Position numbers and translations under genes: made by a program. Positions 1 through 64,000 of a stretch of 64,000 bases of DNA are shown piece by piece (positions within the stretch are counted from its first letter, which is position 1; the number at the start of each line of letters is the position of its first letter). The DNA comes from Candidatus Onstottus arcticum. GTDB lineage: Bacteria; Acidobacteriota; Blastocatellia; UBA7656. The notes beneath the pieces are model-generated. The model did no database searches. It was not told the DNA's origin and saw only the letters and a list, made by a program, of their open reading frames with translations. The stretch spans positions 84,209-148,208 of the forward strand of contig JBBPIE010000013.1 of the NCBI GenBank assembly GCA_038040485.1. Reading direction: 5' to 3'.

Positions 1-368
1 CCAGCGGGCTTCCGGCTGAAGAGGTCGCACGCGTCATCCACAACTCGAGCGAGTTGATCGACCCGATCGCCCGCACTCACCTCAAGCCCGAGTTGTTGAA
101 GGCGATGGAGACCGGGCTTGCCGACGCGCTTCACAACGTTTTTCTGGTTGGAACGTTGTTCGCGGTGATCGCGCTGGTGTCGGGCTTCTGGCTTCCGCGC
201 CGGGACCTTATTTCAAGCGAAGATGCGAGGCAGGCGGTTCAACCCTCGACGATGGGACCGAGGGAGGAGATTCCGTCATCCGCTGCCGATTTCGAGCGCT
301 TGCTGATGGCTGAGATGACGGTCATGGATTCCGAGAATGAGCCTGCGGCGGTTGAGACGGCCGACTAA
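1..368 (+). CDS. C-terminal fragment of a membrane transporter (MFS-like), gene continues upstream of window
   Basis: Open frame from position 3 with no stop until 366-368; hydrophobic helix LVGTLFAVIALVSGFWLP typical of a last TM segment; acidic C-terminal tail. Confidence 0.35.
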   Translation, partial: SGLPAEEVARVIHNSSELIDPIARTHLKPELLKAMETGLADALHNVFLVGTLFAVIALVSGFWLPRRDLISSEDARQAVQPSTMGPREEIPSSAADFERLLMAEMTVMDSENEPAAVETAD

Positions 369-379
369 AGCGCGCCTGT

Positions 380-452
380 GGGGGAAGCCCGCCGTGGAAT
401 CCCCTCGCCGCCCTCGATCCAGAAAGAGGGGAAGCCACGGAGAGCTTCCCCC
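380..452. terminator. Hairpin (18-nt arms GGGGGAAGCCCGCCGTGG / CCACGGAGAGCTTCCCCC) between convergent genes, overlapping the GDPD stop
   Basis: Inverted repeat read directly from the sequence; lies between the transporter stop (368) and the GDPD stop (452). Confidence 0.4.
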
Positions 453-1360
453 TACAAGCGTCTTCTCATATCGAGCAGCAGCGTTGGTTTGTCAGTCTTA
501 ATCGCGTCCGCGCCCAGCAGGCGCATCGCCTCAGCGACGTCCGGCGTGTTCACCGTCCACACCCACACTTCGACGCCGGCCTCGTGGGCCTGCTCGACTA
601 TTTCTCTCGAGAACTTTTTGTAGGAAACCGAGATCGAGTGAGGCTTGAACTTCAGCACCTGCTTCAGCGAGACCTCGTATGGAACCGACGCGCCAAAGTC
701 AGGATTGATCTGAAGCTTCAGACGCGGGCCGAGCGCCTCGCGCAGCTTCTCAGCCAGCTCCATGCCATGCGCTTCCAACACGACGCGATCAAGCTCGGGA
801 AATCTCTTGAGAGTGGCGACGGTCTTCTTGAGCATCTCGTCGCATCGCCCGCAAGGCTTGATCTCGATGTTGAGCAGGCCGGTCTTCTGGTTGGCAAGCA
901 ACTCATCAAGCGTGGGCACGTGACGACCGCCGGTGTCTTCGCCCACCGGGGTGAGCGTTGATTTGGACAGCTCGGAGTATGTGAGGTTCGAAACAAGTCG
1001 CGTGCGCTGAGGCGGAGCCAGGCCCTCGACTCTGCCGAAGTAATCGTCATGATAGACAACGACTACTCCGTCGCGGGTCAATCGGATATCAGTTTCGATT
1101 CCATCGGCGCCGATCCTGGCCGCTCGCTGAAACGCTTCGATAGTGTTCTCGGTAGACTCCTGCGCGCCGCCGCGATGCGCGATGACAAGGGGCCTTCCGG
1201 GCTGTGATTGAGCTTCGCCGACGGGCACCGAAACCTGCGCCGCTGAGATCGACACCAGCGCTACAAGCAGCACGGATGCGGTTACACCAACAAAGCGCGC
1301 CGATATGGTTGGGCAATCGCCGCTTGTCCCAGCCCGCCTAAGGCTCTGCATCTGGAGCAT
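452..1360 (-). CDS. Glycerophosphodiester phosphodiesterase (GDPD family), secreted
   Basis: HRGG...ENT...AF...GADGIETD...DGV-V-HD motifs of the GDPD family; N-terminal signal peptide. Confidence 0.8.
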   Translation of the reverse strand: MLQMQSLRRAGTSGDCPTISARFVGVTASVLLVALVSISAAQVSVPVGEAQSQPGRPLVIAHRGGAQESTENTIEAFQRAARIGADGIETDIRLTRDGVVVVYHDDYFGRVEGLAPPQRTRLVSNLTYSELSKSTLTPVGEDTGGRHVPTLDELLANQKTGLLNIEIKPCGRCDEMLKKTVATLKRFPELDRVVLEAHGMELAEKLREALGPRLKLQINPDFGASVPYEVSLKQVLKFKPHSISVSYKKFSREIVEQAHEAGVEVWVWTVNTPDVAEAMRLLGADAIKTDKPTLLLDMRRRL

Positions 1361-1835
1361 CGAATCGCTTCCTCAGTCTTTCGTAGGTCGCGTTGAGATC
1401 TTCGGGGAGCACGCGCGTCTCGCCGACCACCGAAATGAAATTCGCATCGCCGGTCCAGCGCGGCACGATGTGAAGGTGAAGATGATCGGCGATACCGGCG
1501 CCCGCGCTGCGGCCGAGGTTGATACCCATGTTGAATCCGTCGGGATGATACTCGGTTTGCAGGGCCGTCTGTGCGCGCTTGGCAAGCTCCATCATCTCTG
1601 CCGTCGTTGCCAGGTCAGTGTCGGCAAGCCACGCAATATGTTCGTACGGCACTATCATCAAGTGGCCGCTCGTGTAAGGAAAGAGATTGAGGATGATGAA
1701 GTTCTTCTGGGCTCGATGGACAATCAGGTTTTCGCGATCAGTTCCCAGCTCCTGCACACGGCAGAACACGCAGCCGATCTCGGCCTCAATCGAAGCGACG
1801 TACTTGTAGCGCCAGGGACTCCAGATGTGTTCCAT
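1338..1835 (-). CDS. HIT-family (histidine triad) hydrolase
   Basis: HLHLHIVPR histidine triad near the C-terminus; CxxC pair near the N-terminus; 165 aa. Confidence 0.8.
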   Translation of the reverse strand: MEHIWSPWRYKYVASIEAEIGCVFCRVQELGTDRENLIVHRAQKNFIILNLFPYTSGHLMIVPYEHIAWLADTDLATTAEMMELAKRAQTALQTEYHPDGFNMGINLGRSAGAGIADHLHLHIVPRWTGDANFISVVGETRVLPEDLNATYERLRKRFDAPDAEP

Positions 1836-1837
1836 GT

Positions 1838-2010
1838 TAGTTCGTAGTCCGTAGTCCGTAGTCCGTAGCTCGTAGTTCGTAGTTCGTAGTTCGTATTTCG
1901 TAGTCCGTAGTTCGAGGCTCGTAGTGCGTAGTTCGTAGTTCGTGGTTGCACTCGTTGATGAGCCACTGCGGTCTGGCCACGGACTACGGACTACGGACTA
2001 CTGACTACTC
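1838..2010. repeat. Tandem octamer array (GTAGTYCG, about 13 units) plus a downstream inverted copy (GGACTACGGACTACGGACTAC); large hairpin in the sppA-HIT intergenic region
   Basis: Direct reading of the sequence: array at 1838-1946, inverted arm at 1981-2010. Confidence 0.8.
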
Positions 2011-2011
2011 C

Positions 2012-2938
2012 TCACTTCCACAGATACTCGAACTGCAACGCGGCGCCGGGTGCTTGAAGTCTGTTGCCCGAGATAATTTCCCCGACGTCGGTCTTGGTGA
2101 GCAGGTCGAGTATCGAGCCGCGACGCGGCTTTGGCGGCGTGACGACTTGGGGTTCGCCTTTTATGTCGACAAGCTTTGCCGTTGCCTTCAACGCCGCGTC
2201 GTAGTTGCCAAGCTCGTCGATCAGCTTCTCTCGAAGCGCTTCTTCGCCTGTGTACACGCGTCCGTCCGCAAGTTCGGTGACGCGCTCGCGCGAAAGTCCG
2301 GCGTCCTTCCGTCCTTCGGCTACCGTGTTGACGAACTGGGAGAACATCTGGTTGATCAGCGCTTGAAGATACGCGCGCTCTTTGGGTGTGACCCCGCGCG
2401 TGGGGCTTCCGACATCTTTGAACTCACCGCTCTTGATCACCTCGGGCTGCATCTGAGCCCACTTGAGCAGATTGCCGTAGTTCACCCACTCAGCGATCAC
2501 GCCGATCGAGCCGGTAATCGTGCCGGGGTTCGCGATGATGCGGTCCGCCCCGCAGGCTATATAGTAGCCGCCCGATGCCGCCACCGAGCCCATCGAGACG
2601 ACAACTTTTTTCTTCTTCTCCTCGCGCAGCCACTTTACTTGATCGCTTATCTCCTGCGAAGCGGCGACTCCGCCGCCGGGACTGTCGATTCGAAGCAAGA
2701 CGGCCTTGACCCGCGAGTCGTCGCCGTACATCTTTAGCTGTTCGTTGACCGTCCTCGAATCAAAAATCACACCTTCGATATACACGACCGCGATTCGATC
2801 GCCTCCCAGCCCTCCCCAGCCCCCATCGCGAGAGAGCACCAAAGCCGCGAGCAGAATGATGGCAACAAAGAAAACGAAGCCAAAGCCCGCGATGATCAGG
2901 ACCGTGGTGAGATTGAAACGCTTCATAATGCTCTCCAT
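2012..2938 (-). CDS. sppA: Signal peptide peptidase SppA (36K type, ClpP/crotonase fold)
   Basis: N-terminal TM anchor; SMGSVAASGGYYIA and TGSIGV motifs typical of SppA. Confidence 0.85.
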   Translation of the reverse strand: MESIMKRFNLTTVLIIAGFGFVFFVAIILLAALVLSRDGGWGGLGGDRIAVVYIEGVIFDSRTVNEQLKMYGDDSRVKAVLLRIDSPGGGVAASQEISDQVKWLREEKKKKVVVSMGSVAASGGYYIACGADRIIANPGTITGSIGVIAEWVNYGNLLKWAQMQPEVIKSGEFKDVGSPTRGVTPKERAYLQALINQMFSQFVNTVAEGRKDAGLSRERVTELADGRVYTGEEALREKLIDELGNYDAALKATAKLVDIKGEPQVVTPPKPRRGSILDLLTKTDVGEIISGNRLQAPGAALQFEYLWK

Positions 2939-2941
2939 AAA

Positions 2942-2996
2942 CGATCAGCCACCAACGATCAGCTCATTGCTCTTGCTGATCGGTGATGGCTGATCG
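2942..2996. terminator. 22-bp-stem hairpin (CGATCAGCCACCAACGATCAGC / GCTGATCGGTGATGGCTGATCG) downstream of rpsA and upstream of sppA
   Basis: Near-perfect inverted repeat with an 11-nt loop in the 88-bp gap between the rpsA stop and the sppA start (both genes on the minus strand). Confidence 0.45.
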
Positions 2997-3026
2997 CTTC
3001 GAACCGCGATGGGCGCGAGCGGCGAA

Positions 3027-5006
3027 TTACTCCTCGCCCTCGTTGCCTTCGGACGGCCTCTGTAGATTCTTGAACATATCGCCGAGCGTCGCCATCCCTG
3101 TGCCCGTCTCGTGATAGCTGCGCTCCTCAGTAGGTTCGTCTTCCTTGCCGACCGCGCGCGCCGACAGCCCGATCTTCTTCTGCGAAGGATCGAGCTTGAG
3201 TATCTTGAACGGAAGAACCTGACCGACCTTAACCGCGTCTTCGGGCTTCTCGACGCGGTTATCGCTCAACTCGGAGACGTGGCAGAGTCCTTCGATCCCC
3301 TCTTCAATCTCGACGAACGCGCCGAAGTTGGCGAATCGCACGACCTTGCCTTTGACGACATTGCCAGGCCGTTGGGTCTCGAAGAATCGATCCCACGCAT
3401 TGGGTTCGAGATCCTTGATCGACAAGCTCAGCCGTCGCCCTTCCACGTCGATGTTGGTTATCACCGCATCGACCTGCTGTCCCTTCTTGAGCACGTCCGA
3501 CGGATGTTTGATCCGCTTTGTCCACGAGATGTCGGATACGTGCACGAGACCATCGATGCCATCCTCGATTTCGACAAAGGCGCCAAAGTCGGTAAGAGAG
3601 CGAACTTTGCCGCTTACGCGCGAACCGATGTGGTAACGAACCGGCAGCGTCTCCCACGGGTCTTGCGTTACCTGCTTGAGCCCGAGACTTATGCGCCGGC
3701 TGTTGGGATCGGCCTCCAGCACCACGGCTTCAACGTCCTGACCGATCGACAGAAGCTTCGACGGATGCTTCAGCCGTTTGGACCAGGTCATCTCCGTTAC
3801 GTGAACAAGCCCTTCTATGCCGGGCTCGATCTCGATGAACGCGCCGTAGTCGGTGAGGCTGACGATCTTACCGCGGATATGCATTCCGCGCGGAAAGCGT
3901 TCAGCGACGCTTTGCCAGGGATCCGGCAGAAGCTGTTTGTAGCCGAGGGAGATTCTTTCTCGTTCGGGGTCGAACTTCAGAACTTTGACTTGGAGAGTGT
4001 CTCCGACTTTTATGATGTCGGTAGGCGACTGAATTCGGCCCCAACTCATGTCGATGATATGCAGCAGCCCGTCGATCCCGCCGAGGTCGATAAAGGCGCC
4101 GTAGTCGGTGATGTTCTTGACTGCGCCTTCAAGTACAACGCCCTCTTCGATGTTGGCGAGCGTCTCGGCTTTCTTCTTGCCGGACGACTCTTCAAGGACC
4201 GCCTTGCGAGACACGACGACGTTGCCGCGTTTGCGATTGAGCTTGATTACCCGGACTTCGATTTCCTGGTTGATGAAGCTCTCCAGGTTGCGAACCGGGC
4301 GAACGTCTATCTGGGATCCCGGCAAGAAAGCGCCAATGCCTTCGACATCGACTTTCAGTCCGCCCTTGATCCGTTCGATGACCCGGCCCTTGATGTTCTC
4401 GTGGGTCTGATGCGCATGGCGAAGCCGGTCCCACGACTGGACCTGGACTGCCGCCGCTCGAGACAGCACAGCGTATCCGTCCTGGTTTTCGAGGCTCTTG
4501 ATGAGCACATCGACCTGGTCGCCTCGACTTACCACGAGGTTTCCCTGGCGGTCGACAAACTCCTCGCGGGCGACAACGCCTTCGGACTTGTATCCGATAT
4601 CGACAAGGACAAACTGCTCGGTGATTCCGACAACGAGACCGCGAACGATTTCGCCTTCTTGCTTGGAGGCCGCGCTTTCTTTCTCGTAGGTCTCCAGCAT
4701 CGAGCTGAAGTCCTGCGCGCCGCCCGTTTCCGAATCGGCAGCCGGATCAGGTGATGCGCTGCTTGGCTCCGAGCTGGCGGCCGCTTCGGGCGCGGGGCTG
4801 GCGGTTGCTTCGGACGCGGAGCTGGCCGCTACGCCAGTGTCAGGATTGTGATCCGAAGGTTGAACTTGTTGGCCGCTATCAGCCGCAGCTTCAGGCTCCT
4901 GAGCTGCGGGGTCTGGGCCGGTGCTGTTCTCGAGCGGGGCCGCCTCTTCCCTGGCGCCGTCGGCCGCCGCGCTCACACCGGACTGGTTTACATTCTCTGT
5001 CGCCAT
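3027..5006 (-). CDS. rpsA: 30S ribosomal protein S1 with a roughly 110-aa low-complexity A/S/P/E-rich N-terminal extension
   Basis: Multiple S1 domains (repeated GxV..i.dfGaFV...gieGL.H.Se.s motifs); long size typical of RpsA. Confidence 0.9.
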   Translation of the reverse strand: MATENVNQSGVSAAADGAREEAAPLENSTGPDPAAQEPEAAADSGQQVQPSDHNPDTGVAASSASEATASPAPEAAASSEPSSASPDPAADSETGGAQDFSSMLETYEKESAASKQEGEIVRGLVVGITEQFVLVDIGYKSEGVVAREEFVDRQGNLVVSRGDQVDVLIKSLENQDGYAVLSRAAAVQVQSWDRLRHAHQTHENIKGRVIERIKGGLKVDVEGIGAFLPGSQIDVRPVRNLESFINQEIEVRVIKLNRKRGNVVVSRKAVLEESSGKKKAETLANIEEGVVLEGAVKNITDYGAFIDLGGIDGLLHIIDMSWGRIQSPTDIIKVGDTLQVKVLKFDPERERISLGYKQLLPDPWQSVAERFPRGMHIRGKIVSLTDYGAFIEIEPGIEGLVHVTEMTWSKRLKHPSKLLSIGQDVEAVVLEADPNSRRISLGLKQVTQDPWETLPVRYHIGSRVSGKVRSLTDFGAFVEIEDGIDGLVHVSDISWTKRIKHPSDVLKKGQQVDAVITNIDVEGRRLSLSIKDLEPNAWDRFFETQRPGNVVKGKVVRFANFGAFVEIEEGIEGLCHVSELSDNRVEKPEDAVKVGQVLPFKILKLDPSQKKIGLSARAVGKEDEPTEERSYHETGTGMATLGDMFKNLQRPSEGNEGEE

Positions 5007-5547
5007 TAGATTGCTACGCCTCCTCGACTCCCGTATTGAACGTCATCGGATTTGTGTTATCGACCGATGTTGCGATTTTTGCTTTGATAGTATGCTTCAA
5101 CGGTCAGTATCGTTCAAGCCTTCTAAGCGTTGGAAGATGGAACGAAGACATCGCCGCCCCCCGGCTTTTGAGCGGTCGCTTTTCAGGAAGACCGCAAGGT
5201 GCTCGCGCTTAATATTGAAGGGCGAGCACGACAGCTTAGCTTGAGGTGTCGCTGATGCAACGGAACTCTCTTTCGGCTGAGAGAGCGCGGCAGGAGTTTC
5301 GGCGCACGTGGCTGTCTATTCCTCGCTTCGTTAAGCTTAAAGGCAAGGCTGAACTCTACACTTAGGGCTAGGGTGTGTCAAGGATTGCAAAAGCGCGTCA
5401 GGCAGGTCGACTACGATTGCCTCAACGACGGGATCCGAGGAATATCGAGCATGGCCAAAGTTACACGTCTGGGGAGTTTTGCGATTGCGTCGCCTAACCA
5501 TTGAACTCGCGCGCCCTCGCGTATAGGATCGGCTACAAGACTCTCAA

Positions 5548-6459
5548 ATGAAAGGTTTGGTGCACATGATGAGCCAACTAACACCCCCCTACCCTCTGAT
5601 TTATGATGGACTCTGCGAAGGTCAAGTCATTCCCTTTCTCGGTTCAGGAGCTTCGCTTGGTGGTCGAGAGAAGGACGCGAAGTGGGAGGAAGGCGTAGCA
5701 ACATATCTTCCGACAGCAAGCGAACTAGCGGACTATCTGGCCGACAAGACGGTGTTCCCTAAAGGCGAACCGCGCGACCTCGCGAAAGTGGCCCAATACT
5801 CGAACGCTGTTGGTGGACGCAACTGGCTCGACCAAAAACTGTACAACATCTTTAAGGTCAACTATCAACTCACATCGCTGCACAACTTTCTCGCCGGCCT
5901 GCCCTCACCGCTTTTGATTGTCACCACGAACTATGACGACCTCATTGAGCGTGCTTTTGAAATCAAAAAGCGTGCATATGATCTGGTAATCCATACGACT
6001 CACCCGGACTACAGTGGCAATCTCCTGTGGTGGCCGCACGGCAAACGAAAGCCGCGCGAGGCGGTACCGAATGAATTGGACATTGATCTCAGCGCGGTCG
6101 CAGTGATCTATAAGATGCACGGTGCAGTCGATCGCCGCGATCCAGCGCGCAGTCAGTATGTCATCACCGAAGATGATTACATCGACTTTCTCACTCGCAT
6201 GACTTCAGACAGCGCTATTCCCGCAATATTTTCTCAGGCATTCCAACAACGGCCCTTTTTGTTCCTTGGCTACGGTCTGCGGGACTGGAACCTGCGAGTA
6301 GTCTTGAACAAAATCGAGAAGGATATGCAGAGACCGGGAGATATCACCTCTTGGGCAATTCAGCATGATCCCTCCCCGTTGGAGCGGTTATTTTGGCAAA
6401 AGCGAGATGTGCAGGTCTATGACATGACGATTGAGGAGTTTGTGGCGAAACTCCTCTAG
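5548..6459 (+). CDS. SIR2-like (SIR2_2 family) protein, putative NAD+-consuming effector
   Basis: FLGSGAS, TTNYDDLIE, MHGAV and LFLGYGLRD motifs matching the SIR2_2 (PF13289-type) signature; GC visibly lower than the flanking genes. Confidence 0.8.
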   Translation: MKGLVHMMSQLTPPYPLIYDGLCEGQVIPFLGSGASLGGREKDAKWEEGVATYLPTASELADYLADKTVFPKGEPRDLAKVAQYSNAVGGRNWLDQKLYNIFKVNYQLTSLHNFLAGLPSPLLIVTTNYDDLIERAFEIKKRAYDLVIHTTHPDYSGNLLWWPHGKRKPREAVPNELDIDLSAVAVIYKMHGAVDRRDPARSQYVITEDDYIDFLTRMTSDSAIPAIFSQAFQQRPFLFLGYGLRDWNLRVVLNKIEKDMQRPGDITSWAIQHDPSPLERLFWQKRDVQVYDMTIEEFVAKLL

Positions 6460-6489
6460 CATTACGAACCAAAATACCGGGATGCAACG

Positions 6490-9117
6490 ATGACGATGTC
6501 GGAAGCTCAGCGCGGCTCACCTTACCTGGGTCTCATACCATACGACGAACAAGACGCGCCCTTCTTCTTTGGGCGCGAGAAAGAGACGCGGATCATCACG
6601 GCTAACTTGTTCGCCTCGCGGCTGACGCTGTTGTATGGCGCGAGCGGAGTCGGCAAGTCGTCGGTCCTGCGGGCTGGCGTCGTCCACCAATTGCGCCCAC
6701 GCAAAGACGTCCTTGCAGTGGTGTTCAGCGACTGGCAGAACGACCCGCTCACGAAGCTCAAGACCGCGGTTGCTAAGGCATCGTCGGACGCCACCGACAA
6801 GAGTGATCCGCTGCCGGATTCCTCATCGCTGGCCGAATACCTGGCAGGGTACAGCGCAAGACTCAATGGCCGCTTGATGATCATCCTCGATCAGTTCGAG
6901 GAGTATTTCCTCTATCACGCGCAACAGGACAGTCAAGGCACGTTCGACGTCGAGTTTCCGCGCGCGGTCAATCGCCCGGGCTTGCGTGTCAATTTTCTCA
7001 TCTCCATACGCCAGGATGCCTTGGCGGAATTGGATCGTCGTTTCAAAGGGCGCATCACCAATCTCTTCAACAACCGCCTGGAAGTCAAACACCTCAGCCG
7101 CGAAGCAGCAAAAGCAGCAATTGAGAAACCCATAGATGAATACAATAGCCGTTACGTGACAGAAGGCGAGGAGTTCAGCATCGAACCGGATTTGGTCAAC
7201 GAGGTTCTGATCGAGCTTCAGGAGGACGGCGCCTCTCAAGCACCTCACAAGCAAGTTGACTTCAGGAGCGGGAAACGCGAAGCGCTCATTGTAACCCCCT
7301 ACCTGCAACTGCTAATGGCCCGCATATGGGAGAAGGAAATAGAAAACAACTCGCGCGTCCTGCGGTTGAAGACGCTAAAGGGCCTCGAAGGTTTGCGGAA
7401 CATAGTTCAGGTTTACTTGAACAATGCAATGGATGCGCTATCTCCCAGGGAGCGAGAGATCGCGGCGGATATGTTCGACTACCTGGTCACTCCATCGGGG
7501 ACAAAGATCGCATACATGGCATCCGATCTGGCCATAAAGACCAAGAGCGGGCCGGAGCAGCTTAAGCCCGTGATGGATAAACTCTCCACCGATTTTCGTA
7601 TTTTGCGCTCAGTAGACCCGCCGCTCGACCGACCAAACGAGTTACGTTATGAGGTGTACCACGACGTGCTTGCGGTTGCGGTTTTAATTTGGCAAGAGGA
7701 ATACCGGCGGAACCAGGTGGATGCCGAAGCCAAGAAGAAGGCGAAAGAACAACAGCGCCAAGCCGAGGAGAAAGCAAGGGCTGAAGAGCAAGCAAAGGCT
7801 AACGCAATCCTGCGGCGATGGCTTTGGGCGCTGGCGTTCATGACTCTGTTGGCGATGAGCGCTTCGGTGATCGCGTATAAGCAATCCAGGAATGCACGTG
7901 CTAGTGAGCAGAAGGCGCTGGATGCTCAGAAGAACGCCGAGGAAAAACGGGAGTCGGCACTTCAGGTGCTCAGATTTTATGACGATGTCATACCTGTTTC
8001 CGATGGCTTGCTTTATGGAGGCAATCAGCGGGTGACCTTGGATCGGCTGGAAAGATCGCTGCAAGAGCATAAAGATAAGGGCAACCTCAGCGGAGAAGGA
8101 ATAACGCTCGCCAAGATCGGTGACTTTTACCATTTGCTCAACAAGGATACCGCGGCGCAGGAGTACTATGAACGCGCCTTGCCGATCTTAGAGAATGTTC
8201 TTGGAAAGGATCATCTTTACGTAGCCACCATCCTGGATAAATTGGCGACAGTTTACCTCAATCAGGGCAACTCGCTGAACTACTCCAAAGCTGAGCCGCT
8301 TGAAGAGAGGGCATTAATGATTCTGAAGCAAGCCCTGGGAGCGGAGAATGTCGACGTAGCCACTGCGCGCAACAATCTGGGGCTCATCTACCTCAACTGG
8401 GGCAAGTACGCCGAGGCCGAGCCGCTTTTCAACGAGGCAATCGATATTGACCTGAGGATTCATGGGAAAAACGATGTTGAGGTAGCCAATGGCCGAAACA
8501 ACCTGGCCCTGCTCTACCTCAAGCAGGGCAGGTATGCAGAGGCCCAGTCTCAGTTTGAGCAGGCACTCGACATCTGGAAGAAGAATCTAGGCGAGGAGAA
8601 TACGACTGTAGCGGATGGTCTCACCAACCTGGCTGAGGTCTACCGCAAACAGGGGCAGTACATTGAAGCGGAGCCGCGCGCAAGAAGAGCATTTGAGATT
8701 TGGGAGAAGCAAGCCTCGGCGCCCGACGATCCCGATTTGGCTCAAAGCTTAAACATCCTGGGAATGATCTATAGCGATGAAGGTAGATTCTCCGAAGCCG
8801 GGCCGCGTCTCAAACGAGCCTTAGCGATCCGTGAGAAAGCTCTTGGGCTCGAACATGAAAAGCTGGCAATCAGCCTCAACGCGCTGGCAGTGCTTTCTTA
8901 CAGGCAAGGCAAGAACGCCGAAGCAGAGCAGTTTTTCAAGAGAGCCCTCAAGATTCGCGAGAGCGCGCTGGGGCCAGATCATCCCGATGTGGCGGAGACC
9001 CTTCGAGACTATGCGACGCTGCTGCGCTCGAGCGGTAGGGAAGCTGAAGCTGCAGTCATGGACGCCCGTGCAGAAGCCATCCGGACCCGGCACGCAGAAG
9101 AGAATCGAAGAAACTGA
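6490..9117 (+). CDS. nSTAND-type P-loop NTPase with an internal TM helix, a charged coiled-coil and C-terminal TPR repeats
   Basis: N-terminal SPYLGLIPYDEQDAPFFFGREKE motif followed by Walker A GASGVGKSSVLRAG; K/E/A-rich segment, hydrophobic helix WLWALAFMTLLAMSASVIAY, then at least six TPR_10/12-like repeats; 30-bp gap after the SIR2 gene. Confidence 0.75.
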   Translation: MTMSEAQRGSPYLGLIPYDEQDAPFFFGREKETRIITANLFASRLTLLYGASGVGKSSVLRAGVVHQLRPRKDVLAVVFSDWQNDPLTKLKTAVAKASSDATDKSDPLPDSSSLAEYLAGYSARLNGRLMIILDQFEEYFLYHAQQDSQGTFDVEFPRAVNRPGLRVNFLISIRQDALAELDRRFKGRITNLFNNRLEVKHLSREAAKAAIEKPIDEYNSRYVTEGEEFSIEPDLVNEVLIELQEDGASQAPHKQVDFRSGKREALIVTPYLQLLMARIWEKEIENNSRVLRLKTLKGLEGLRNIVQVYLNNAMDALSPREREIAADMFDYLVTPSGTKIAYMASDLAIKTKSGPEQLKPVMDKLSTDFRILRSVDPPLDRPNELRYEVYHDVLAVAVLIWQEEYRRNQVDAEAKKKAKEQQRQAEEKARAEEQAKANAILRRWLWALAFMTLLAMSASVIAYKQSRNARASEQKALDAQKNAEEKRESALQVLRFYDDVIPVSDGLLYGGNQRVTLDRLERSLQEHKDKGNLSGEGITLAKIGDFYHLLNKDTAAQEYYERALPILENVLGKDHLYVATILDKLATVYLNQGNSLNYSKAEPLEERALMILKQALGAENVDVATARNNLGLIYLNWGKYAEAEPLFNEAIDIDLRIHGKNDVEVANGRNNLALLYLKQGRYAEAQSQFEQALDIWKKNLGEENTTVADGLTNLAEVYRKQGQYIEAEPRARRAFEIWEKQASAPDDPDLAQSLNILGMIYSDEGRFSEAGPRLKRALAIREKALGLEHEKLAISLNALAVLSYRQGKNAEAEQFFKRALKIRESALGPDHPDVAETLRDYATLLRSSGREAEAAVMDARAEAIRTRHAEENRRN

Positions 9118-9144
9118 GATCGGATAATTCGGCGCGTGCCGCCT

Positions 9145-10149
9145 TTAAGGGATTGTCGGGGGCGGCACCTGGATTAATGGCTTCTCCCCCCCTCCGCAGC
9201 CGATGATACAGAAGGTCCCGAAAGCAATGGCTGCCACTACCAGAAGTTTGTTTCGCGGTGTCCAAAATCCCGGAATCGTAATATGCCCGGTCCATCGTGG
9301 AACAGTTGAGCCTGGAGCATTCGCAGTGATGTCCGACGAGTTTGGCGAGCCGCCAGCAGTGAATGTTACGGTAACCACCCCTTCAATATCGTCAGTCGGT
9401 CTTGTGATACTCTGTGACCCGATTTTGCCGATGTTCTTTTTGACGGTTATCAGGACCGGTTGGCCGCGCACCGGCTTGCCATTGCAGGTGTACTGCAAGT
9501 TGATATTTTGAGCGGTCCCGCGTTGCACTCTAAGGCGGTCGGGCGCCGGTCCGGTTACGCGCCGATTACCGTCGATTGTTACTGAACGGATCGCGCAATT
9601 GATCTGGCTTGATTCAGCCTCGAGTCTTACCGTGCCGCTCCCAGCGTCGATTACCGGGTGACCGTTCCGAACCGCAATGCGAAAGCTTGCTCCGCTGGAG
9701 GATGTGTACGCAGAGCCGCAAGTCTCGATGTAGGCGATGGCCTCTTGCTGTAGTTTGACCATCATATCCCCGACGAGGAGCGTGGCGATCAGGACGGGGC
9801 GTTGAGGATCATCCGTGGGCATAGTCAATTGCGTTGCGAGCCTCACTACTGCGCCTGGTGTGAGTCTGACCTGGCCGATTGAGTCCAGCATCACACACGC
9901 TGTTGAATCGTCGGACGCTCGCAGCAACTCGCCGCCCCAGATCGGCTGCTCCCCATAAGCCGCGCGGCCGTTGATCGATATCTCGCCTAGTGAATAGACC
10001 TTGCCGATAGGAGCGAACGCGACGGCACGAACCCGAAATGGTTTGCCAATGCTGAGGTCGTCTGCGCGAGCCACTCCACTCGCACTAAGGCTCACGATCA
10101 ACGTCGCAACCGAGACCAGCCGAGATAATCGAAGACGCTGTTTCGTCAT
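9145..10149 (-). CDS. Secreted protein with FecR-like domain and C-terminal hydrophobic segment
   Basis: Signal peptide; GE.L...DDSTA.V.LDS.G.VRL.PGAVVRL pattern resembles the FecR domain; 4-bp overlap with the upstream vWA gene. Confidence 0.4.
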   Translation of the reverse strand: MTKQRLRLSRLVSVATLIVSLSASGVARADDLSIGKPFRVRAVAFAPIGKVYSLGEISINGRAAYGEQPIWGGELLRASDDSTACVMLDSIGQVRLTPGAVVRLATQLTMPTDDPQRPVLIATLLVGDMMVKLQQEAIAYIETCGSAYTSSSGASFRIAVRNGHPVIDAGSGTVRLEAESSQINCAIRSVTIDGNRRVTGPAPDRLRVQRGTAQNINLQYTCNGKPVRGQPVLITVKKNIGKIGSQSITRPTDDIEGVVTVTFTAGGSPNSSDITANAPGSTVPRWTGHITIPGFWTPRNKLLVVAAIAFGTFCIIGCGGGEKPLIQVPPPTIP

Positions 10150-13061
10150 CTCCGTTTCCCCTTTCGCTCCGCGGCCCCTCGCAAATTGCTGCCTGATCCG
10201 CCAGTTCCGGTAAGAGTTCCTCCAGGGTCAGGTGCTCCGATACTGCCGGCTGGATTCATGCGCTTCAGCGGTGGCAAAACAAGCGTCGTGTCAGATGTTT
10301 GGCGAACCGCCTGATTGTTGGCTTGACCGCAAGGGAACTCACAGCACGTAGCAGTGTTGTCCTGTCCCTTGCCACGAACTGTCACCTTAACAAACCTGGT
10401 CTTGGGGTGCTCATTCGCGTTCGAGAACCTCTGGATAACCTTTAAGCTCTGGCCCGCTCGTTTTGTCGCAGCCGTCGGAGGCGGTGGATTGACGGCTTGC
10501 GTGATCACGCCCGCAAGGGATGCAGTGTCATTGTCTACCGGAACCGTTATGCACTTTCCATTGTCAACGAATGCGAATGCGAAAACCGCTTCCACAATAT
10601 CCAACGGATTAGAGTCAAAGACGTAGAAGGTGACTTCGAATATGTCACCCGAACGAGTCAGTGTCGGAGCCGGATGATCTTGCGTCCCATCTGAATTGAT
10701 CAGAATTACCTGCGGCACTATGTGGGCGAGAATGTTGAGCGAAACTTCCCCGGCATCACTGCTGAATTTGAGCCTGCCCTGAATGAATTCCGGCAAAAGA
10801 AGTTTTGGCGAAGAGGTAAACCCGGGGACGAATCCGGGAATGGCAGGCTTGAATGTTAAGTCAAACGTCTGCGTATCGCCTGGCGCAATTTCCATTGGAA
10901 ACTCTTTTTGCGGACCTTGAGGCACAACGGAGAAAACCCCGCTCTTGTCTTTTTTCTCCTTGTTGCCCACCATTCGGAAGAGCTTGAAGTCCAAGTTGGC
11001 AAGCAAGACACAGCCGGTATTCGTGATCGTAAATGACAACGATCGACTTTCGCCCACATTGATGTCTCTAAAGTTAAGGGAGCTCGTGCTCAACACCGCT
11101 TTTGCGGAACCAGAGCAGATGGTTAGTTCCGATGTGTTTCCGTTCGAGTCTGTGAGGGTGGCTGTGTAGAAGCCGCTCGGAGAAACCGGCAGCCCGCTTG
11201 CGCTGAAACTGTTGCCGACAAGAGGCGCGCTGCCAAGGAAGATCACATTATCCAGAACAACTTTGTCCGTCGTACGTCTGAGATTGGCAGCGAATATCTC
11301 GACCGTCCCGCCACCAAGAGGAGGGCTGTTGATTTGACCTGCTATCGTCACCGTTGCAATAGCGGCGTTTCCATTGGAAGCATTCTGTACAACAACGGTG
11401 TCCGGGAAATTAAGGAGCGTGTTAGGCCCTTCATCCGCGTCTCCAACATCGTTGAGAGTTGGTCCGTCGCAAACGCTCGCAGGCTCGTTCGCCGGGAAAG
11501 GCTCGGAGCTGCCCAGGTCGATCGGAGTTTCGCTACCGGAAATATCGTTCATCGAGATCGTGTTTCCAACGTTGTGAGTTACGGCGTTGAATACACCGGG
11601 CCGTGGATCGAGCACACAGATACCTGCCTGGATGTTGTTCTCGAGTTTGTTGAGCTCGATCCGATTGAATCCCGTGTTATCGGAGGGGCAGACCGGCTGG
11701 ATGACAATTCCTGCGTGAAGGAACCCTGTGATTCTTAGGCCGCGCACGACGTCGCGGTTGGAGCGGATCATTATTCCATCGTCGAGTTGGAACTGCCCAT
11801 CAATCGACACCCTCCGATCACAAACGATCGCCTCGTCTTGCGATGTCTCCGCGCAAGTCACCTTAACCGGGATTGAAGGCGCGCAACCTGCTGCGCACCC
11901 GCAGATGGTGATGTCGGGCGCGGTGAGCGGAGGCAACGGTTGGCTCGGACGGATCGTCATCCCGGAGCTGAACGTTATTGTTGTGCGTCCGCCGTTGGCG
12001 TTTGCCGTCTCGATCGCCTGGCGCAGTGAACGTGGGCTTCCCTCCACGAACGGGGTACCTGGAGCGGTATCAGCAGTGGTAGCCACAGTGAGGCTGCGCA
12101 ACGCGATGTTGCCCCTGAGCGCCCTCCGAACGAAGTCCGCAAATTGTTTCACCTGACATCCGCACTCCTCCTCAAAGGTCGCCGTGTCGACTACACTGTG
12201 TTTCGTTTTGGGTTTGTTGCACTCGGTTGGGACGATGACCTCTACTACGCCGGGTAGATCGGCGGGCGGAGAGGGGAAGGCTAAACGTTCGACGAGTAGT
12301 TTGGCATCTTCGAGCTCTTTGGTCTCGGTCGGAACGCCAATTAAGATCACGTCCAGCTCGGCCTCACCTGCCCTTACGCGCGCTAACTGGGATGCCAGGA
12401 CGCCGTTAACACGGTCGTCGTCATTGTTGCTAGGCTCGCCGTCGGTTGACAGGATGAACACACGGCGAGCGCCTGAACCTGCAACCTGGTCGGCTTGCGA
12501 GATCGCTTTGCCGAAGTCAGTCTCGCCGGCTGGGCACGGGGGGATGTTGCTGTCGAGATCCGGACAAACCACCAGCGGTTTGATCCGGTCGGCTGCGGAC
12601 ATGGCATCCGCGTCTGAGCCTATCCGCGGCGTGAGGGGCAGGATGATCGAAGCCTCGCCATCGAACAGTACCGCGCCCACCGAAACCGAGCCGTCGCGAG
12701 GTATCACTGAAGGGTCGAGCAGCGCGCGCCGTACTCCCTCGATTTCAACGTTGTAGGTTTGCCCTCGCCCATCGCTGCTGGTGCCCTCGTGCGGACCCTC
12801 GATCTTGTTTTGCATGCTTCCCGAGCGGTCGATGATGAAGACAAGATTGGTAAGCGCTTGCGTGTCCGGACAGTCTGGAGGTTGCTCCGCTGCATGATAC
12901 CCACCGAGCCGCGGGCCCATCATCGTCACCGCGAGCCCCATCGAGATTGACAATCCAACGCAAGCGATCAATCGAAAACCTCGCAACTTGTTTCGCGTGC
13001 GACCGCGGCTTGTTTGCGCCTGTGGCAAGGCGCCGGCGATCGGGGAATCGAGCATACTCAT
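10146..13061 (-). CDS. Large secreted vWA-domain protein with parallel beta-helix-like repeats and C-terminal beta-sandwich domains
   Basis: MIDAS motif LVFIIDRSGSMQ; N-terminal TM/signal; GIVI, NRIELN..AGICV and NTISMNDISG repeats suggest a beta-helix. Start placed at ATG 13061 (MSMLDS), which has a GAGGAGG Shine-Dalgarno 8 nt upstream; the ORF track extends to 13244. Confidence 0.7.
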   Translation of the reverse strand: MSMLDSPIAGALPQAQTSRGRTRNKLRGFRLIACVGLSISMGLAVTMMGPRLGGYHAAEQPPDCPDTQALTNLVFIIDRSGSMQNKIEGPHEGTSSDGRGQTYNVEIEGVRRALLDPSVIPRDGSVSVGAVLFDGEASIILPLTPRIGSDADAMSAADRIKPLVVCPDLDSNIPPCPAGETDFGKAISQADQVAGSGARRVFILSTDGEPSNNDDDRVNGVLASQLARVRAGEAELDVILIGVPTETKELEDAKLLVERLAFPSPPADLPGVVEVIVPTECNKPKTKHSVVDTATFEEECGCQVKQFADFVRRALRGNIALRSLTVATTADTAPGTPFVEGSPRSLRQAIETANANGGRTTITFSSGMTIRPSQPLPPLTAPDITICGCAAGCAPSIPVKVTCAETSQDEAIVCDRRVSIDGQFQLDDGIMIRSNRDVVRGLRITGFLHAGIVIQPVCPSDNTGFNRIELNKLENNIQAGICVLDPRPGVFNAVTHNVGNTISMNDISGSETPIDLGSSEPFPANEPASVCDGPTLNDVGDADEGPNTLLNFPDTVVVQNASNGNAAIATVTIAGQINSPPLGGGTVEIFAANLRRTTDKVVLDNVIFLGSAPLVGNSFSASGLPVSPSGFYTATLTDSNGNTSELTICSGSAKAVLSTSSLNFRDINVGESRSLSFTITNTGCVLLANLDFKLFRMVGNKEKKDKSGVFSVVPQGPQKEFPMEIAPGDTQTFDLTFKPAIPGFVPGFTSSPKLLLPEFIQGRLKFSSDAGEVSLNILAHIVPQVILINSDGTQDHPAPTLTRSGDIFEVTFYVFDSNPLDIVEAVFAFAFVDNGKCITVPVDNDTASLAGVITQAVNPPPPTAATKRAGQSLKVIQRFSNANEHPKTRFVKVTVRGKGQDNTATCCEFPCGQANNQAVRQTSDTTLVLPPLKRMNPAGSIGAPDPGGTLTGTGGSGSNLRGAAERKGKRR

Positions 13062-13787
13062 AATCCAAGCCTCCTCAGTTGAACTGCGTGGGCTGATGCG
13101 ACTATAGGGACCGTCCCGGGACTCGGCTATGCGCATCACCAAAGCAACGCAGTTGTCAAACGAAGCACTCCTGCCTTTGACGCAAAGGCAAACCGTCAGC
13201 TTTGTAACTGTGCCTATCCTTAATTGACGAAATCTGCCGGGCAATCAATGCAAATACCCGCGCGGAAGCGGGACCTCCCCAGGGACGTGCGCGACGACCG
13301 GTCCATTTGGAGTGGGCAGGGCCGCTCCTCGAGGAAGGACCAAAAAACGCGCGTCGTCTTCCAGTGCACCGCGGGCAACGCAACTTGTCGGCTCGCGCGA
13401 AAAGCTGACGCGCACCCAAGATTGGTTTTGACCTTGCGACCGCAAAACACCTCAGGTATACTCGCGACCTCACGTATCAAAAGGAGTTAAGCCGTCGACT
13501 ATTATCCAAGCTCGGTCGCGAACGATAAGCCAGAAGCCTAAGCAAATTCACTTTGATTATTAAATCGATCGACTTTGAGTTATTATGCCGTTGATTCTGT
13601 ATTCGCAGCGCAGGAAGCCTCGAAGGGCAACCCCCTTGCAAATCATTTTCTGAGCCAACCGACATTTCGCCGCAGGCTCGCCGGCTGATGTTGGGATGAA
13701 GATACGCTCGTTCAGTCTTGCCTCGCACGGTCCGCAACGCAGCACCCGAGACCGTGCGCATTAGAGAAACTAGAGGTTCCCTTCGTT

Positions 13788-16700
13788 ATGGTTCGTGGGT
13801 TCTTCCTGACTGCCATCGCATTGCTGCTTTTCACAACGCCTAATGCGTTCGGCTCCGCTATTGCCGGCCGAGCGGCGGAGGCTGCGCCTTACACACTTGT
13901 GCTCGTCGATGGCAGCTCGAATGCGGAACTTGCCGCGGCGCGCGATTTTATCGTCGCACAGGGCGGCACGATCGCCGTTGTACTTCCGCCGCACGCGATA
14001 CTGGGATGGGTTTCAGCGGAGACGGGCGCGCGGATTCTTGGCAAGCACGGTATCAAGTCGATTCACCGCACCGTGGTGGACCAACGCTCAGCCGGCTTTT
14101 CGGATCGCGAGACCCAGACCGCGATTGGTCTGTTTAACGACATCGTCTCGGGACGGCGCGCGCGCCAGGCCAAGCGAGAAGCAAAAAAACTCTCCGCAAA
14201 GGCACTCCCGGGTCTGACCGACTGCGCGCAGCCGCATCCGGCCATTAACAAGGATGACTTTATTCGCAACCTTCGGCTGATGGGCGCGGAAGACTCAATC
14301 AAGGGAATCCAGTCGACCGTCACGCCTCAGTTCTTCTCCAACAGCGATTCCATGGACGGAACAGTCGCGGTCGCCGTCTTTTTGATCGAGAGCACCGGCG
14401 AGATCGATCCCAATACTTACTCTTGGAGCCAAGCCGATCAGACCACCGCAATCGCGCAAGTCCTCGACGGCCTGAACTGGTGGGTCGAGCAATCAAGGGC
14501 GTTCAACCTCGCCCGCCCGCTTCAGTTTACGTTGGTTCAATACACGGCTTCGAATCCAGCTTGCCAGCAGCCATACGAACCCATCTTGCACCCCGGCCGC
14601 GATGCGAATCTGTGGATAGATCGAATCATGAACAACGTTGGAGCAACGGGGGGTGATACGTTTGTGAAGGTCGCCGCCTTTGATCAACGGCTGAGAGACG
14701 AGAACCGAACCAACTGGGCTTACTCGATGTTTATCGCGTACAACCCGCCCCCGGCGCCGGCGGCTTTCACAGACGGGCGAGCTTCCTGGGCGTACATTGG
14801 CGGCCCGCACGTGAATTCGCTGTTTCGAAGCTTCGGCTGGCCGCTCTCGCGAATTGCTAGTCACGAAGCCGGACACATCTTTTTCGCGTGCGACGAGTAC
14901 TTTCAACCAGGATACCAAACCTGTAGCTGCACCTGTGCGCCTGAGTTGAGACCTGACGCGCTCAACGGCAATTGCCAGGATGCGGCGTGCGGACTCAATT
15001 CTACCGGGTGCATGATGCGGCTCAATGAGTTGTCGCTCTGTCCGTTCACCGTAGCGCAGATCGGATGGACCGGCGCGGTTCCCAAACCCGCGCCGACTGC
15101 TCCTGTAGGAGTCGTCGCAACCGGGTCCTCACCCTCGCAAGTGAACTTGATCTGGTTAGACACATCGACCGTCGAAGACGGATTCCAGATAGAGCGGCGC
15201 GGCGGATCGACCGCCGAGTTCAGCCAGGTCGGCGTTGTAAGCGGTAACACCGTAAGCTTCGCCGACTCCGGCGTGTTGGCGAACACAGCGTACGCCTATC
15301 GAATTCGCGCCTTCAACAACGCGGGCTCTTCACCTTACTCGAATGAAGCCGCGGTAGTGACGCCGTCAAGCCCCTCGGCGCTGTCAATCGCCACAACCAG
15401 CCTGCCGGACGCAACTGTTGGAGTGAGCTACAGCCGGACGCTAGTGGCAAGCGGAGGGCGGCCGGAATACGCATGGCTGGTCGAGAGCGGCGCGCTGCCG
15501 CCGGGGCTTTCGATGTCGCAATCTGGCGGCATCTCGGGCACTCCGTCCACGGGCGGCACCTTCAACTTCTCTTTGCGAGTGACTGACGCCAACGGCGGCT
15601 CGGCTGCAAAAGCGCTTACGCTGGTGGTCAAGCCGGCAGCACCCCTAAGCATCACTTCCACCCAGCTTCCCAAAGCCTCGGTCGGCGCTACCTACAGCCA
15701 GAATCTGGGCGCCTCCGGAGGACAAACTCCTTACACATGGTCGATCCAGTCAGGGAATCTGCCTGAGGGAATGACGCTCAACCAAATCGGGGTGATTTCA
15801 GGAACACCCGAGCGGTCCGGCTCTGCGAGCTTCGTCTTGAGGCTTACTGACGCGACCGCCTCAAGCGTCTCAGCCACACTCTCGATCATCATCAACCCGT
15901 CGGCCTTAATCCTGAACCTGAATACCGCGTCCTTGCCCGACGCAATCGTCGGGCAAGACTATTCACAAACGCTCAATGCAGAGGGTGGCGATCCACCCTA
16001 TCGATTTGAGATCACGAGCGGGCGACTGCCCGAAGGCTTGCGGCTATCGAGTACGGGGGTGGTCTCCGGGAAGCCCACCGCACCCGGCGAGGTCGAGTTC
16101 GACCTTCGCGTCGCTGATCAGAGCGGACAGTCTGTGGCCAAGTCTCTATCGATAGACGTCGATCCGCCCCCTCAGTTCACCATACTGAGTCCGAGCCTCC
16201 TCCCTGTTGCGGCAGTGGGCGTTCCCTATCGACTCGAGTTCAAAGCAACTGCCGGGGCGCCGCCCTATGAATGGATCAAGAAGAAGAAGAAAAAGAAGTT
16301 TGGAGTCTTGCCCGACGGCTTGACGCTTTCAAAAGACGGAGTGTTGTCCGGCACACCGACAACACAGGGTACTTTTAATTTCACCTTGCGAGCGTTCGAC
16401 GCCAACGAAAAACTGGCGTCCAGTCCGTTCACTATTGAGGTTGGTCCGCCTCCGCCTCCGTTGGCGATAAGAACCGAAGCCCTTCCGCAGGCGCTGCAGG
16501 GCCTTCCCTATTCGGCGGCCCTCGAAGCGTTTGGAGGCATAGGTCCTTACACCTGGGAGATTGAAAGCGGAGCCGTGCCTGCCGGCTTAGTCATGAGCGC
16601 TCAGGGCGTTATCTCCGGGACAGCGGCATCGGCCGGCGTAGGAACTTTTACAGTTCGAGCCAAAGATACGCTTGGCACTTCGACTGTAAAATCGCTGTTC

Positions 16701-18401
16701 ATAACCGTAACCCTTCCGCCTCCTCCGCTGGTGATACTGACCGTGTCGCTGCCCGAGACGTCAGCCGAGAAGTTCTATTCCCAAACACTGTTCGCCAGCG
16801 GCGGCGTCCCTCCCTACGCGTGGACCATCTCGAGCGGCAGCCTGGCGGCCGGGTTGAATCTTTCCGCGGGTGGCACGCTTTCCGGGACGCCGACCGGCCC
16901 GGGAACCAGCGTCTTCGTTGTGCGTCTGACGGATTCCGCGCAGCAGTCAGTCACGCGGACGCTGGCCGTCACCGTCAAACCTGCGGACAAATTGGCGCCG
17001 TTCGGCGCGTTCGAGACCCCGGATTACGGCGCAACGCTCAACAACATCGCAACCGGAACCGGTTGGGCTTTGGACAATGTTGGAGTGGCGACTGTCGAAG
17101 TCATTCTAGACGGCCAGAAGGTCAGCGAAGGGGTCTACGGTTTAAGCCGTCCCGATGTCGGCTCCGTCTGGGGTAGCTTCCCCAACGCCGCGCGAGCGGG
17201 TTTCAGCTTCAGTCTCGACACGACCAGGTTCAGCAACGGCCAACACACGCTTGCCGTTCGGGTCCTGGACGCCGCGGGCAACGCAACTTTGATTGGAGCG
17301 CGCCCTGTACTCTTCCAGAATCAGGTTCTCATTGTCGTCACCACCAACGTGACGCGTGGCACGAAGAACCAGCCGTATAGTTTCCAATTGTTGGCGGCCA
17401 ACGGAAAGCCTCCTTACTCGTGGACGGTAAGTTCAGGTTCATTGCCCCCAGGGCTCTCGCTAAATCTTGCGGGCGTAATCTCGGGCACGCCCACCGTTGT
17501 CAACAACTTCACGTTCACAGTGCGCGTGACCGATTCGGTTGGAGCCGCGGCGCTGGCAAGCTTTTCGCTAACCATCTTGTCCGACATCCCGATTCTCAGA
17601 GTTCTAAGCTCGGGTCCGCAGACGCAGGGCCTCACCGGAGTTGCGTACTCTCAACAACTCTTCTTCACAGGCGGCGTGCCGCCCGTTGTCTGGAGTATGG
17701 GAACCGGTTCACTCCCGCCGGGACTGACCCTGGGCGGCGCATCGGGGATAATCTCGGGCACGCCAACGCATGTCGGGACGTTCAACTTCACCGTACGAGT
17801 GACCGACTCCGTGCAGACTACCGATGATTCAGATCCGATCTCGATCACCGTACTCCCGGGCCCGCTTCTTATCCTGACCACCGGCGATCTAACCAAAGGC
17901 ACCAAGGGCACGCCGTATTCGTTTGTGTTGCAGAAAGCCGGCGGAGCGCCGGCTTACACCTGGTCGCTCGCAAGCGGAGCGTTGCCTCCGGGTCTTGCGC
18001 TCAACGCCACGACCGGAGCTATCAGCGGCACGCCGACTCTGGATGGCGAGTTCACATTCACGGTCAAGCTCACCGATTCACTGCTCGTGAACGTCACGTC
18101 GGGGACTTTGAGGATCATCGTCGACCCGGCGCCGCTGGTGATCACCAGCGGGGGCGATCTGACGTCGGGCAAGCTCAACGTCAACTACTCGTTCCAGCTC
18201 CTGTTCACCGGAGGCAGAGCGCCGTACACATGGGCTCTCGCAACTGGAGCGCTTCCAACAGGACTGACGCTGGACACGGCAACCGGACTCATCTCGGGCA
18301 AGCCTACTGCAATCGGCACATTCACGTTCACGGTTAGCTTAACTGATGGCCAGCCGGTAACGGTGCAATCCCAAACGCTCAGGATAGCAATAACGCCGTG
18401 A
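13788..18401 (+). CDS. Giant secreted protein with a putative HEXXH zinc-metallopeptidase domain, an FN3 domain and about 12 He_PIG-type (putative Ig) repeats
   Basis: Signal peptide; SHEAGHIFFACDEY; FN3-like PSQVNLIWLD..YAYRIRAFN; about 95-aa repeats with consensus LP.A.VG..YS..L.A.GG.PPY.W.i.SG.LP.GL.L...G.isGTPT..G.F.FT.RVTD. Confidence 0.7.
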   Translation: MVRGFFLTAIALLLFTTPNAFGSAIAGRAAEAAPYTLVLVDGSSNAELAAARDFIVAQGGTIAVVLPPHAILGWVSAETGARILGKHGIKSIHRTVVDQRSAGFSDRETQTAIGLFNDIVSGRRARQAKREAKKLSAKALPGLTDCAQPHPAINKDDFIRNLRLMGAEDSIKGIQSTVTPQFFSNSDSMDGTVAVAVFLIESTGEIDPNTYSWSQADQTTAIAQVLDGLNWWVEQSRAFNLARPLQFTLVQYTASNPACQQPYEPILHPGRDANLWIDRIMNNVGATGGDTFVKVAAFDQRLRDENRTNWAYSMFIAYNPPPAPAAFTDGRASWAYIGGPHVNSLFRSFGWPLSRIASHEAGHIFFACDEYFQPGYQTCSCTCAPELRPDALNGNCQDAACGLNSTGCMMRLNELSLCPFTVAQIGWTGAVPKPAPTAPVGVVATGSSPSQVNLIWLDTSTVEDGFQIERRGGSTAEFSQVGVVSGNTVSFADSGVLANTAYAYRIRAFNNAGSSPYSNEAAVVTPSSPSALSIATTSLPDATVGVSYSRTLVASGGRPEYAWLVESGALPPGLSMSQSGGISGTPSTGGTFNFSLRVTDANGGSAAKALTLVVKPAAPLSITSTQLPKASVGATYSQNLGASGGQTPYTWSIQSGNLPEGMTLNQIGVISGTPERSGSASFVLRLTDATASSVSATLSIIINPSALILNLNTASLPDAIVGQDYSQTLNAEGGDPPYRFEITSGRLPEGLRLSSTGVVSGKPTAPGEVEFDLRVADQSGQSVAKSLSIDVDPPPQFTILSPSLLPVAAVGVPYRLEFKATAGAPPYEWIKKKKKKKFGVLPDGLTLSKDGVLSGTPTTQGTFNFTLRAFDANEKLASSPFTIEVGPPPPPLAIRTEALPQALQGLPYSAALEAFGGIGPYTWEIESGAVPAGLVMSAQGVISGTAASAGVGTFTVRAKDTLGTSTVKSLFITVTLPPPPLVILTVSLPETSAEKFYSQTLFASGGVPPYAWTISSGSLAAGLNLSAGGTLSGTPTGPGTSVFVVRLTDSAQQSVTRTLAVTVKPADKLAPFGAFETPDYGATLNNIATGTGWALDNVGVATVEVILDGQKVSEGVYGLSRPDVGSVWGSFPNAARAGFSFSLDTTRFSNGQHTLAVRVLDAAGNATLIGARPVLFQNQVLIVVTTNVTRGTKNQPYSFQLLAANGKPPYSWTVSSGSLPPGLSLNLAGVISGTPTVVNNFTFTVRVTDSVGAAALASFSLTILSDIPILRVLSSGPQTQGLTGVAYSQQLFFTGGVPPVVWSMGTGSLPPGLTLGGASGIISGTPTHVGTFNFTVRVTDSVQTTDDSDPISITVLPGPLLILTTGDLTKGTKGTPYSFVLQKAGGAPAYTWSLASGALPPGLALNATTGAISGTPTLDGEFTFTVKLTDSLLVNVTSGTLRIIVDPAPLVITSGGDLTSGKLNVNYSFQLLFTGGRAPYTWALATGALPTGLTLDTATGLISGKPTAIGTFTFTVSLTDGQPVTVQSQTLRIAITP
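16278..16298 (+). repeat. (AAG)n/(AAA) purine-only tract encoding KKKKKKK inside a He_PIG repeat
   Basis: aagaagaagaagaaaaagaag read directly from the sequence; it replaces the x-SG segment present in paralogous repeats. Confidence 0.9.
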
Positions 18402-18416
18402 GTCTCGCCGGGTGGT

Positions 18417-20141
18417 TTACTGGCTCTTGCCGGTGAAGCCCGCGAGCATCACCGCAATCGCGTCGAGGTCTTCGCGAGGCGGGGGGATTGGCGTTTTCGG
18501 GGCCAACAAAGGATCGCGTAATGCCGCGCTCCGTTCCAGGTTGTAGTAGTTGTTGAGCATCAGCGAGAAAGCCAGTCGTTCGCCCGATGCCGTCGTGACG
18601 AAACCCGACATCGTGAAAACATAACGAAGACTCCCGGTCTTCGCGCGAACATTGCCAGCCGCGGCCGTTCCCTTCATTCGCTTCTCCAACGTTCCATCCA
18701 CGCCCGCGATCGGAAGCGCATTCCGATAAGCTTCAGCCAGGCGGTGCCGGCTCATGTACGCGAGAAGCGCAACGGTCGCGTTCGGAGTGATCACGTCGCG
18801 CCGGCTCAAACCCGCGCCCTCCTCCAGCAACACGTCGCCTTCCTTCACTCCGGCCTGCGCGAGAAACTCCTGCATCGACTCAACACCCTTGTCTTCGGTC
18901 GTCAGTTGGGGGTTGAGGGGTTGAGGGTTGGGCTCCGATTTCTCGGTTTGCGCGCCGCCGGCTGCATTCTTCGCACTGCTCTTTTCTTCTGACGCCGAAC
19001 TCATATCCCCCTTCCCCCGGTTCGCTCCGACTTGCAAAAGCAGCAACTGCGCCCACAGGTTTTGCGAAGGCTTAAGCGTCTCGCGAACCATGTCCTTCAA
19101 TGCCATTGATTCGATGGAACAGATCTCGATGAGTTTGCTGAGATCGAGCGGCGTCACGTCACGATATTTCGAGTCGATCGTGCGCGTTCGACCTATCACC
19201 GTGACGCCCCGCCTCGCGAGCGCCTCCTTGAGCATACTCACAAACAAGCTCGCGGGATTGTGAACGGCGTACGAGCCCGTGAAACCCGCGCTGTCCACCG
19301 CCGCGTGTCCCGACACGTAGATGATGTTCTCGCCGACCGGACGATAAACCGATATGCGAGTTTCAGTTCCCTTTGCAGCCGTTTGTGTGCGGTTGATGAT
19401 CGTCACAAGCGAGGTCTGCGGGCCGGTCGATATGCGGCACGGCAAGCCCGCTCGCTCGGCTGGCTTCACAAAGAGATCGATCGAGTTGTCGTTGACCGTG
19501 AGCGCCGACGCTTCCGCGCCGTAGTAGGCTTGAAGATCGTCCCACTCCCAACCCGACCCGAACGGCGGACCGCTGAAGAAGCTCTCATCGCCGATCAGAT
19601 CGCCCTCGACGCGCCTGACTCCAGCGTTCACGATTTGCGCCACCAGCGGATCGAGCGGCTTCCAGTAGTCGCCCTCATTCAGGCGCGCCGCCATCGTCGG
19701 ATCGCCGCGCCCATACACGATCAAGTCGCCCTTCACCGTCCCGTTCGCGTCGGGTCTCGATGAACAATAGACCGAGGTCTTGATTCGAAATTCCGGGCCG
19801 AGCCTGTCGAGGGCGAGCGCCGCAGTGAAGAGCTTGGCGTTGGAAGCGGGGCTGAAGTACTTCTGAGGGTTGTGCTCGAAGACGGTCTTGCCGGAATCGA
19901 GCGAGACGATCTTGACGCCCCACGACGCGGCGGTGAAACGCGGGAGCGCGATGTGAGCCGCGATTCTCGCGCGAAGTGAGTCGAGGGTCTCAGCTTGAAC
20001 CGCAGGTCGCTGAGCTGACTGCGCCGCGCGGTCTTGCGCGGTTGCTGCCCGTAATGCCGCAGGGTCAAGCGGCGTTCCGAGCAAGAGCGTCACGGCTGAA
20101 ACGCAAATCAACGCGGCACGATTCATTGGACTCTTGATCAT
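18417..20141 (-). CDS. dacB: D-alanyl-D-alanine carboxypeptidase/endopeptidase (PBP4, S13 family) with a low-complexity insertion
   Basis: Signal peptide; SPASNAKL (SxxK) motif and overall PBP4-like length; internal G/S/K/E-rich insertion. Confidence 0.7.
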   Translation of the reverse strand: MIKSPMNRAALICVSAVTLLLGTPLDPAALRAATAQDRAAQSAQRPAVQAETLDSLRARIAAHIALPRFTAASWGVKIVSLDSGKTVFEHNPQKYFSPASNAKLFTAALALDRLGPEFRIKTSVYCSSRPDANGTVKGDLIVYGRGDPTMAARLNEGDYWKPLDPLVAQIVNAGVRRVEGDLIGDESFFSGPPFGSGWEWDDLQAYYGAEASALTVNDNSIDLFVKPAERAGLPCRISTGPQTSLVTIINRTQTAAKGTETRISVYRPVGENIIYVSGHAAVDSAGFTGSYAVHNPASLFVSMLKEALARRGVTVIGRTRTIDSKYRDVTPLDLSKLIEICSIESMALKDMVRETLKPSQNLWAQLLLLQVGANRGKGDMSSASEEKSSAKNAAGGAQTEKSEPNPQPLNPQLTTEDKGVESMQEFLAQAGVKEGDVLLEEGAGLSRRDVITPNATVALLAYMSRHRLAEAYRNALPIAGVDGTLEKRMKGTAAAGNVRAKTGSLRYVFTMSGFVTTASGERLAFSLMLNNYYNLERSAALRDPLLAPKTPIPPPREDLDAIAVMLAGFTGKSQ

Positions 20142-20174
20142 CGCTGCGAGGTAACTCTCAAGCCTCGGGCCGCG

Positions 20175-20732
20175 TTACTCGGCGCGCGCCTCGCTGACTA
20201 GTTCTTCAAACAATGGCACGAGATCGCCGGCATACTGTCCGAGGTAGTCTCGAACTCGCTTCACGTCAGCTCCGGCTTTGACAAGCTCGACGACATCCAC
20301 GATGTCTCTGCGCCGTTTCGCCGCCAGTTTCATGTAAATGAGCGCCTCAATTGGAACGATGGCCAGGCCTTCACTCTTTGGGGGATGGTCGAGAACCTCT
20401 TCCAGTTGAGGGCCGAGCGCGGCAGGCGAGAGGTAATCTATGCGAATACCATCGACTTCAATTGGGACGCCGGGCTTGAAAGCCACCAGCGATCCCTGAT
20501 GGTCAAACGCTTCTTCCCCCACCAGAAAATCTACGTCGGTGGTGGCTCGAATGTAGCCGTGAGCTCCGACGGCCAGTCCACCGGCCAACGCGTGGCGAAT
20601 CCCAAGAAGATTCAATTGGGCGGCAGTTTTGAGCGCCGCATCACGCACTCTGGGAGCAACGAAGCGGAAGGTGTCTTTGATGTCCATGAGATCTGCAGGA
20701 CGACGAGGAATCTGTGCATACGACATTTCCAT
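20175..20732 (-). CDS. Nucleotidyltransferase-fold protein (AbiEii/DUF2204-like)
   Basis: GGLAVGAHGYIRATTDVDFLV motif typical of minimal nucleotidyltransferases. Confidence 0.45.
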   Translation of the reverse strand: MEMSYAQIPRRPADLMDIKDTFRFVAPRVRDAALKTAAQLNLLGIRHALAGGLAVGAHGYIRATTDVDFLVGEEAFDHQGSLVAFKPGVPIEVDGIRIDYLSPAALGPQLEEVLDHPPKSEGLAIVPIEALIYMKLAAKRRRDIVDVVELVKAGADVKRVRDYLGQYAGDLVPLFEELVSEARAE

Positions 20733-20966
20733 TGCTGGCTTAGGTCTTCACCAATTTGCAAACGAACTGAGATTGAGTATAGGACCGGCTTACTGGCTGC
20801 GCAATGATTGTCTGGGGAGAGGAGGCTTGCGGTTGCCGCGCCGAATGCTCCAAGGTGATTGCGGCCTCTCAGGCAACCGGATATTCTTCTGACGCTCGCG
20901 AGCCCTTGGATTGTCGTTCGCGTTCCGAGAGAGGAAGCTCATTCCGGCTTGCATTCGATTCGAGCG

Positions 20967-23900
20967 ATGCAAAGACTGAATCTCAAGACAACTCACAAAC
21001 CCGTTAGGGATTACTACGAGGCGCTTCAGCAGTTCTCCAGGATTGGCGTCTCGCACGAGGGCGCAGTCCGAAGCGCCTTTCAATCTCTGCTCGAATCATG
21101 CGGCTCTCAGTTTGGTTGGAAGCTGGTTCCCGAATGGCCGATAAAGAAATCGCGCCTCCGGGTCGATGGCGCTCTCGTTGACGCCTTCAATCTGACACAC
21201 GGTTTCTGGGAGGCCAAAGATCAACACGATGATCTTAAGGTCGAAGTTAAGCGCAAGTTCGCTGCGGGCTATCCCCGAAACAACATCCTCTTTCAAGCGC
21301 CCGAGCGAGCGATCCTCTATCAGGACAGCCGGCACGTACTCGACGAAGACATCACGAAACCCGAAGCTCTCGTAGAAACTCTCAAACGCTTTGTCGAGTA
21401 CACGCCTCCGGCATTCGAGGAGTGGGAAGAGGCCGTCGCGCAGTTTCAAGTCAAAGTGCCGGAGCTTGCCGCGGCGTTGGTTAAGCTCATCGATGAAGAG
21501 AGGAAAACAAATAGCCGGTTCATCGAGGCATTTACCGGGTTCTTGGAGCTGTGCCGTCAGTCGATAAACCCCAATCTTTCGGAACAGGCTGTTGAAGAAA
21601 TGCTCATCCAGCACCTGTTAACCGAGCGCATCTTCCGCACCGTTTTCGACAATGCCGACTTCACTCGCCGCAACGTCATCGCAGCCGAGATTGAAAAAGT
21701 CATAGACGCGCTAACCTCTCATTCCTTCAGCCGCGAGGCGTTCTTAAAGAGCCTCGATCACTTCTATAAAGCGATTGAAACGACTGCCGCGACGATCGAC
21801 GACTTCTCGCATAAGCAGCACTTCTTGAATGCCGTCTACGAGAAGTTCTTTCAGGGATTCTCGGTCAAAGTCGCCGACACGCACGGCATCGTCTACACGC
21901 CTCAGCCAATCGTGAACTTCATGGTTCGTAGCGTCGAGGACATCCTTGAAAAGGAATTCGGCAAGACACTCAGCAGCCGGGACGTCCATATTCTCGATCC
22001 GTTTGTGGGCACAGGAAATTTCATCGTGAGGGTGATTCAGGAAATCAAAAAGACCGCGCTGCCTCACAAGTACAAACACGAGCTTCATTGCAACGAAGTG
22101 ATGTTGTTGCCTTACTACATAGCCTCAATGAACATCGAGCACGAGTATTTCGAGAGGACCGGAACCTACGAACCGTTCGAAGGAATTTGCCTCGTTGATA
22201 CCTTCGAGTTGGCTGAGGGTAGTCAGACACGGCTTTCATTCATGACCGCGGAAAACACGGCTCGCGTGGAACGTCAGAAACGCAGCCCGATATTTGTCAT
22301 TATCGGGAATCCTCCTTATAACACAGCTCAGTTGAATGAAAACGACAACAACAAGAATCGCAAGTACAAGGTCATGGATAAGCGTGTCTCGGAAACCTAC
22401 GGGAAAGATTCAAAGGCTACGCTTGTGAGTAAACTGAGCGATCCTTATGTAAAGGCAATCCGTTGGGCATCAGATCGAATAGGTGAGGAAGGGATAGTGG
22501 CATTTGTGACGAATAGTGGTTTCTTAGATCAGATCGCCTTTGATGGGATACGAAAGCACCTCGAGCAAGACTTTGATGAGATCTACATTTTTGATTTGGG
22601 CGGTAACGTCAGGAAGAACACGAAACTGTCAGGGACCACTCATAATGTCTTTGGTATACAAGTAGGTGTCAGCATCAATCTGCTCGTCAGAAAAAGGACC
22701 GGCCGACCCTCTAACGGCGCGACAATCTACTATGCGCGAGTAGACGAATTCTGGCGCAGAGAAAACAAGTATCGGTATCTCGAGGAGTCAGGGAACAGAA
22801 CTAATATTGATTGGCAGGTCGTTCACCCTGAGGGGAATAATACGTGGCTTACAGAGGGACTTCACACTGACTTCAACTCGTTCCTACCGATAGCAACAAA
22901 GGCGACAAAACAAGCAAAGCGGTTGAATCCTGAGGTCGTCTTCAAGACTTACAGCCTTGGTGTGGCAACAAATCGCGACGAATGGGTCTATGATTTTAGG
23001 CAAACTGATCTAGAGCAGAAGATCCGGACCCTTGTCCAGAATTATACCCTTGAATCTGCGCGATACGCTCAGGAGAGCGAGATTCACAACATTGATGAAT
23101 TCGTGAATAACAACCCCAGATTTCTAAAATGGACTGACAGGCTGAAGGAAGCTCTACAGCAAAGAAAAGTACTTAGATTTGATCCAACACAAATCCGTCA
23201 TTCGCTATATCGCCCCTTCGTCAAAAAGTTTCTGTATTTCGATCATCTTCTCAATCAAAGAAGATACCGGCAGCATATTGTCTTCCCTAACCCCGAGTCT
23301 GAAACCGAAAACCAAGTGATCTGTGTTGGCGGCTATGGTCGAAAGGTGTTTTCTGTTCTGTTGAGTAGTTGCATTCCAGATTTGAACTTTTACGCTGATC
23401 CACAACAATCTTTCCCCGTGTACACCTATGACGAGGACGGCACCAACCGCAAAGAGAACATCACTGACTGGGTGCTTGAGAAGTTCCGCTCGCACTACGA
23501 TGAATCATCAATCACCAAGTGGGACATCTTTCACTACGTCTATGCCCTTCTCCATCATGCCGTCTATCGTGAGCGTTACGCCGCAAACCTCAAGCGGGAG
23601 CTTCCCCGTATTCCGTTCGCTCCCGGCTTCCGAGCCTTCGCAGACGCGGGCGCGCGGTTGGCAGACATCCACGTGAACTACGAAGAGCAGCCGGAATATC
23701 CACTCGACAAGATCGAAGTACCCGGCGCGCAACTCGACTGGCGAGTCGAGAGGATGCGGCTGACGAAAGACAAGACTGAAATCATCTACAACGACTTCTT
23801 GCGGCTGTCAGGGATTCCGCTGGAGTGTTTCGAGTATCGCCTGGGCAATCGCTCGGCGTTAGAGTGGGTGATCGACCAGTATCAAGTCTCAACAGACAAG

Positions 23901-24044
23901 CGAAGCGGCATAACCAACGATCCAAACCGCGCCGACGATCCCGAGTACATCGTCAGGCTGATCGGCCAGGTGATCACTGTAAGCTTGGAAACGGTAAGGA
24001 TCGTTCGCGGGCTGCCCGTCCTCGGGATCGCGCCAGACGCCTAG
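20967..24044 (+). CDS. MmeI-family Type IIL/IIG restriction-modification enzyme (N-terminal PD-ExK nuclease-like region plus N6-adenine methyltransferase plus C-terminal target-recognition region)
   Basis: N-terminal D..(x)n..FWEAKD (D-EAK) arrangement similar to the MmeI nuclease motif; motif I LDPFVGTGNF and motif IV GNPPYN; GC clearly lower than the surroundings. The ORF track offers an alternative TTG start at 20859. Confidence 0.6.
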   Translation: MQRLNLKTTHKPVRDYYEALQQFSRIGVSHEGAVRSAFQSLLESCGSQFGWKLVPEWPIKKSRLRVDGALVDAFNLTHGFWEAKDQHDDLKVEVKRKFAAGYPRNNILFQAPERAILYQDSRHVLDEDITKPEALVETLKRFVEYTPPAFEEWEEAVAQFQVKVPELAAALVKLIDEERKTNSRFIEAFTGFLELCRQSINPNLSEQAVEEMLIQHLLTERIFRTVFDNADFTRRNVIAAEIEKVIDALTSHSFSREAFLKSLDHFYKAIETTAATIDDFSHKQHFLNAVYEKFFQGFSVKVADTHGIVYTPQPIVNFMVRSVEDILEKEFGKTLSSRDVHILDPFVGTGNFIVRVIQEIKKTALPHKYKHELHCNEVMLLPYYIASMNIEHEYFERTGTYEPFEGICLVDTFELAEGSQTRLSFMTAENTARVERQKRSPIFVIIGNPPYNTAQLNENDNNKNRKYKVMDKRVSETYGKDSKATLVSKLSDPYVKAIRWASDRIGEEGIVAFVTNSGFLDQIAFDGIRKHLEQDFDEIYIFDLGGNVRKNTKLSGTTHNVFGIQVGVSINLLVRKRTGRPSNGATIYYARVDEFWRRENKYRYLEESGNRTNIDWQVVHPEGNNTWLTEGLHTDFNSFLPIATKATKQAKRLNPEVVFKTYSLGVATNRDEWVYDFRQTDLEQKIRTLVQNYTLESARYAQESEIHNIDEFVNNNPRFLKWTDRLKEALQQRKVLRFDPTQIRHSLYRPFVKKFLYFDHLLNQRRYRQHIVFPNPESETENQVICVGGYGRKVFSVLLSSCIPDLNFYADPQQSFPVYTYDEDGTNRKENITDWVLEKFRSHYDESSITKWDIFHYVYALLHHAVYRERYAANLKRELPRIPFAPGFRAFADAGARLADIHVNYEEQPEYPLDKIEVPGAQLDWRVERMRLTKDKTEIIYNDFLRLSGIPLECFEYRLGNRSALEWVIDQYQVSTDKRSGITNDPNRADDPEYIVRLIGQVITVSLETVRIVRGLPVLGIAPDA

Positions 24045-24133
24045 AAACAGTTGGCTACCCAAGTCGCTCGTCGATTCACGAATCGTCGTTGGTGAGAATG
24101 ATGCCGCCACCGCCCGCTTGAAAAGGCTTCGTC

Positions 24134-24568
24134 CTAGGATGCTGGCGCGGGCAACAATTCCCTCTCAATCTCCGCGATCAAGAATGGCAGATTGGGCAAG
24201 GTAAAGCTCAAGCCCGGAGCAGGTAGACGATGGTGCCTGATGTCTGGAGGGATGTGCTTGTGATGCGGGTGCGTGCTGCCGAGCGTGACGTCGCCGGGAT
24301 GTGGTTGCGAATCGTACCAGTAGAGCTTCTCCGCGCCGAGCCAGACCTCGTAACCGTAGCTAACGATCCGTAAGACTCCGGCAGCAAGCATCAATCGTTC
24401 ACTCACGACTAACCGCACGCCGCCGGGAAAGATGACTTCGCCACGGACCAGCGCCGTTCCCGCGCCGCGCCGCACGACCAGCAGCGTCGAGTATACAATT
24501 GCCGGGAACTGCTGTGGCAATCCGTAGATGAATTCTTCGTACTCACTTAGCGAGTTCAAGTGGTTCAC
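24134..24568 (-). CDS. Hypothetical protein (His-rich HPHHKH segment), second gene of a two-gene operon
   Basis: ORF only; 26-bp overlap with the upstream small ORF. Confidence 0.3.
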   Translation of the reverse strand: MNHLNSLSEYEEFIYGLPQQFPAIVYSTLLVVRRGAGTALVRGEVIFPGGVRLVVSERLMLAAGVLRIVSYGYEVWLGAEKLYWYDSQPHPGDVTLGSTHPHHKHIPPDIRHHRLPAPGLSFTLPNLPFLIAEIERELLPAPAS

Positions 24569-24848
24569 GGCGTGCGACTCGTTTCAGGACTTCTGAGAGT
24601 GAGGTCTGCGCGGTCAGATTTCGAATCAAGTCCTGATACTCCTGGCGACGGCGCTCCCGGATTTCATAGGCTCCGGCCCAATCGCTCCAATCCAACATCC
24701 AGGCATCATCTGCCGGTTCTTCGCCCGATTGGTAGGCTTCATAAAACGTCTCGGAAAGGATGCCGTACTTGCGCTCGTAGTTTTCCAGGTCGGCTTCGAG
24801 TGCGTGAATATCCCGCACGACTTCGTCTATTGTCATCATTGGCGTCAT
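24543..24848 (-). CDS. Hypothetical small acidic protein, first gene of a two-gene operon (possibly TA-like)
   Basis: ORF only; overlaps its downstream partner. Confidence 0.3.
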   Translation of the reverse strand: MTPMMTIDEVVRDIHALEADLENYERKYGILSETFYEAYQSGEEPADDAWMLDWSDWAGAYEIRERRRQEYQDLIRNLTAQTSLSEVLKRVARREPLELAK

Positions 24849-24982
24849 TGGTTCGCTCCTTGTGAATCAATGCCTGGCTGAGGCGATTATACGGCACGGC
24901 AGGTCGCACGACCAGAACTACAGCACGCCACTGGATTATTGTATTCAGGATGCTTCTTTCGGCGGGTCGAACGGCGAATTGA

Positions 24983-25951
24983 CTAGCCGAGTCGCTGGGC
25001 CAGCTCCCGAGCGAAGTAGGTGAGAATGATATCCGCGCCGGCGCGCTTGATTGACGTCAACGTCTCCAACGCTACGCGCTCTTCGTCGATCCACCCCAGC
25101 CGTCCCGCGGCCTTGATCATCGCGTATTCGCCGGAGACTTGATAAGCAGCCACCGGCAAATCGAATCGCTCGCGCACCGCGCGGATGATGTCGAGATACG
25201 GCAACGCCGGCTTGACCAACAGGATGTCGGCGCCTTGCTCTACGTCAAGCGCAGCTTCCTTCAACGCTTCCCGCGCGTTCGCCGGGTCCATCTGATAGCC
25301 GCGCCGGTCGCCGAACTGAGGAGCCGACTGCGCCGCCTCACGAAAAGGTCCATAAAACCCTGAAGCGTACTTCACCGCGTAAGACATTATGGGAATCTGC
25401 TCGAAGCCCGCGCCGTCGAGAGCCGCGCGAATCGCTTCGACAAAGCCGTCCATCATGTTTGAAGGCGCGATGATGTCCGCACCTGCTTCGGCTTGCGAGA
25501 CCGCCGTTCGAGCCAGCAAGTCGAGCGACGGGTCGTTCAACACTTCGCCGTCTTCGATCACTCCGCAATGGCCGTGATCGGTGTACTCGCACAGGCAATT
25601 GTCCGCGATGACGACGATGTCTTTGACTTCGCGTTTGATGGCGCGAATGGCCTGCTGGGTTATGCCGTCTTCTGCATAAGCCTGGCTGCCCGCGGCGTCT
25701 TTCTTATCAGGCACGCCGAACAGGATGACCGCGCGAATGCCGTCGCGGCGGGCGGCTTCGGTCTCTTTGACCAACTCGTCGATTGAAAAATTGAAGCACC
25801 CGGGCATCGAGCCGATCTCGCGCCTTACGCCTTCGCCCTCGCAGACGAACAACGGATAAACAAAGTCGTCGGGTGAGAGTTTGGTTTCGCGAACGAGCGC
25901 GCGGATTGATTCGGTGCGGCGAAGCCGGCGGGGGCGGCGTGTCAGGTTCAT
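24983..25951 (-). CDS. hemB: Porphobilinogen synthase (delta-aminolevulinate dehydratase)
   Basis: Full-length collinear match to the HemB family, including the active-site Lys region [10 protein letters not shown]. Confidence 0.9.
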
Positions 25952-26074
25952 CTTGAGGACTCCAGGACAAACGGCGTCGACGGCAAATCGTGAACGGGCA
26001 CCGCTGGTTGGCGGACGTTTTGAGCGAGAGGATGCCGTCCAACCGGCGGGCGCTTCGACGAGCCGCCCGCATCC

Positions 26075-26284
26075 CTACTGCTGGGTTTCGACCTCTTCCT
26101 CTTCGCCGGTGCCGAAGTAGAAAGCTACCGAACAGTTCTCAGCGCAAAACTTCTGACCATACTTGCGGAAGGCGCAATTCTCGCACACAGGCTTGAAGCA
26201 CTGAACGCATCTCGCGAGCCTGAACACCTTCGATGCCTTCTTACACTTGATGCAAACTGCCATCGCAAGACGAAAGTATACCAA
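26075..26284 (-). CDS. Small Cys-rich zinc-ribbon-like protein
   Basis: Four CxxC pairs (CIKC, CVQC, CENC, CAENC) within about 60 aa. Confidence 0.3.
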   Translation of the reverse strand: MVYFRLAMAVCIKCKKASKVFRLARCVQCFKPVCENCAFRKYGQKFCAENCSVAFYFGTGEEEEVETQQ

Positions 26285-26438
26285 ACGGGTCAGTGAGGGC
26301 TAGAGTTATTTGCCGGGGGCAGCGACAGCCGGATGAAGTGAACCGCGAGAGCCGATGAAAGTGGCTAGCCGTGAGGTGCAAGCCGCAACGGGCGCGCCCA
26401 CTCGGACGCGCCCGCCGCCTTCCCAAACACCGATTGGA

Positions 26439-27278
26439 TTAAGGCGCGATTGCGAAGCTAAGTTCAGGGTTGAAGCGTGCGATCACTCTCTCCTGATGCG
26501 CCACTATTCCGGCAAACTTAGCGAAAAAGCTCGCAGCGCCCGCCGGGCCGAGCACTTGATGGAAGGGCGATCCCTTGCCGATCTCGGCGAAGCTGTCCAT
26601 GAAGGTCACCGTGGTATAGCCGTAGCCATCGCCGCCAAAAACGGTCTGGCTTACGAAGTAGCCGATCACGTTTGCCTTTTTCATCACCGGCAGAACGTCA
26701 CTTTTCACAAGGTTTTCGAATGCAGTCCCTCGGCCGGGCACAACGCTGATCGAGTTGACCACCGCGAGTTTGGGAGGCCCGGTCATCGTCATCATCTTGC
26801 CCATGTAGCTCAAATCAAGGCGAGCCAGATCGCCAAAGGTGTGGGCGCTCACGACACACCGGCGCGATTTGGTTATGTAGTCACGCCAGGCGTCGTCACC
26901 TAGCGCCTTCCTCAACGGCGACATCGGCTCATCGTATTGAGCGAAGCTTGTGATCGGGGTGATGACCACGTACTCGTACGACTCGCCAAAGACCGCGGTC
27001 TCGAAGACGCTGCGTTCCTTCACGCCGGCTTTCTTGAGCGCAGGATTGACGACGTTCTTCTGCAAGTCCTGCCACTCGGTTACCATATCCGGTTTGACGC
27101 GAACTATAGAAATCGATGACCACTGCTGTGGCTGCGCGTCAGCCATCGGTTTAGCCTTCCTGGCCACGGGTTTCTTAGTCGCGGCCTTTGGCGTCATTGT
27201 TTCCTGCGCGATGGCCAGCACCGCCGCCATCGCTATGCACAAAGCTAGACCTACTATTCTCCAAGCTGTTCTTTTCAT
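26439..27278 (-). CDS. Secreted hypothetical protein with internal duplication
   Basis: Signal peptide; two similar halves (VRVKPDMVTEWQDLQKNVVNPALKKAGV / VPGRGTAFENLVKSDVLPVMKKANV). Confidence 0.4.
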   Translation of the reverse strand: MKRTAWRIVGLALCIAMAAVLAIAQETMTPKAATKKPVARKAKPMADAQPQQWSSISIVRVKPDMVTEWQDLQKNVVNPALKKAGVKERSVFETAVFGESYEYVVITPITSFAQYDEPMSPLRKALGDDAWRDYITKSRRCVVSAHTFGDLARLDLSYMGKMMTMTGPPKLAVVNSISVVPGRGTAFENLVKSDVLPVMKKANVIGYFVSQTVFGGDGYGYTTVTFMDSFAEIGKGSPFHQVLGPAGAASFFAKFAGIVAHQERVIARFNPELSFAIAP

Positions 27279-27596
27279 GGGTTCCTCCAGGTTGTTCAGA
27301 TCTGAGTGACGTTTTCAAATGAGGCCGCGAAAGCGGACCTTCAGGTTTGACAAATCCCGCTCGTGTCGAGCGCGCTATCTTATGTACTTGCCCTGCTCAA
27401 GTCAAGCGGCGGAATGAGACGGGTGCGAGTCAGGTTCTTTTGGTTGAATCCCCGAGGGATGCCGGAATAAAGCCGAGGGGTGAGTCCGCGAACCCGTGGA
27501 GACGCGGCGTGAAGAAGGCGCCTCACCGTCGAAGAGGGTGACGGCCTGTGCCACGCAACGAGACACAGGGTTCGCATGCCGCCACATTCCGGGCGG

Positions 27597-30061
<2,465 letters not shown>

Positions 30062-30141
30062 GGGTTTTCAGCCTAGCGCATTGCCGTTGAAGGTGTCAAA
30101 CGGAGTGGCTTGAAGCTAAAGGCTGTCTTAGAAGTCCACCA

Positions 30142-30492
30142 TCACTTGAGCGGAAGGTGCTGGGTTCGATCGCGCCATTCCGCCGGTTCGCTAGCCCCCG
30201 CAATCAGTTCGAGGTCGGAAATACAACCTCCAACGCTAACATTTAGTTGATGACCATAGATCACACCAGCGAAAGTCACGCCTGGCTGCTGACGTCTCTT
30301 AGCCTCGCGCAAGAGGTCGTCATCTTGTGTAAAGAGAACGCGTTCTAGCTCAGTTGCGCGATCAAGAAGCTGTCGATCATCCATCTGCGCCGCACCGTCC
30401 TCCTGAGCCGTCAGCACGTCTACGCCTTTCAGGTGCAACCCATCAGTTACGGCCCGGCGGACGTGTACGTCCATGTAGAGCCTAATGCTCAT
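30142..30492 (-). CDS. DUF5615-like (PIN-like) putative toxin
   Basis: Small protein paired and overlapping with a DUF433-like gene; general similarity to DUF5615. Confidence 0.5.
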   Translation of the reverse strand: MSIRLYMDVHVRRAVTDGLHLKGVDVLTAQEDGAAQMDDRQLLDRATELERVLFTQDDDLLREAKRRQQPGVTFAGVIYGHQLNVSVGGCISDLELIAGASEPAEWRDRTQHLPLK

Positions 30493-30800
30493 AGCAGGAG
30501 TTTCAGCGTGCGCAGGCGTTTCCTTAGGTCTGACTCCTCATCGTTCGCGGCCATCTGGTTGACCTCAGCCCACCGGCGCTGAATCTCCGCATCAAGCTCA
30601 GTCTGATGCTCGTGATAGTAGGCTAGCGCTGCGTGAATCTGAGCCATGGAGAGATGCGGGTACTGAAAATGAATTTCCTCAGGGCTTGAGCCGTGAGCCA
30701 GTTTATCAAGCACGACCTCGATCACCTTCACCCTTGTGCCAATGATCCAAGCAACTCCCCGCTCGTCCAACTCAACATAAGTGGCGGTCACAGTCGTCAT
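30489..30800 (-). CDS. DUF433-family putative antitoxin
   Basis: About 100 aa with the pattern typical of DUF433; 4-bp overlap with its partner. Confidence 0.55.
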   Translation of the reverse strand: MTTVTATYVELDERGVAWIIGTRVKVIEVVLDKLAHGSSPEEIHFQYPHLSMAQIHAALAYYHEHQTELDAEIQRRWAEVNQMAANDEESDLRKRLRTLKLLL

Positions 30801-30904
30801 TGCTTTCCTGATCCTCGGCGGCGAATCGGCTGTAATCTATCACGATCCAATTCAACACTCCAGCCTGACCATCCGCCCGTTGCGAGTGTGCTAGAATCGC
30901 CGAA

Positions 30905-31654
30905 GTGAACAGGGATCTGATCAAACAGCTTCTCGAAGACGCGCGCGCGGGGCGCATCGACATCGACGAAGCCGCCGACAAACTCGCTCACTTGCCATAC
31001 GAAAACATCGAGTTCGCTCGCGTGGATCATCATCGCGAACTGCGACTCGGATTCCCCGAAGTCATATTGGGTCAGGGCAAAACCATCGATCAAATCGCAC
31101 ACATCGCGGACCGCATCCTCAACCAAAGTTCGAATCTGCTGATCTCGCGAACCACCCAAGAAGTCTTCGAACGAATCTCGCAGCTTGCACCGGACGCCGA
31201 GTTTCATCCCGAGGCGCGAATGATCTCAGTTGCGCGCGATAAGACCGAACGCGGCGACGGAGCTATCGCGGTCATTTCGGCAGGCACGTCCGATATTCCG
31301 GTGGCCGAAGAAGCCGCTGTGACTGCGACAGCGATGGGAAATAGAGTCTCCCGCGTGTACGACGTAGGCGTGGCCGGCATCCATCGATTGCTGGACGCGC
31401 GCAATGATTTCGCTTCGGCTCGAGTGATCGTCGTCGTAGCCGGAATGGAAGGCGCGCTGCCTTCGGTTGTTGGAGGGATGGTTTCAGTTCCGGTGATCGC
31501 AGTGCCCACGAGCGTCGGCTACGGCGCTTCGTTCAACGGGATAGCAGCGCTGTTGGGGATGTTGAACTCGTGCGCTTCGAACGTGACTGTTGTGAACATC
31601 GACAACGGCTTCGGCGCAGGGTTCGTCGCCAGTTTGATCAATCGAAAGAGGTAG
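30905..31654 (+). CDS. larB: PurE-like AIR carboxylase family protein (LarB-type nickel-pincer cofactor biosynthesis)
   Basis: C-terminal PurE-like fold (AVISAGTSD...[15 protein letters not shown]) with the N-terminal extension typical of LarB. Confidence 0.7.
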
Positions 31655-31658
31655 GGAT

Positions 31659-31790
31659 GTCTTTGTCCCTTGTCCCTTGTCCTTTGTCTCTTGTCCTTTG
31701 TCTCTTGTCCTTTGCCTCCCGTTATTTGTCCTTTCTGTCCTTTTCGTCCTTTTAGCCAGTGACCAAGGACTAAGGACAAGGGACTAATGA
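31659..31790. repeat. Tandem heptamer array (TTGTCCY/TTGTCTC, about 10 units) with downstream inverted copy GGACTAAGGACAAGGGAC, between convergent larB and yqeY
   Basis: Direct reading; inverted arms at 31665-31682 and 31767-31784. Confidence 0.75.
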
Positions 31791-31797
31791 CAAATGA

Positions 31798-32277
31798 CTA
31801 TTGACCAGATAGCTTCGCCTTCACCAGATCGCTGAGCGCTTTTCCATCGACTGTTTTTCCTTCAAGCTTCGAGCGTACGACCTTCATCATTGCGCCCATG
31901 TCTTTCATGGAAGCCGCGCCGGTCTCCGCTATGGCCTGTACAACCGCAGCGGTCATTTCTTCTTCGCTTGCCGAAGCAGGAAGGTAAGTCTGAATGATCC
32001 GCGCTTCGTTTTCTTCCTTGACGGCAAGGTCTTCCCGGTTGGCTGCTCTGTACTGTTCGGCCGCGTCACGCCGCTGCTTCAAGATCGTGTTCAGCACGCG
32101 CGCCGCTTCGGTGTCATCGACTCCCGCGGGCAGCTCGGACTGGCGCATCGTAAGCGCAGTCTTCACCATTCGAAGCGCGCTGAGCCGCTCTGCTTCTTTC
32201 GCTTTCATCGCCTCGATGATGTCGCGGCTGATTTGTTCAACGATCGGCATGTGCCGGCGCCTCGCTTTGGGATTCAA
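31798..32277 (-). CDS. yqeY: GatB/YqeY-domain protein
   Basis: Collinear match to the GatB/YqeY family. Confidence 0.75.
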   Translation of the reverse strand: MNPKARRRHMPIVEQISRDIIEAMKAKEAERLSALRMVKTALTMRQSELPAGVDDTEAARVLNTILKQRRDAAEQYRAANREDLAVKEENEARIIQTYLPASASEEEMTAAVVQAIAETGAASMKDMGAMMKVVRSKLEGKTVDGKALSDLVKAKLSGQ

Positions 32278-32810
32278 GCTTCGTGACCGAGTTGTCTGCT
32301 CTTTTCGACTGGAGCTCCGGCCTCCAACCAGTCACCGCACTCTTCGGACTCATTGATCGGATTTGCCCAAACCAGAACTCCCAATTCTCTTACCTGACTG
32401 GCTGCTGCCGCAAACGCTCTTCGCGCCGTTTCGTCCAATGAAACAACGATTCCGTCGGCATCTAACGCCGCCTCGATTAGGTGAAAGTCCTTCTCTGCAG
32501 CCTGTTGATCTTTCTTCTTGGTAGTAGTCTTGAGGATCCTCGCCCTCAGACTTGCGTTTTGGGCGGGGTCAATTCTCTTTAGCTTTTTCCGCGCGACCAT
32601 CGAAACTCGCCAAGTGCGTGCGAAGTTCGACTGGTGCCTGTCCCATTCTTCGGTGAGTTCGGCAGACATCACGATTCGGTGGCATATTGTAAGAACTGCC
32701 ATTAGGAAGTCTCGGCAATCCTTCGACGCCGGGAACGTCGCATCAGGACCGCCAGAGGACCTTGCCACAGACGCATCAATTACAAGCCTCCGTGACGTCG
32801 GTTTTGCCAT
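32274..32810 (-). CDS. Hypothetical protein, possibly PIN-like nuclease; partner of the upstream AAA ATPase
   Basis: N-terminal RLVIDASVA resembles the PIN beta1-Asp; operon position (4-bp overlap downstream, 3-bp gap upstream). Confidence 0.3.
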   Translation of the reverse strand: MAKPTSRRLVIDASVARSSGGPDATFPASKDCRDFLMAVLTICHRIVMSAELTEEWDRHQSNFARTWRVSMVARKKLKRIDPAQNASLRARILKTTTKKKDQQAAEKDFHLIEAALDADGIVVSLDETARRAFAAAASQVRELGVLVWANPINESEECGDWLEAGAPVEKSRQLGHEA

Positions 32811-32813
32811 TCA

Positions 32814-34145
32814 CTAATCTATCGAACGCGGTTCGGCTGCGTCCAAGTATCCTTGTTCCGCTTGTAGACGAACGTCGCCGAAGTCCTCAGGCCACGCGCC
32901 GAATGCGCCTGCTTCATCGAGGGTCGAGCTTGTAATCCTGGTGGTGCCATCAGCTATTCGGCTGAACCAGTGAAGCGCGACTGAGTTCCCCGCGAGTTCG
33001 CCCTCTGCCACAAGGGTTTGAATACCTAGTATGAGAAGCTCACTGTGCGTTTCAGCAACCACTCGCACTCCTCGATTCGCTGCGCTTGCGAGCACTTGAG
33101 CCATCGCCGACTGTGCCCGAGGGTGAAGATGGGTTTCGGGCTGCTCGATGTAGACGAGTTGGCCTGGCCCTGCTGCATGAAGTGCCACAAGAACAGGAAG
33201 AGTTTGGGAAACACCAAAGCCCACATCAGCAATGTTCACCAAATCACGCGCTCCGCCTCTGGCAACGACGGGAAGTCGTCCAACTTGGAGTTCTACCTTT
33301 GTATCGTCTGTCCGCTTTGCGCTCACCTTCCGGGTTAGTCCGAGCAAAGCCAAGTCCTTACCGAGAGCATTAAGCCGAGACTCGTCGCGCTCATCCTGCC
33401 AGCGTGCGATAACACTCGCAGCATATTTTTCGAACGTTCCTGGGAACAAGGGGCCAGCCGCTGCAACCGGATAGGTTCTTTCTGGATTCCCGCGCAAGCC
33501 CGGTAGATGAGTCAGACGAATCAACGAATCCTCCAGCCAGTCGGCGTAAGAGAGGCGGAGGAAATTATTGGATCCCGCAGTTCCAACCTCGAGAAAAAAC
33601 CGGTTACGGGTGATGGCTAATGGCACTTTCAGTCTTGTGAGGAAGACCTGGTTGAATATCTGTTGAGACGCGGAGGGGGTTGGCAGCGATCTAATTTCAC
33701 GATCGGCCATTCGTGGGGAAAGCGTGACTTCCTCTTGTCCGGCAGTGTAGGTTGCAGACTGGATCGCAACCCCTCTTTTAGCATCCCGTTCAAAAGTCGT
33801 GCAGAACCTTCGCCCATCGTCGATTTCAACCTCGATACGAAATGACTTGGCGAGACTCTCGCTATTCCGCGAGAAAAGCTGTACGGCGGAGTTGAATCTG
33901 ACGTTCGGACCGTCCAGAAGAAGCGGGCCCGGGTCGTAGGTGGCCTCTAGTGTTTGCTTCAACAAGAGTAGCGGTTGCATGATGCTCGATTTTCCCGAGC
34001 TGTTCGCCCCCGCCAGAATAGTAAGCGGCTTGATGTCGATGTGCTGTGGTGTGCTGATGGACTTAAAACCGCCGACGGTGATCCGAGTGATTACTCCTTC
34101 ATTGCCCGTCGTGCCGGTTCGATGGCTTTTGGACCGTTTGGCCAT
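32814..34145 (-). CDS. AAA_21/AAA_15-type (ABC/OLD-like) ATPase
   Basis: Walker A GANSSGKSS; Q-loop, signature and Walker B region LVYIEQPETHLHP; H-loop ETHS; short C-terminal domain similar to DUF3696. Confidence 0.65.
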   Translation of the reverse strand: MAKRSKSHRTGTTGNEGVITRITVGGFKSISTPQHIDIKPLTILAGANSSGKSSIMQPLLLLKQTLEATYDPGPLLLDGPNVRFNSAVQLFSRNSESLAKSFRIEVEIDDGRRFCTTFERDAKRGVAIQSATYTAGQEEVTLSPRMADREIRSLPTPSASQQIFNQVFLTRLKVPLAITRNRFFLEVGTAGSNNFLRLSYADWLEDSLIRLTHLPGLRGNPERTYPVAAAGPLFPGTFEKYAASVIARWQDERDESRLNALGKDLALLGLTRKVSAKRTDDTKVELQVGRLPVVARGGARDLVNIADVGFGVSQTLPVLVALHAAGPGQLVYIEQPETHLHPRAQSAMAQVLASAANRGVRVVAETHSELLILGIQTLVAEGELAGNSVALHWFSRIADGTTRITSSTLDEAGAFGAWPEDFGDVRLQAEQGYLDAAEPRSID

Positions 34146-34284
34146 CAGTCATTTCTCCCTTAGATGACAGCAAGGTAAAGATGACAAGCATACTCAGAAC
34201 GACAGATCGTCGCAAAACCATTTCTATGCTCGGTTCACATTATCGGATCATTACAAGACTGGAAATTGGTGCTGCGGATAGCTT

Positions 34285-36600
34285 TTATCCCGTCTTGCCG
34301 GGTCCGTTGGTTCGGCCTCGCGTTTTTTCCTGCTCCTTGTGCTCGAGATTGTAGAAGTCCAGCATGACATCGCTCTCGCCTCGCAAGTCCCGCTCGAGCC
34401 GGTTTAGCGCGACTCGAACCACGTCGCGGTGATGAACTTTGCGGCGGCTGGGAATGTTGGAAACCTGAATCCATAACTTGTGAATCAAGTTGACGTCGTC
34501 CTCACTGAGGTGCGGCGCGTGAGCTCCCAGATAGACAACGTGCTCGCCTCCGTTGGGCTCGATGACCTTGAAGGCAACCTGGCGGCGGGGCTTCTCGGGC
34601 AGCCGCTCCCACGCGCGCCCAAGCTCGCGAGCCTGCTCCTGCGCGGTCATCTTCGACGACAGACCGGCAACCACTTCCGCCGAGTCCAGCCGCAAAGCCG
34701 TCTGCGTAACCGCGTCGAAGATGTTCGTAGCCGGCACTATAAGCAGGTCAACCGGTCTGCCGTGCTTCTCCGCAAGCGCAACCACCCGCGTAAACAATCG
34801 CTGTTCGTATTCGGTGAACAGCGTTTCGTCCGACAGGTCGCGCTCGCCGCCTCCCGGTCCAGCGAGCAGCCGCGTCGTCATCACAATGATGTCCCGTTCG
34901 TCGGTGTTGGTCTTCTCCAGCACATATTCGAGGTGATCGAGCGTGTTGTAGTCGCGGACTCCGACCAGCACGTTGCCCGGCCGCGCGCCTACCGCGGCAA
35001 GATCGATCGTCTCGTTATGTTGAAGCTGGAACTGGTCGAGCTTGCCAAGCGTCTTGTCGAGCTTGCGCAGGTTGATGCGCTCCGAGATCGTAAAGATCGT
35101 GAAGAACGCCCCGGTGAAAACAATTCCCGAGATCGTGGCTATCGGCTTGGTCAAGAGATTCGTCAACGCAAGCGAGACGAGGACCAGTGCGATAGTCACC
35201 AGCCCCATCGGGACCTCGACTCGCCCGATGCGAATGTTGCCGGGCACTCTCCATTCGCGCTCCTCAGGCCGCTTGAAGCGAAGCACGACCGTAGCAATCG
35301 CGTTGAACGAAAAGCTCCAGATTACGCCGAACGCGTAAGCTTCGCCGAGGAGGAACGTGTTCCCTCGCGACAAGATGATCGTGGCGATCTGAAGAATAGC
35401 GATCAGGTTGATCGTTCGATAGGTCGTTCCGTATTTTTTTTGAGGCGCGCGGAACCATTCGGTCAGCACCCCGTCTTCCGACACGCGATTCAGCACGCCG
35501 TTCGAACCGATGATCGCAGTATTGACCGCGCCTGACAGCATCAGGAATCCGACGATCACCACGAATCCCTGAAACAGCAGGCGGAGCGATTCCGGTCCGA
35601 CGAAGTTCATCGCCAACCCCGAGATCAGGTTCGAGAGGTACTGCGTCCGCTTGTCGTCGGGGATGATAGCGACTGCGAAGAACGAAACGAGCGATGTGAA
35701 CAGCAGCGAGTAGACGAAGATTACCATCCCCGCCTTTTTCAAGTTTTTGAGCTTGGGATACTCGAGTTCGCGGTTCACTTGGGCAAGCGTCTCTTCGCCG
35801 CTCATCGCAAGCACCGAGTGTCCAAACGCGATCAATATGCCGAGCAGCCCGATGAAGCTCGGCGCGTTATCTGCGATCGTGTATCGGTCGCCGCTTGGAA
35901 CAAACCATCGCAAGCCTTGAAGCCAGCCAAGCGCGTGTTCAGGAGCACCGGAGAAATTTAGATTCGATGGAACAGGCAGCGGCGGCATCTGGCCGCCGCG
36001 CATGATCAACGTCAAAGTTCCCCACCCGATCAGCAGCACGACCATCACAGTCGTGACGTACATGATGCGCATCGCGTCGTCGCTGGACTCGTGCACGCCT
36101 TTGATGTTGCGCCACCAGAAATAACAAGTTGCCAGTATCCCGATAACCGCAGCCAGATAGTTGGCATTGTCGGTTGATGGCTGCCACGTGTAGCCGAAGT
36201 ATGTGACCGTGTTGGCAACCAGCGCCACGACATATTGGCCTGCTGCGACGCCTGATATCGGACCCGTCAGGATGAAATCGAAGATCAGCGCCGAGACGCT
36301 GAGCTTCGCCATCGTTCCGCCCATCGCCTCCTTCACGACCCGGTACACGCCCCCACGAGTGAACATCGACGACGACTCGATGTACACCATTCGCACGGCA
36401 TAGCTGAACAGCATCACTCCAAGGATGAACCATGGCGCGGACTTGCCTATGTACTGCTCGGCAAGTCCTCCGGCGTAAAACGCCGATGATCCGAGGTCGT
36501 TGAGTACGATCGCCGCAGCCTTCCAAAACGAGATAAAAGAGAGCATGACCGAGGTGGCTACGACGACGCGCACTCGGGTGGGAGTTGTAGGGATTGGCAT
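34285..36600 (-). CDS. APC-family amino-acid permease fused to a C-terminal universal stress protein (UspA)-like domain
   Basis: About 12 TM segments in the first roughly 480 aa; C-terminal alpha/beta region with a UspA-like pattern. Confidence 0.7.
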   Translation of the reverse strand: MPIPTTPTRVRVVVATSVMLSFISFWKAAAIVLNDLGSSAFYAGGLAEQYIGKSAPWFILGVMLFSYAVRMVYIESSSMFTRGGVYRVVKEAMGGTMAKLSVSALIFDFILTGPISGVAAGQYVVALVANTVTYFGYTWQPSTDNANYLAAVIGILATCYFWWRNIKGVHESSDDAMRIMYVTTVMVVLLIGWGTLTLIMRGGQMPPLPVPSNLNFSGAPEHALGWLQGLRWFVPSGDRYTIADNAPSFIGLLGILIAFGHSVLAMSGEETLAQVNRELEYPKLKNLKKAGMVIFVYSLLFTSLVSFFAVAIIPDDKRTQYLSNLISGLAMNFVGPESLRLLFQGFVVIVGFLMLSGAVNTAIIGSNGVLNRVSEDGVLTEWFRAPQKKYGTTYRTINLIAILQIATIILSRGNTFLLGEAYAFGVIWSFSFNAIATVVLRFKRPEEREWRVPGNIRIGRVEVPMGLVTIALVLVSLALTNLLTKPIATISGIVFTGAFFTIFTISERINLRKLDKTLGKLDQFQLQHNETIDLAAVGARPGNVLVGVRDYNTLDHLEYVLEKTNTDERDIIVMTTRLLAGPGGGERDLSDETLFTEYEQRLFTRVVALAEKHGRPVDLLIVPATNIFDAVTQTALRLDSAEVVAGLSSKMTAQEQARELGRAWERLPEKPRRQVAFKVIEPNGGEHVVYLGAHAPHLSEDDVNLIHKLWIQVSNIPSRRKVHHRDVVRVALNRLERDLRGESDVMLDFYNLEHKEQEKTRGRTNGPGKTG

Positions 36601-36824
36601 GTGACTTTGCGTGAACGCTCGCCTCTCCGCTCGGCCTGAGCTACCCTCGCTCGCGCGAATTCACATCGAATGTACAGGCACTCTTCTCCGAGCCTTTCAT
36701 TTTCACCTTGCATTCGATTGTCTTTGGAAATTCCACAGGTCGGCGGTTCAGCGAGTTCATGTCTAACCGATAGGATACGCCCAAGCATATTGTTGTCAAG
36801 CTAAGCGACTCTCGGGTAGCAGAT

Positions 36825-36945
36825 CAGTTTGAGTTTAGAGTCCCTTGGGAGCGCAGGCATCCCCGCCTGCTGATAGGTGTTGCGCGAGAGCAGGTAGGCA
36901 GGGACGCCCTGCGCTCCCGGGGGACTCTGAACTCAAACAGACCCA
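36825..36945. repeat. Long imperfect palindrome made of two inverted copies of a REP-like unit (GGGAGCGCAGGCATCCCCGCCTGCTG), in a divergent promoter region
   Basis: Arms at about 36825-36878 and 36888-36940; each unit itself contains a 7-bp hairpin GCAGGCA-TCCC-TGCCTGC. Confidence 0.75.
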
Positions 36946-37012
36946 CTACCCGCTCCCAGTCTGTCATTTTCGACCACTCGACGCTAATATACTCCGCCAG
37001 AACCTCGATACG

Positions 37013-37873
37013 ATGCTCGTTGAAAAAATCACAAGCCGGCAGAACCCGCTAGTCAAACGTTTCCGTCGCGTCCGCGTGGGAACCGAGCGCCAGTTTGTTT
37101 TTCTCGAAGGAGTGCGCTTGATCGAGGACGCGCTGCTGTCGGGCGCGCGCTTCGAAACGGTAGCGTTCACCTCGGCCATCGAGTCCACCGAGCGCGGCAT
37201 CGCGCTGCTCGACTCGCTTCAGCAAGTCCCCTGCCGCGGCGCTCACCTGTCTGCTCAGGTGATGGAAGCCATAACCGGCGCCGTTGCGGATCAAGGCGTC
37301 GCGGCGATCGTCAGCCGCCCGCACTATGACCTCGTAAATGTGTTTGCGAACGGGCCGACGCTTCTGGTGATTGCCGACCGTCTCCAAGACCCCGGCAACC
37401 TGGGCACGATCATCCGTACAGCGGAAGCGGCGGGCGCGGACGCCGTGATCACTACTCACTACACGGTTGAGCCTTGGAATGACAAAGCGCTTCGAGCATC
37501 GATGGGCGCCGCGCTTCGATTGCCGATCGTGACCGGAGTCAGTCTCGACGAACTCGCGCCGCTGTGCCGCTTGCACAAGATCAAGATCGTCGCTTCACGC
37601 CCGTCTTTGCCGCCTCAGCGCGGAGTTAGAAAAGCGCGCGCGGAAAAAAGGCCGCTGACCTACACGGAGGCGAACTTCACGTCGCCGGTCGCGCTCATTC
37701 TCAACAAGGAATCGAGCGGCGCCGAAGAAGCGACCGCCGTTGTCGCCGATGAGTTCGTCAGCATACCAATGGCCGCGGGCGTCGAGTCGCTCAACGTCGC
37801 AGCGGCCGCAGCCGTCCTGCTCTACGAAATAGCCCGCCAGCGCAACTTCTTTGCCGCCGCGCCCCGCCGCTGA
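37013..37873 (+). CDS. SpoU/TrmH-family RNA 2'-O-methyltransferase
   Basis: SPOUT-fold motifs (LVIADRLQDPGNLGTIIRTAEAAGA; C-terminal LNVAAAAAVLLYE). Start set at ATG 37013; the track ORF starting at 36845 runs through the palindrome. Confidence 0.75.
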   Translation: MLVEKITSRQNPLVKRFRRVRVGTERQFVFLEGVRLIEDALLSGARFETVAFTSAIESTERGIALLDSLQQVPCRGAHLSAQVMEAITGAVADQGVAAIVSRPHYDLVNVFANGPTLLVIADRLQDPGNLGTIIRTAEAAGADAVITTHYTVEPWNDKALRASMGAALRLPIVTGVSLDELAPLCRLHKIKIVASRPSLPPQRGVRKARAEKRPLTYTEANFTSPVALILNKESSGAEEATAVVADEFVSIPMAAGVESLNVAAAAAVLLYEIARQRNFFAAAPRR

Positions 37874-37917
37874 CTATAATCGATTGTTCAGAGGCGCTCG
37901 GGAAAACGGTTACCGAA

Positions 37918-39057
37918 ATGGCTCACGACTCCGAAACAGTTCCAAGCTACCTGCAATCCGAAGTCGAGCGCGGCACCTTCCCCGGCGCGCAGTACGTGAT
38001 CGGAGAAGCCGGGAATATCGCCGCTGAAGGCGCCGTGGGGCTTGCGGTCGCCGAGCCCGAACGCATTCCTGCAACACTCGACACAATCTACGATCTTGCG
38101 TCACTGACCAAGCCGCTGGTGACTGCCTTGCTGATCGTGAAGTCTGCCGAGCGAGGATTGATCGACCTTAAAGCTCCAGCAGCGGAATATGTCAGCGAGC
38201 TTAATGTAGACGGCAAGCGGCACCTCACCGTCGAGCAACTGCTTACGCACGTATCGGGATTCCCGAACTGGCGGCCGATTTATCTGGAGGCCAGAGACCG
38301 CGGCGACGTCGCGGCCGCGCTGGCTCGGATTCAAACGCCGAGCCCGGCGCAGCTCCTGTATAGCGACTTGAACTATGTCCTGCTTGGCATCTTGCTCGAG
38401 CGAATCACCGGCGAGCGGCTGGACCGGCTTGGCGAGCGAGAGATATTCGAACCACTCAATTTGAAACGAACAATGTTCAATCCTCCGGGCGAGCTGAGAC
38501 GCGAGATTGCCGCGACAGAGTGCGGGCAGGTCTTCGAGCACGGAAACGCCGACGCGGATCTGGCGGCGCACGGCCAGTTCGAAGCCGGACTTCGAGTTCC
38601 CCCACCCGAAGCATACCGATGGCGCGACAAGGTGATCTGGGGCGAAGTTCACGATGGCAACGCGTATTTTATGGGCGGAGTGGCGGGACACGCAGGTTTG
38701 TTCTCAACGGCTCGCGAGGTGTTTCGGATTGCGAATCAGTTTCTTACGGGCAGCAAACTCTTCAAGCCTGAAACGCTGCCGCTTTTCCGAACGGACTTCA
38801 CACCCGGGCAGGACACGGCCAGATCCCTGGGGTGGATACTGGCGGCGACGCCTGATTGTTCGGCCGGGCCTTCGTTGCTTCCGGCTGGGATGGGTCACAA
38901 CGGCTTTACGGGCGGAAGCGTATGGATGCAGCCGGATAAACAGCGCGTGTTGATTCTTCTGACCAACCGCGTTCACCCGACAGTGCACGCAATCGATATG
39001 AAGACGATAAGACAGCGATTCAACAGCCTCGCGATTCAAGCGCTGGATCGTTTCTAG
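37918..39057 (+). CDS. Serine hydrolase of the beta-lactamase/class-C-related esterase family
   Basis: S-x-x-K motif (ASLTKPL), YSD...N region and HxG near the C-terminus. Confidence 0.75.
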   Translation: MAHDSETVPSYLQSEVERGTFPGAQYVIGEAGNIAAEGAVGLAVAEPERIPATLDTIYDLASLTKPLVTALLIVKSAERGLIDLKAPAAEYVSELNVDGKRHLTVEQLLTHVSGFPNWRPIYLEARDRGDVAAALARIQTPSPAQLLYSDLNYVLLGILLERITGERLDRLGEREIFEPLNLKRTMFNPPGELRREIAATECGQVFEHGNADADLAAHGQFEAGLRVPPPEAYRWRDKVIWGEVHDGNAYFMGGVAGHAGLFSTAREVFRIANQFLTGSKLFKPETLPLFRTDFTPGQDTARSLGWILAATPDCSAGPSLLPAGMGHNGFTGGSVWMQPDKQRVLILLTNRVHPTVHAIDMKTIRQRFNSLAIQALDRF

Positions 39058-39133
39058 TTTCTGGTTTCTAGTTTCTGGTTTCTGGTTCCGATGTTGCACC
39101 AACCAGCAACCAGAAACCAGAAACTAGAAACCG
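39046..39133. repeat. Hairpin with a roughly 26-bp stem built from tandem GTTTCTRG heptamers, overlapping the stop codon of the upstream gene
   Basis: gtttctagtttctggtttctagtttctggtttctggtt ... aaccagaaaccagaaactagaaaccgg; same unit family as the element at 49520-49621. Confidence 0.8.
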
Positions 39134-39136
39134 GTT

Positions 39137-40123
39137 TTGGTTGAAGTGCTAAAGACGTTAGACAAATACATCGTCGAAGAACCAGCTCCGAGCGGTTGGC
39201 TGCAATCGGTTGGCGCGCGCGCCGGCCGCGATCCCCGCTTCAACAAACTGCTGGCGTTTTCGCTGATCGCGCACGTCCTCTTTTACGCTGCATTGATCAA
39301 GCTCGACTCTTGGGCTATTCAACGGGCAATCGCTCAAGGCAAGCGCCAACCCGAGCTTGTTCAGCTCATCGAACTTGCGCCGCCGCGCGACCAGGTGCCG
39401 CTTCGAACCGCCCCCGAGCCGCTGGAACGCGCGGACGTCAATCACCTTCGTTTTGATCCCAAAACGGCGAATGATCTTCAGTTGCTGGCGCGCTCTCCCA
39501 AACCATCCGAGCAGAAAGGCGCGCACGGCAAGCTCCCATCCGCCGATCAAATCGAACGCCGGATGCGAGCCGCGCGTGGAGCGGCCGGCCGCGAGTCGGC
39601 GCCATCAAACTCATCCGGCCAGGCTACGGCGACTTCAGGACTTCAAGCCGGCGGCGTCGCTCAACCCGAACCGGTGACTCAGTCGCCTTCGCCGCAGCCT
39701 GCGCCCGTCACTCCCGCTGCGCCGAAGCTCGATCCGAATGCGGGTGTCATCGGCCCGCGCGAGCAGGCTTCGTCGGGCACGCACCGGGGCGAGAGTTCTC
39801 AGTCGACCGCGCTTGCGCTCCAGGCAGCCGAAGGCCAGTACATGGCTTACGTGCGAGCCAAGATCCGAAAAGCGAACGAGCGCATCATGCCGCGCGACTG
39901 GATAAAAGACATGCTGAGCGACAAGGTCTCGGCGGACTTTTCGGTTGTGGTCAGGCGCGATGGCAACATCCTGTCGACTCGGCTGCTTCGTTCGACTGGC
40001 TACTCAGTTCTTGACGATTCCGCAAGACAAGCTATATTTACAGCGAGCCCCTACGAGGGTTTTCCGCAGGACGCAGGCAACTCCCTCATCTTCACCATAA
40101 CGGTTTACTTCTTCACGTTGTAA
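39137..40123 (+). CDS. TonB-like energy transducer (N-terminal TM anchor, Pro/Ala-rich linker, C-terminal TonB_C-like domain)
   Basis: Domain order and composition; start codon uncertain (TTG at 39137). Confidence 0.4.
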   Translation: MVEVLKTLDKYIVEEPAPSGWLQSVGARAGRDPRFNKLLAFSLIAHVLFYAALIKLDSWAIQRAIAQGKRQPELVQLIELAPPRDQVPLRTAPEPLERADVNHLRFDPKTANDLQLLARSPKPSEQKGAHGKLPSADQIERRMRAARGAAGRESAPSNSSGQATATSGLQAGGVAQPEPVTQSPSPQPAPVTPAAPKLDPNAGVIGPREQASSGTHRGESSQSTALALQAAEGQYMAYVRAKIRKANERIMPRDWIKDMLSDKVSADFSVVVRRDGNILSTRLLRSTGYSVLDDSARQAIFTASPYEGFPQDAGNSLIFTITVYFFTL

Positions 40124-40132
40124 CGAGCTTCT

Positions 40133-42886
40133 ATGCCTAAGCTGTCCGGAACTGCTCGCCTTCGGCTGAGCGTGGCTCTTGCTTTGGTCCTCCTTGCGTC
40201 CGGCTTCGCCGATTCAGTCTTGTTGACGGCAAGCGCGGCGCAAAACTCAGCCGCTTCCTCCAAAACGAAAAACAGCGTCAGTGAAGAGACTTCTCGTCCC
40301 CGCTCGGTCACTGCCAACGAGAAGAGGCCCGCTGAGCCGGTCGTTCGAATCGCGCTGATGACCGACCAGACATCAGTCTCGCTCAGCTCCGATTCAGGTC
40401 TTGTCGTGAGCCGCTCGTCGCCCGGCGCGCGAGACGACAGAATCGCAAACGGACTCCTGGGAGCGCAGGCATCCCTGCCTGCTGCGATCCGCATTGAGCT
40501 GCGCGAACCCTCGCGAGCCGCAGCATCCCGCGCGCCTGCGTATCGCATCGCCGTCGAGTCGACCGACGATCTTCGCCACGCGCGCAAGCTGGCCGGTGAA
40601 CTGACCAGCAAGTTCGGCGAGCAAGCGGCTGTCGCTTTTGACTCAAAAGAAAAAGAGTACGACGTCGTCATCGGACGATTCGAGGAGCAGGCCGGCGCAA
40701 ACCCGTTGCTCGCGCGGCTGCGCCGCTCGGGTTACGCCGACGCCCGAATCGTGAAGGAAACGAACGAACCGGAATCTTTGGGGAAAGACAGCAACTCGAA
40801 GCAGGCCAAAGCGAAATCTCAAAGCGATAAAGATGATCGCTCGACGAGCAAGTCTGCGCGAACAACGCAGATCGCCGCCGTCGAATCCGGCAAACTGATC
40901 GCTGCAAACGACGAGCGCCTCATCGTCTTCGCTGCGAAAGCTTCGAGCGATCGATTCGACAGGGCTGATCGTGAGCCGAAGAAGCCAGGCAATGACGAAC
41001 CCGAGTCCGACGAACGTCGCGAACCGAACTCGCGCGCGAACACCACCGATAAGCCGCTCGCGGTCCGCGTTGGCGACAAAGAGTACCGCGGCGAGATTCA
41101 TCTGGTTATGAACCGGCGGGGCCGGATCAACGTGATCAACGCCGTGTCGATGGAAGACTATCTTCGCGGCGTCGTTCCGATGGAGCTTTCACCGGGACAG
41201 TATCCGGCAATCGAAGCTCTCAAGGCCCAGGCGATAGCCGCGCGAACCTACGCGCTTGCGAATCAGGATCAGCACGGTGATGAAGGCTTCGATTTGTATG
41301 ACGACGCTCGCTCGCAGGTCTACGCGGGGCTGACCTGCGAGCGCGAGCTGAGCAACCGCGCGGTCGAAGAGACTCGCGGGATGATTGCGGTAGTCGTCGA
41401 TGAAGCGGGACACGCCTCGCCGATTCAAGCCTTGTACACTGCGAACTGCGGCGGCAGCACTGAAAACAACGAAGCGGTGTTCGGCGGCGCTCCGCTTCCC
41501 TACCTGCGCGGCGTAGCTTGCGCGCCTGATCGCGCTACCGTTGCCGAACGCGACATTGCGACCAGTCGAATCGCGGATCGCTCTGTTGATAATGAAGACC
41601 GGCCGATTCTTCGCAGCGCCGCGCTTCTCGAAGTGCTCGGCTTTCAGTTGCCACAACGCCTGACAAGCAGCTACCTCCGGAGCTCACCCGATCAGGCTGA
41701 AGTGACAAGATGGATCGAGCGAGCAGCCAGACTGACTCAGAAAGACAAGCCGTCCTTCGGGCGCGGCGACGCGACTCGATTGCCGGGATTCGCGCGGCTG
41801 GTAGCGGCAGCGGTTTACGGCGAAGGACGCGCGAGTTTGCTGTTGCCGCCTGCCGACGTGGATTACCTGCTCGGCGGGCTCGGCGGCGAGAGCCTGCCTC
41901 GGGAATCGCGCGCCGACGTTGCGATGCTGCTGAAGGATGGGGTGCTAGCCGCGCCGTCGCTCGACACTCGCACGCCGCTCACTCGCGCGCAGATTATCGA
42001 GACGCTCGCGCGAGCGCTCAGCCTCAAACCTCAAGTTCCAAATCTCCGATCTCAGATCTCGGATCTGAGATTTGCAACGGCGCAACCGTCAGACAGCGGG
42101 CGGGTCTTGATTGCTTCAACCGCTTTGGCGAGATCCGAACCCCGCGCAAAGGAGCAGCGCGCCGCTGACAACACCGCTATGCAGACCAATCGACTTCCAC
42201 CTTCGAAGAGCGGAACGCGGTCGAGCGAGCTTACGACTCGGGAGATCTCGGCGCGCCAGTCACCACACGCAACGAGTTCACAGCCTAAGTCGATTTCGCA
42301 AACAGATGGCTTTGAGGTCGAAGACAACGCGTGGCTGTTTCGAAGCATGGGCGGCGAGAGCTACGCAGTAGACCGGGTTGCGTTGATCGGCGGCGAGCGC
42401 ATCATTTACCACTTGAACACGCGAGGGCGGATCGATTTCCTGGAAGCGACGCCTTCCGAGCGCGGCGCTTCGAGTGATCGCTTCTCGAGCATCGCGCAAT
42501 GGAATGTGCGATTGACGCGCGACGAGATGGAACGGCGGCTTGCGCGATCTCGAGTCAACGTCGGCAAGCTAGAATCAATCGAGCCGGTCGCGTTCAGCAC
42601 GTCGCATCGCGTGACCGAAGTCGAAGTAACCGGCGACGAAGGTCACGCCCGATTGCGCGGCCGCCAGATCATCGGCGCACTCGGTTTGCGAGAGAATCTG
42701 TTTGTTGTAGACGCGGAAAAGGACTCGCGAGGAGAAGTGACCGCGTTCGTGTTCACCGGCCGCGGCTGGGGTCACGGAGTCGGGTTGTGCCAGACCGGCG
42801 CGTTTGGCCTGGCGAAAGAAGGCTACTCTTACACGGCGATTCTTCAGAAGTACTACACGGACGTGAAAATCCAAAAGGCTTATTAG
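40133..42886 (+). CDS. SPOR-domain plus SpoIID/LytB-domain protein
   Basis: Signal peptide; SPOR-like region (YRIAVEST..EYDVVIGRFE..A..L...GY.DARIV); SpoIID domain (AVSMEDYLRGVVPMEL, AQAIAARTYAL, FDLYDD..SQVYAG); contains an in-frame copy of the REP-like unit at about 40455-40485. Confidence 0.8.
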   Translation: MPKLSGTARLRLSVALALVLLASGFADSVLLTASAAQNSAASSKTKNSVSEETSRPRSVTANEKRPAEPVVRIALMTDQTSVSLSSDSGLVVSRSSPGARDDRIANGLLGAQASLPAAIRIELREPSRAAASRAPAYRIAVESTDDLRHARKLAGELTSKFGEQAAVAFDSKEKEYDVVIGRFEEQAGANPLLARLRRSGYADARIVKETNEPESLGKDSNSKQAKAKSQSDKDDRSTSKSARTTQIAAVESGKLIAANDERLIVFAAKASSDRFDRADREPKKPGNDEPESDERREPNSRANTTDKPLAVRVGDKEYRGEIHLVMNRRGRINVINAVSMEDYLRGVVPMELSPGQYPAIEALKAQAIAARTYALANQDQHGDEGFDLYDDARSQVYAGLTCERELSNRAVEETRGMIAVVVDEAGHASPIQALYTANCGGSTENNEAVFGGAPLPYLRGVACAPDRATVAERDIATSRIADRSVDNEDRPILRSAALLEVLGFQLPQRLTSSYLRSSPDQAEVTRWIERAARLTQKDKPSFGRGDATRLPGFARLVAAAVYGEGRASLLLPPADVDYLLGGLGGESLPRESRADVAMLLKDGVLAAPSLDTRTPLTRAQIIETLARALSLKPQVPNLRSQISDLRFATAQPSDSGRVLIASTALARSEPRAKEQRAADNTAMQTNRLPPSKSGTRSSELTTREISARQSPHATSSQPKSISQTDGFEVEDNAWLFRSMGGESYAVDRVALIGGERIIYHLNTRGRIDFLEATPSERGASSDRFSSIAQWNVRLTRDEMERRLARSRVNVGKLESIEPVAFSTSHRVTEVEVTGDEGHARLRGRQIIGALGLRENLFVVDAEKDSRGEVTAFVFTGRGWGHGVGLCQTGAFGLAKEGYSYTAILQKYYTDVKIQKAY

Positions 42887-42915
42887 GGTAATAATATCGT
42901 TGACATTATTACCCT
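42885..42915. terminator. AT-rich perfect hairpin (AGGGTAATAAT-atcgttgac-ATTATTACCCT) between convergent genes
   Basis: Direct reading; lies between the SpoIID stop and the WD40 gene stop. Confidence 0.5.
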
Positions 42916-42971
42916 TATTAGCTCGTCTTACTGACGTAGAATGAGTGGCTCAATTAGCCGCGCGTTGCGGG

Positions 42972-45900
42972 CTATTGCCCGCTGGGAAGCGTGGGCCACA
43001 ACCTCACCGAGCCGTCTTTCGTGCTGGTAATCATTATGCGATTGTCTGGCGAAAACGCGATCGAATCAAGCGCCTGTTTTGCAGGCTCACTATAGAGCGT
43101 GACCAGCCTGCGATAAGACGCGGTACTCCACAACGTGACCTGTCCGCCGATGTCTCCCGTGGCGAGGACTTTGGAGTCCGCGGAAAACGCCATGCAGGAG
43201 ATGGAACTCTGAAGACCGCCGAGCCAGGCGAGCGGCCCGCCAGGTTCAAGATGTTCCATATCCCACAATTCTACAGATGGGCCGAGCTTCGTATTGCCGG
43301 ATATCGCAAGGAATCTGCCGTCGAGCGAAAAAGTTGCGAGTAATGTGGCGCCTCCTCCCACAGCGAAAGGGCCCTTGAATTGTCTCGGTGCGCCCTGTGC
43401 GTCCGGAGCATTCCTTCCCGAAGCCTTCACCAGAGTCATAATGAGCTGTCGAGAGCGAGCATCCCACATCTCAGCGGTCAATCCATAATCTTCGCTTGAC
43501 CCTATGACAACCATTTTGGAGCTGTCGGGCGAAAAGACTAGCGAGTGAACCGAGAGGATATGAGCATTGTCCAGGGTCGATGCTGTTTTAGAAGCGATAT
43601 CCCACAACTCCACTTTTCCCTTAGTATCAGCGTCGTCAAAACAGGCGAGTGTCTTTCCATCAGGCGAAAACTCCATACCAGATACCTTGCCGCTGTCAGT
43701 CGGAGCTTTAAGAACGAAGGGCTGATCCTGCAAATCTTCGTTCCACAACTCCAAGCCCCATCCGGTGTGGACGCTGTTGTCGTTTTCTTTCGTTTCGATC
43801 CAGTTAAGCGCGACTACGTTCTTTCCATCAGGTGAGACTACGAGCTCCCTAACAGCTTTTCGGCCCTTCTCAGGCGGATTAACGTTGAAAGTGGCCGTCA
43901 ACTTTAGCGGCTGAGTTTGCCATAGTTTTATCGTGCTGGCGCTGCTCAGAATCGCGACAAATCGTCCGCCAGGAGAGTTGCCGACAGTGGGATAGGGTTG
44001 CGCAAACTCAGCGGAAAGTTTCAATTCTTGCCGCGACTCAGCGTCCCACATCCTGACTTGGGCTGTTTCCCTCGTGCCGTCGGTTATGAAGCGTCCCGTG
44101 TCATAGCGAGCGAGCATCAAAACCGACTTACTGTCCGGTAAGATGAAGGGGGTTTTGATGCCTCTATCGCCGCTTTCGACGGCGACGGAATCTCGGGGAT
44201 TGCGCGTGTTCCAGAGTCTCACCTTTCCGGCATCGTTTGCTGCCAACTTCTCTCCGTCGGGAGAAAAGGTTAACGAGGTTATCCAGCCCTCTTGTCCCAA
44301 GAGCGGAGCTATCAACTCAGGAGACTCTCGCTCCCCGGGTCGTGGCGCTTTATATAGCCGCAATGTGTTATGGCCGCCAATGGCAAACTTGTTTCCCTGA
44401 GGAGCGAAAGCCATCACGGTAGGCGAGAATTCCGGAGCGGCAAGAGCATCCGCGAATCCTACCGCGGCCAACGGATCCTTCATCTTTGTGTCAAACACTA
44501 TGAAGCTGTTTCCGATATTAGTCCCCAGGATGATTGTTTTACCATCGGGTGAAAACCTCACTGACTCCCCACCCCCTGGGCTATCCAGGGAAAGCCGTCC
44601 CGAATCGACGTCGAAGAGCCGCAGCGTGCCGTCCCAGCCGACTGTAGCGAGCGTCTTTTCATCGGGCGACAGCGCAAGGTCAATTACGCTTCCTGTGACG
44701 CCAGCAATCTCCATCCGTTTCTTCGACGTTGCAAGATTCCACGCCACAACGCGACCCTCATTGCTGATCTCTCTCGCGCTGCCCGTAAAGAGCGTCTTCC
44801 CGTCGCGCGAGAAGACAAGCGAGGTGATCCGCAAACCATCTCCCGGAAGCACCGCAGGGGCTTCGGTTGACGTGAGTTTGTGCAACATCACCCGCGAGTC
44901 GCCGCTGCAGGCCAGAATGCTGCCGTCGGGCGAGACCGCCAAAACGTTAACAGGAACACCTCCGGTTGGAAGAGTTCTCAACTCTTGCATGGTTGAAGCG
45001 TCCCAGAGCTTGACCGCATGGTCGCCTGCGGTTGCCAGATACTTTCCGTCGGGAGAAAAAACCACGTCTCTTACAATTCCATCGCCGCAGTCCAGCGTTC
45101 CCGCTTCCCTGTGATAAAGCCAGTTTAGATAGCCCCACTCGAAGCTGCGCAAATCCTCCTGATTGGTCGAAGGATCTTCAAGCAACTCCCGCGCGTGCTG
45201 GACGTTCTCGTCGTAGTAAGCCTCCTGCGCGAGATTGATATTCGCCGCGTAAAGCAACTTGCGCGACCGCTCGCCTTCTGCCCTGGCCCTGGCTTCTCCT
45301 TCTTCGGCTCTCTTTTTTTCTCTCCCTGCTTCTGCCGCCGCCGATTCAGCCTTCTCTTCATTATCCTTTGCGATGCGCGCCTGGTAGCCGGCCTGCTCCT
45401 CTGCAAGACCCGCTGCTACTGAGTTCTGATAAGCAGTATCGGCCGCCTTCTCAGCGTTATTCCGCTCCTTATCGGCCCTGTCTCGCTGCTCATTGGCTTC
45501 CACCAAAGCGGCCTCAAGTTGCTGCTTTGATTCATTCGCCTCGACTCTTTTGCTGTTTGCGAAAACAAGCGCACCGAGCGATAAAAGGAACGCGAGAGCG
45601 AAAATGAGAGCTGTCAATCGCGTTCGCTTAATCTCTTTCCTGCGCTGCGCTTCACGGTCGCGCGCTTCTTTGTCGCGCGCCTCGCGGCTTTCGTCCAGGA
45701 AATTCATCGCCGCTTCAAACTCCGGATAATAACGACGCGCCCACGTCTTGTTAGGCTTGCTTCCATCGCGCCAATCCAGCGCAAGCTGCAAATCAGGGTC
45801 GCGATATAATCCCGCTTCTCCCTTCTCGTGCAAGACCGATGTTTCGGCCAGTCGGCGATAGATGCGGGCGGACCGCGCTTCTTCATCGACCCACGCTTTC

Positions 45901-47120
45901 AATCGTTCCCAGTTGCGAATCAAGCTCTCGTGCGAAATGTCTACAAGCGAGTCCACGTTGAGCGGAGTCCCGGCGGGCGGCATAAGAAACGATCTGTCTT
46001 CACGGCGAAAGACTTCGATGACGGCGATCACTTCCGCTTCGCTTGCCTCAGCCAGCGCGCAAAGCTCCTTCAATTCAATCGGGCGGCGTATCTCCCGGTT
46101 GTCCGACCCCTTCTCGGTGAGACCTTTGAATATCTTTTCGGCAATCGCGCCGCTCCGCTCGCCCTTCAGATCGTTGTAAGCTTCATCGGCATGACGAGAA
46201 AGCGCCGCGCTCATCTCTCCTATCGCCTCGTAGTGCTGAAGGTCGATAGGCTCTCTGTCTTGATTCTCTTCCTTCCATCTATTCCACGTTCGCATGAGCG
46301 CGTGCTGAAGGATGGGCAATTGATCGGGATTGTCTCCCATGTCATTCAGCAGCCGATTGACCAGGCGCGGCGCGATGCCGGCTCCGCAGACGGCAGCCGG
46401 TCCCGTGATGGCTTCTCGCCGCTGATCGCGCGTGAGCCGCGGAATCAAGTACTGTCCTTCGTTGATGGCTTCGGGCAGGTCCCAGAACAACGAACAGTCG
46501 CCCAGAAAATCAGAGCGCATTGTTAGCACTACATAAATCGGAACGTCTCTTTGGCGCGCTGCTTCCAGCAACAGCTTAACGAAGGCTGCCGCTTCGTTCT
46601 GGTATCGCTCGCTTGCGGCGACCTGCGCAAAGCGAAACAACTCTTCAAACTGGTCAACTACGACGAGCAGGTGTTCGTGAAGACCGATCTGCGCGAGGCG
46701 AACAGCTTCGACAAGGCCGAGGCTGCCGCGTCGCAAGGTTGACTCGATCATCGTCGCCTGAACTGGCGCGGTTCCGCCGCCTGGAGAGCCGAACAGGCCC
46801 GACTCGTCGATTGCGCGGGCGAGGTTGCCAATCGGATCGTTGCTCGGCCTCAGGATTGCGATTCGCCAATCCGAATCCGCGCTCGTCATGAACCCGCCAA
46901 ACAGCGCGGGCAGCAATCCCGCGCGCACGAGCGATGACTTGCCGCTTCCCGAAGTGCCAACCACAGCCATAAAGCGCGTGCTGACGAGCTTGCGAAGCAA
47001 CTGCTCGCTTTGGCCATCGCGCCCGAAATACAACAGGCTTTCTTGAAACTCGAATGGCCGCAAGCCGGGAAAGGGATTAGAAGGGGTTTCCGTTTGCGTC
47101 ATCATGTAGTCGGCTATCAT
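42972..47120 (-). CDS. nSTAND-type P-loop NTPase with an internal TM helix, a long coiled-coil and a C-terminal WD40 beta-propeller (at least 14 repeats)
   Basis: N-terminal NPFPGLRPFEFQESLLYFGRDGQ motif and Walker A GTSGSGKSSLVRAG; hydrophobic helix LTALIFALAFLLSLGALVFA flanked by R/K/E-rich segments; multiple WD40 repeats (SPDGK.LA..G.D..v.LWD). Confidence 0.8.
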   Translation of the reverse strand: MIADYMMTQTETPSNPFPGLRPFEFQESLLYFGRDGQSEQLLRKLVSTRFMAVVGTSGSGKSSLVRAGLLPALFGGFMTSADSDWRIAILRPSNDPIGNLARAIDESGLFGSPGGGTAPVQATMIESTLRRGSLGLVEAVRLAQIGLHEHLLVVVDQFEELFRFAQVAASERYQNEAAAFVKLLLEAARQRDVPIYVVLTMRSDFLGDCSLFWDLPEAINEGQYLIPRLTRDQRREAITGPAAVCGAGIAPRLVNRLLNDMGDNPDQLPILQHALMRTWNRWKEENQDREPIDLQHYEAIGEMSAALSRHADEAYNDLKGERSGAIAEKIFKGLTEKGSDNREIRRPIELKELCALAEASEAEVIAVIEVFRREDRSFLMPPAGTPLNVDSLVDISHESLIRNWERLKAWVDEEARSARIYRRLAETSVLHEKGEAGLYRDPDLQLALDWRDGSKPNKTWARRYYPEFEAAMNFLDESREARDKEARDREAQRRKEIKRTRLTALIFALAFLLSLGALVFANSKRVEANESKQQLEAALVEANEQRDRADKERNNAEKAADTAYQNSVAAGLAEEQAGYQARIAKDNEEKAESAAAEAGREKKRAEEGEARARAEGERSRKLLYAANINLAQEAYYDENVQHARELLEDPSTNQEDLRSFEWGYLNWLYHREAGTLDCGDGIVRDVVFSPDGKYLATAGDHAVKLWDASTMQELRTLPTGGVPVNVLAVSPDGSILACSGDSRVMLHKLTSTEAPAVLPGDGLRITSLVFSRDGKTLFTGSAREISNEGRVVAWNLATSKKRMEIAGVTGSVIDLALSPDEKTLATVGWDGTLRLFDVDSGRLSLDSPGGGESVRFSPDGKTIILGTNIGNSFIVFDTKMKDPLAAVGFADALAAPEFSPTVMAFAPQGNKFAIGGHNTLRLYKAPRPGERESPELIAPLLGQEGWITSLTFSPDGEKLAANDAGKVRLWNTRNPRDSVAVESGDRGIKTPFILPDSKSVLMLARYDTGRFITDGTRETAQVRMWDAESRQELKLSAEFAQPYPTVGNSPGGRFVAILSSASTIKLWQTQPLKLTATFNVNPPEKGRKAVRELVVSPDGKNVVALNWIETKENDNSVHTGWGLELWNEDLQDQPFVLKAPTDSGKVSGMEFSPDGKTLACFDDADTKGKVELWDIASKTASTLDNAHILSVHSLVFSPDSSKMVVIGSSEDYGLTAEMWDARSRQLIMTLVKASGRNAPDAQGAPRQFKGPFAVGGGATLLATFSLDGRFLAISGNTKLGPSVELWDMEHLEPGGPLAWLGGLQSSISCMAFSADSKVLATGDIGGQVTLWSTASYRRLVTLYSEPAKQALDSIAFSPDNRIMITSTKDGSVRLWPTLPSGQ

Positions 47121-47122
47121 CG

Positions 47123-48685
47123 CTACGCTCCCTTCGCTTTCTTGACTCGTTCGAGAAAGGGCTCCAACTGCTCAGGCGAGAACGCCTCGTAGTTCTTGAT
47201 CACGAGTGAATCGTGATCCCTGACCCGCTCTTTGGAATCGGTTGGCGGACCGCTTATGTAGATCGCTTTCACAGCTAGCGGCTCCGCGCGGCCATATCCC
47301 GCGATCTTGAGCAATTCGCGCTGCTTCATGCGCAGCCAGAGCTCGTTGGCGCGCCCGTAAAAGATCATCACCGCGTCGCACATCAACAGGTTGTCTTTGT
47401 GGTCCTGGATTATCTGGGTTTCATCGCCTTCGGTCGCGGGCAAAGTCACATCTACGCCTTTGTCAAAAAGATAGTCTTCGATGGGTTTGACCGCATCCAT
47501 ATCCTGTCTGTCACAGATCAAATACACGGACGCGGTGTGTCCATTGCTGGCCGCCGACGCGCTGGAGTCAGGTATGGCCTGGCGGTTCAGCTTCTCTTGA
47601 ATAACGGTCTTCAGATCTTCAAGCTTTGTTTCGAGCAGGTCTGTGGCTTTCTGACTGCTGAGTCCCAATCGCAACTTATTGACGAATCTTTGCTGAGACT
47701 CGTCTTGCGCCTTAAGCCCAACCGGCATCCAGATTATTCGCTGCAACCCGTCGCGACAGTTGGCAGACAACTCGTGCTGCAACTCGATCATTGAACGGCT
47801 CTCGCCTTCAGCGATGACGCCGTAGTGCTCGCCGATCAGATGCACCGCAAGCGTACTGCGGCTGAGGTAATTGCCAACCTCTTGCTCGAATGCCGCCCCG
47901 ATCAAGGGCAAGGCTTTGTCGGGAAGCACCTCGTAGCCGCGTAGCTGCAAATCGCGTTTGATCGTGTCCCGTTGTTCTGTAAGGTCGGATGAAGTCTCCG
48001 CCAGGTAGATAGTTGCCTCTGAAGGCGAGGCGGGCGATTCTGCTGGTCCGGAACCGCTGCGCAAAGTCTCAATCAACTGTTTGATGTCATAGGCCAGGTC
48101 GTCCAGCTTTTCCCAATAGCGAATGTCCCGAGCCGGAACGACTTCCGAATTGAACTCGTGAGCACGGTCGCGCATCTGGTCGTACTCGTAGAACTCATAC
48201 CCGAGCGCGCCTTGTAGAACCGGCGGGTGTTGCCCGCGGGAGATGTGGGTCTTCACGACTTTGAAGATTCGCAACTTGTCGCCGACGCGAAGCCCGGCGT
48301 TCATTTCCGCGCGCCGCGAAAATTCATCCAGCTCTCTCAGGCACCATTCGGATTTGACGTACCGAGGCGAAAGGATGGAGACGAGAATCGCCGACTGTCC
48401 GACGCGGTCAATGAGCGTGTCGGCAAAGATATCGTTGCCTTGCAATTTGCGGTCGCGCCAGATTCGCGCCTCCTCGCCAAGCAGTTGAGCAAGACGGACC
48501 CTGAGCCTTTCGTGAAGCGCCTCGACCCATCCCGTCAGTCCCTTGTCGAGAGGCTGATTATCGATGTGCGCGTAGCTGATAAAGATGTCGTGCTTGAAGG
48601 TTGGCATAGCTTCCACATCATCCTTGAAGACATATCGCCGGACTGGACGCCGTAAGATCGCGTTGTCGAGAAACTGCATCCGCAC
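47123..48685 (-). CDS. TIR-domain protein followed by two further TIR/SLOG-like alpha/beta domains; putative NAD+-targeting effector
   Basis: HDIFISYAHIDN...SILVSILSPRYVKSEWCLREL TIR signature at the N-terminus; two downstream segments with a TIR-like beta-alpha pattern (ATIYLAETSSD..., ASVYLICDRQD...); 2-bp gap to the downstream NTPase gene. Confidence 0.75.
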   Translation of the reverse strand: MRMQFLDNAILRRPVRRYVFKDDVEAMPTFKHDIFISYAHIDNQPLDKGLTGWVEALHERLRVRLAQLLGEEARIWRDRKLQGNDIFADTLIDRVGQSAILVSILSPRYVKSEWCLRELDEFSRRAEMNAGLRVGDKLRIFKVVKTHISRGQHPPVLQGALGYEFYEYDQMRDRAHEFNSEVVPARDIRYWEKLDDLAYDIKQLIETLRSGSGPAESPASPSEATIYLAETSSDLTEQRDTIKRDLQLRGYEVLPDKALPLIGAAFEQEVGNYLSRSTLAVHLIGEHYGVIAEGESRSMIELQHELSANCRDGLQRIIWMPVGLKAQDESQQRFVNKLRLGLSSQKATDLLETKLEDLKTVIQEKLNRQAIPDSSASAASNGHTASVYLICDRQDMDAVKPIEDYLFDKGVDVTLPATEGDETQIIQDHKDNLLMCDAVMIFYGRANELWLRMKQRELLKIAGYGRAEPLAVKAIYISGPPTDSKERVRDHDSLVIKNYEAFSPEQLEPFLERVKKAKGA

Positions 48686-48905
48686 TAAGTGAATGCCTTC
48701 ATTTGAATGATCAGGCTTAATCCTGAAATCCGACTGGGCCGCTTGACGTACCCGTTCTACTCTCAGGGTTTGGTCATGTCAATGCGGGTGATGTACTCCA
48801 CCAAAGCGTGTTTGAAGAGTTGCTGGTCGGCGCGCCTTCCAGTGCCTTCATTCTATCTCTTCTGACCCGTCTGCCGGCCGAGCCTCGCAAGCCAAACAGC
48901 GCTTC

Positions 48906-48934
48906 GCCGATCTGATTTTCGATTCATCCACATC
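48906..48934 (+). promoter_or_regulatory. Candidate sigma70-like promoter (TTCGAT, 16 nt, TATAAT) upstream of the pentaheme cytochrome gene
   Basis: TATAAT hexamer at about 48928-48933, 34 nt upstream of the ATG; weak -35 element. Confidence 0.25.
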
Positions 48935-48967
48935 GTCTGTATAATCTGGCGTCGCGCCACGCGGTCT

Positions 48968-49519
48968 GTGCGACCGAGCATCATCACGTTCAATCAAGCA
49001 ATGCTCTCTCTGACTAAACTCATTCTCTTGTCGGTCGCGGTCATCGCAGTCGGCGGCTTCTTTCTGTTACGCGCGACCGCGAGACCCGAGGCGCCTCGCC
49101 AACCAATCAACTTCGATCATTGGCAGCACGTTTCATCAAAGGAAGGACCTGAGCTCGACTGCACATTCTGTCACGAACACGTGGACAAGTCTGCGCATGC
49201 GACGATCCCGAATGCTGAAACCTGCATGACCTGTCACGAGACGATCAAGCCCGACAGCGCCGAAGTGCAAAAGCTCGCGGCATTCTCAAATCGCAAAGAA
49301 CAACCGCCGTGGCAGCGCGTCTACTGGTTTGAGCGCGACGCTAACGTGTTCTTCTCGCACAAGGCGCACAACCGAGCCGGTGTTGAATGCTCATCTTGTC
49401 ACGGCGAAGTAGGCACATCCCATCGAGTGGGACGTGAGGTAAATCAAACAATGGGCTGGTGCATCGATTGCCACCGCCGGCGAGCCGCAAGCGTGGATTG
49501 CTACGTGTGTCATAGATAG
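48968..49519 (+). CDS. Membrane-anchored pentaheme c-type cytochrome (ActA/NrfB-like)
   Basis: Five CxxCH motifs (CTFCH, CMTCH, CSSCH, CIDCH, CYVCH); N-terminal TM helix. Confidence 0.85.
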   Translation: MRPSIITFNQAMLSLTKLILLSVAVIAVGGFFLLRATARPEAPRQPINFDHWQHVSSKEGPELDCTFCHEHVDKSAHATIPNAETCMTCHETIKPDSAEVQKLAAFSNRKEQPPWQRVYWFERDANVFFSHKAHNRAGVECSSCHGEVGTSHRVGREVNQTMGWCIDCHRRRAASVDCYVCHR

Positions 49520-49621
49520 GTTTCTAGTTTGTGGTTTCTGGTTTCTGGTTCCACAGAACAGGTCAAGCGGAGCCGAACGAAAAACCACAAACCAGAAACT
49601 AGAAACCAGAAACTAGAAACC
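49520..49621. repeat. Hairpin with a roughly 30-bp stem built from tandem GTTTCTRG heptamers, between the first and second genes of the ACIII-like operon
   Basis: gtttctagtttgtggtttctggtttctggttcc ... accacaaaccagaaactagaaaccagaaactagaaacc; it ends 5 nt before the ATG at 49626. Confidence 0.8.
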
Positions 49622-49625
49622 GCAT

Positions 49626-51812
49626 ATGAAGCGACGCGAGTTTATAATCCTAAGCAGCGTAGGAGCTACGAGCGCTTCGCTGCTCTCCGCTTGCGGACAT
49701 CCCGAGGAGAAACTAATCCCGGCTCTCATCCCTGACGACCAATACGTGCCGGGGATCGACTACTGGAAGGCTTCAACTTGCGGGATGTGCCCGGCCGGCT
49801 GCGGGATCATCGTTCGAACTCGCGAGCATAAGGCAAACAAGATCGAAGGCAACCCGCTTCATCCGGTCAATCGCGGAGCGTTGTGCGCGCGGGGACAAGC
49901 GGGGCTCGAAGTGCTTTACAACCCCGACCGCATCAAAGGCCCGATGAAGCGCGTCGGCGAGCGCGGCGAAGGCAAGTGGCAAGAGATCAGTTGGGAACAA
50001 GCAATCGGGACGCTGACAGACATCCTGCGCGAGGCAGGCGATCTTAACCGAGCTTTGTTCATAACCAGCGAGGCTGAGGGAGTGACTGCGCGGGTGGCCA
50101 GCCGATTGATGCAGGCTTGCGGGCAGACCTTTGTGGCTGGGAATCCCCAGCAGACAGAACTGCGGGGCGTTTATCCTGACCTCCTGCGCGGTGTAGTGAA
50201 GCACGGCGAGGCTTCACCCGACATCGCAAACGCTACCTATCTGCTTTCATTCGGCGCGCGCTTTCTGGAAACGTGGAAATCGCCGGTCATGCACTCGCTT
50301 GCTTATGGCGCGTTTCGAACCAGTCACGGCAAGGCGCGCGGAAGATTTGTTCACGTTGAGCCGCGGATGTCGCTAACCGCAGCCAACGCGGACGAATGGA
50401 TTCCCGCGGCGCCCGGCTCCGAAGCGCTCCTCGCGCTGGCGATGGTTCAGGTAATCGTTCGAGAAGGTCTGAACAAGGTGGCTGTATCCGACGATTCGCG
50501 AAGGATGCTCGAGGAATTCTCGCCAGAGAATAATGCCGCAATGATCGATGTTCCGGCCGAGAGAATCATTCGGGTCGCCCGCGCATTTGCCGGGGCGCAA
50601 CGGCCTCTGGCGATCGGAGACTTGCCATCTCCTTCCGACGCCGCGGTTCATCTGCTTAACACGATCGTCGAAAACTTAAACAAACCAGGAGGAGTACTGC
50701 TCTTCGACGTTGGAACCAGATCACCTGACCTCCTTGAGACTCAGGCCAACGCGTCGATCCCCGATGAGCAGCTTAAGAAGCAACCCCCTCGCGATAGCGT
50801 TGATGTCATAAGCCAGTTCTTGCAAACAGCAAAACAGCCCTATCAAATAGTCATGAGCCACGGCTTCAATCCAATGTTGGCGAGAAATGGGCGCGAAGAA
50901 CTACTAGCTGCGCGTTTCATCGTCGGCTTTTCGTCATTCATGGACGAGACGAGTGAAGTGGCCGATCTCATTCTCCCAGATCACAGCTACCTCGAGCGCT
51001 GGGACATACACACGTCGAATGGTCCGGATGGGCGAAAGGTTTTGTCGTTGACCCAACCCGTACTCGAGCCTCAACTCAATACCCGGCACACAGCCGATGT
51101 CTTGCTCTCGCTTGCGCGAGAGATCGGCGGCAAAGTCGGCGAAGCGCTGCCGTTCGAGTCCGCGAAGAACATGATTGAAAAGGGCGCGGGTGACCGCTTG
51201 AAGGATTTCGGCGGCGAGAAGGCTGATGCGGCGTGGCTTGAGCTGACCGAGAAAGGACTGGTTTCGGCCGCGCTGCCACCTGCGAAACCCGAAGCTCCTG
51301 AACAAGGCCCTATCTCGCTCGACTCATTTTTTCTAGGTCTGATCCGCCGGAGTTCCAAATCGGCGAGTAGCGTCGAGTACCCGTTGACTCTACTCGTTTA
51401 CGAACATGCCACACTCGGCGACGGATCAGCAGCCAACTTGCCTTCGATCCAGGAACTACCTGATCCACTGACTTCGGCTATGTGGGGGAGTTGGGTTGAG
51501 ATCAACCCGAAGACCGCCGCAATGATGGGCATTGCTGACGGCGATCTCGTTGAAGTGACAACCGGCACCGGCTCGGTTCGCGTTCCGGCGCTTCTGTACC
51601 CAGGGATCAGGCCCGATTGCGTCGCGCTGCCAACTGGTCAGGGCCATTCGAGCTATGGGAGATACGCGCGTGGTCGCGGGGTGGACGCCGGTGTCCTCCT
51701 TCGCAATAACGGAAAGGGTCCTGTGAGATCGAGACTCACCAAGATCGGAGGTCGCGCTCAGCTCATTCGGTTTGGCACTGAGTTGATGGAACACATGGAA
51801 TCGAAGCGCTAA
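49626..51812 (+). CDS. Molybdopterin-oxidoreductase-family (MopB-like) subunit with a Tat-type signal and lipobox (ActB1/PsrA-like)
   Basis: KRREFII twin-arginine motif, LLSAC lipobox, N-terminal 4Fe-4S Cys cluster CGMCPAGCG...C; 728 aa. Confidence 0.8.
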   Translation: MKRREFIILSSVGATSASLLSACGHPEEKLIPALIPDDQYVPGIDYWKASTCGMCPAGCGIIVRTREHKANKIEGNPLHPVNRGALCARGQAGLEVLYNPDRIKGPMKRVGERGEGKWQEISWEQAIGTLTDILREAGDLNRALFITSEAEGVTARVASRLMQACGQTFVAGNPQQTELRGVYPDLLRGVVKHGEASPDIANATYLLSFGARFLETWKSPVMHSLAYGAFRTSHGKARGRFVHVEPRMSLTAANADEWIPAAPGSEALLALAMVQVIVREGLNKVAVSDDSRRMLEEFSPENNAAMIDVPAERIIRVARAFAGAQRPLAIGDLPSPSDAAVHLLNTIVENLNKPGGVLLFDVGTRSPDLLETQANASIPDEQLKKQPPRDSVDVISQFLQTAKQPYQIVMSHGFNPMLARNGREELLAARFIVGFSSFMDETSEVADLILPDHSYLERWDIHTSNGPDGRKVLSLTQPVLEPQLNTRHTADVLLSLAREIGGKVGEALPFESAKNMIEKGAGDRLKDFGGEKADAAWLELTEKGLVSAALPPAKPEAPEQGPISLDSFFLGLIRRSSKSASSVEYPLTLLVYEHATLGDGSAANLPSIQELPDPLTSAMWGSWVEINPKTAAMMGIADGDLVEVTTGTGSVRVPALLYPGIRPDCVALPTGQGHSSYGRYARGRGVDAGVLLRNNGKGPVRSRLTKIGGRAQLIRFGTELMEHMESKR

Positions 51813-51853
51813 CGTTCCCTGCTCGAGTCGAGCCGGGTGATCAGCTAAGGAAA

Positions 51854-52558
51854 ATGACTGAATCTCAAAACAAGAAGCCTCAATGGGCGATGGTGATCGA
51901 CCTCGATCGCTGCACCGGATGTGAAGCTTGCGTTGTGGCTTGCCGTGTCGAGAACAACATCCCAACCGTCGGACCTGAAGAAGCCGCGAAGGGACGCTCG
52001 ATCAACTGGATTCGAGTCGAGCGCTACTTCGAAGGCGAATACCCCGATGTGAAGGCCAGGTTCATGCCGGTCTTGTGTCAGCACTGCGAGGAAGCTCCGT
52101 GCGAGCCGGTGTGTCCGGTCTACGCGACGTATCACACCGACGAAGGTTTGAACGCGCAGGTCTACAACCGCTGTGTCGGGACTCGGTACTGCGCGAACAA
52201 CTGCCCGTACACCGTTCGCTTCTTCAACTTCTTCGATCCGGTCTGGGACGCGCCGCTGGAAAAGGCTTTGAACCCGGAAGTGTCGGTGCGAACCGGCGGT
52301 GTGATGGAGAAGTGCACCTTCTGCATTCAACGCATTCGCAAGGGCGAAGACAAAGCCAAAGACGAAGGCCGCGAGGTGCGCGACGGCGACGTCACGCCGG
52401 CGTGTGTTCAGACCTGCGAGACGAAGGCTATGTACTTCGGCAACATCGCCGATCCGGAGAGCGAAGTTTCGAAGCTGTCGAAGAGCAATCGAGCGACACG
52501 GTTGCTCGAAGAGCTGGGAACAAAACCGCGCGTGATCTATTTGAACAAAGGCGATTGA
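51854..52558 (+). CDS. 4Fe-4S ferredoxin-type iron-sulfur subunit (ActB2/PsrB/NrfC-like)
   Basis: Four Cys clusters (CTGCEACVVAC, CQHCEEAPCEPVCP, CVGTRYCANNCP, CTFC...C). Confidence 0.85.
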   Translation: MTESQNKKPQWAMVIDLDRCTGCEACVVACRVENNIPTVGPEEAAKGRSINWIRVERYFEGEYPDVKARFMPVLCQHCEEAPCEPVCPVYATYHTDEGLNAQVYNRCVGTRYCANNCPYTVRFFNFFDPVWDAPLEKALNPEVSVRTGGVMEKCTFCIQRIRKGEDKAKDEGREVRDGDVTPACVQTCETKAMYFGNIADPESEVSKLSKSNRATRLLEELGTKPRVIYLNKGD

Positions 52559-52730
52559 GCAGAGTGAATACCGGTTCGGGAAAGCGAATTTGTTTACGGC
52601 CAGTTCAAAAGCAGTGATTGATTGCATAGCCAGCGCAAGGCTCGTATGATCGCCTCCATAGCGGCCCAGTCCGATTTATTTGCAGAGCCTGGACTGCGCA
52701 AGATCGAACTGAGCGTCTCTTCAACGCCTG

Positions 52731-54434
52731 ATGCCAAGTATAAGGAGAAACGTAATGCGCGCGCGCAATCGCATCACCATCTTCATCGCAATCCTTTTTG
52801 TAGCAGCAACCGGCGCGCATGCCCAATCCGGCGCGCAAGATCAAAAAGCAACGTGCTCCGTCACGGGCACAGTCACTAAAAGTGGCAAGCCTGCGCGCGG
52901 CGTCAAGGTTGTAGCGGTGCGAAATTCTGCTTACGAGCCTTTGGCAGTTGATCTCACTGACGCAGACGGTCATTACCATTTGAAAGGTATCCCACCGGGT
53001 CCTTGCGAGATTACGCTCGACGCGCCGGCCTCCGCAATCAAGAACCAAAACGAGTCCCTCATGCTGGACGAAGGGGAAAACATCGAAGGCATTGACCTGG
53101 AGATAAGGCCGGGCGGCGTCATCACAGGGCGCGTCACTGAAGCTAACGGGCGACCGATGATTGATGTGACCGTAGGTCTCCCTCCTTCCTGGAAAGCCAA
53201 GACAGATGATCGCGGCATGTATCGCGCTTATGGATTGCCGCCAGGTCGCTACAAAGTGAGCGTAGCTAGAAACCCCATGGATGGCAGCCAAGTTGATTTT
53301 CCGAAGACTTACTATCCGAGCGTCACCAATGAATCGAAGGCAGAAACCGTTGAAGTCGCGACGGGCGCTGAGGTGACAAACATTGATATAAAGGTCAAAC
53401 GACCTTCCAAAGATATCACGAAGACCTATGCAGTCACCGGGCGCATCGTTAATGCGGAAACCGGAAGCCCACTTCCTAAAGTCGATCTCATTTGCCAGGA
53501 GAAACCCAATCTTGAAGATAACCAGGACGTAGATTTCGCGGAATTGTTTAGTTGTGTCGCGGAAAGTGATTCCAAAGGCGAGTTTCGCATGGACGGTCTT
53601 CCTCCTGGAAAATACAAGATCGAAGCGTATACCAAAAGTGATTCTCCGTGGTATGGCAAGGAGTTAGCGTTTGAAATCTCAAACGCAGATATTAAAGGAC
53701 TGGAAATAAGAGTTCATCGCGCCGGAAGCATCGGCGGCGTTGTAGTCCTCGAAGGCGCAAACGATCCGGCAACCATTGCCAGGTTATCGCCCTTGAGAAT
53801 CAGCGCAAGCCCGGCGGACGCGTTCACCGAGACTTCAAACAAAGACGGATCATTTCGCCTCACAGGAGTCAAGCCGGGCAGTCATAGTATTCGTATCCAC
53901 TCAGTCAGTACGAGCGAGGACTTAGAGATCATCGGAATAGAGCGTGACGGAGTTCGGCTCGACAAAGTTGAGGAGATAGTGGAAGGGATTGAAGTCCGAG
54001 ACAGGGAGATTGAAGTCGGACCCGGCGAGAACGTTTCAGGCGTGCGGGTAGTGGTCGCTTGGTATCAAGGCGTTGTGCGCGGGCAAATCAAAATCGAAGG
54101 CGGCACGCTGCCTAAAGGCGCTCGCCTGAACTTGTGGGCTATTCCTGCCAATAAGCTCAAACAAGATGGCTCCTGGCCATACAATAGGACGTTGGCTTTT
54201 TTAAGCCAGATGAGAACGGGGAGCATGGATGCGCGCGGGCGCTTTGTAATTGAGCGTCTGCCGCCAGGTGAGTATGGAATAATCCTCGATGCCTACCTCA
54301 CTCCGCTAAAGAACGATGTCGTTATTGAGCCATCATTGACTCTCACAAGAATCATTTCACTAACCGAAGGGGCGGAGGTTGAAATAACGCTCGTCCTTGA
54401 TTTGAGCAAGAAGCCGCAGGAGAAGCAACAATGA
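52731..54434 (+). CDS. Secreted protein with multiple carboxypeptidase-regulatory-like (CarboxypepD_reg) beta-sandwich domains
   Basis: Signal peptide; repeated (V/I)xGxVxxxxGxPxxxVxV...DGxYx..GLPPGxY pattern. Confidence 0.65.
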   Translation: MPSIRRNVMRARNRITIFIAILFVAATGAHAQSGAQDQKATCSVTGTVTKSGKPARGVKVVAVRNSAYEPLAVDLTDADGHYHLKGIPPGPCEITLDAPASAIKNQNESLMLDEGENIEGIDLEIRPGGVITGRVTEANGRPMIDVTVGLPPSWKAKTDDRGMYRAYGLPPGRYKVSVARNPMDGSQVDFPKTYYPSVTNESKAETVEVATGAEVTNIDIKVKRPSKDITKTYAVTGRIVNAETGSPLPKVDLICQEKPNLEDNQDVDFAELFSCVAESDSKGEFRMDGLPPGKYKIEAYTKSDSPWYGKELAFEISNADIKGLEIRVHRAGSIGGVVVLEGANDPATIARLSPLRISASPADAFTETSNKDGSFRLTGVKPGSHSIRIHSVSTSEDLEIIGIERDGVRLDKVEEIVEGIEVRDREIEVGPGENVSGVRVVVAWYQGVVRGQIKIEGGTLPKGARLNLWAIPANKLKQDGSWPYNRTLAFLSQMRTGSMDARGRFVIERLPPGEYGIILDAYLTPLKNDVVIEPSLTLTRIISLTEGAEVEITLVLDLSKKPQEKQQ

Positions 54435-56260
54435 CTTTGAAGCTCGCGCGGCAAAGCCCGAACATGCTTTTTTCCGGCGTTGAGTCTTGCCGCGCCCTAC
54501 CAGCGTTGTGCTCCTTGCTATTGATGCTCGCTGCCTTCATTGATACAGGGCAATCGCAGGTTTTGCCTGCTCGAAGAAGAGACGCTTCAAATCAACCGTC
54601 TCAAAAACGCGCAGGCTCGATAAGCGGGCGCGTCACGGATGAATCCGGTCGGCCATTTCCTAACGTCGTCGTTAATGTGAGGCCAGTCAATGGAACCATT
54701 GAAGAATACAAACACGTTGGCACCGATGACGAAGGCAGCTTTCAACTGAACGGCCTGCCGTCAAAGTCCTATTTTGTGTGGTGCTCCGCAGCAGGTTACG
54801 TCGAAGATAACAAAGATGGATCGAGCGCCTATCACGTCACAGGCGACTTCGTAACGCTCAAGCTGCGCAAAGGCGGAGTAATAACAGGCGCAGTTACAAA
54901 TTCGTCAGGCGAGCCACTGGGAAAAGCGAAAGTAGTCGCCATTCGGGTGCGCGACTCGGAACGTCGTGCCCTTCGTTTTACCTACGGCGTTGAAACAGAT
55001 GATCGCGGCATCTACAGAATCTACGGGCTCGGATCAGGCTCTTACCTGCTGATGGTCAATCAAATCGGTGAATACCAAGATCAAGACCTCCGCAATAAGA
55101 TTCCCATTTATTACCCTTCGTCCGGGCGCGACGATGCGCAAGAGGTAAAACTGAGTCTCGGCGAAGAAGCGAGCGGGATAAACATAACCTATCGAAGCGA
55201 GCGGGGGCATATCGTCAGCGGCAAATGTTCCGGCGCTGCTCAGGGAGGATCTACTGAAGGAGGTTCTTTGAGGCTCATACACGCTAAGAGCGGGGCAATT
55301 CGGACCACCAGTTGGGCGGGTAACCAAGAGAATCCCTCTTTCGCTTTTTATGGCGTGCCGGATGGAGACTATTATTTGATAGCTCAAGACCGTTCCTGGG
55401 ACCCGGAGGCGGCCTCGCAACCACGGCTGATCTCGGTTAAGGGCACCGATGTGACCGGAATTGAACTCAAGCTTCTTCCGTTTGGCTCGATTGCCGGGCA
55501 TATCGTCATGGAAGTCTCGCCGAAAGCGAAGCGCAAACCGGAGTGCAAACCCGCGCGAAAAGCATCGGTTGAAGAAACTGTTGTTAAAGGCTTGCGCAAT
55601 GACAAAGCCGCTCCCAAAGATCGTTTCGCTTTATTTTTCGATTCTGTTACATCGGGCGCCCCGGACGAAAGAGGCGATTTCTTTCTCGAAAGCCTTCCTC
55701 CGGGACAGTATCGCCTGAAAATGAAGCTAGTCAACGAAGACCTTTATGCGCGCGCCGTGACAATGCCTAAGACCGGCAGACAGCCCGGTGATGCGGCGCG
55801 AAATGACATCGCGCTCAAATCGGGAGAGCACGTAAAGGGAGTAATCATCAACGTTGCGGAAGGCGCGGCCAGCATTCGTGGGCGCGTCGCTGCTTCGGAT
55901 GAAAAAGCGAAATTGCCCGCACGGCTCCGCGCGCACCTTGTGCCTTTCGAGCGTGAGAACGCCGGCAATGCCGAGCGATTCGCCGAAACTGACACCGAGA
56001 GCGATGGCGCATTCGCTTTCGCAAATATCGCTCCGGGTCGCTACTGGCTGCTTGTTCGCCCGATTGCTGACAATGAAAGACAGGAAGCGACCTGGCCGGT
56101 AGCGTGGGACGTGGCGGGCCGCTCTGCGCTTCGCCGCGAGGCAGAGGCTGCAAACATTGCGGTTGATTTGCAGCGCTGTGCGCGCATCACTAATTACCTG
56201 ATGCGCTATCGGCCATCGCTTACGGTGACCAGGCCTGCATCCGGAAAGACAAAGCAATAA
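54431..56260 (+). CDS. Secreted protein with multiple CarboxypepD_reg-like domains (paralog of the preceding gene)
   Basis: Same repeat pattern (ISGRVTDESGRPFPNVVV, GAVTNSSGEPLGKAKV, YRIYGLGSGSY); 4-bp overlap with the upstream gene. Confidence 0.65.
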   Translation: MTLKLARQSPNMLFSGVESCRALPALCSLLLMLAAFIDTGQSQVLPARRRDASNQPSQKRAGSISGRVTDESGRPFPNVVVNVRPVNGTIEEYKHVGTDDEGSFQLNGLPSKSYFVWCSAAGYVEDNKDGSSAYHVTGDFVTLKLRKGGVITGAVTNSSGEPLGKAKVVAIRVRDSERRALRFTYGVETDDRGIYRIYGLGSGSYLLMVNQIGEYQDQDLRNKIPIYYPSSGRDDAQEVKLSLGEEASGINITYRSERGHIVSGKCSGAAQGGSTEGGSLRLIHAKSGAIRTTSWAGNQENPSFAFYGVPDGDYYLIAQDRSWDPEAASQPRLISVKGTDVTGIELKLLPFGSIAGHIVMEVSPKAKRKPECKPARKASVEETVVKGLRNDKAAPKDRFALFFDSVTSGAPDERGDFFLESLPPGQYRLKMKLVNEDLYARAVTMPKTGRQPGDAARNDIALKSGEHVKGVIINVAEGAASIRGRVAASDEKAKLPARLRAHLVPFERENAGNAERFAETDTESDGAFAFANIAPGRYWLLVRPIADNERQEATWPVAWDVAGRSALRREAEAANIAVDLQRCARITNYLMRYRPSLTVTRPASGKTKQ

Positions 56261-56268
56261 GCGGGAAA

Positions 56269-57627
56269 TTGGCCAATAGACCAACAGACGTGAAGATCGA
56301 CCAGGACCTTCTCAGGCCTGTTCTAAATACCGGGCGTGGCTGGTATATCACCGTCGCGCTGAGTGGGGCGGTGTTCCTGGCGGCGCTCGGGGCTTTCGGC
56401 TATCAGGTTTCGAGCGGCATCGGCGTGTGGGGAATCAACCGGCCGGTGATGTGGGCCTTCGACATAACGAGCTTCGTCTTCTGGATAGGCATCTCGCACG
56501 CGGGCACGTTGATCTCGGCGATCTTGCGAGTCACGGGCGCCGAGTGGCGAAGACCCATCACTCGTTGCGCTGAAGCGATAACCGTGTTCGCGCTCATGAT
56601 CGGCGCGATGTTTCCGATCATCCATCTCGGGCGGCCGTGGTTGTTTTATTGGCTGGTGCCTTATCCGAACGAGCGCGGGCTGTGGCCGAACTTCCGCTCG
56701 CCGCTGGCCTGGGACTTCTTCGCGATCAACACATATCTGCTTGGGTCGATCATCTACTTGTACCTGCCGCTGATTCCTGATCTCGCGTTGATTCGCGACC
56801 GGTCGAAAGGTCTGCGCAAGCGAATCTACGGCGCACTGAGTCTTGGATGGCGAGGCACTCAGCTTCAGTGGGCAAGGCTCGAGAAAGCCGTGCAGGTGAT
56901 GGCAGTCATCATCATTCCAGTCGCGGTTTCCGTTCACACAATCGTCTCGTGGGACTTTGCGATGACGATTCGTCCGATGTGGCACTCGACGATCTTTGGC
57001 CCGTACTTCGTCGCAGGCGCAATCTTCTCGGGCATAGCCGCGCTGATTCTCGCCATGGGAGTCATCCGGCGTGCGTTTCATCTCGAAGAGTATTTGCGTC
57101 CCGTTCACTTCAACAACCTCGGGCTGTTGTTGCTGACGATGAGCCTGATTTGGTTCTACTTCACGTTCTCCGAATACCTGACGGTGTGGTATGGCAACGA
57201 GCCGGCCGAGATGGCCGTGTTCCGCTCGAAGATCAGCGGCTCATACTCTCCAATGTTCTGGGCGATGGTCGTGTGCTGCTTTATCATCCCGGCGCCGCTG
57301 CTCGCCTTCAAGCGATTGAGGACGATCCGCGGAACAGTGATCGCCTCGGCGCTGGTAGTAGCCGGAATGTGGATCGAGCGATTCCTGATCATCGTGCCCA
57401 CGCTTGCGAAACCGGAACTGAGCTTCAACTGGGGCTCGTACCGGCCGACCTGGGTTGAAGTCACCCTCGCATGCGGGACGTTGGGATATTTTGTTTTGTT
57501 GTACGCGTTGTTTACAAAGCTGTTTCCGATCATCGCTGTGTGGGAATACAAGGAAGGACTGCCGCTTGGCGAGCACGGAGAGGCAACAGCCGTCAGCTCG
57601 CCTGAAGTGGGATTCGAGAACGCCTGA
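56269..57627 (+). CDS. NrfD/PsrC-family integral membrane quinone-interacting subunit (ActC-like)
   Basis: About 10 TM helices; NrfD-like length and pattern. Confidence 0.85.
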   Translation: MANRPTDVKIDQDLLRPVLNTGRGWYITVALSGAVFLAALGAFGYQVSSGIGVWGINRPVMWAFDITSFVFWIGISHAGTLISAILRVTGAEWRRPITRCAEAITVFALMIGAMFPIIHLGRPWLFYWLVPYPNERGLWPNFRSPLAWDFFAINTYLLGSIIYLYLPLIPDLALIRDRSKGLRKRIYGALSLGWRGTQLQWARLEKAVQVMAVIIIPVAVSVHTIVSWDFAMTIRPMWHSTIFGPYFVAGAIFSGIAALILAMGVIRRAFHLEEYLRPVHFNNLGLLLLTMSLIWFYFTFSEYLTVWYGNEPAEMAVFRSKISGSYSPMFWAMVVCCFIIPAPLLAFKRLRTIRGTVIASALVVAGMWIERFLIIVPTLAKPELSFNWGSYRPTWVEVTLACGTLGYFVLLYALFTKLFPIIAVWEYKEGLPLGEHGEATAVSSPEVGFENA

Positions 57628-57632
57628 AGAGT

Positions 57633-58091
57633 ATGGCTGAACCAAAGATCGCGATTTTTGATACACGAGACGAAGCGCTTGCGGCGTTGCGCGAGCTCCG
57701 GCGCGAGGGCGTGCCCGGCTCGTCGATCACGGTTATGTCTTCGGAGCCGTTGCATCTTGAAACGGACGGGGGGCCGAAGAGCCGGATCGCGGGCTTCGCG
57801 ATCGGCGGCGGATTGATCGGAGCGGCGTTCGCGCTGGTGCTTACGATCTGGACATCACGGCAGGTTGGTCTTGTTACAGGTGGAATGCCGATCGTGTCGC
57901 CTTGGGCGTTTGGAATAATTGTCTTCGAGTTAACGGCTCTCGGCGCAATACTTGCCACCTTTGCACGGATGATCTTCGAGGCCGGATTGCTGAGACGAAA
58001 AGCCTCAACCGATTACGATGATGCGGTAGCGAACGGAAAGGTCGTTGTGTCAATCGCGAGGGGAGATGAAACCACAGATAAACACAGATGA
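57633..58091 (+). CDS. DUF3341-family membrane protein (ActD-like)
   Basis: N-terminal cytoplasmic alpha/beta segment followed by two TM helices with the WTSRQVGLVTGGMPIVSPWAF pattern typical of DUF3341. Confidence 0.65.
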   Translation: MAEPKIAIFDTRDEALAALRELRREGVPGSSITVMSSEPLHLETDGGPKSRIAGFAIGGGLIGAAFALVLTIWTSRQVGLVTGGMPIVSPWAFGIIVFELTALGAILATFARMIFEAGLLRRKASTDYDDAVANGKVVVSIARGDETTDKHR

Positions 58092-58164
58092 ACACGAATG
58101 GAAGTGGTTGAGGTACGTTCTCCTCCCTCTCTTCATCGGTGTTTATCTGTGTTCATCTGTGGTT
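58069..58164. repeat. Hairpin whose arms are tandem decamers (ACAGATAAAC / ACAGATGAAC), between convergent actD-like and acyl-CoA dehydrogenase genes, overlapping the actD stop
   Basis: aaccacagataaacacagatgaacac ... gtgtttatctgtgttcatctgtggtt. Confidence 0.75.
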
Positions 58165-58173
58165 GCATTTCTG

Positions 58174-59331
58174 CTAGGCTGACGCGCCTTCGCGGATTAG
58201 CGCGCGGCCGATCACCATCCGCTGAATCTGGTTTGTGCCTTCGTAGATCTGAGTGATCTTCGCGTCGCGCATGTACTTCTCGATCGGGTAATCCCGGCAG
58301 AAGCCATACCCGCCGAACAACTGCACTGCGTCCGTAGCCACGCTCATCGCTGTGTCGGTCGCGAATACTTTGCACATCGCTGATATTTTCGAGACGTCCT
58401 TGACGCCTGCGTCGACCGCACGCGCCGCGGTGTACACCAGATGCCGTGCGGCTTCGACTTGCGTAGCCATGTCGGCAAGCATGAACTGAATGGCCTGGAA
58501 CGACGCGATCGATTGTCCGAACTGCTGCCGGTTCTTTGTGTATTCGAGTGCGAGGTCGAGCGCGCCTTGCGCGATGCCAAGTCCCTGAGCCGCCACGAAC
58601 GGACGCGCGACATCCAGAGTCATCATCGCGTGCTTGAAGCCTCTGCCTTCCGCGCCGCCAAGAAGTTGATCAGCTCCGACCCGACAGTCCTTGAAGTGCG
58701 TCTCGTTCACCGGCACGCAGCGAATCCCCATCAGGTCCTCGCGTTTGCCGATCTCGAAACCCTTCCACCCGCGCTCGACTATGAACCCCGTCACACCGCG
58801 TGTTCCTCGATCCGGATTCACGGTCGCAAACACCGTGAAGATATTCGCCGCCGCGCCGTTGGTCGTCCACTTCTTGTCGCCGTTGATGACGTAGTGGTCG
58901 CCGTCCTTCAAAGCCACCGCTTTCATGCCCCCGGCGTCCGAGCCCGCATCCTTCTCGGAAAGCGCGAAGGCGATCAGATTCTTGCCCGCCGCTATGTCGG
59001 GCAGGTACTTCTTCTTCTGTTCTTCGGTGCCGGCCAGGATGATCGGAAACGAGCCGAGCGCGTTGACGACGTAAGTGCATCCTATGCCGCCGCAAGCGCG
59101 CGAAATCTCTTCGGAGGCGATACAGAGGTTCAACAGGCCTGAACTTTTGCCGCCGTACTCCTTCGGGATCCACATTCCCATCAGGCCGGCTTCTTTGAGC
59201 GCGTTGATGACGCTCCAAGGGTAATCGCCGCTTCGGTCAAGCTCGGCGGCGATCGGCTTGACGTATTGCTGCGCGATGCTTCGCGCAAGGTCGCGGTAGT
59301 AGAGATTGTCTTTCGTTAGTAGTTCGTCCAA
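58174..59331 (-). CDS. Acyl-CoA dehydrogenase (short/medium-chain type)
   Basis: Collinear ACAD-family pattern, including the catalytic Glu region YEGTNQIQRMVIGR. Confidence 0.9.
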   Translation of the reverse strand: MDELLTKDNLYYRDLARSIAQQYVKPIAAELDRSGDYPWSVINALKEAGLMGMWIPKEYGGKSSGLLNLCIASEEISRACGGIGCTYVVNALGSFPIILAGTEEQKKKYLPDIAAGKNLIAFALSEKDAGSDAGGMKAVALKDGDHYVINGDKKWTTNGAAANIFTVFATVNPDRGTRGVTGFIVERGWKGFEIGKREDLMGIRCVPVNETHFKDCRVGADQLLGGAEGRGFKHAMMTLDVARPFVAAQGLGIAQGALDLALEYTKNRQQFGQSIASFQAIQFMLADMATQVEAARHLVYTAARAVDAGVKDVSKISAMCKVFATDTAMSVATDAVQLFGGYGFCRDYPIEKYMRDAKITQIYEGTNQIQRMVIGRALIREGASA

Positions 59332-59478
59332 GGATGAACCTCCTGTTGGGTAGAAGTATCAATATGCGGCGATGCAAAGCGAAGCTTGAGATTGCGGATT
59401 GTATCGGGCGGGAGTTTGCAGCGTCAAACTAGAGTCCCGGGCTAAATTCGTCTTGACTCTTTTCACCCCGGAACGACT

Positions 59479-59557
59479 AACCGCCAAGTCGCAAAGAACG
59501 CCAGATTTCTCATTGAGTTCTCGTTGCTGATCTTGGCGTTCTTGGCGGCTTGGCGGT
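59479..59557. repeat. Hairpin with roughly 28-bp arms containing tandem CTTGGCGG octamers, downstream of the DUF2268-like gene
   Basis: aaccgccaagtcgcaaagaacgccagat ... atcttggcgttcttggcggcttggcggtt. Confidence 0.7.
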
Positions 59558-59606
59558 TTCCCCTGTCAAGCAACACACAAATAGGACAGTACTCAAGCGA
59601 GAGGGA

Positions 59607-60662
59607 TCAGCGGCCGGCCGCCACCAGCATCACTCGATAGCCTGACATCGCGGCGAGTTCCTCTTCCGCGTGCGCGCGCAACTCGGCGGAACTCATCCTC
59701 ACTATTTGCTCCAGCGTGTAGGTGATCATCATTCGCTTCGCGACCTCGTAGCCCAGCAAGTAGCCGCCTCGCGAGGGAAACCGTTCGTCGTAGCTTTGAG
59801 TGAACCAGCGCTCGTACTCGTCGGGCGGCGCTGACGACCTGATCAAATAAAGGTAGCGGCCGGCGTTTGAACTCAACTCCTTTTGCTGCGCCGCAAGTTC
59901 GTCTTCATTGAAATGCAGATACATCGCCCGTGGCTGACCGTCGTAAGCCTGTTCGGCGCCGGCCACCGCGATCCCTTCGACCAACAGCGGGATATGGGGC
60001 GCGCGAAAGTCCTCGGACGAATCGCCGGACTGCTGGAACAAGAAGCCGAAGTGATAAAGGTGAAAGAACTCGTGCGTGATCGTCATCCGGACTTGCTCCG
60101 GCGTGTAAGTAGCGAGTACCTCGGCGCCCAGGCACAGGGTGTCAGGAATCCCGCGGTCGTTCTGCACCGGCCGCACCGCTCCATCAAACCTGAAAAAGCT
60201 CAAGCCGATGTATACATCGCGTTGATGCTGGTACTCGCGAAAGCGGAAGTCTTTGAAGGTGATAATCCCCACGAGCAGGCTGTCGGTGATCGTGCGGTTC
60301 AGTTCGCGGATGGCTTCAACGCGCTCCGGAACACGGATCAGAAACTCATTGAGCATTGCGAGGCGCCGCTCGGGCTCGGCGCCGCGATAGACTGCTCGCT
60401 CGAAATAGTTGCGGTGCTTCGACCCGATGGTCCGCCTCCAGATTCGGCGCTGGGTTCGCAGCGGTTTGTCATTAGCCTGGTCCCAGAACAAAAGGAAGTC
60501 ATCCACAATGTTGATTACTTTGTGATTGCCGAGAAGCCTTTCGAGAGCTGATCGTCTGAGTGCCTCGTGGTCGGATTGAAGCTCAACTGCGCGTGTTGTC
60601 CCCGCCAGGCAAAGCACGACAACGAATGCTGCTACTAGCGCTTTCGTTGTCTTGCCAGTCAT
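59607..60662 (-). CDS. Secreted putative zinc-dependent peptidase (DUF2268-like, HEXXH)
   Basis: Signal peptide; HEFFHLYH motif. Confidence 0.5.
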   Translation of the reverse strand: MTGKTTKALVAAFVVVLCLAGTTRAVELQSDHEALRRSALERLLGNHKVINIVDDFLLFWDQANDKPLRTQRRIWRRTIGSKHRNYFERAVYRGAEPERRLAMLNEFLIRVPERVEAIRELNRTITDSLLVGIITFKDFRFREYQHQRDVYIGLSFFRFDGAVRPVQNDRGIPDTLCLGAEVLATYTPEQVRMTITHEFFHLYHFGFLFQQSGDSSEDFRAPHIPLLVEGIAVAGAEQAYDGQPRAMYLHFNEDELAAQQKELSSNAGRYLYLIRSSAPPDEYERWFTQSYDERFPSRGGYLLGYEVAKRMMITYTLEQIVRMSSAELRAHAEEELAAMSGYRVMLVAAGR

Positions 60663-60841
60663 CTGACGGCTCCTTTGCCGGTGGTGACCCGCGCCGACTG
60701 ATTGGCCGCTGGTGACTTATGAACGTTGACGATCGGGGAAGTTGCGGCCCGATTAGAATATGCCAAGTCGGGCAAAACACAAAGACATTCCTGCCTTTTG
60801 GCGCGCGTCAGATGTTTGCGGTCAGCTCCGCTGAAGGACAT

Positions 60842-61110
60842 CATACCCACCTCGTGAGAGGTGGGTTCCTGATGCTGTGGCCTACAGAACGTCGCAGCGT
60901 TGCCCTCGCATTTCTGCATACCCACCTCGTGAGAGGTGGGTTCCTGATGCAGTGGCCTTCGAGCGAACCCTCTTTGATCTGTGGCGTCTCATCGTAGGCT
61001 GGAGCATCACCGACCCACCTCTCACGAGGTGGGTATGCAAACAGCGTAGGCGGACGTGCTCTTCTGTAGGCTCGAGCATCACCCACCCACCTCTCACGAG
61101 GTGGGTATGC
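60842..61110. repeat. About 270-bp nested palindrome: two direct and two inverted copies of a 34-bp unit (CATACCCACCTCGTGAGAGGTGGGTTCCTGATGC) with partially palindromic spacers; MITE-like
   Basis: Copies at 60842-60875 (+), 60916-60950 (+), 61004-61038 (inverted) and 61076-61110 (inverted). Confidence 0.8.
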
Positions 61111-61278
61111 GCGAAAAGATGACGCGCTCCCAGGACTTCGGATTCCCTTCGCGCGCGCCCCAGTCTATAATTCCCGCTCTTCAAGGATTTGGTTCCGGGA
61201 CTGGCCTGAACCTTCGGAACATTTCACGAGGAACGCGGCCCCAATGTTATGTGCGATGCCGCAAATCGGAGAACACAT

Positions 61279-62241
61279 ATGAGAAAGATGCTGACTGCAG
61301 GTCTGTTAGCCGGCGCATTGATCGCGATTCCTCATGCGCGAGCCTCGAACGCCAAAGGCACGCTCGCCGAACGGTTGGGGTTTGGGCCGACGGACAAGAT
61401 ACTGATCATCAACGTCGATGACGTAGCCGGCAGCCACGCTGCTAACGTTGCAGCGATCGACACACTCGAGAACGGGCTTGCGACTTGCGCAACCATAATG
61501 GTCCCGTGTCCGTGGTTTCCCGAGATCGCGGCTTATGCGAAGGCGCATCCCGAACGCGACTTCGGCTTGCACCTGACTCACACCAGCGAGTGGAAGACTT
61601 ACAAGTGGGGACCTGTTGCCAGCAAGAGCGAAGTGCCGGGACTCGTCGATCCGCAGGGCTATCTGTGGCCGGACATCATGAACGTGTACAGTCACTCGAC
61701 GCCCGAGCAGGCGTACATCGAGGCTCGCGCCCAGATCAAGAAAGCCCTCGACGCTGGGATAGACGTGACACACCTCGATTCGCACATGGGCACGCTTCAG
61801 TACAACGACGCGTACTTTCAGGTTTATCGCCGGCTCGCCAAAGAATTCAACGTGCCGTTGAGGATGGCGGCACAAGAAGTACTGGCTGCGGCCGGCGGCG
61901 GGCAGCAACGGGCGCAGTTGGATTCAGACGGTATTGTTTGTCCCGACTACTTGATTTATGGAGGCCCGAACAAGGGCGAGTCGGTGACCGATTATTGGAA
62001 GCGAATGTTGAACTCGCTCAAGCCGGGCGTGACCGAGCTGTTTATTCACGCTTCGAAGGCCGGCGAAGAGATCCAGCACATCACCAACTCGTGGAAGGAT
62101 CGCAACACCGAGTATGAGTTGTTCACCCGCGATCCCGAGATTCGGCGGATTCTGGAATCGCAAGGCGTCAAGCGGATCGGCTATCGGGCGCTGCGAGACT
62201 TGCAACGGAAAGCTTCGCAGACGCGAAGCAGCGGCGGGTAG
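61279..62241 (+). CDS. YdjC/ChbG-family carbohydrate deacetylase, secreted
   Basis: INVDDVAGSHAAN...G....IMVPCPW N-terminal motif of the YdjC family; signal peptide; GGAGAA Shine-Dalgarno before the ATG at 61279. Confidence 0.6.
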   Translation: MRKMLTAGLLAGALIAIPHARASNAKGTLAERLGFGPTDKILIINVDDVAGSHAANVAAIDTLENGLATCATIMVPCPWFPEIAAYAKAHPERDFGLHLTHTSEWKTYKWGPVASKSEVPGLVDPQGYLWPDIMNVYSHSTPEQAYIEARAQIKKALDAGIDVTHLDSHMGTLQYNDAYFQVYRRLAKEFNVPLRMAAQEVLAAAGGGQQRAQLDSDGIVCPDYLIYGGPNKGESVTDYWKRMLNSLKPGVTELFIHASKAGEEIQHITNSWKDRNTEYELFTRDPEIRRILESQGVKRIGYRALRDLQRKASQTRSSGG

Positions 62242-62275
62242 TGGGGTCATGTGTGTTGCTAGTAAGGGACAGAAG

Positions 62276-62476
62276 CTAGTGGCTGTCTAAATCGGACTTA
62301 GGAATCATGCGAGGTAGAACCGGGTCGTTTATTTGATGATTCAGCTGCTTTCTCAGCTTCTCGTACGGTACCCTTTCGTCTTCGCCAAACCGCCAAAAAC
62401 GAGGAGGCCAGTTCGAGGACTTGAACGGGTTATTTACTTCTAGCCGCAAGAGTTTTTCATTCGTCGGTTTTTCCAT
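62276..62476 (-). CDS. Hypothetical small ORF in an AT-rich patch
   Basis: ORF only. Confidence 0.15.
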   Translation of the reverse strand: MEKPTNEKLLRLEVNNPFKSSNWPPRFWRFGEDERVPYEKLRKQLNHQINDPVLPRMIPKSDLDSH

Positions 62477-62900
62477 ATCGCATCCTCAGATCGCGTTATG
62501 GTACCTAATCGGGTGGTCAAAAGTCTGTTCACTATTAGACAAGCTTCAGAATAAGCTATGACCCCACTGACCCGCCCCCGGATGGTTCGAGCTGAGACGA
62601 TCATCTATACTCTCGGTGTCTGACTCCACGGAGCCGTCAATCAATGAACTCACATCGAGTCGAAACTACCAATTTCGGAAGACGGATCGCTGACGCTGAA
62701 AAACATCCCATTTCACGCGGGAGATTCGGTTGAAGTCATTATCCTCGCTCGATCTGCGGTGTCCGGATTTCAAAACGGCTACGCGTCAAGAGGAACGCCG
62801 GTGAGCTACCTGGATCCGACCGAACCCGTGGGCGATCAGGAGTGGGAATCGCTGCGATGATCCTCGACTATCAGCACGTAAGACGCTTGGGCAATCTTGA

Positions 62901-63500
62901 ATGAAAACCCGCGCTTTCCATCGAGTTATCGGCCTGCTGATGCTAGCACCGCTGACAGGCTGGGCGATCACCGGAGCGTTCTTCTTCTTAAAGCCCGGAT
63001 ACGCCGGCGCGTACGAGCTGCTTCAAGTAAAGACCTACCCGCTCGAACCTAACAACATCTCGCTGCAAGCCGACCCGTCGTGGCTTGAAGTCCGCTTCGT
63101 CAAAACGATTCTTGGCGAGCATCTGCTGGCTCGTACTTCAAAGGGCTGGTTTCATCTCGACCCGCGAAGCTTGCAATCCAAACCAGAGCCTCCGACGGAC
63201 GAAGTCCGCGCGCTTGTGATCGATGCGGTCTCGGCGAATCCGGCTCGCTATGGCCGAATCTCCGCAATCGAAGGCAGCACCATCACTACCGATACGGGTG
63301 TTAGCATCGAACTCGACTGGAACCGATTGGCGCTTACGCAGCACGGCAAGGACACCGACCGGATCGACCTGCTTTACAAGATTCACTATTTGCAATGGAC
63401 GGGCGTCAAGAGCCTCGATAAGGTTCTTGGGGCGCTCGGCATCATCCTGGTTCTGGTGTTAAGCGGACTCGGCGCGCGACTGTTTTTCACTCGAGGATGA
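62901..63500 (+). CDS. Hypothetical membrane protein (N- and C-terminal TM helices)
   Basis: ORF with hydrophobic helices at both ends. Confidence 0.35.
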   Translation: MKTRAFHRVIGLLMLAPLTGWAITGAFFFLKPGYAGAYELLQVKTYPLEPNNISLQADPSWLEVRFVKTILGEHLLARTSKGWFHLDPRSLQSKPEPPTDEVRALVIDAVSANPARYGRISAIEGSTITTDTGVSIELDWNRLALTQHGKDTDRIDLLYKIHYLQWTGVKSLDKVLGALGIILVLVLSGLGARLFFTRG

Positions 63501-63502
63501 CA

Positions 63503-64000
63503 ATGGCTGAGAAGAAGGTATCGCGGTTCGGCTCGTGGGGGTCGCCGATCACGTCGGACTTGATAGTCGCGGGAACGATCGGTCTCGGCGATCCGGCCAT
63601 GGATGGCGACGACGTTTACTGGATCGAGAGCCGTCCTTCGGAAAAAGGCCGAAGCGTCATCGTGCGTCGGACGCCTGACCGGCAAGTCTCGGACGCAATC
63701 CCGGCAGGCTTCAACGCACGCACGACCGTTCACGAGTACGGCGGAGGCGCTTACGTTGTCGACAACGGCACAGTCTACTTTTCCAACTTCACGGACCAGC
63801 GTATCTATCGGCAGACCGTGGGCTCTCAGCCTGAGCCGGTCACGCTCAGCGAGAAGATGTACTACTCGGACGGCGTGATCGACGGCCGCCGGAATCGGAT
63901 GATCGCGATCCGCGAAGACCACACGGCGCCAGGCCGCGATGCAACCAACACCATCGTGAGCATCAACCTCGCCGGCGACAAAGACGGTACCGTGTTGGTT
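63503..64000 (+). CDS. N-terminal part of an S9-family (prolyl oligopeptidase/acylaminoacyl-peptidase-like) beta-propeller peptidase; continues beyond the window
   Basis: ATG at 63503 with an open frame to the window end; the N-terminal pattern SRFGSWGSPIT...PAMDGDDVYWIESRPSEKGR is typical of the S9 beta-propeller N-terminus. Confidence 0.45.
   Translation, partial: MAEKKVSRFGSWGSPITSDLIVAGTIGLGDPAMDGDDVYWIESRPSEKGRSVIVRRTPDRQVSDAIPAGFNARTTVHEYGGGAYVVDNGTVYFSNFTDQRIYRQTVGSQPEPVTLSEKMYYSDGVIDGRRNRMIAIREDHTAPGRDATNTIVSINLAGDKDGTVLV

Follow-up and report, generated by a model that had tools for sequence, protein, structure and literature searches.

A TIR gene paired with a membrane-spanning nSTAND1-WD40 gene, a candidate two-gene NLR-like module with a probably periplasmic sensor

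Two adjacent genes, located on the reverse strand of the window (the whole 64-kb stretch of DNA that was analysed), encode a soluble protein made up of three alpha/beta domains and a larger protein, in which an nSTAND1 NTPase is separated from a WD40 region by a single transmembrane (TM) helix. On balance, and with moderate confidence, the pair is read as a two-gene NLR-like conflict module (immune or programmed cell death), in which a membrane-anchored switch would signal from the outside to a cytosolic NADase.

Organization of the gene pair

The two genes and their junction are located as follows.

47123..48607, (-) strand: effector gene, three-domain TIR-like protein of 494 aa (from the ORF, NCBI model P0001 and ortholog starts)
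42972..47120, (-) strand: sensor/switch gene, 1382 aa, nSTAND1 NTPase, TM helix, helical stalk and WD40 propellers (from the ORF and Pfam)
47118..47134, (-) strand: gene junction, with AAGGGAG at 47128-47134, stop codon TAG at 47123-47125, a 2-nt spacer and ATG at 47118-47120

The original prediction was exact as to ORFs and 2-bp gap, while the length of 520 aa given for the upstream protein, corresponding to the longest ORF (47123..48685, reverse strand, from a GTG at 48685), is probably to be reduced to 494 aa. The effector most likely starts from the ATG at 48607 (M27), 26 codons below. This start is favoured because NCBI model P0001, 100% identical to the effector, begins at M27, and because almost all orthologs, whose starts fall about 5 residues ahead of the motif FxDDIFISY, agree with it. 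At the junction, which reads TAG-cg-ATG, AAGGGAG is found 7 nt 5' of the ATG of the downstream gene. The two genes are predicted to be co-transcribed, and the translational coupling already proposed for them is probable.

A GC content below that of the neighbouring DNA had also been described for 43.0-48.7 kb, but no anomaly was detected: the value for the cassette is 0.562 vs 0.570 for the window, at the 36th percentile of same-size windows, and its left and right flanks measure 0.588 and 0.559. The neighbours within the window are housekeeping genes, namely one for a SpoIID/SPOR protein and an operon resembling that of alternative complex III, and the position between them is syntenic in the two closest relatives. 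For these reasons the cassette looks vertically inherited, rather than part of a defence island. No receiver gene for a nucleotide signal was found near the cassette within the 64-kb window.

The sensor/switch protein

The following elements were located along the sensor/switch gene.

45837..47075, (-) strand: nSTAND1 NTPase module, residues 16-428 (Pfam PF20703)
46932-46958, (-) strand: Walker A, GTSGSGKSS (read from the translation)
46641-46670, (-) strand: Walker B, LLVVVDQFEE (read from the translation)
45561..45617, (-) strand: single TM helix, residues 502-520 (Kyte-Doolittle)
45156..45554, (-) strand: Ala/Glu/Arg-rich helical stalk, residues 523-655 (composition)
42975..45098, (-) strand: WD40 region, residues 675-1382 (Pfam WD40/propeller models and blade count)

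The nSTAND motif block initially read from the letters corresponds to a Pfam nSTAND1 domain, matched with an E value of 8e-98 and 328.9 bits (cutoff 27.1), with both Walker A and Walker B intact. Only about 15 residues precede this domain, and the protein has no adaptor domain in common with the TIR protein. The predicted basic segment and strong TM helix were both recovered, the former as RRKEIKRTR, immediately before the helix LTALIFALAFLLSLGALVF, which has a 19-residue Kyte-Doolittle mean of 2.58. The E/A/R-rich segment, estimated at about 120 aa, extends over 133 residues, including A29, E24 and R12; it differs in length among orthologs and is probably a coiled coil, as suggested. Finally, the WD40 region was matched by Pfam with an E value of 2.9e-49 and contains 13 strict and 2 degenerate blades, in agreement with the predicted minimum of 14 repeats; these 14-15 or so blades probably form two propellers.

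Conservation of the pair and of its parts

The pair is kept in Acidobacteriota, Verrucomicrobiota and Planctomycetota, and on Caballeronia plasmids. An nSTAND1 gene adjoins the TIR gene in every TIR-anchored locus with room downstream and, conversely, a TIR gene lies upstream in 3/3 of the NTPase-anchored look-ups. Within 67 related loci, the junction consists of a 4-bp overlap in 27, and ranges from -47 to +31 bp in the others, with the exception of one predicted start at +112. The family is usually present in single copy per genome, with 36-85% identity across a phylum, a pattern not typical of defence genes with fast turnover. A search with the NTPase as query matched 45,494 sequence clusters.

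Conservation is unevenly distributed along the sensor/switch protein, the NTPase module being 71-82% identical to its orthologs, and the WD40 region 17-50% in the same orthologs. In other lineages, the part after the TM helix is replaced by TPR, by TPR and Peptidase_M74, or by WD40, PDZ and F5/8 type C domains; Peptidase_M74 is a murein endopeptidase and F5/8 type C a discoidin domain. The comparison points to the NTPase as a constant switch and to the part following the TM helix as a variable sensor.

Neighbours of conflict type, namely TPR-S and TIR-TM-FGE genes, are found in related loci, and on a Caballeronia plasmid the pair has a DUF4231 gene and IS3 next to it. A homolog located on a Runella plasmid, 41% identical, comes after RsbW/STAS genes and not after a TIR gene.

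Membrane topology

Of 150 family representatives, 149 carry the TM helix (median position, 508), with a K+R count of 5.8 ahead of it vs 3.0 behind. As a single helix stands between NTPase and WD40, both parts cannot be cytoplasmic. Because of the charge bias, and of the periplasm-type domains found C-terminal of the helix in homologs, the WD40 sensor is placed outside the cytoplasm, probably in the periplasm, opposite to the NTPase and TIR; this assignment is based on hydrophobicity and charge bias only. In 28 loci a third gene, coding for a secreted, beta-barrel-like protein, is located downstream of the pair. The TM helix had been recorded earlier, without drawing its topological consequence. 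A precedent for external repeat sensors is offered by the kinase-TM-WD40/TPR receptors of Planctomycetota (PMC11032199).

Such a topology would bear on the mode of activation. Since the membrane parts the NTPase from the sensor, the usual STAND fold-back autoinhibition cannot apply, and activation would therefore need clustering, as in receptor kinases and Toll-like receptors.

The effector protein

Three domains were delimited within the effector.

48053..48607, (-) strand: domain 1, canonical TIR (Pfam TIR_2, Foldseek, phmmer, Glu in orthologs)
47573..48019, (-) strand: domain 2, DUF4062-type TIR-like (Pfam DUF4062, alignment to 10wc_A, Gln in orthologs)
47126..47539, (-) strand: domain 3, five-stranded beta/alpha flavodoxin-like, nearest to TIR folds

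The TIR domain proposed at the N-terminus is supported both by sequence and by fold. Pfam TIR_2 is matched at residues 34-125 with 55.5 bits (cutoff 28), and the Pfam TIR model with 29.4 bits (cutoff 21.3). An AF2 model (pLDDT 75) was matched by Foldseek, with a probability of 1.0 and target-normalised TM-scores of 0.5-0.6, to the TIR domains of SNC1, RUN1, SARM1 and SPARTA, and phmmer detected the RPV1/RUN1 TIR with an E value of 5.6e-6. The sequence SEWCLREL aligns with SRWCLDEL of RUN1/RPV1 (WxxxE, alpha-C helix), so that the catalytic Glu, whose presence had been left to structure prediction, is retained as E92 (E118 in the 520-aa numbering; codon 48332-48334); it is kept, with the full SxWCxxE signature, in 75/79 orthologs. 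Domain 1 is thus predicted to be an intact TIR NADase domain.

The two further TIR/SLOG-like segments originally described are indeed present, as a DUF4062 TIR-like and a flavodoxin/TIR-like domain, but SLOG found no support. Domain 2 matches Pfam DUF4062 at residues 226-303 with 22.1-22.2 bits, below the cutoff of 24.7, which is exceeded by four orthologs (27-34 bits). DUF4062 has been shown to be a NADase (10.64898/2026.05.01.722283), and DUF4062 NADases act in abortive infection (preprints 10.64898/2026.05.01.722283 and 10.64898/2026.06.25.731849); their reference catalytic Glu is E97 in KpSwz, E87 in Eva01 and E1008 in TEP1. In an alignment with KpSwz chain 10wc_A, weak overall (E 0.76) but with the flanking GxRYG and S-x-T motifs in register, Q277 of domain 2 (codon 47777-47779) is found opposite the E97A position. 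Gln occupies this position in 78/79 orthologs, and domain 2 is probably catalytically dead. Domain 3 has no sequence-family match.

A SIR2/TPR cassette in the same window

A distant paralogous cassette is present elsewhere in the window.

5548..9117, (+) strand: SIR2_2 gene at 5548-6459, followed by an nSTAND1-TM-TPR gene at 6490-9117

Pfam assigns SIR2_2 to the upstream gene (E 4e-28), and nSTAND1 (E 8e-43) and TPR repeats to the downstream one, whose product contains a TM helix at residues 444-462. The two cassettes had been described as mirrored, with effector and sensor swapped; they do share the same layout, and both pairs are conserved elsewhere in differing surroundings, the SIR2/nSTAND1 pair being also kept in loci L090-L092, with the SIR2 gene in the same position. 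Homology of the two NTPase modules, the sole such pair in the window, was established by alignment: both belong to Pfam nSTAND1, and BLASTP aligns them with 23% identity over 313 aa (E 8e-14). At this low identity, the paralogy is ancient, and not the result of a recent duplication.

The SIR2 protein was also compared with Thoeris (ThsB TIR and ThsA SIR2-SLOG), which was rejected, as only the SIR2 part of ThsA is matched, without SLOG. This SIR2 protein has its own nSTAND1 partner.

Comparison with known systems

No description of a TIR/nSTAND1-TM-WD40 gene pair was found in the literature searched. Among the closest systems are the nSTAND1-centred counter-invader systems (Kaur, Iyer, Burroughs, Aravind 2021, PMC8195603; PF20703), predicted by comparative genomics only. 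The NTPase clade is common to both, as is the combination of a STAND switch with TIR or other NAD+-processing effectors and repeat sensors; in the text of that paper that was consulted, the NTPase protein itself carries the effectors or adaptors (EADs, Death-like domains) as fusions, whereas here the effector is separate, has three domains and shares no adaptor. The conserved TM helix between switch and sensor is a feature of the present pair. Avs/bNACHT are likewise built of three components, an effector, a STAND NTPase and a repeat sensor; they activate by oligomerisation, and their abortive-infection effectors include TIR and SIR2. These are, however, single cytosolic polypeptides binding intracellular phage proteins, in place of a split pair with a membrane anchor and a probably external sensor.

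The same parts (DUF4062 TIR-like domain, STAND NTPase, WD40 propellers) are found in the eukaryotic TEP1/NWD1/NWD2 (DUF4062-NACHT-WD40), where the NTPase is NACHT instead of nSTAND1, and DUF4062 is not on a separate protein. DUF4062 NADases carry a catalytic Glu where the present domain has Gln, the active site being here provided by the classical TIR domain. The bacterial Swarozyc/Evangelion consist of a single gene with DUF4062 and a C-terminal AUX sensor, without STAND; this architecture was rejected, since DUF4062 is here the middle one of three TIR-like domains, in a protein whose partner gene encodes a STAND NTPase.

The Ser/Thr kinase receptors of Planctomycetota also consist of a cytosolic catalytic module followed by one TM helix and long WD40/TPR arrays, predicted to be periplasmic; some phyla are in common (Planctomycetota, Verrucomicrobiota), but these receptors signal through a kinase instead of a STAND NTPase and its NADase partner (PMC11032199). 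With Toll-like receptors the analogy is functional, and does not imply homology of the whole system: an external repeat sensor, one TM helix and a clustering-activated cytosolic TIR are found in both, but the sensor is LRR there and WD40 here, where a STAND NTPase lies between membrane and TIR, and the TIR is separate and probably enzymatic.

Two further candidates were discarded. Avs, bNACHT and TIR-NLR systems catalogued in PADLOC (2023 library) gave only noise (mad3 and mad8, E ~2e-3; ThsB, E 5.5e-3). The FxsC / FxSxx-COOH system was matched well below the equivalog-level NCBIfam cutoffs (FxsC_Nterm, 56 bits, cutoff 130; FxSxx_TPR, 100 bits, cutoff 300).

Discussion

In the proposed mechanism, the WD40 propellers would sit in the periplasm by virtue of the TM helix, and a ligand or an envelope event at the propellers would cluster the receptor. 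The NTPase modules would then oligomerise at the inner membrane face and bring copies of the TIR protein together as an oligomer active in NAD+ cleavage. The expected outcome would be NAD+ depletion with growth arrest or death, a nucleotide signal being less likely. The dead DUF4062 domain and domain 3 may serve as scaffold, docking surface or autoinhibitor.

The interpretation as a conflict module draws on the identity of the domains, on the obligate TIR/nSTAND1 pairing, on the constant switch with its variable sensor, on the SIR2 gene in the equivalent position of the paralogous cassette and on the TPR-S, TIR-TM-FGE, DUF4231 and IS3 neighbours of related loci. It is weakened by the housekeeping neighbours, normal GC, low copy number and level of identity of the family, by PADLOC results within noise for both proteins, and by the Runella homolog devoid of a TIR gene. 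The pair could instead serve non-immune envelope signalling, with a transmembrane receptor monitoring the periplasm (peptidoglycan, outer-membrane state, nutrients or glycans) and a TIR protein making a messenger or tuning NAD+ for stress or development. This is considered rather unlikely, although synteny and GC, single copy and conservation across the phylum would all fit, as would the outward-lying murein endopeptidase, PDZ and discoidin domains of some homologs and the Runella homolog, which immediately follows genes for partner switching (RsbW-like kinase, STAS) rather than an NADase gene; kinase-TM-WD40/TPR receptors, too, are ordinary signalling proteins (PMC11032199). Against such a role stand the lack of a nucleotide-signal receiver encoded nearby in the window, the conflict genes and IS elements adjoining related loci and a sensor diverging far faster than the switch. 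In addition, TIR and SIR2, the interchangeable partners, are best known as NAD+-destroying death effectors.

It is improbable that the protein is a classical Avs-like sensor merely tethered to the membrane, with a cytoplasmic WD40 region recognising a phage protein as in Avs/bNACHT. The combination of domains follows the Avs/NLR logic (PMC13581612), and cytosolic bacterial Apaf-1-like STANDs do have WD40 sensors, but the nearly invariant TM helix between NTPase and WD40, the periplasm-type domains at the same position in homologs and the lack of an Avs match in PADLOC argue otherwise. Very improbable is a non-enzymatic three-domain TIR protein, acting as an adaptor or scaffold which recruits unlinked effectors, as in the TIR-TIR assemblies of animal Toll-like receptors: in two of the three domains no active site could be demonstrated (Gln replaces the catalytic residue of domain 2, and domain 3 matches no family), but the signature of domain 1 is complete in most orthologs, and SIR2, an enzyme, takes the equivalent position in the paralogous cassette.

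Read as a conflict module, the pair would represent an NLR-like system of known logic, in which the membrane-separated sensor is a new variation. To our knowledge, every bacterial immune sensor of STAND/NLR type yet characterised works within the cytoplasm, and the STAND/NLR proteins studied so far all use fold-back inhibition. Tentatively, and with less confidence than for the conflict module itself, bacteria of several soil phyla may carry an 'outside-in' immune receptor, in which one TM helix connects a propeller or TPR sensor in the periplasm to a cytosolic STAND NTPase, and this in turn switches on a TIR NADase. Activated by clustering and not by fold-back release, it would be a counterpart in function of Toll-like receptors. 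In this way the cell could sense a phage attaching or injecting its DNA, damage to its envelope, or an attack from neighbouring bacteria, ahead of any entry into the cytoplasm.

The pair is amenable to testing, because it is carried on plasmids of cultured Caballeronia strains, and the three-domain effector, combining a live TIR, a Glu-to-Gln DUF4062 and an orphan TIR-like domain, is suited to the study of how TIR assembly is regulated. If the sensor lies beyond the membrane and signals to a TIR or SIR2 NADase, the range of triggers for bacterial innate immunity and death pathways would be wider, and this large conserved family would provide a simple model of STAND-switch signalling across a membrane.

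Organization of the cassette

The region 42972-48685 is occupied by two long minus-strand ORFs, coding for a TIR effector and for a sensor/switch protein:

47123..48685, minus strand: effector long ORF, 520 aa, GTG start
42972..47120, minus strand: sensor/switch ORF, 1382 aa

The predicted distance of 2 bp between the two genes was found at their junction, which reads ...AAGGGAGCG TAG CG ATG..., with a Shine-Dalgarno-like AAGGGAG located 7 nt 5' of the sensor/switch ATG. The length of 520 aa from the GTG holds for the upstream ORF, but probably not for the protein. Its true start is most likely the ATG at 48607 (M27), giving 494 aa, because both P0001, an NCBI protein identical to the window effector, and nearly all effector orthologs begin there, the latter about 5 residues ahead of the FxDDIFISY strand. 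Effector residues are numbered from M27.

The GC content of the cassette is 0.562, compared with 0.570 for the window, and falls at the 36th percentile among windows of the same size. It is lower than in the left flank (0.588) and equal to that of the right one (0.559); the dip originally reported is not real, and a horizontal-transfer signal is unsupported. No RNA family from Rfam was detected within the cassette region. A tRNA-Glu (anticodon TTC) called by ARAGORN at 44136-44231 (plus strand, 96 nt), antisense to WD40 coding sequence, is most likely a false positive, as no Rfam tRNA reaches the gathering threshold. A sigma-70 promoter scan 5' of the TIR gene, not informative for Acidobacteriota, returned none.

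The cassette lies between the following genes, and no mobile element or known defence gene adjoins it in the window:

40133-42886, plus strand: SpoIID/SPOR gene, 917 aa, convergent neighbour
48968-52558, plus strand: operon of a multihaem cytochrome c, a 728-aa ORF and a 234-aa ORF, divergent neighbour

Judging from their translations, the 728- and 234-aa ORFs resemble a molybdopterin oxidoreductase and a 4Fe-4S protein, and the layout of the operon is similar to that of alternative complex III. The same neighbours are found in the two closest relatives (effector 77% identical); in the closest, L006, the SpoIID, cytochrome c and 728-aa ORFs were matched by tblastn, indicating a common arrangement. 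Elsewhere in the window, a 1061-aa ORF (20859-24044, plus strand) matches the Type ISP restriction-modification coupler, N6_Mtase and Type_ISP_C (E 4e-100), without a Pfam match to a nuclease or helicase; it lies within a GC trough, the sole real one in the window, with values of 0.47-0.50 at 22-24 kb.

The effector contains three domains

An AlphaFold2 model of the effector, based on 40 homologs (mean pLDDT 75), divides into three beta/alpha domains (1-185, 197-345 and 357-494); no hydrophobic segment was found by a hydrophobicity scan. Profile-profile comparison of the three domains by hhalign was too shallow to inform (Neff about 2).

Domain 1 is a canonical TIR. In Pfam searches the effector scores 55.5 bits for TIR_2, against a cutoff of 28, and in Foldseek domain 1 matches those of SNC1, RPP1, RUN1, SARM1 and SPARTA, each a TIR, at probability 1.0. 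By phmmer it matches the grapevine RPV1/RUN1 TIR (E 5.6e-6), with SEWCLREL facing SRWCLDEL; if a tag offset is assumed, counting along the aligned sequence identifies the Glu of the RUN1 motif as E100, the residue mutated in PDB entry 7s2z according to its title. The catalytic Glu, E92, is conserved in 75 out of 79 orthologs from several phyla, in agreement with the expected intact TIR.

Domain 2 is probably a DUF4062 domain: the window copy remains below threshold in Pfam (22.2 bits, cutoff 24.7), while the domain isolated from four orthologs scores above it (27-34 bits). DUF4062 has been described as a TIR-like NADase, found in the abortive infection proteins Swarozyc and Evangelion and in human TEP1, with catalytic Glu residues at E97 of KpSwz, E87 (followed by Tyr) of Eva01 and E1008 of TEP1 (2026 preprints 10.64898/2026.05.01.722283, 10.64898/2026.06.25.731849). 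In an alignment of domain 2 with KpSwz carrying the E97A mutation (chain 10wc_A), the GxRYG and S-x-T motifs are in register, and the mutated Ala of SFTEKAFDYA faces a Gln. Q277 is present in 78 of the 79 orthologs, including the Caballeronia protein (24% identical). As the pairwise alignment is weak (E 0.76), we infer, as a consistent reading, that the domain has probably been disabled by a Glu-to-Gln change.

Domain 3 has neither a Pfam family nor a PDB sequence match, and sequence searches were empty; the answer came from the fold search alone. Modelled separately (pLDDT 92.4), it is predicted to adopt a flavodoxin-type fold, nearest to TIR and not sharply set apart from neighbouring folds. 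The two additional TIR/SLOG-like segments of the original prediction correspond to two more alpha/beta domains, but nothing points to SLOG specifically.

The sensor/switch protein and its family

All the predicted elements of the 1382-aa protein were recovered: the nSTAND motif block, a basic segment, one TM helix, an E/A/R-rich segment and about 14-15 WD40 blades. The nSTAND1 module spans residues 16-428 (Pfam, E 8e-98) and includes GTSGSGKSS and LLVVVDQFEE. A single very hydrophobic helix, LTALIFALAFLLSLGALVF (Kyte-Doolittle 2.58), follows the basic RRKEIKRTR and precedes a 133-aa Ala/Glu/Arg-rich segment. By Pfam and counting, 13 clear and 2 degenerate WD40-like blades were identified.

An exhaustive HMMER search with residues 1-660, run on clusters at 50% identity, matched 45,494 clusters at E <= 1e-3, of which 11,851 also reach E <= 1e-30. 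Among the 150 best relatives, the alignment almost always starts no more than about 15 residues from the N-terminus, and therefore no N-terminal effector is fused in this subfamily; a few of them, such as P0266, have an N-terminal extension. The membrane helix is found in 149 of the 150, at median position 508. Second 'TM' segments in 11 relatives are amphipathic helices within the NTPase module and do not span the membrane.

Full-length relatives of the three-domain effector (36-77% identity) were detected by scanning one genome per species, in Blastocatellia, Pyrinomonadaceae, Thermoanaerobaculia, Vicinamibacterales, Terriglobia, Acidoferrales, Verrucomicrobiota and Planctomycetota. In every locus with room downstream, a nSTAND1 gene lies directly 3' of the effector gene. 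Of 67 loci, 27 show a 4-bp overlap of the two genes, and the remaining junctions range from -47 to +31 bp, save one predicted start at +112. In the reverse look-up, three divergent NTPase representatives each have a TIR_2 gene (485-556 aa) just upstream.

The pair is also carried on plasmids of the cultured Caballeronia strains SBC1 and SBC2. On pSBC2-4 of Caballeronia sp. SBC2 (L088, record 20529-27929) the TIR / nSTAND1-TM-WD40 pair is adjoined by a DUF4231 gene, with an IS3 transposase close by. Carriage by phages or viruses was rejected: the window TIR protein has no IMG/VR relatives, the pair was not found in viral collections, and nSTAND1 gave only three distant matches in phage records.

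Variant arrangements were observed. In a Pyrinomonadaceae MAG (L021:9263-15848) one TIR gene is followed by two tandem nSTAND1 ORFs; in MAG CAWEPW01 the whole pair occurs twice, at separate places (L058, L061); and a single protein (P0130, L085:4528-7944) contains two nSTAND1 modules, with a block of three hydrophobic helices between them and a further C-terminal helix.

A variable distal region, probably outside the cytoplasm

In the five closest of seven orthologs the nSTAND1 modules are 71-82% identical, whereas the propellers are 17-50% identical; the length of the stalk is variable. In other relatives the WD40 repeats are replaced or accompanied by different domains.

Domains following the membrane helix in relatives of the sensor/switch protein
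TPR: Terriglobia, Vicinamibacterales
TPR and Peptidase_M74 murein endopeptidase domain: Pyrinomonadaceae MAG, L022
WD40, PDZ and two F5/8 type C: Verrucomicrobiales, L074; protein of at least 2628 aa, truncated by the locus edge

Among these, the murein endopeptidase, PDZ and discoidin domains are of kinds usually found in the cell envelope. In 28 TPR-type loci, of the Terriglobia/Acidoferrales type, a third gene lies directly 3' of the nSTAND1-TM-TPR gene:

L039:12336-13493, plus strand: third gene, product with a signal peptide and C-terminus ...YRYSF

The YRYSF end resembles those of outer-membrane barrels; the product has no Pfam match, and the gene is absent from the window.

The NTPase requires ATP and the TIR requires NAD+, both of which are cytosolic. 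In the best 150 relatives, the 15 residues before the helix contain on average 5.8 Lys+Arg, against 3.0 after it, a bias favouring the N-in orientation, and planctomycetal kinase-TM-WD40/TPR receptors provide a precedent (PMC11032199). On these three grounds, an arrangement is favoured in which the NTPase faces the cytoplasm and the sensor lies beyond the membrane.

Other genes lie upstream of the pair in some loci. In 6 loci (L039:5083-6468, plus strand) one encodes a protein that combines TIR_2 with a single membrane helix and a FGE-sulfatase (C-type-lectin-like) domain, a second layout of external sensor, membrane helix and cytosolic TIR in those neighbourhoods. In 21 loci a gene for TPR-S, a sensor-type repeat domain, is located just upstream of the TIR gene (L039:3100-5025, plus strand, also matching MAP3K_TRAF_bd); another is at L086:1956-3410.

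A second cassette in the window

The sole other pair of this kind in the window consists of:

5548..6459, plus strand: SIR2_2 gene (E 4e-28)
6490..9117, plus strand: nSTAND1-TM-TPR gene (nSTAND1 E 8e-43)

In the product of the latter, residues 444-462 form a membrane helix, which is followed by a charged helix and by TPR_12/TPR_10 repeats. Alignment of the two NTPase modules (23% identity over 313 residues, E 8e-14) bears out their proposed paralogy; the two cassettes are old paralogues rather than products of a recent duplication. They mirror each other as anticipated, with a common chassis and with the NAD+-consuming effector and the sensor exchanged. The SIR2-nSTAND1 pair with a membrane helix recurs in unrelated surroundings, for example in a Pyrinomonadaceae contig and, beside a transposase, in a KSB1 contig.

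In PADLOC, the SIR2_2 protein matches the SIR2 part of ThsA. A Thoeris system, with the TIR as signal maker and this protein as receiver, was rejected, as the SIR2 protein lacks a SLOG domain and is already paired with an NTPase of its own.

Classification and possible mechanism

PADLOC (2023) gave no system-level match and has no model for a TIR/nSTAND1 pair. Scores for the FxsC / FxSxx-COOH system are far under the cutoffs, and the EACC1 membrane two-gene system (Kaur et al. 2020) has other components, a small TM protein and a caspase. In the available portion of Kaur et al. 2021 (PMC8195603), nSTAND1 is named as the switch of predicted counter-invader systems, in which effectors or adaptor domains are fused to the NTPase protein, whereas here the effector is split off. 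Some STAND-type DGR targets have predicted periplasmic lectin domains (Doré et al. 2024, PMC10907252). A 2026 survey that covers 589 STAND clades includes nSTAND among them; its searchable text holds no discussion of membrane-anchored forms. No description of this specific TIR/nSTAND1-TM pair was found in a literature search. The pair is best placed among the nSTAND1 conflict systems, as a form in which the three-domain TIR effector is split off and the layout is transmembrane.

The domain identities, the intact TIR active-site signature, the obligate pairing with coupled junctions, the conserved membrane helix and the variable distal region are firm points, around which a mechanism may be proposed. 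A ligand or envelope event, perceived by an extracytoplasmic sensor, would cluster the receptors; the nSTAND1 modules would form oligomers on the cytoplasmic side of the membrane and assemble the effector, whose domain 1 would form active TIR-TIR contacts and cleave NAD+. Domains 2 and 3 might serve as a scaffold, in docking or in inhibition. If, as the favoured topology implies, repeats and NTPase lie on opposite sides of the membrane, they could not engage in the fold-back autoinhibition that is known for Apaf-1 and has been proposed for TEP1; in its mechanism, the system would differ from known STAND proteins mainly in this respect.

The chief rival to a conflict system is a non-immune role in envelope signalling. 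It is favoured by the locus itself, stable, syntenic, single-copy and well conserved, by the housekeeping genes that flank it and by the envelope-related sensor domains of relatives. It is also favoured by a 41%-identical nSTAND1-TM-coiled-coil-WD40 homolog on a Runella rosea plasmid (L089:5045-9198), which follows RsbW/STAS genes and not an NADase gene; these upstream genes encode an anti-sigma-factor antagonist (STAS) and a RsbW-like ATP-binding protein. This homolog hints that one receptor chassis may feed other outputs.

As a conflict system the pair has familiar parts, but its membrane-spanning layout, its family size and its half-disabled effector are unfamiliar. The Caballeronia strains carrying the pair on plasmids could serve as an experimental model.

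Follow-up and report, generated by a model that had tools for sequence, protein, structure and literature searches.

A long hairpin fills the spacer between two genes of a respiratory operon in the window, which is the whole 64-kb stretch of DNA analysed here. The question raised by this locus is whether the hairpin is a regulatory structure dedicated to the operon or a copy of a repeat that has come to reside there, and in either case whether it does anything to the transcript that carries it.

The hairpin and its operon

The operon contains genes for a cytochrome c, a MopB-family subunit, an FeS subunit, an NrfD-type membrane subunit and ActD, in this order and in one direction, and the order is syntenic in the relatives L001-L004. 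The earlier note on this DNA had placed the hairpin inside an ACIII-like operon, and the five co-directional subunit genes together with the synteny in relatives agree with this. The top NCBIfam matches are QrcA/B/C, all below the equivalog cut-offs, and judging from these matches the operon may fairly be named 'ACIII/Qrc-like'. The genes and the parts of the hairpin are as follows:

49001-49519, + strand: pentaheme cytochrome c gene (ActA/QrcA-like), with Pfam Cytochrome_C7 and c3 matches
49519-49550, + strand: 5' arm of the hairpin, 4.6 tandem GGTTTCT-type heptamers
49551-49589, + strand: hairpin loop of 39 nt, in which 49582-49589 already belong to the AAACCAG heptamer array
49590-49621, + strand: 3' arm of the hairpin, AGAAACC-type heptamers
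49622-49625, + strand: GCAT, the 4-nt spacer from stem to ATG, with no SD motif
49626-51812, + strand: MopB-family subunit (ActB1/QrcB-like), with a Tat signal (MKRREF) and the Cys motif of the Fe4S4 domain
51854-52558, + strand: 4Fe-4S dicluster subunit (ActB2/QrcC-like), 94-96% identical in protein sequence to the L001-L004 orthologues
56269-57627, + strand: NrfD-type membrane subunit, in the downstream part of the cytochrome-MopB operon
57633-58091, + strand: ActD, also in the downstream part of this operon

The cytochrome ORF was called from a GTG at 48968, and its likely start is the ATG at 49001; the protein has five CxxCH motifs, and its orthologues in L001-L004 have 166-176 aa. The MopB protein comprises an Fe4S4 domain, which is kept, and molybdopterin and dinucleotide-binding domains, the identical protein is recorded from an Acidobacteriota MAG, and several of its named relatives are Blastocatellia. 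Its first residues, M1 K2 R3 R4, are invariant in 20 homologues, and therefore the ATG is correctly placed. In the window, two CarboxypepD_reg genes separate FeS from NrfD; both are missing from the operon of the relatives.

Read from the TAG of the cytochrome gene, the junction consists of GTTTCTAGTTTGTGGTTTCTGGTTTCTGGTT, the 39-nt loop, AACCAGAAACTAGAAACCAGAAACTAGAAACC, GCAT and the ATG of MopB. In the repeat search the two arms, 32 nt each, are 94% complementary and form a 32-bp stem with a 39-nt loop; read by eye, the paired arms show a single G.G mismatch and a single G.U pair. TRF reports a period of 7 in both arms, and the full 3' array (49582-49621, 5.7 copies) has more copies than the 5' arm. 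The tandem repetition in both arms allows pairing in several registers, and consequently the arms offer no unique alignment register for covariation. The two-heptamer motif occurs 14 times in the 64-kb window against 0.25 expected, and all 14 copies sit either in the hairpin (49519-49621) or in a sister hairpin at 39050-39132. The RNA of 49505-49640 folds at -58.5 kcal/mol, compared with -27.6 +/- 3.5 kcal/mol for dinucleotide shuffles (n = 200), which corresponds to z = -8.8 with none of the 200 shuffles as good. Pairing begins at the G of the cytochrome stop codon (TAG, 49517-49519) and the stem ends 4 nt before the MopB ATG at 49626, so that the hairpin occupies the entire spacer, and the 20 nt preceding this ATG contain no GGAG-like motif. 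The hairpin is thus as the earlier note had described it: a stem of about 30 bp between the two genes that begins immediately after the cytochrome stop codon, reaches almost to the MopB start and leaves no room for a conventional ribosome-binding site.

The same note had suggested a partial terminator. With 32 bp and an A/U-rich composition the stem is unlike those of intrinsic terminators, and the letters that follow it (GCATATGAAG) contain no T-run or U-tract. An intrinsic (Rho-independent) terminator is ruled out, since the stem is not short and G+C-rich and no U-tract is present; any role in termination would have to be an unconventional one. Terminator and sigma-70 promoter scans of 48.5-52.8 kb gave nothing at the hairpin on the + strand, and the Rho-independent terminator scan found no + strand site within 49519-49630. 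The whole 64-kb window has no Rfam 15 match at the gathering threshold, and a permissive Rfam scan of 49400-49750 returned only sub-threshold matches resembling miRNA precursors on both strands, as any long hairpin does.

A palindromic repeat class in and beyond the window

Several other hairpins of the window are built in a similar way:

39050-39132, + strand: sister GGTTTCT-heptamer hairpin between a beta-lactamase-family gene and a TonB-C gene
1838-2008, unstranded: like-built hairpin from another heptamer (TAGTTCG/GTAGTCC versus ACGGACT)
2939-2999: like-built hairpin from another repeat unit
31658-31808, unstranded: like-built hairpin from TTGTCCC-type heptamers, which fills the spacer between convergent genes
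58063-58171, unstranded: hairpin of period 10 (ACAGATGAAC-type) at the end of ActD

In the sister hairpin the first heptamer contains the upstream TAG stop codon, and 5-14 nt separate the stem from the next ORF. Further palindromic repeats are present in the window besides those listed. On rough gene calls, 17 of the 43 intergenic gaps (~40%) fold at ≤ -35 kcal/mol, with co-directional, convergent and divergent gaps alike among them. An SD-like motif was found in 18 of 44 window genes (~40%), a count that rests on the same rough calls, and its absence before MopB is therefore not unusual. The hairpin is one copy of a generic palindromic repeat class and not a dedicated, sequence-conserved regulator.

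We scanned genome contigs for GTTTCTRGTTTCTRGTTTCT (three perfect GTTTCT units), a scan that yielded at least 120 loci and is not a taxon census. About one third of these loci are Acidobacteriota among the matches listed, and none of the loci listed is the orthologous cytochrome-to-MopB junction. Also among the matches listed, the acidobacterial GTTTCT arrays are mostly hairpins; GGTTTCT hairpins occur in Thermoanaerobaculia, Blastocatellia/Pyrinomonadaceae and Terriglobia; the GGTTTCT arm comes first in Blastocatellia and Terriglobia and the AGAAACC arm in Thermoanaerobaculia; and the acidobacterial hairpins lie between co-directional genes in 12 cases, convergent genes in four and divergent genes in five. 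Some single genomes contributed more than one locus, for example the MAGs behind L008/L073/L107 and L046/L081. A literature search on heptamer hairpins in Acidobacteria found nothing beyond a paper on the Coxiella IVS.

At a minimum of six loci, a gene for a PF05635 protein (23S rRNA intervening-sequence protein; TIGR02436 'four helix bundle') stands between inverted heptamer arrays. The arms are of the GGTTTCT type in L014 (Planctomycetota), L022 (Clostridia), L086 (Terriglobia) and L120 (Pyrinomonadaceae, between two co-directional genes); the other two are L071 (Flavobacterium) and L143, where the element sits at the cytochrome-to-MopB junction itself. As an independent sample we took eight plasmid PF05635 genes found by protein alone. 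Heptamer-type arrays lie beside seven of the eight: five have inverted pairs (two Nostoc plasmids, Riemerella, Calothrix and Geminocystis) and two, in Pseudanabaena and Gemmatirosa, have direct arrays on both sides, while the remaining gene has a weak array on one side only. Altogether 11 PF05635 genes are flanked by inverted heptamer arrays, and others have direct or one-sided ones. These elements occupy such operon spacers as sufA-sufB in Riemerella, nrdB-nrdA in Nostoc and cas6-cas4 in Pseudanabaena. In a control on 34 kb of the Riemerella plasmid, the sole period-7 array is the one beside the PF05635 gene, and 25 kb of a Nostoc plasmid also contains an ORF-less hairpin with the same unit as the array flanking PF05635. 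Our searches of the accessible literature turned up no account of PF05635 genes associated with heptamer arrays other than the Coxiella IVS.

In architecture, the window hairpin looks like an ORF-less relative of these PF05635 elements. A tblastn search with two PF05635 proteins found no such gene or ORF trace in the window, including the hairpin loop, and because of this, descent from a PF05635 element is suggested by the shared architecture only. The 23S rRNA IVSs with a PF05635/S23p ORF in Coxiella and Leptospira (PMC4990558) likewise form their stem from flanking inverted sequence, carry tandem heptamers at the RNase III site before the ORF and exist in forms with and without the ORF; the Coxiella IVS is cut by RNase III at the first of its tandem heptamers (PMC4990558). 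The window hairpin has the same bracketing by inverted tandem heptamers, but it sits in an mRNA spacer and not in rRNA helix 25 or 45, and it has no ORF. The STRR repeats of Cyanobacteria and the TAACTGA repeats of Beggiatoaceae (PMC4679880) are also intergenic arrays of a 7-nt unit that typically end within a few nt of a start codon, and a translational role has been suggested for them (PMC4679880). The hairpin shares with them the period of 7 (4.6 + 5.7 copies) and a 3' array ending 4 nt before the ATG; it differs in consisting of two inverted arrays, whereas STRR and TAACTGA arrays are mostly direct and have no complementary partner.

The hairpin also works like a REP/MITE-type intergenic palindrome, although it has no REP head motif. 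The REP/BIME/REPIN elements of Proteobacteria are palindromes headed by GTAG or CGTC (PMC3733652, PMC3116915), short, multi-copy and intergenic, often intra-operonic near stop codons and co-transcribed; they turn over rapidly between relatives and are thought to affect mRNA stability and the translation of neighbours. The window hairpin is multi-copy (two copies in 64 kb), but its arms begin with GGTTTCTAG and end with CTAGAAACC, without a GTAG or CGTC head, and are tandem 7-nt arrays that pair in several registers and change in length by whole units.

The orthologous junction in relatives

We compared 61 cytochrome-to-MopB junctions, whose sources include four contigs found via MopB homologues and 56 metagenome loci. 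The spacer contains a GGTTTCT-heptamer hairpin at 19 loci, a GGTTCNG-type heptamer hairpin at 12, a GTAG-headed REP doublet at seven (L127, L137, L149, L151, L160, L165 and L169; the automatic classifier labelled six) and a period-10 ACAGATGAAC hairpin, of the family also seen at the end of ActD, at five (L128, L150, L157, L166 and L179; the automatic classifier labelled four). The remaining junction hairpins are of other types, and one of them encloses a small ORF. Hairpin-free junctions have a spacer of 9-67 nt, often with GGAG. In a neighbour-joining tree of the MopB N-terminus the hairpin-free spacers lie in basal branches and the other loci form one crown clade, in which 44 of the 46 junctions have a strong hairpin (≤ -25 kcal/mol), with at least four unrelated repeat families interspersed.

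When the four junctions of the operon are compared at this threshold, a strong hairpin is present in 79% of 56 spacers between cytochrome and MopB, in 57% between FeS and NrfD, in 22% between MopB and FeS and in 0% between NrfD and ActD, where the spacers are typically 5 nt. The cytochrome-to-MopB junction is therefore the most heavily occupied of the four, yet it is not unique. In addition, single-arm arrays of the heptamer (C/T)TGAACC lie just before the FeS ATG in about 15 related loci. The placement of the stem at the cytochrome-to-MopB junction is similar across families: with all families pooled, the median gap is 4.5 nt on the stop-codon side of the stem (IQR 1-6) and 7 nt on the ATG side (IQR 6-14). 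The unpaired flanks sum to a median of 13 nt, matching the 12-nt spacer of L001 (TAGAAACCAGAATTTATG), where the stem is lost and 1.5 heptamers of the 3' arm are left. Since L001 retains these 1.5 units, its spacer is a deletion derivative.

The families at the junction change quickly. They differ between loci that are ~95% identical in the flanking 240 nt of coding sequence (third-codon-position identity 0.8-0.9):

L137 and L163: REP doublets versus GGTTTCT
L132 and L133: GGTTCNG versus GGTTTCT
L146 and L150: GGTTCNG versus period-10 repeat
L001 and L145: no hairpin versus GGTTCNG

Selfish elements typically show replacement at so low a divergence of the flanks (about 5%). Within a family, L004 and L170, and likewise L142 and L176, differ in length by whole heptamers and share loop and flanks. 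The window is far more distant from the loci of the turnover pairs, with a third-position identity of ~0.63, and at such a distance the presence of GGTTTCT in both the window and L002-L004 need not mean inheritance. We considered descent of the GGTTTCT hairpin from the common ancestor of the window and L002-L004; it is unproven, since families swap at ~95% flank identity. Relatives almost always keep some hairpin at this gene junction, and the hairpin family is common and fast-changing in soil Acidobacteria. The idea implied in the earlier note, of a structure dedicated to setting subunit stoichiometry, finds no support in that form, given a generic repeat class, gaps of which ~40% fold strongly and families that are exchanged between such close loci.

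Of the 45 junction hairpins, 34 fold better on the sense than on the antisense strand (mean difference 3 kcal/mol; Wilcoxon p = 0.003 with relatedness ignored), and a tally of the per-locus values shows the same direction within each family. G.U pairs in the junction hairpins number 124 on the sense and 115 on the antisense strand, which is no strand asymmetry, and the same MFE test on the FeS-to-NrfD hairpins gives no sense bias (7 versus 7). The sense bias is modest, and the case for an RNA-level constraint is suggestive only; given the high base rate of hairpins in these genomes, the occupancy of the junction could reflect a preference of insertion and not a benefit. Occupancy, stem placement and sense-fold bias favour, at this suggestive level, some RNA-level role at this junction.

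Possible roles of the stem

We propose that the hairpin is a REP/MITE-like element whose RNA stem marks an intercistronic point of processing or stability and hides the MopB leader, with RNase III as the probable nuclease; we are evenly divided between accepting and doubting this proposal as a whole. The hairpin is a resident copy of a palindromic class in which a 7-nt unit is repeated in tandem along each arm, in opposite orientations, and it appears to be the ORF-less form of elements that carry a PF05635 gene in the loop. Such heptamer-armed elements settle in the short stop-to-start and stop-to-stop spacers of Acidobacteria, vary in heptamer copy number and are soon replaced. As the hairpin lies inside the cytochrome c-MopB-FeS-NrfD-ActD transcription unit, it would be transcribed, and a co-transcribed 32-bp helix would then bracket the whole cytochrome-MopB spacer. 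Post-transcriptional punctuation is the outcome we would expect most from such a stem. RNase III, which is specific for double strands, typically takes long, near-perfect RNA helices such as one of 32 bp as substrates. Cleavage or blockage at the stem may part the MopB-FeS segment from the cytochrome segment, on which a 3' remnant of the stem would stay after cleavage, and may release the A/C-rich, SD-less MopB leader otherwise sequestered in the stem; a ribosome terminating on the cytochrome gene could also free the leader by melting the stem. The sequences show the structure, its repeat nature and family, the placement of the stem, and the occupancy and turnover of the junction in relatives; we infer co-transcription and, by analogy, cleavage by RNase III and any effect on MopB translation or mRNA stability. 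That L001 does without a stem is a counter-point to an RNA role.

Precedents for such processing exist. According to De Gregorio and co-workers, co-transcribed Correia/NEMIS and ERIC copies are reportedly processed by RNase III or RNase E. These elements resemble the hairpin in length (~100 nt), in their inverted ends and in their intergenic or intra-operonic position, and once transcribed they form structures that influence how the mRNA is processed and how stable it is; they differ in that their terminal inverted repeats are unique and not tandem and that they have a target-site duplication, and neither trait was found at the hairpin. Another transcribed tandem 7-nt repeat in a long hairpin directly 5' of an ORF is that of hmw1A of H. 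influenzae, where a long 5'-UTR hairpin on an (ATCTTTC)n array is cut by RNase III and downstream expression is raised (PMC12721329). Repeat number varies between close relatives there as it does at the junction (L004/L170, L142/L176). However, in hmw1A the unit is ATCTTTC, the repeat array pairs with a G-rich stretch instead of a second array, and the hairpin belongs to the 5'-UTR of a phase-variable adhesin gene and not to an intercistronic spacer.

The best surviving alternative is that the hairpin has no selected effect at all, being a mobile or slippage-made palindrome that is tolerated in the spacer because elsewhere it would hit coding sequence. We lean against it, but with 17 of 43 gaps folding strongly and with turnover between loci of nearly identical flanks it is quite possible. 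The occurrence of hairpins in all gene orientations, the loss of the stem in L001, the 57% occupancy of the FeS-to-NrfD junction without sense bias and the lack of strand bias in the G.U counts all fit a neutral or selfish resident. What it explains poorly is the occupancy of 44 of 46 crown-clade junctions at a target of ~12 nt, which exceeds both the other operon junctions and the base rate of the window, and the better sense folding in 34 of 45 hairpins consistently across families. Also against it, the basal hairpin-free lineages have GGAG-like motifs in the spacer and the hairpin-bearing ones do not.

Translational coupling without cleavage is a close rival of RNase III cleavage, although by itself we consider it unlikely. 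The stem would hide the SD-less leader, with stop and start about 13 nt apart, and the terminating ribosome would free the AUG, so that MopB synthesis would be tied in time and place to translation of the cytochrome. The similar placement of the stem in four unrelated families, with medians of 4.5 nt from the stop and 7 nt from the ATG, would suit such a gate, as would the agreement between the summed unpaired flanks and the L001 spacer, and the NrfD-to-ActD junction further downstream has a classic 5-nt coupled spacer. On the other hand, hairpins fill the spacer in the same way between convergent genes, where coupling is impossible. The contrast between hairpin spacers without SD and short hairpin-free spacers with GGAG would also point to coupling, but it coincides with the deepest split of the tree and may simply reflect lineage, and ~60% of window genes have no SD anyway; for these reasons we have downgraded it as evidence.

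A partial terminator or attenuator, or a barrier to 3' exonucleases of the malE-malF REP or puf-operon type, would make the cytochrome segment more abundant, and we consider this improbable. It would be consistent with a very stable stem directly after a stop codon and with similar hairpins between convergent genes, where terminators are expected. REP sequences of E. coli stabilise upstream mRNA segments; Liang, Rudd and Deutscher reportedly found in 2015 that REPs within ~15 nt of the stop codon lower the expression of the upstream gene. REP-containing mRNAs are, in addition, targets of RNase R and PNPase (PMC12320835). On the other side, known ACIII complexes have fixed subunit ratios, which leaves no obvious reason for an excess of cytochrome, and the missing U-tract, the empty terminator scan on the + strand and the A/U-rich 32-bp stem speak against termination as described above.

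Least probable, to the point that we give it very little weight, is a role of the DNA itself, as a cruciform or with the heptamers as sites for a cold-shock-type OB-fold protein (one heptamer per monomer) or a PF05635 protein: the GGTTTCT unit does recur across acidobacterial classes and, among the matches listed, beside PF05635 genes in four other phyla, and B. subtilis CspB binds T-rich heptamers with one protein per heptamer according to work cited in PMC4679880, but the junction accepts unrelated REP doublets, period-10 repeats and GGTTCNG at the same place, and sequence-specific recognition therefore cannot explain its occupancy.

Returning to the processed REP/MITE-like element, a broader and more tentative extension, which we think rather doubtful, is that heptamer-armed elements are 'mRNA intervening sequences' found across phyla. 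Their full form would carry a PF05635 gene and their short form would be a bare hairpin, both lodged in the stop-to-start spacers of operons and excised by RNase III in the manner of rRNA IVSs; in one acidobacterial clade such processing would have become the usual means of separating the cytochrome and MopB cistrons.

Two by-products of this analysis stand out as the most interesting: a junction at which a hairpin persists although its repeat family is exchanged, and the association of PF05635 with heptamer arrays. The latter, seen across at least six phyla, is a lead on the origin and spread of STRR-like heptanucleotide repeats and on the role of 'four helix bundle'/IVS proteins outside rRNA. 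If the hairpin is inert, the lesson is one of caution, as striking intra-operonic hairpins in these genomes would be the rule and not a signal. If the stem is processed or gates translation, a respiratory operon would depend on whichever palindrome occupies its spacer, a case of structure conserved without conserved sequence, and this would affect the annotation of repeats and the prediction of operon expression in uncultured soil Acidobacteria.

Operon layout and neighbourhood in the window

Besides the core genes of the ACIII/Qrc-like operon, the window contains the following features.

2939-2999: GCTGATC-heptamer hairpin between the ribosomal protein S1 and peptidase S49 genes, touching the S49 start codon
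42972-48685, - strand: genes for an nSTAND1 NTPase with WD40 repeats (1382 aa) and a TIR-domain protein (520 aa)
48941-48946: TATAAT hexamer; the probable start codon of the cytochrome gene, ATG 49001, follows ~55 nt downstream
52731-56260: two genes for CarboxypepD_reg-domain proteins (567 and 609 aa), located after the FeS gene and before NrfD
58063-58171: period-10 (ACAGATGAAC) hairpin
60842-61110: palindromic repeat of ~48 nt (CATACCCACCTCGTGAGAGGTGGGT...), present as a cluster of four

The CarboxypepD_reg pair is not present in the orthologous operons of contigs L001-L004, and therefore looks like an insertion into the operon. The neighbourhood of the cytochrome gene is also rearranged relative to that of relatives: in L001, L003, and L004 a divergent S1 gene lies directly upstream of the cytochrome gene, followed in L003 and L004 by the S49 gene, whereas in the window the S1 and S49 genes are located at 2012-5006, 44 kb from the cytochrome gene. 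Divergent from the operon, the nSTAND1 NTPase gene lies directly downstream of the TIR-domain gene with a gap of 2 nt, and the two form a candidate signalling or defence pair. The TATAAT hexamer is a possible operon promoter; it was not called by the consensus promoter scan, which requires both hexamers. The CATACCCACCTCGTGAGAGGTGGGT... copies alternate in orientation and occupy a divergent intergenic region of 586 nt.

Other repeats at operon spacers and ends

The ACAGATGAAC hairpin fills the convergent spacer between the ActD and acyl-CoA dehydrogenase genes and overlaps the last 28 nt of ActD. The same period-10 family is also found at the orthologous cytochrome-to-MopB junction of five metagenome loci (L128, L150, L157, L166, and L179). 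In L179, the 246-nt spacer (1516-1761) carries the final ~30 nt of the cytochrome gene a second time, stop codon included, along with a duplicated hairpin half; together these suggest that a tandem duplication took in both the end of the gene and the element.

In ~15 related loci (among L128-L149), the MopB-to-FeS spacer carries (C/T)TGAACC heptamers in a single-arm array, without a complementary arm. The array stops a few nt upstream of the FeS gene ATG and is reminiscent of the TAACTGA arrays that precede start codons in Beggiatoaceae.

Arm order and PF05635 genes

The GGTTTCT/AGAAACC hairpin occurs with reversed arm order, the A/C-rich arm first, in Thermoanaerobaculia and one unclassified Acidobacteriota MAG, L012 (loci L008, L010, L012, L044, L057, L073, L100, L106, and L107). 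Strand inversion cannot turn this topology into the GGTTTCT-first one.

Tandem arrays of 7-nt units flank genes of PF05635 / TIGR02436 ('23S rRNA intervening sequence protein', a four helix bundle) in the plasmid loci L181-L188, which were sampled by the protein alone, and in six further loci.

Gene with flanking arrays, by locus
L014: 2100-2560
L022: 3393-3900
L071: 493-986
L086: 5131-5516
L120: 1307-1803
L143: 940-1413

The arrays are usually inverted, and their unit varies from copy to copy. Except for heptamers in the Coxiella IVS (23S rRNA intervening sequence), we did not find this association described in the searchable literature. PF05635 genes with heptamer arrays occur in at least six phyla, and operon spacers, such as sufA|sufB, nrdB|nrdA, and cas6|cas4, are a frequent site of these elements.

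Follow-up and report, generated by a model that had tools for sequence, protein, structure and literature searches.

A gene-less cluster of GTAG-headed REPs between divergent genes of a Blastocatellia genome, probably part of a REP-Y1 transposase (REPtron) family

The intergenic region between the divergent ydjC and peptidase genes of Candidatus Onstottus arcticum contains a 332-bp palindromic element, located at 60800-61131 in the 64-kb stretch of DNA analyzed here (the window). We interpret this element, with a probability of roughly 80%, as a gene-less, non-autonomous and BIME-like cluster of four GTAG-headed REPs, which belongs to a REP-Y1 transposase (REPtron) family in the Blastocatellia. 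Associations between REPs and Y1 genes are known as a kind, but the two-domain enzyme, the REP with a linker, the bounded copies with target duplications and the Blastocatellia host are apparently new. The evidence for the family is at the level of sequence and was obtained from MAGs and metagenome contigs, in which some stretches are masked and ends are broken by repeats.

The 22-nt core ACCCACCTCGTGAGAGGTGGGT, composed of ACCCACCTC-GTGA-GAGGTGGGT, is present in exactly four copies in the 64 kb, on the forward strand at 60845 and 60920 and on the reverse strand at 61013 and 61085, and none of 100 shuffled sequences contained any match to it. The four-copy hairpin palindrome between divergent genes that was described in the initial annotation is thus real, and so is the order of its copies, direct, direct, inverted, inverted. 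The cores start 75, 93 and 72 nt apart, where spacings of about 73 bp had been suggested. The copies extend to 42-48 nt, and the complementarity of the nested inverted pairs is 88% over 48 nt for the outer pair and 83% for the inner pair. As had been anticipated, the region is predicted to fold into a single long hairpin on both strands (-187.6 and -187.2 kcal/mol, z = -17.5 and -14.6). The overlapping ORFs, already suspected to be spurious, translate nothing but the repeat. We suggest that the ORFs across 60719-61184 should be dropped from the annotation, and that the intergenic region should be described as two short promoters with a repeat cluster between them.

The anatomy of the element was derived by comparing the four window copies with 37 loci in GTDB genomes that contain a 20-nt core. 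The comparison showed that the repeated unit is a GTAG-headed sequence of about 45 nt rather than the 34 bp originally proposed, with the consensus 5'-GTAGGCyrGAGCATCAnnn-ACCCACCTC-TCAC-GAGGTGGGT-ATGC when read on the strand that carries TCAC in the loop. Each unit consists of a GTAG head, a 14-nt linker, a 9-bp stem and a 4-nt loop, with extra GCAT/ATGC pairing across a bulge. The sequences CCTACAGAA and TTCTGTAGG, previously taken for partly complementary spacers, represent the GTAGGC head of the unit. All four units in the window have the 9-bp stem and the 4-nt loop, and the head located 14 nt from the stem reads GTAG in three of them (REP1, REP3 and REP4) and GAAG in REP2.

The element was also found to be longer than the 270 bp first assigned to it, as its 332 bp include two inverted 21-nt end motifs, here called T and T'. 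The left motif T (GGCGCGCGTCAGATGTTTGCG; 60800-60820, forward strand) has three mismatches to the family consensus GGTGCGCGTCAGATTTTCGCG and is separated from REP1 by 21 nt (60821-60841) that are absent from most other copies, in which T directly abuts CATACCC. Next come REP1 (60842-60885), which reads GTAGGCCACAGCATCAGGAACCCACCTCTCACGAGGTGGGTATG on the reverse strand and has the GTAG head and the 9-bp stem, and REP2 (60916-60960, reverse strand), in which the hairpin is intact but the head mutated. A centre of 33 nt (60961-60993) separates these from REP3 (GTAGGCTGGAGCATCACCGACCCACCTCTCACGAGGTGGGTATGC; 60994-61038) and REP4 (GTAGGCTCGAGCATCACCCACCCACCTCTCACGAGGTGGGTATGC; 61066-61110), both on the forward strand. 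The right motif T' (CGCGAAAAGATGACGCGCTCCC on the forward strand; 61110-61131, reverse strand) has three mismatches and abuts REP4, as in the family consensus. The heads of all four units point to the centre (- - + +), and the same architecture of T, two REPs, a centre, two inverted REPs and T' was observed in L001, L004, L018, L021, L030 and L036.

A covariance model built from related REPs identified the four units described above and no further ones in the 64 kb, with E-values from 7.5e-14 to 1.8e-8. The scores were 46.9 bits for REP1 (E 3.5e-11), 36.9 bits for REP2 (E 1.8e-8), 56.8 bits for REP3 (E 7.5e-14) and 47.1 bits for REP4 (E 3.1e-11), and the other matches with E < 1 were reverse-strand partial matches to the same four hairpins. 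Elsewhere in the window, a palindrome without REPs is located at 13347-13418, where a degenerate T is followed by a near-perfect T' (13396-13418, one mismatch). This palindrome is situated in another divergent intergenic region, between ORFs at 10146-13244 (reverse strand) and 13788-18401 (forward strand).

About 26 of the 37 GTDB loci identified with the 20-nt core belong to the same family and come from Blastocatellia-type MAGs; the others are hairpins with no relation to it or elements of a second type. Members of the family are either built as T-(REP)n-(REP')m-T', with lengths of 90-525 bp and 1 to 5 units, or are REP clusters without T, and about half of the gene-less clusters are of the latter kind. 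Arrangements such as 3+1 or 5+2 were observed elsewhere, compared to 2+2 in the window. All clusters in the family are extragenic, and the neighboring genes are arranged in tandem in seven cases, divergently in six and convergently in four. Related MAGs contain 4 to 9 exact cores each, on several contigs and always outside genes, and the source genome, surveyed within the 64-kb window, holds one cluster. The junction between T and the REP is identical across many genomes, and one MAG contains two near-identical bounded copies of 90 bp (L002 and L020) at different sites and with different duplications. In total, the covariance model identified 217 REPs in the fetched loci. The suggestion that the element is a non-autonomous transposable element holds insofar as it belongs to a dispersed, extragenic, multi-copy family with bounded copies flanked by 9-bp duplications, but the description can be narrowed beyond a generic MITE, as its units are GTAG-headed REPs. 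The roughly 26 loci are dispersed, and the cluster is absent from the orthologous site in several relatives. One of the MAGs, labeled "uncultured Clostridia" (L030, CAZJQQ), has a near-identical flank and the same insertion as a Blastocatellia MAG (L015, JBGQGO), and its label is probably wrong.

The clue to the identity of the family comes from L003, in which inverted arrays of the unit enclose two overlapping ORFs with matches to the Pfam domain PF01797 (Y1_Tnp; E 1e-22 and 2e-13) and to the NCBIfam model transpos_IS200. A metagenome search with the first of these ORFs retrieved 28 loci. All 12 close homologs (71-87% identity) are flanked by REP units of the window type, as are the genes in L078 and L079, whereas none of the 16 distant homologs (46% identity or less) has such REPs. 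A Y1 gene located between inverted window-type REPs was thereby found in 15 contigs (L003, L050-L061, L078 and L079), with the units on the minus strand upstream, on the plus strand downstream and with their heads toward the gene. Where the gene is intact, it forms one ORF that encodes 277-283 aa and contains two Y1 domains. The 3' outer side of the gene cassette is closed by T in L003 and L079 and by a degenerate form of T in L078. A tblastn search with both Y1 types gave no match in the 64 kb. The REPs beside the intact gene often have mutated heads (GCAG, GGAG, ATAG or TTAG in L050, L053, L078, L079, L052, L056 and L058), and almost all of the outer REPs in these arrays retain GTAG; it could be that the mutated heads immobilize the Y1 gene itself.

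The distant homologs have REPs of their own. In all 11 cases with examined flanks, the same two-domain ORF is surrounded by REPs in the same layout, consisting of GTAGG, a 14-15-nt linker, an 8-9-bp stem and a 4-nt loop and repeated every 64-74 nt. The TAG in the head of the first downstream REP doubles as the stop codon of the gene. In an alignment of 14 REP types, GTAGG is invariant, 99.2% of the stem cells are paired and six of the nine pairs show compensatory changes. The covariation score was 0.65, as compared to 0.13 for shuffled alignments, none of 500 of which reached it, and to 0.08 or less for slid controls.

The two-domain Y1 proteins form a family of 113 clusters at 90% identity, all with a length of about 280 aa, and the named members are all from the Acidobacteriota, Blastocatellia or Pyrinomonadaceae. 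Both halves match the TnpA proteins of IS200, IS608 and ISDra2 by sequence, and in the predicted structure (pLDDT 92, pTM 0.90) each half resembles IS200/IS605 TnpA (PDB 2VJU, 2XM3 and 2F4F) with TM-scores of 0.84-0.93 on target. Domain 1 scored 85 bits with the transpos_IS200 model (cut-off 55), whereas the RAYT model NF047646 (REP_Tyr_transpos) gave 17.8 bits against a cut-off of 80, such that the protein does not carry the RAYT signature; the structural match to E. coli TnpA-REP (PDB 4ER8) was also weak. Among 34 aligned members, Y123 and Q127 in domain 1 are invariant and align with Y127 and Q131 in IS608, while the HUH position of this domain reads x-L-R with an invariant arginine. In domain 2, H210-x-H212 is invariant, and the Tyr/Gln position is occupied by Y or F, with no glutamine. 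Each active site in IS608 combines the HUH motif from one subunit with the tyrosine from the other. Because the two halves have kept complementary parts of such a composite site, Y/Q in domain 1 and HUH in domain 2, the enzyme may function as a single-chain pseudo-dimer with one active site. No description of this two-domain architecture was found in the literature searched, and unexpectedly long Y1 proteins have previously been discarded as fusions or errors (Quentin 2018).

The window units conform to the definitions of REPs and REPtrons (Nunvar 2010, PMC2817692; Di Nocera 2013, PMC3733652) in being short (20-45 nt), imperfect hairpin palindromes with an unpaired 5' GT(A/G)G head, here GTAG in REP1, REP3 and REP4, and the family has a Y1 gene between inverted REPs, although in related contigs and not in the window. 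Like the REP/BIME-RAYT systems of E. coli (yafM/TnpA-REP), Pseudomonas and Stenotrophomonas, the repeats are extragenic, multi-copy and frequently clustered, and their sequence co-varies with the clade of the enzyme. Like in the REPtrons, the first 3' REP abuts the stop codon of a Y1 (HUH) gene. Unlike the RAYTs, however, the Blastocatellia enzyme consists of two fused IS200-like domains, and unlike classical REPs, its repeats have a 14-nt linker between head and stem. Furthermore, the spacing in the window is regular, as in BIMEs, but the period of about 72 nt, the order ++-- in place of a strict alternation of orientations and the Blastocatellia host are not those of the classical BIMEs, and many Blastocatellia copies are closed by a 21-nt inverted T with 9-bp target duplications. 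The inverted REP pairs, able to form a long hairpin, are reminiscent of REPINs, which are thought to be replicated as a pair in trans by a transposase gene that is no longer mobile (Bertels and Rainey 2011), and near-identical 90-bp bounded copies are present at two loci in one MAG. The clusters contain up to 2+2 units, and more elsewhere, rather than one pair, and the REPIN/RAYT literature searched contained no mention of target duplications for REPINs.

Likewise, both halves of the enzyme can be aligned with the TnpA proteins of IS608, ISDra2 and the Sulfolobus IS200 in the alpha-D Tyr/Gln and HUH motifs, but these proteins are homodimers with two composite sites, as opposed to a single chain in which neither half retains both parts of the site. 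The IS200/IS605 elements also differ from the Blastocatellia REPs in that their ends are not inverted repeats and that they multiply as gene-bearing units. With the modular MITEs, such as the pneumococcal BOX and the Neisseria Correia elements, the family shares inverted end modules, variable internal repeats and duplications around the bounded copies, but its internal repeats are REPs associated with a Y1 gene, and no parent IS was found in the fetched loci, plasmids or viral contigs.

By analogy with the TnpA proteins of IS608 and ISDra2 and with E. coli TnpA-REP, each REP would fold into a 9-bp hairpin on single-stranded DNA. The Y1 enzyme would recognize this hairpin and cut near the GTAG head, after which REPs or REP pairs would be excised and re-inserted, and arrays could expand via local duplication of units of about 72 nt. 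In L053 (2760-2860), and also in L055, a duplication of the first upstream REP and of the 17 nt that end the preceding gene (TCTCCGTGATTGARGG) has given rise to a 62-nt tandem unit, which indicates that REP arrays grow by local duplication. The data demonstrate the anatomy of the repeats, their membership in the family, the association with the gene, the covariation in the hairpins and the presence or absence at the orthologous site, whereas movement of the units by the Y1 enzyme and the route by which the window copy arrived are inferred. Several observations sit uneasily with this reading: the 64-kb window contains no Y1 gene, the enzyme scores as an IS200-type protein rather than as a RAYT, the order ++-- departs from that in BIMEs, the bounded copies have duplications that are foreign to known Y1 transposition, and the REP/RAYT literature searched reports no mobilization of REPs in vivo by any RAYT.

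The genomic context in related genomes provides additional information about the window copy. The gene order, with ydjC divergent from a DUF2268 peptidase gene that is followed by an acyl-CoA dehydrogenase gene, is kept in relatives. The cluster is missing from the orthologous site in L042-L044 (83% peptidase identity), L082/L083 (76%) and L045 and L046 (73%). The promoter-proximal blocks, at 60738-60789 and around 61166, are located outside the element and are conserved in relatives without the cluster. The block at 60738-60789 (reverse strand), which is about 50 nt long and located upstream of the peptidase gene, does not vary among the relatives (TTGTGT-N16-TATTCT) and probably represents the peptidase promoter, and a TATAAT at 61166-61171 (region 61160-61175) is conserved on the ydjC side. 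A scan of 60500-61400 for consensus promoters and terminators called no site, neither in the element nor in the conserved blocks.

In L053, L055 and L078 (63% identity for the peptidase, 84% for the dehydrogenase), a REP-flanked Y1 gene is located immediately upstream of the orthologous peptidase gene, and no more than about 10 nt separate the outer REP or degenerate T from the conserved promoter block; the window cluster thus occupies the place of the gene in these relatives. Other palindromes were also seen at this locus. In L039 (3560-3860) and L040 (80% identity), a palindrome of about 300 bp with T-like ends is located at the same spot and contains four different hairpins (GAGCCCGATTAATCGGGCT) with spacings of 79, 73 and 71 nt. 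We considered whether it is an orthologous element with a changed hairpin, but rejected this because the REP model gave no match and only the degenerate ends resemble T. Yet another nested palindrome, of about 260 bp, is found in the peptidase leader, downstream of the promoter block, in L082 (3205-3490) and L083 (76% identity). The intergenic region between ydjC and the peptidase gene is a site that collects palindromic elements.

One alternative to the hypothesis of a REP cluster that was moved by a Y1 enzyme is that the peptidase gene has an empty nest upstream of it, that is, two REP arrays that once flanked the Y1 gene at its ancestral location and stayed in place when the gene was deleted, with no transposition to this site. 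The position of the gene in L053, L055 and L078, ending near the same promoter block, the identical head-to-head order (- - + +) of the REPs around the gene and in the window, and the lack of a target duplication at the window copy are all consistent with this scenario. However, no trace of the gene or of its leader was recognized in the 33-nt centre, where similarity scores were no better than those of shuffled sequences, each of the four cores matches the consensus exactly, which would not be expected of an old relic, and closer relatives (L042, L082, L045 and L046) lack REPs at the site, such that several independent and clean losses would be needed. Moreover, the gene on the far side is a spermine-synthase/TPR gene in L053, L055 and L078 rather than ydjC, and the Y1 gene is located at other sites in L051, L052, L060 and L079. 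We therefore regard this scenario as rather unlikely, although the window copy may be a relic that was resident at the site and not a recent insertion, since it lacks a duplication and sits where relatives carry the Y1 gene. The initial annotation also proposed a regulatory palindrome that governs peptidase and ydjC together, and such a cis-acting element could be an operator array or a cruciform. The location between the two genes and the very stable cruciform that could be extruded favor this idea, but it is hard to reconcile with the occurrence of family units at unrelated loci in every gene orientation, with the absence of the cluster in syntenic relatives that have kept the promoter-proximal blocks, with the unrelated palindrome at the site in L039 and L040, and with the result of the promoter and terminator scan. 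We consider such a role very improbable; most likely, the cluster lies in a dispensable gap between two divergent promoters and has no dedicated regulatory function. Finally, the period of about 73-75 nt, the hairpin repeat of about 36-45 nt and the arrays of 2 to 5 units elsewhere might bring to mind a degenerate mini-array of the CRISPR type or the gene for a structured RNA. The likelihood of this is close to negligible, given that the "spacers" of different units and of different genomes are homologous to each other, that the arrays are inverted pairs, that the called genes and ORFs at the examined loci included no recognized cas genes, the consistent neighbor of the arrays being the Y1 transposase, and that an Rfam scan of the whole window matched no family.

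Another explanation starts from the end motifs and holds that the bounded copies are classical MITEs moved by a DDE transposase, with T as the 21-nt terminal inverted repeat of an unseen IS that makes 9-bp staggered cuts, and with the REPs as cargo or later colonists. Among the nine complete T-bounded copies examined, a 9-bp duplication is perfect in four (L018, L036, L030 and L002) and imperfect in three, with eight of nine matches in L020 and L004 and seven in L021. The chance of at least seven matches at one site is about 1e-3, and the duplications are a true insertion footprint. Target-site duplications, which the initial annotation suggested looking for in other copies, are thus present at the predicted offset in seven of nine bounded copies, but the window copy (2/9 matches) has none despite its terminal inverted repeats T and T', and neither has L001. 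The two 90-bp copies in one MAG, with different sites and duplications, also argue for a DDE element, as do the REP-less end motifs at 13347-13418 and the degenerate ones around other hairpins in L039. The parent IS would be expected to have the ends GGGTGCGCGTCAG...CTGACGCGCACCC, and ISKra4-family elements have GGG ends and 9-bp repeats. Yet, no IS with T-like ends was identified in the 534 kb of fetched loci, where solitary T motifs near long ORFs were chance-like only; a BLAST search of the element against plasmids gave no match, and a scan of viral contigs for T gave three matches, two inside coding sequences and one in a small palindrome, none of which is an IS end. Furthermore, the T-REP junction is constant in many genomes and T also closes the Y1 cassette, which indicates that T belongs with the REP system, and T is missing from about half of the gene-less clusters. 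The chances are, in our view, somewhat against a DDE-driven MITE. Either an unseen DDE element moved the bounded packages, or the Y1 enzyme inserts DNA unlike its relatives, as known Y1 transposition makes no target duplications (Nunvar 2010, PMC2817692). That the two-domain, single-site enzyme itself inserts the packages with a 9-bp staggered cut of the target seems improbable, but if true it would represent a target-duplicating mode of transposition unknown for HUH/Y1 transposases, and would make this the first system of the REP type whose movement leaves a readable footprint.

REPs and domesticated transposases are widespread in bacteria, but the copying of a REP has never been directly observed. 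The Blastocatellia family offers several handles on this process, including REP arrays with hairpins that co-vary with the enzyme clade, a single-chain enzyme resembling an IS200 dimer with exactly one predicted active site that can be tested by mutagenesis, and bounded copies in which clear 9-bp duplications serve as an insertion footprint. The findings extend REP-transposase systems to the Blastocatellia, which are abundant in soil and represented almost exclusively by MAGs, and the repeats of the family visibly break the assemblies of their genomes.

Some of the loci identified with the 20-nt core have a single-domain Y1 gene with inverted ends of about 90 nt and three hairpins (L013, L017, L022, L027, L026 and L029). 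The ends contain the same 20-nt hairpin with GTAG directly before it, and there is no target duplication. Four of these copies, some of which are frameshifted, are from one MAG labeled Actinomycetota (L013, L017, L022 and L027). We considered the single-domain Y1 gene as the cognate gene of the window units, but dropped it because the ends differ, with no GTAGGC-linker REP and no match to the REP model R1. These loci look like the TIRYT/TIRtron type, in which an Acidobacteria Y1 gene is located between long multi-hairpin inverted repeats (Di Nocera 2013, PMC3733652). In another part of the window, at 44136-44231, where the Rfam tRNA model gave no match at the gathering threshold, ARAGORN called a tRNA-Glu(TTC) that is unusually long at 96 nt and has its anticodon at position 40.
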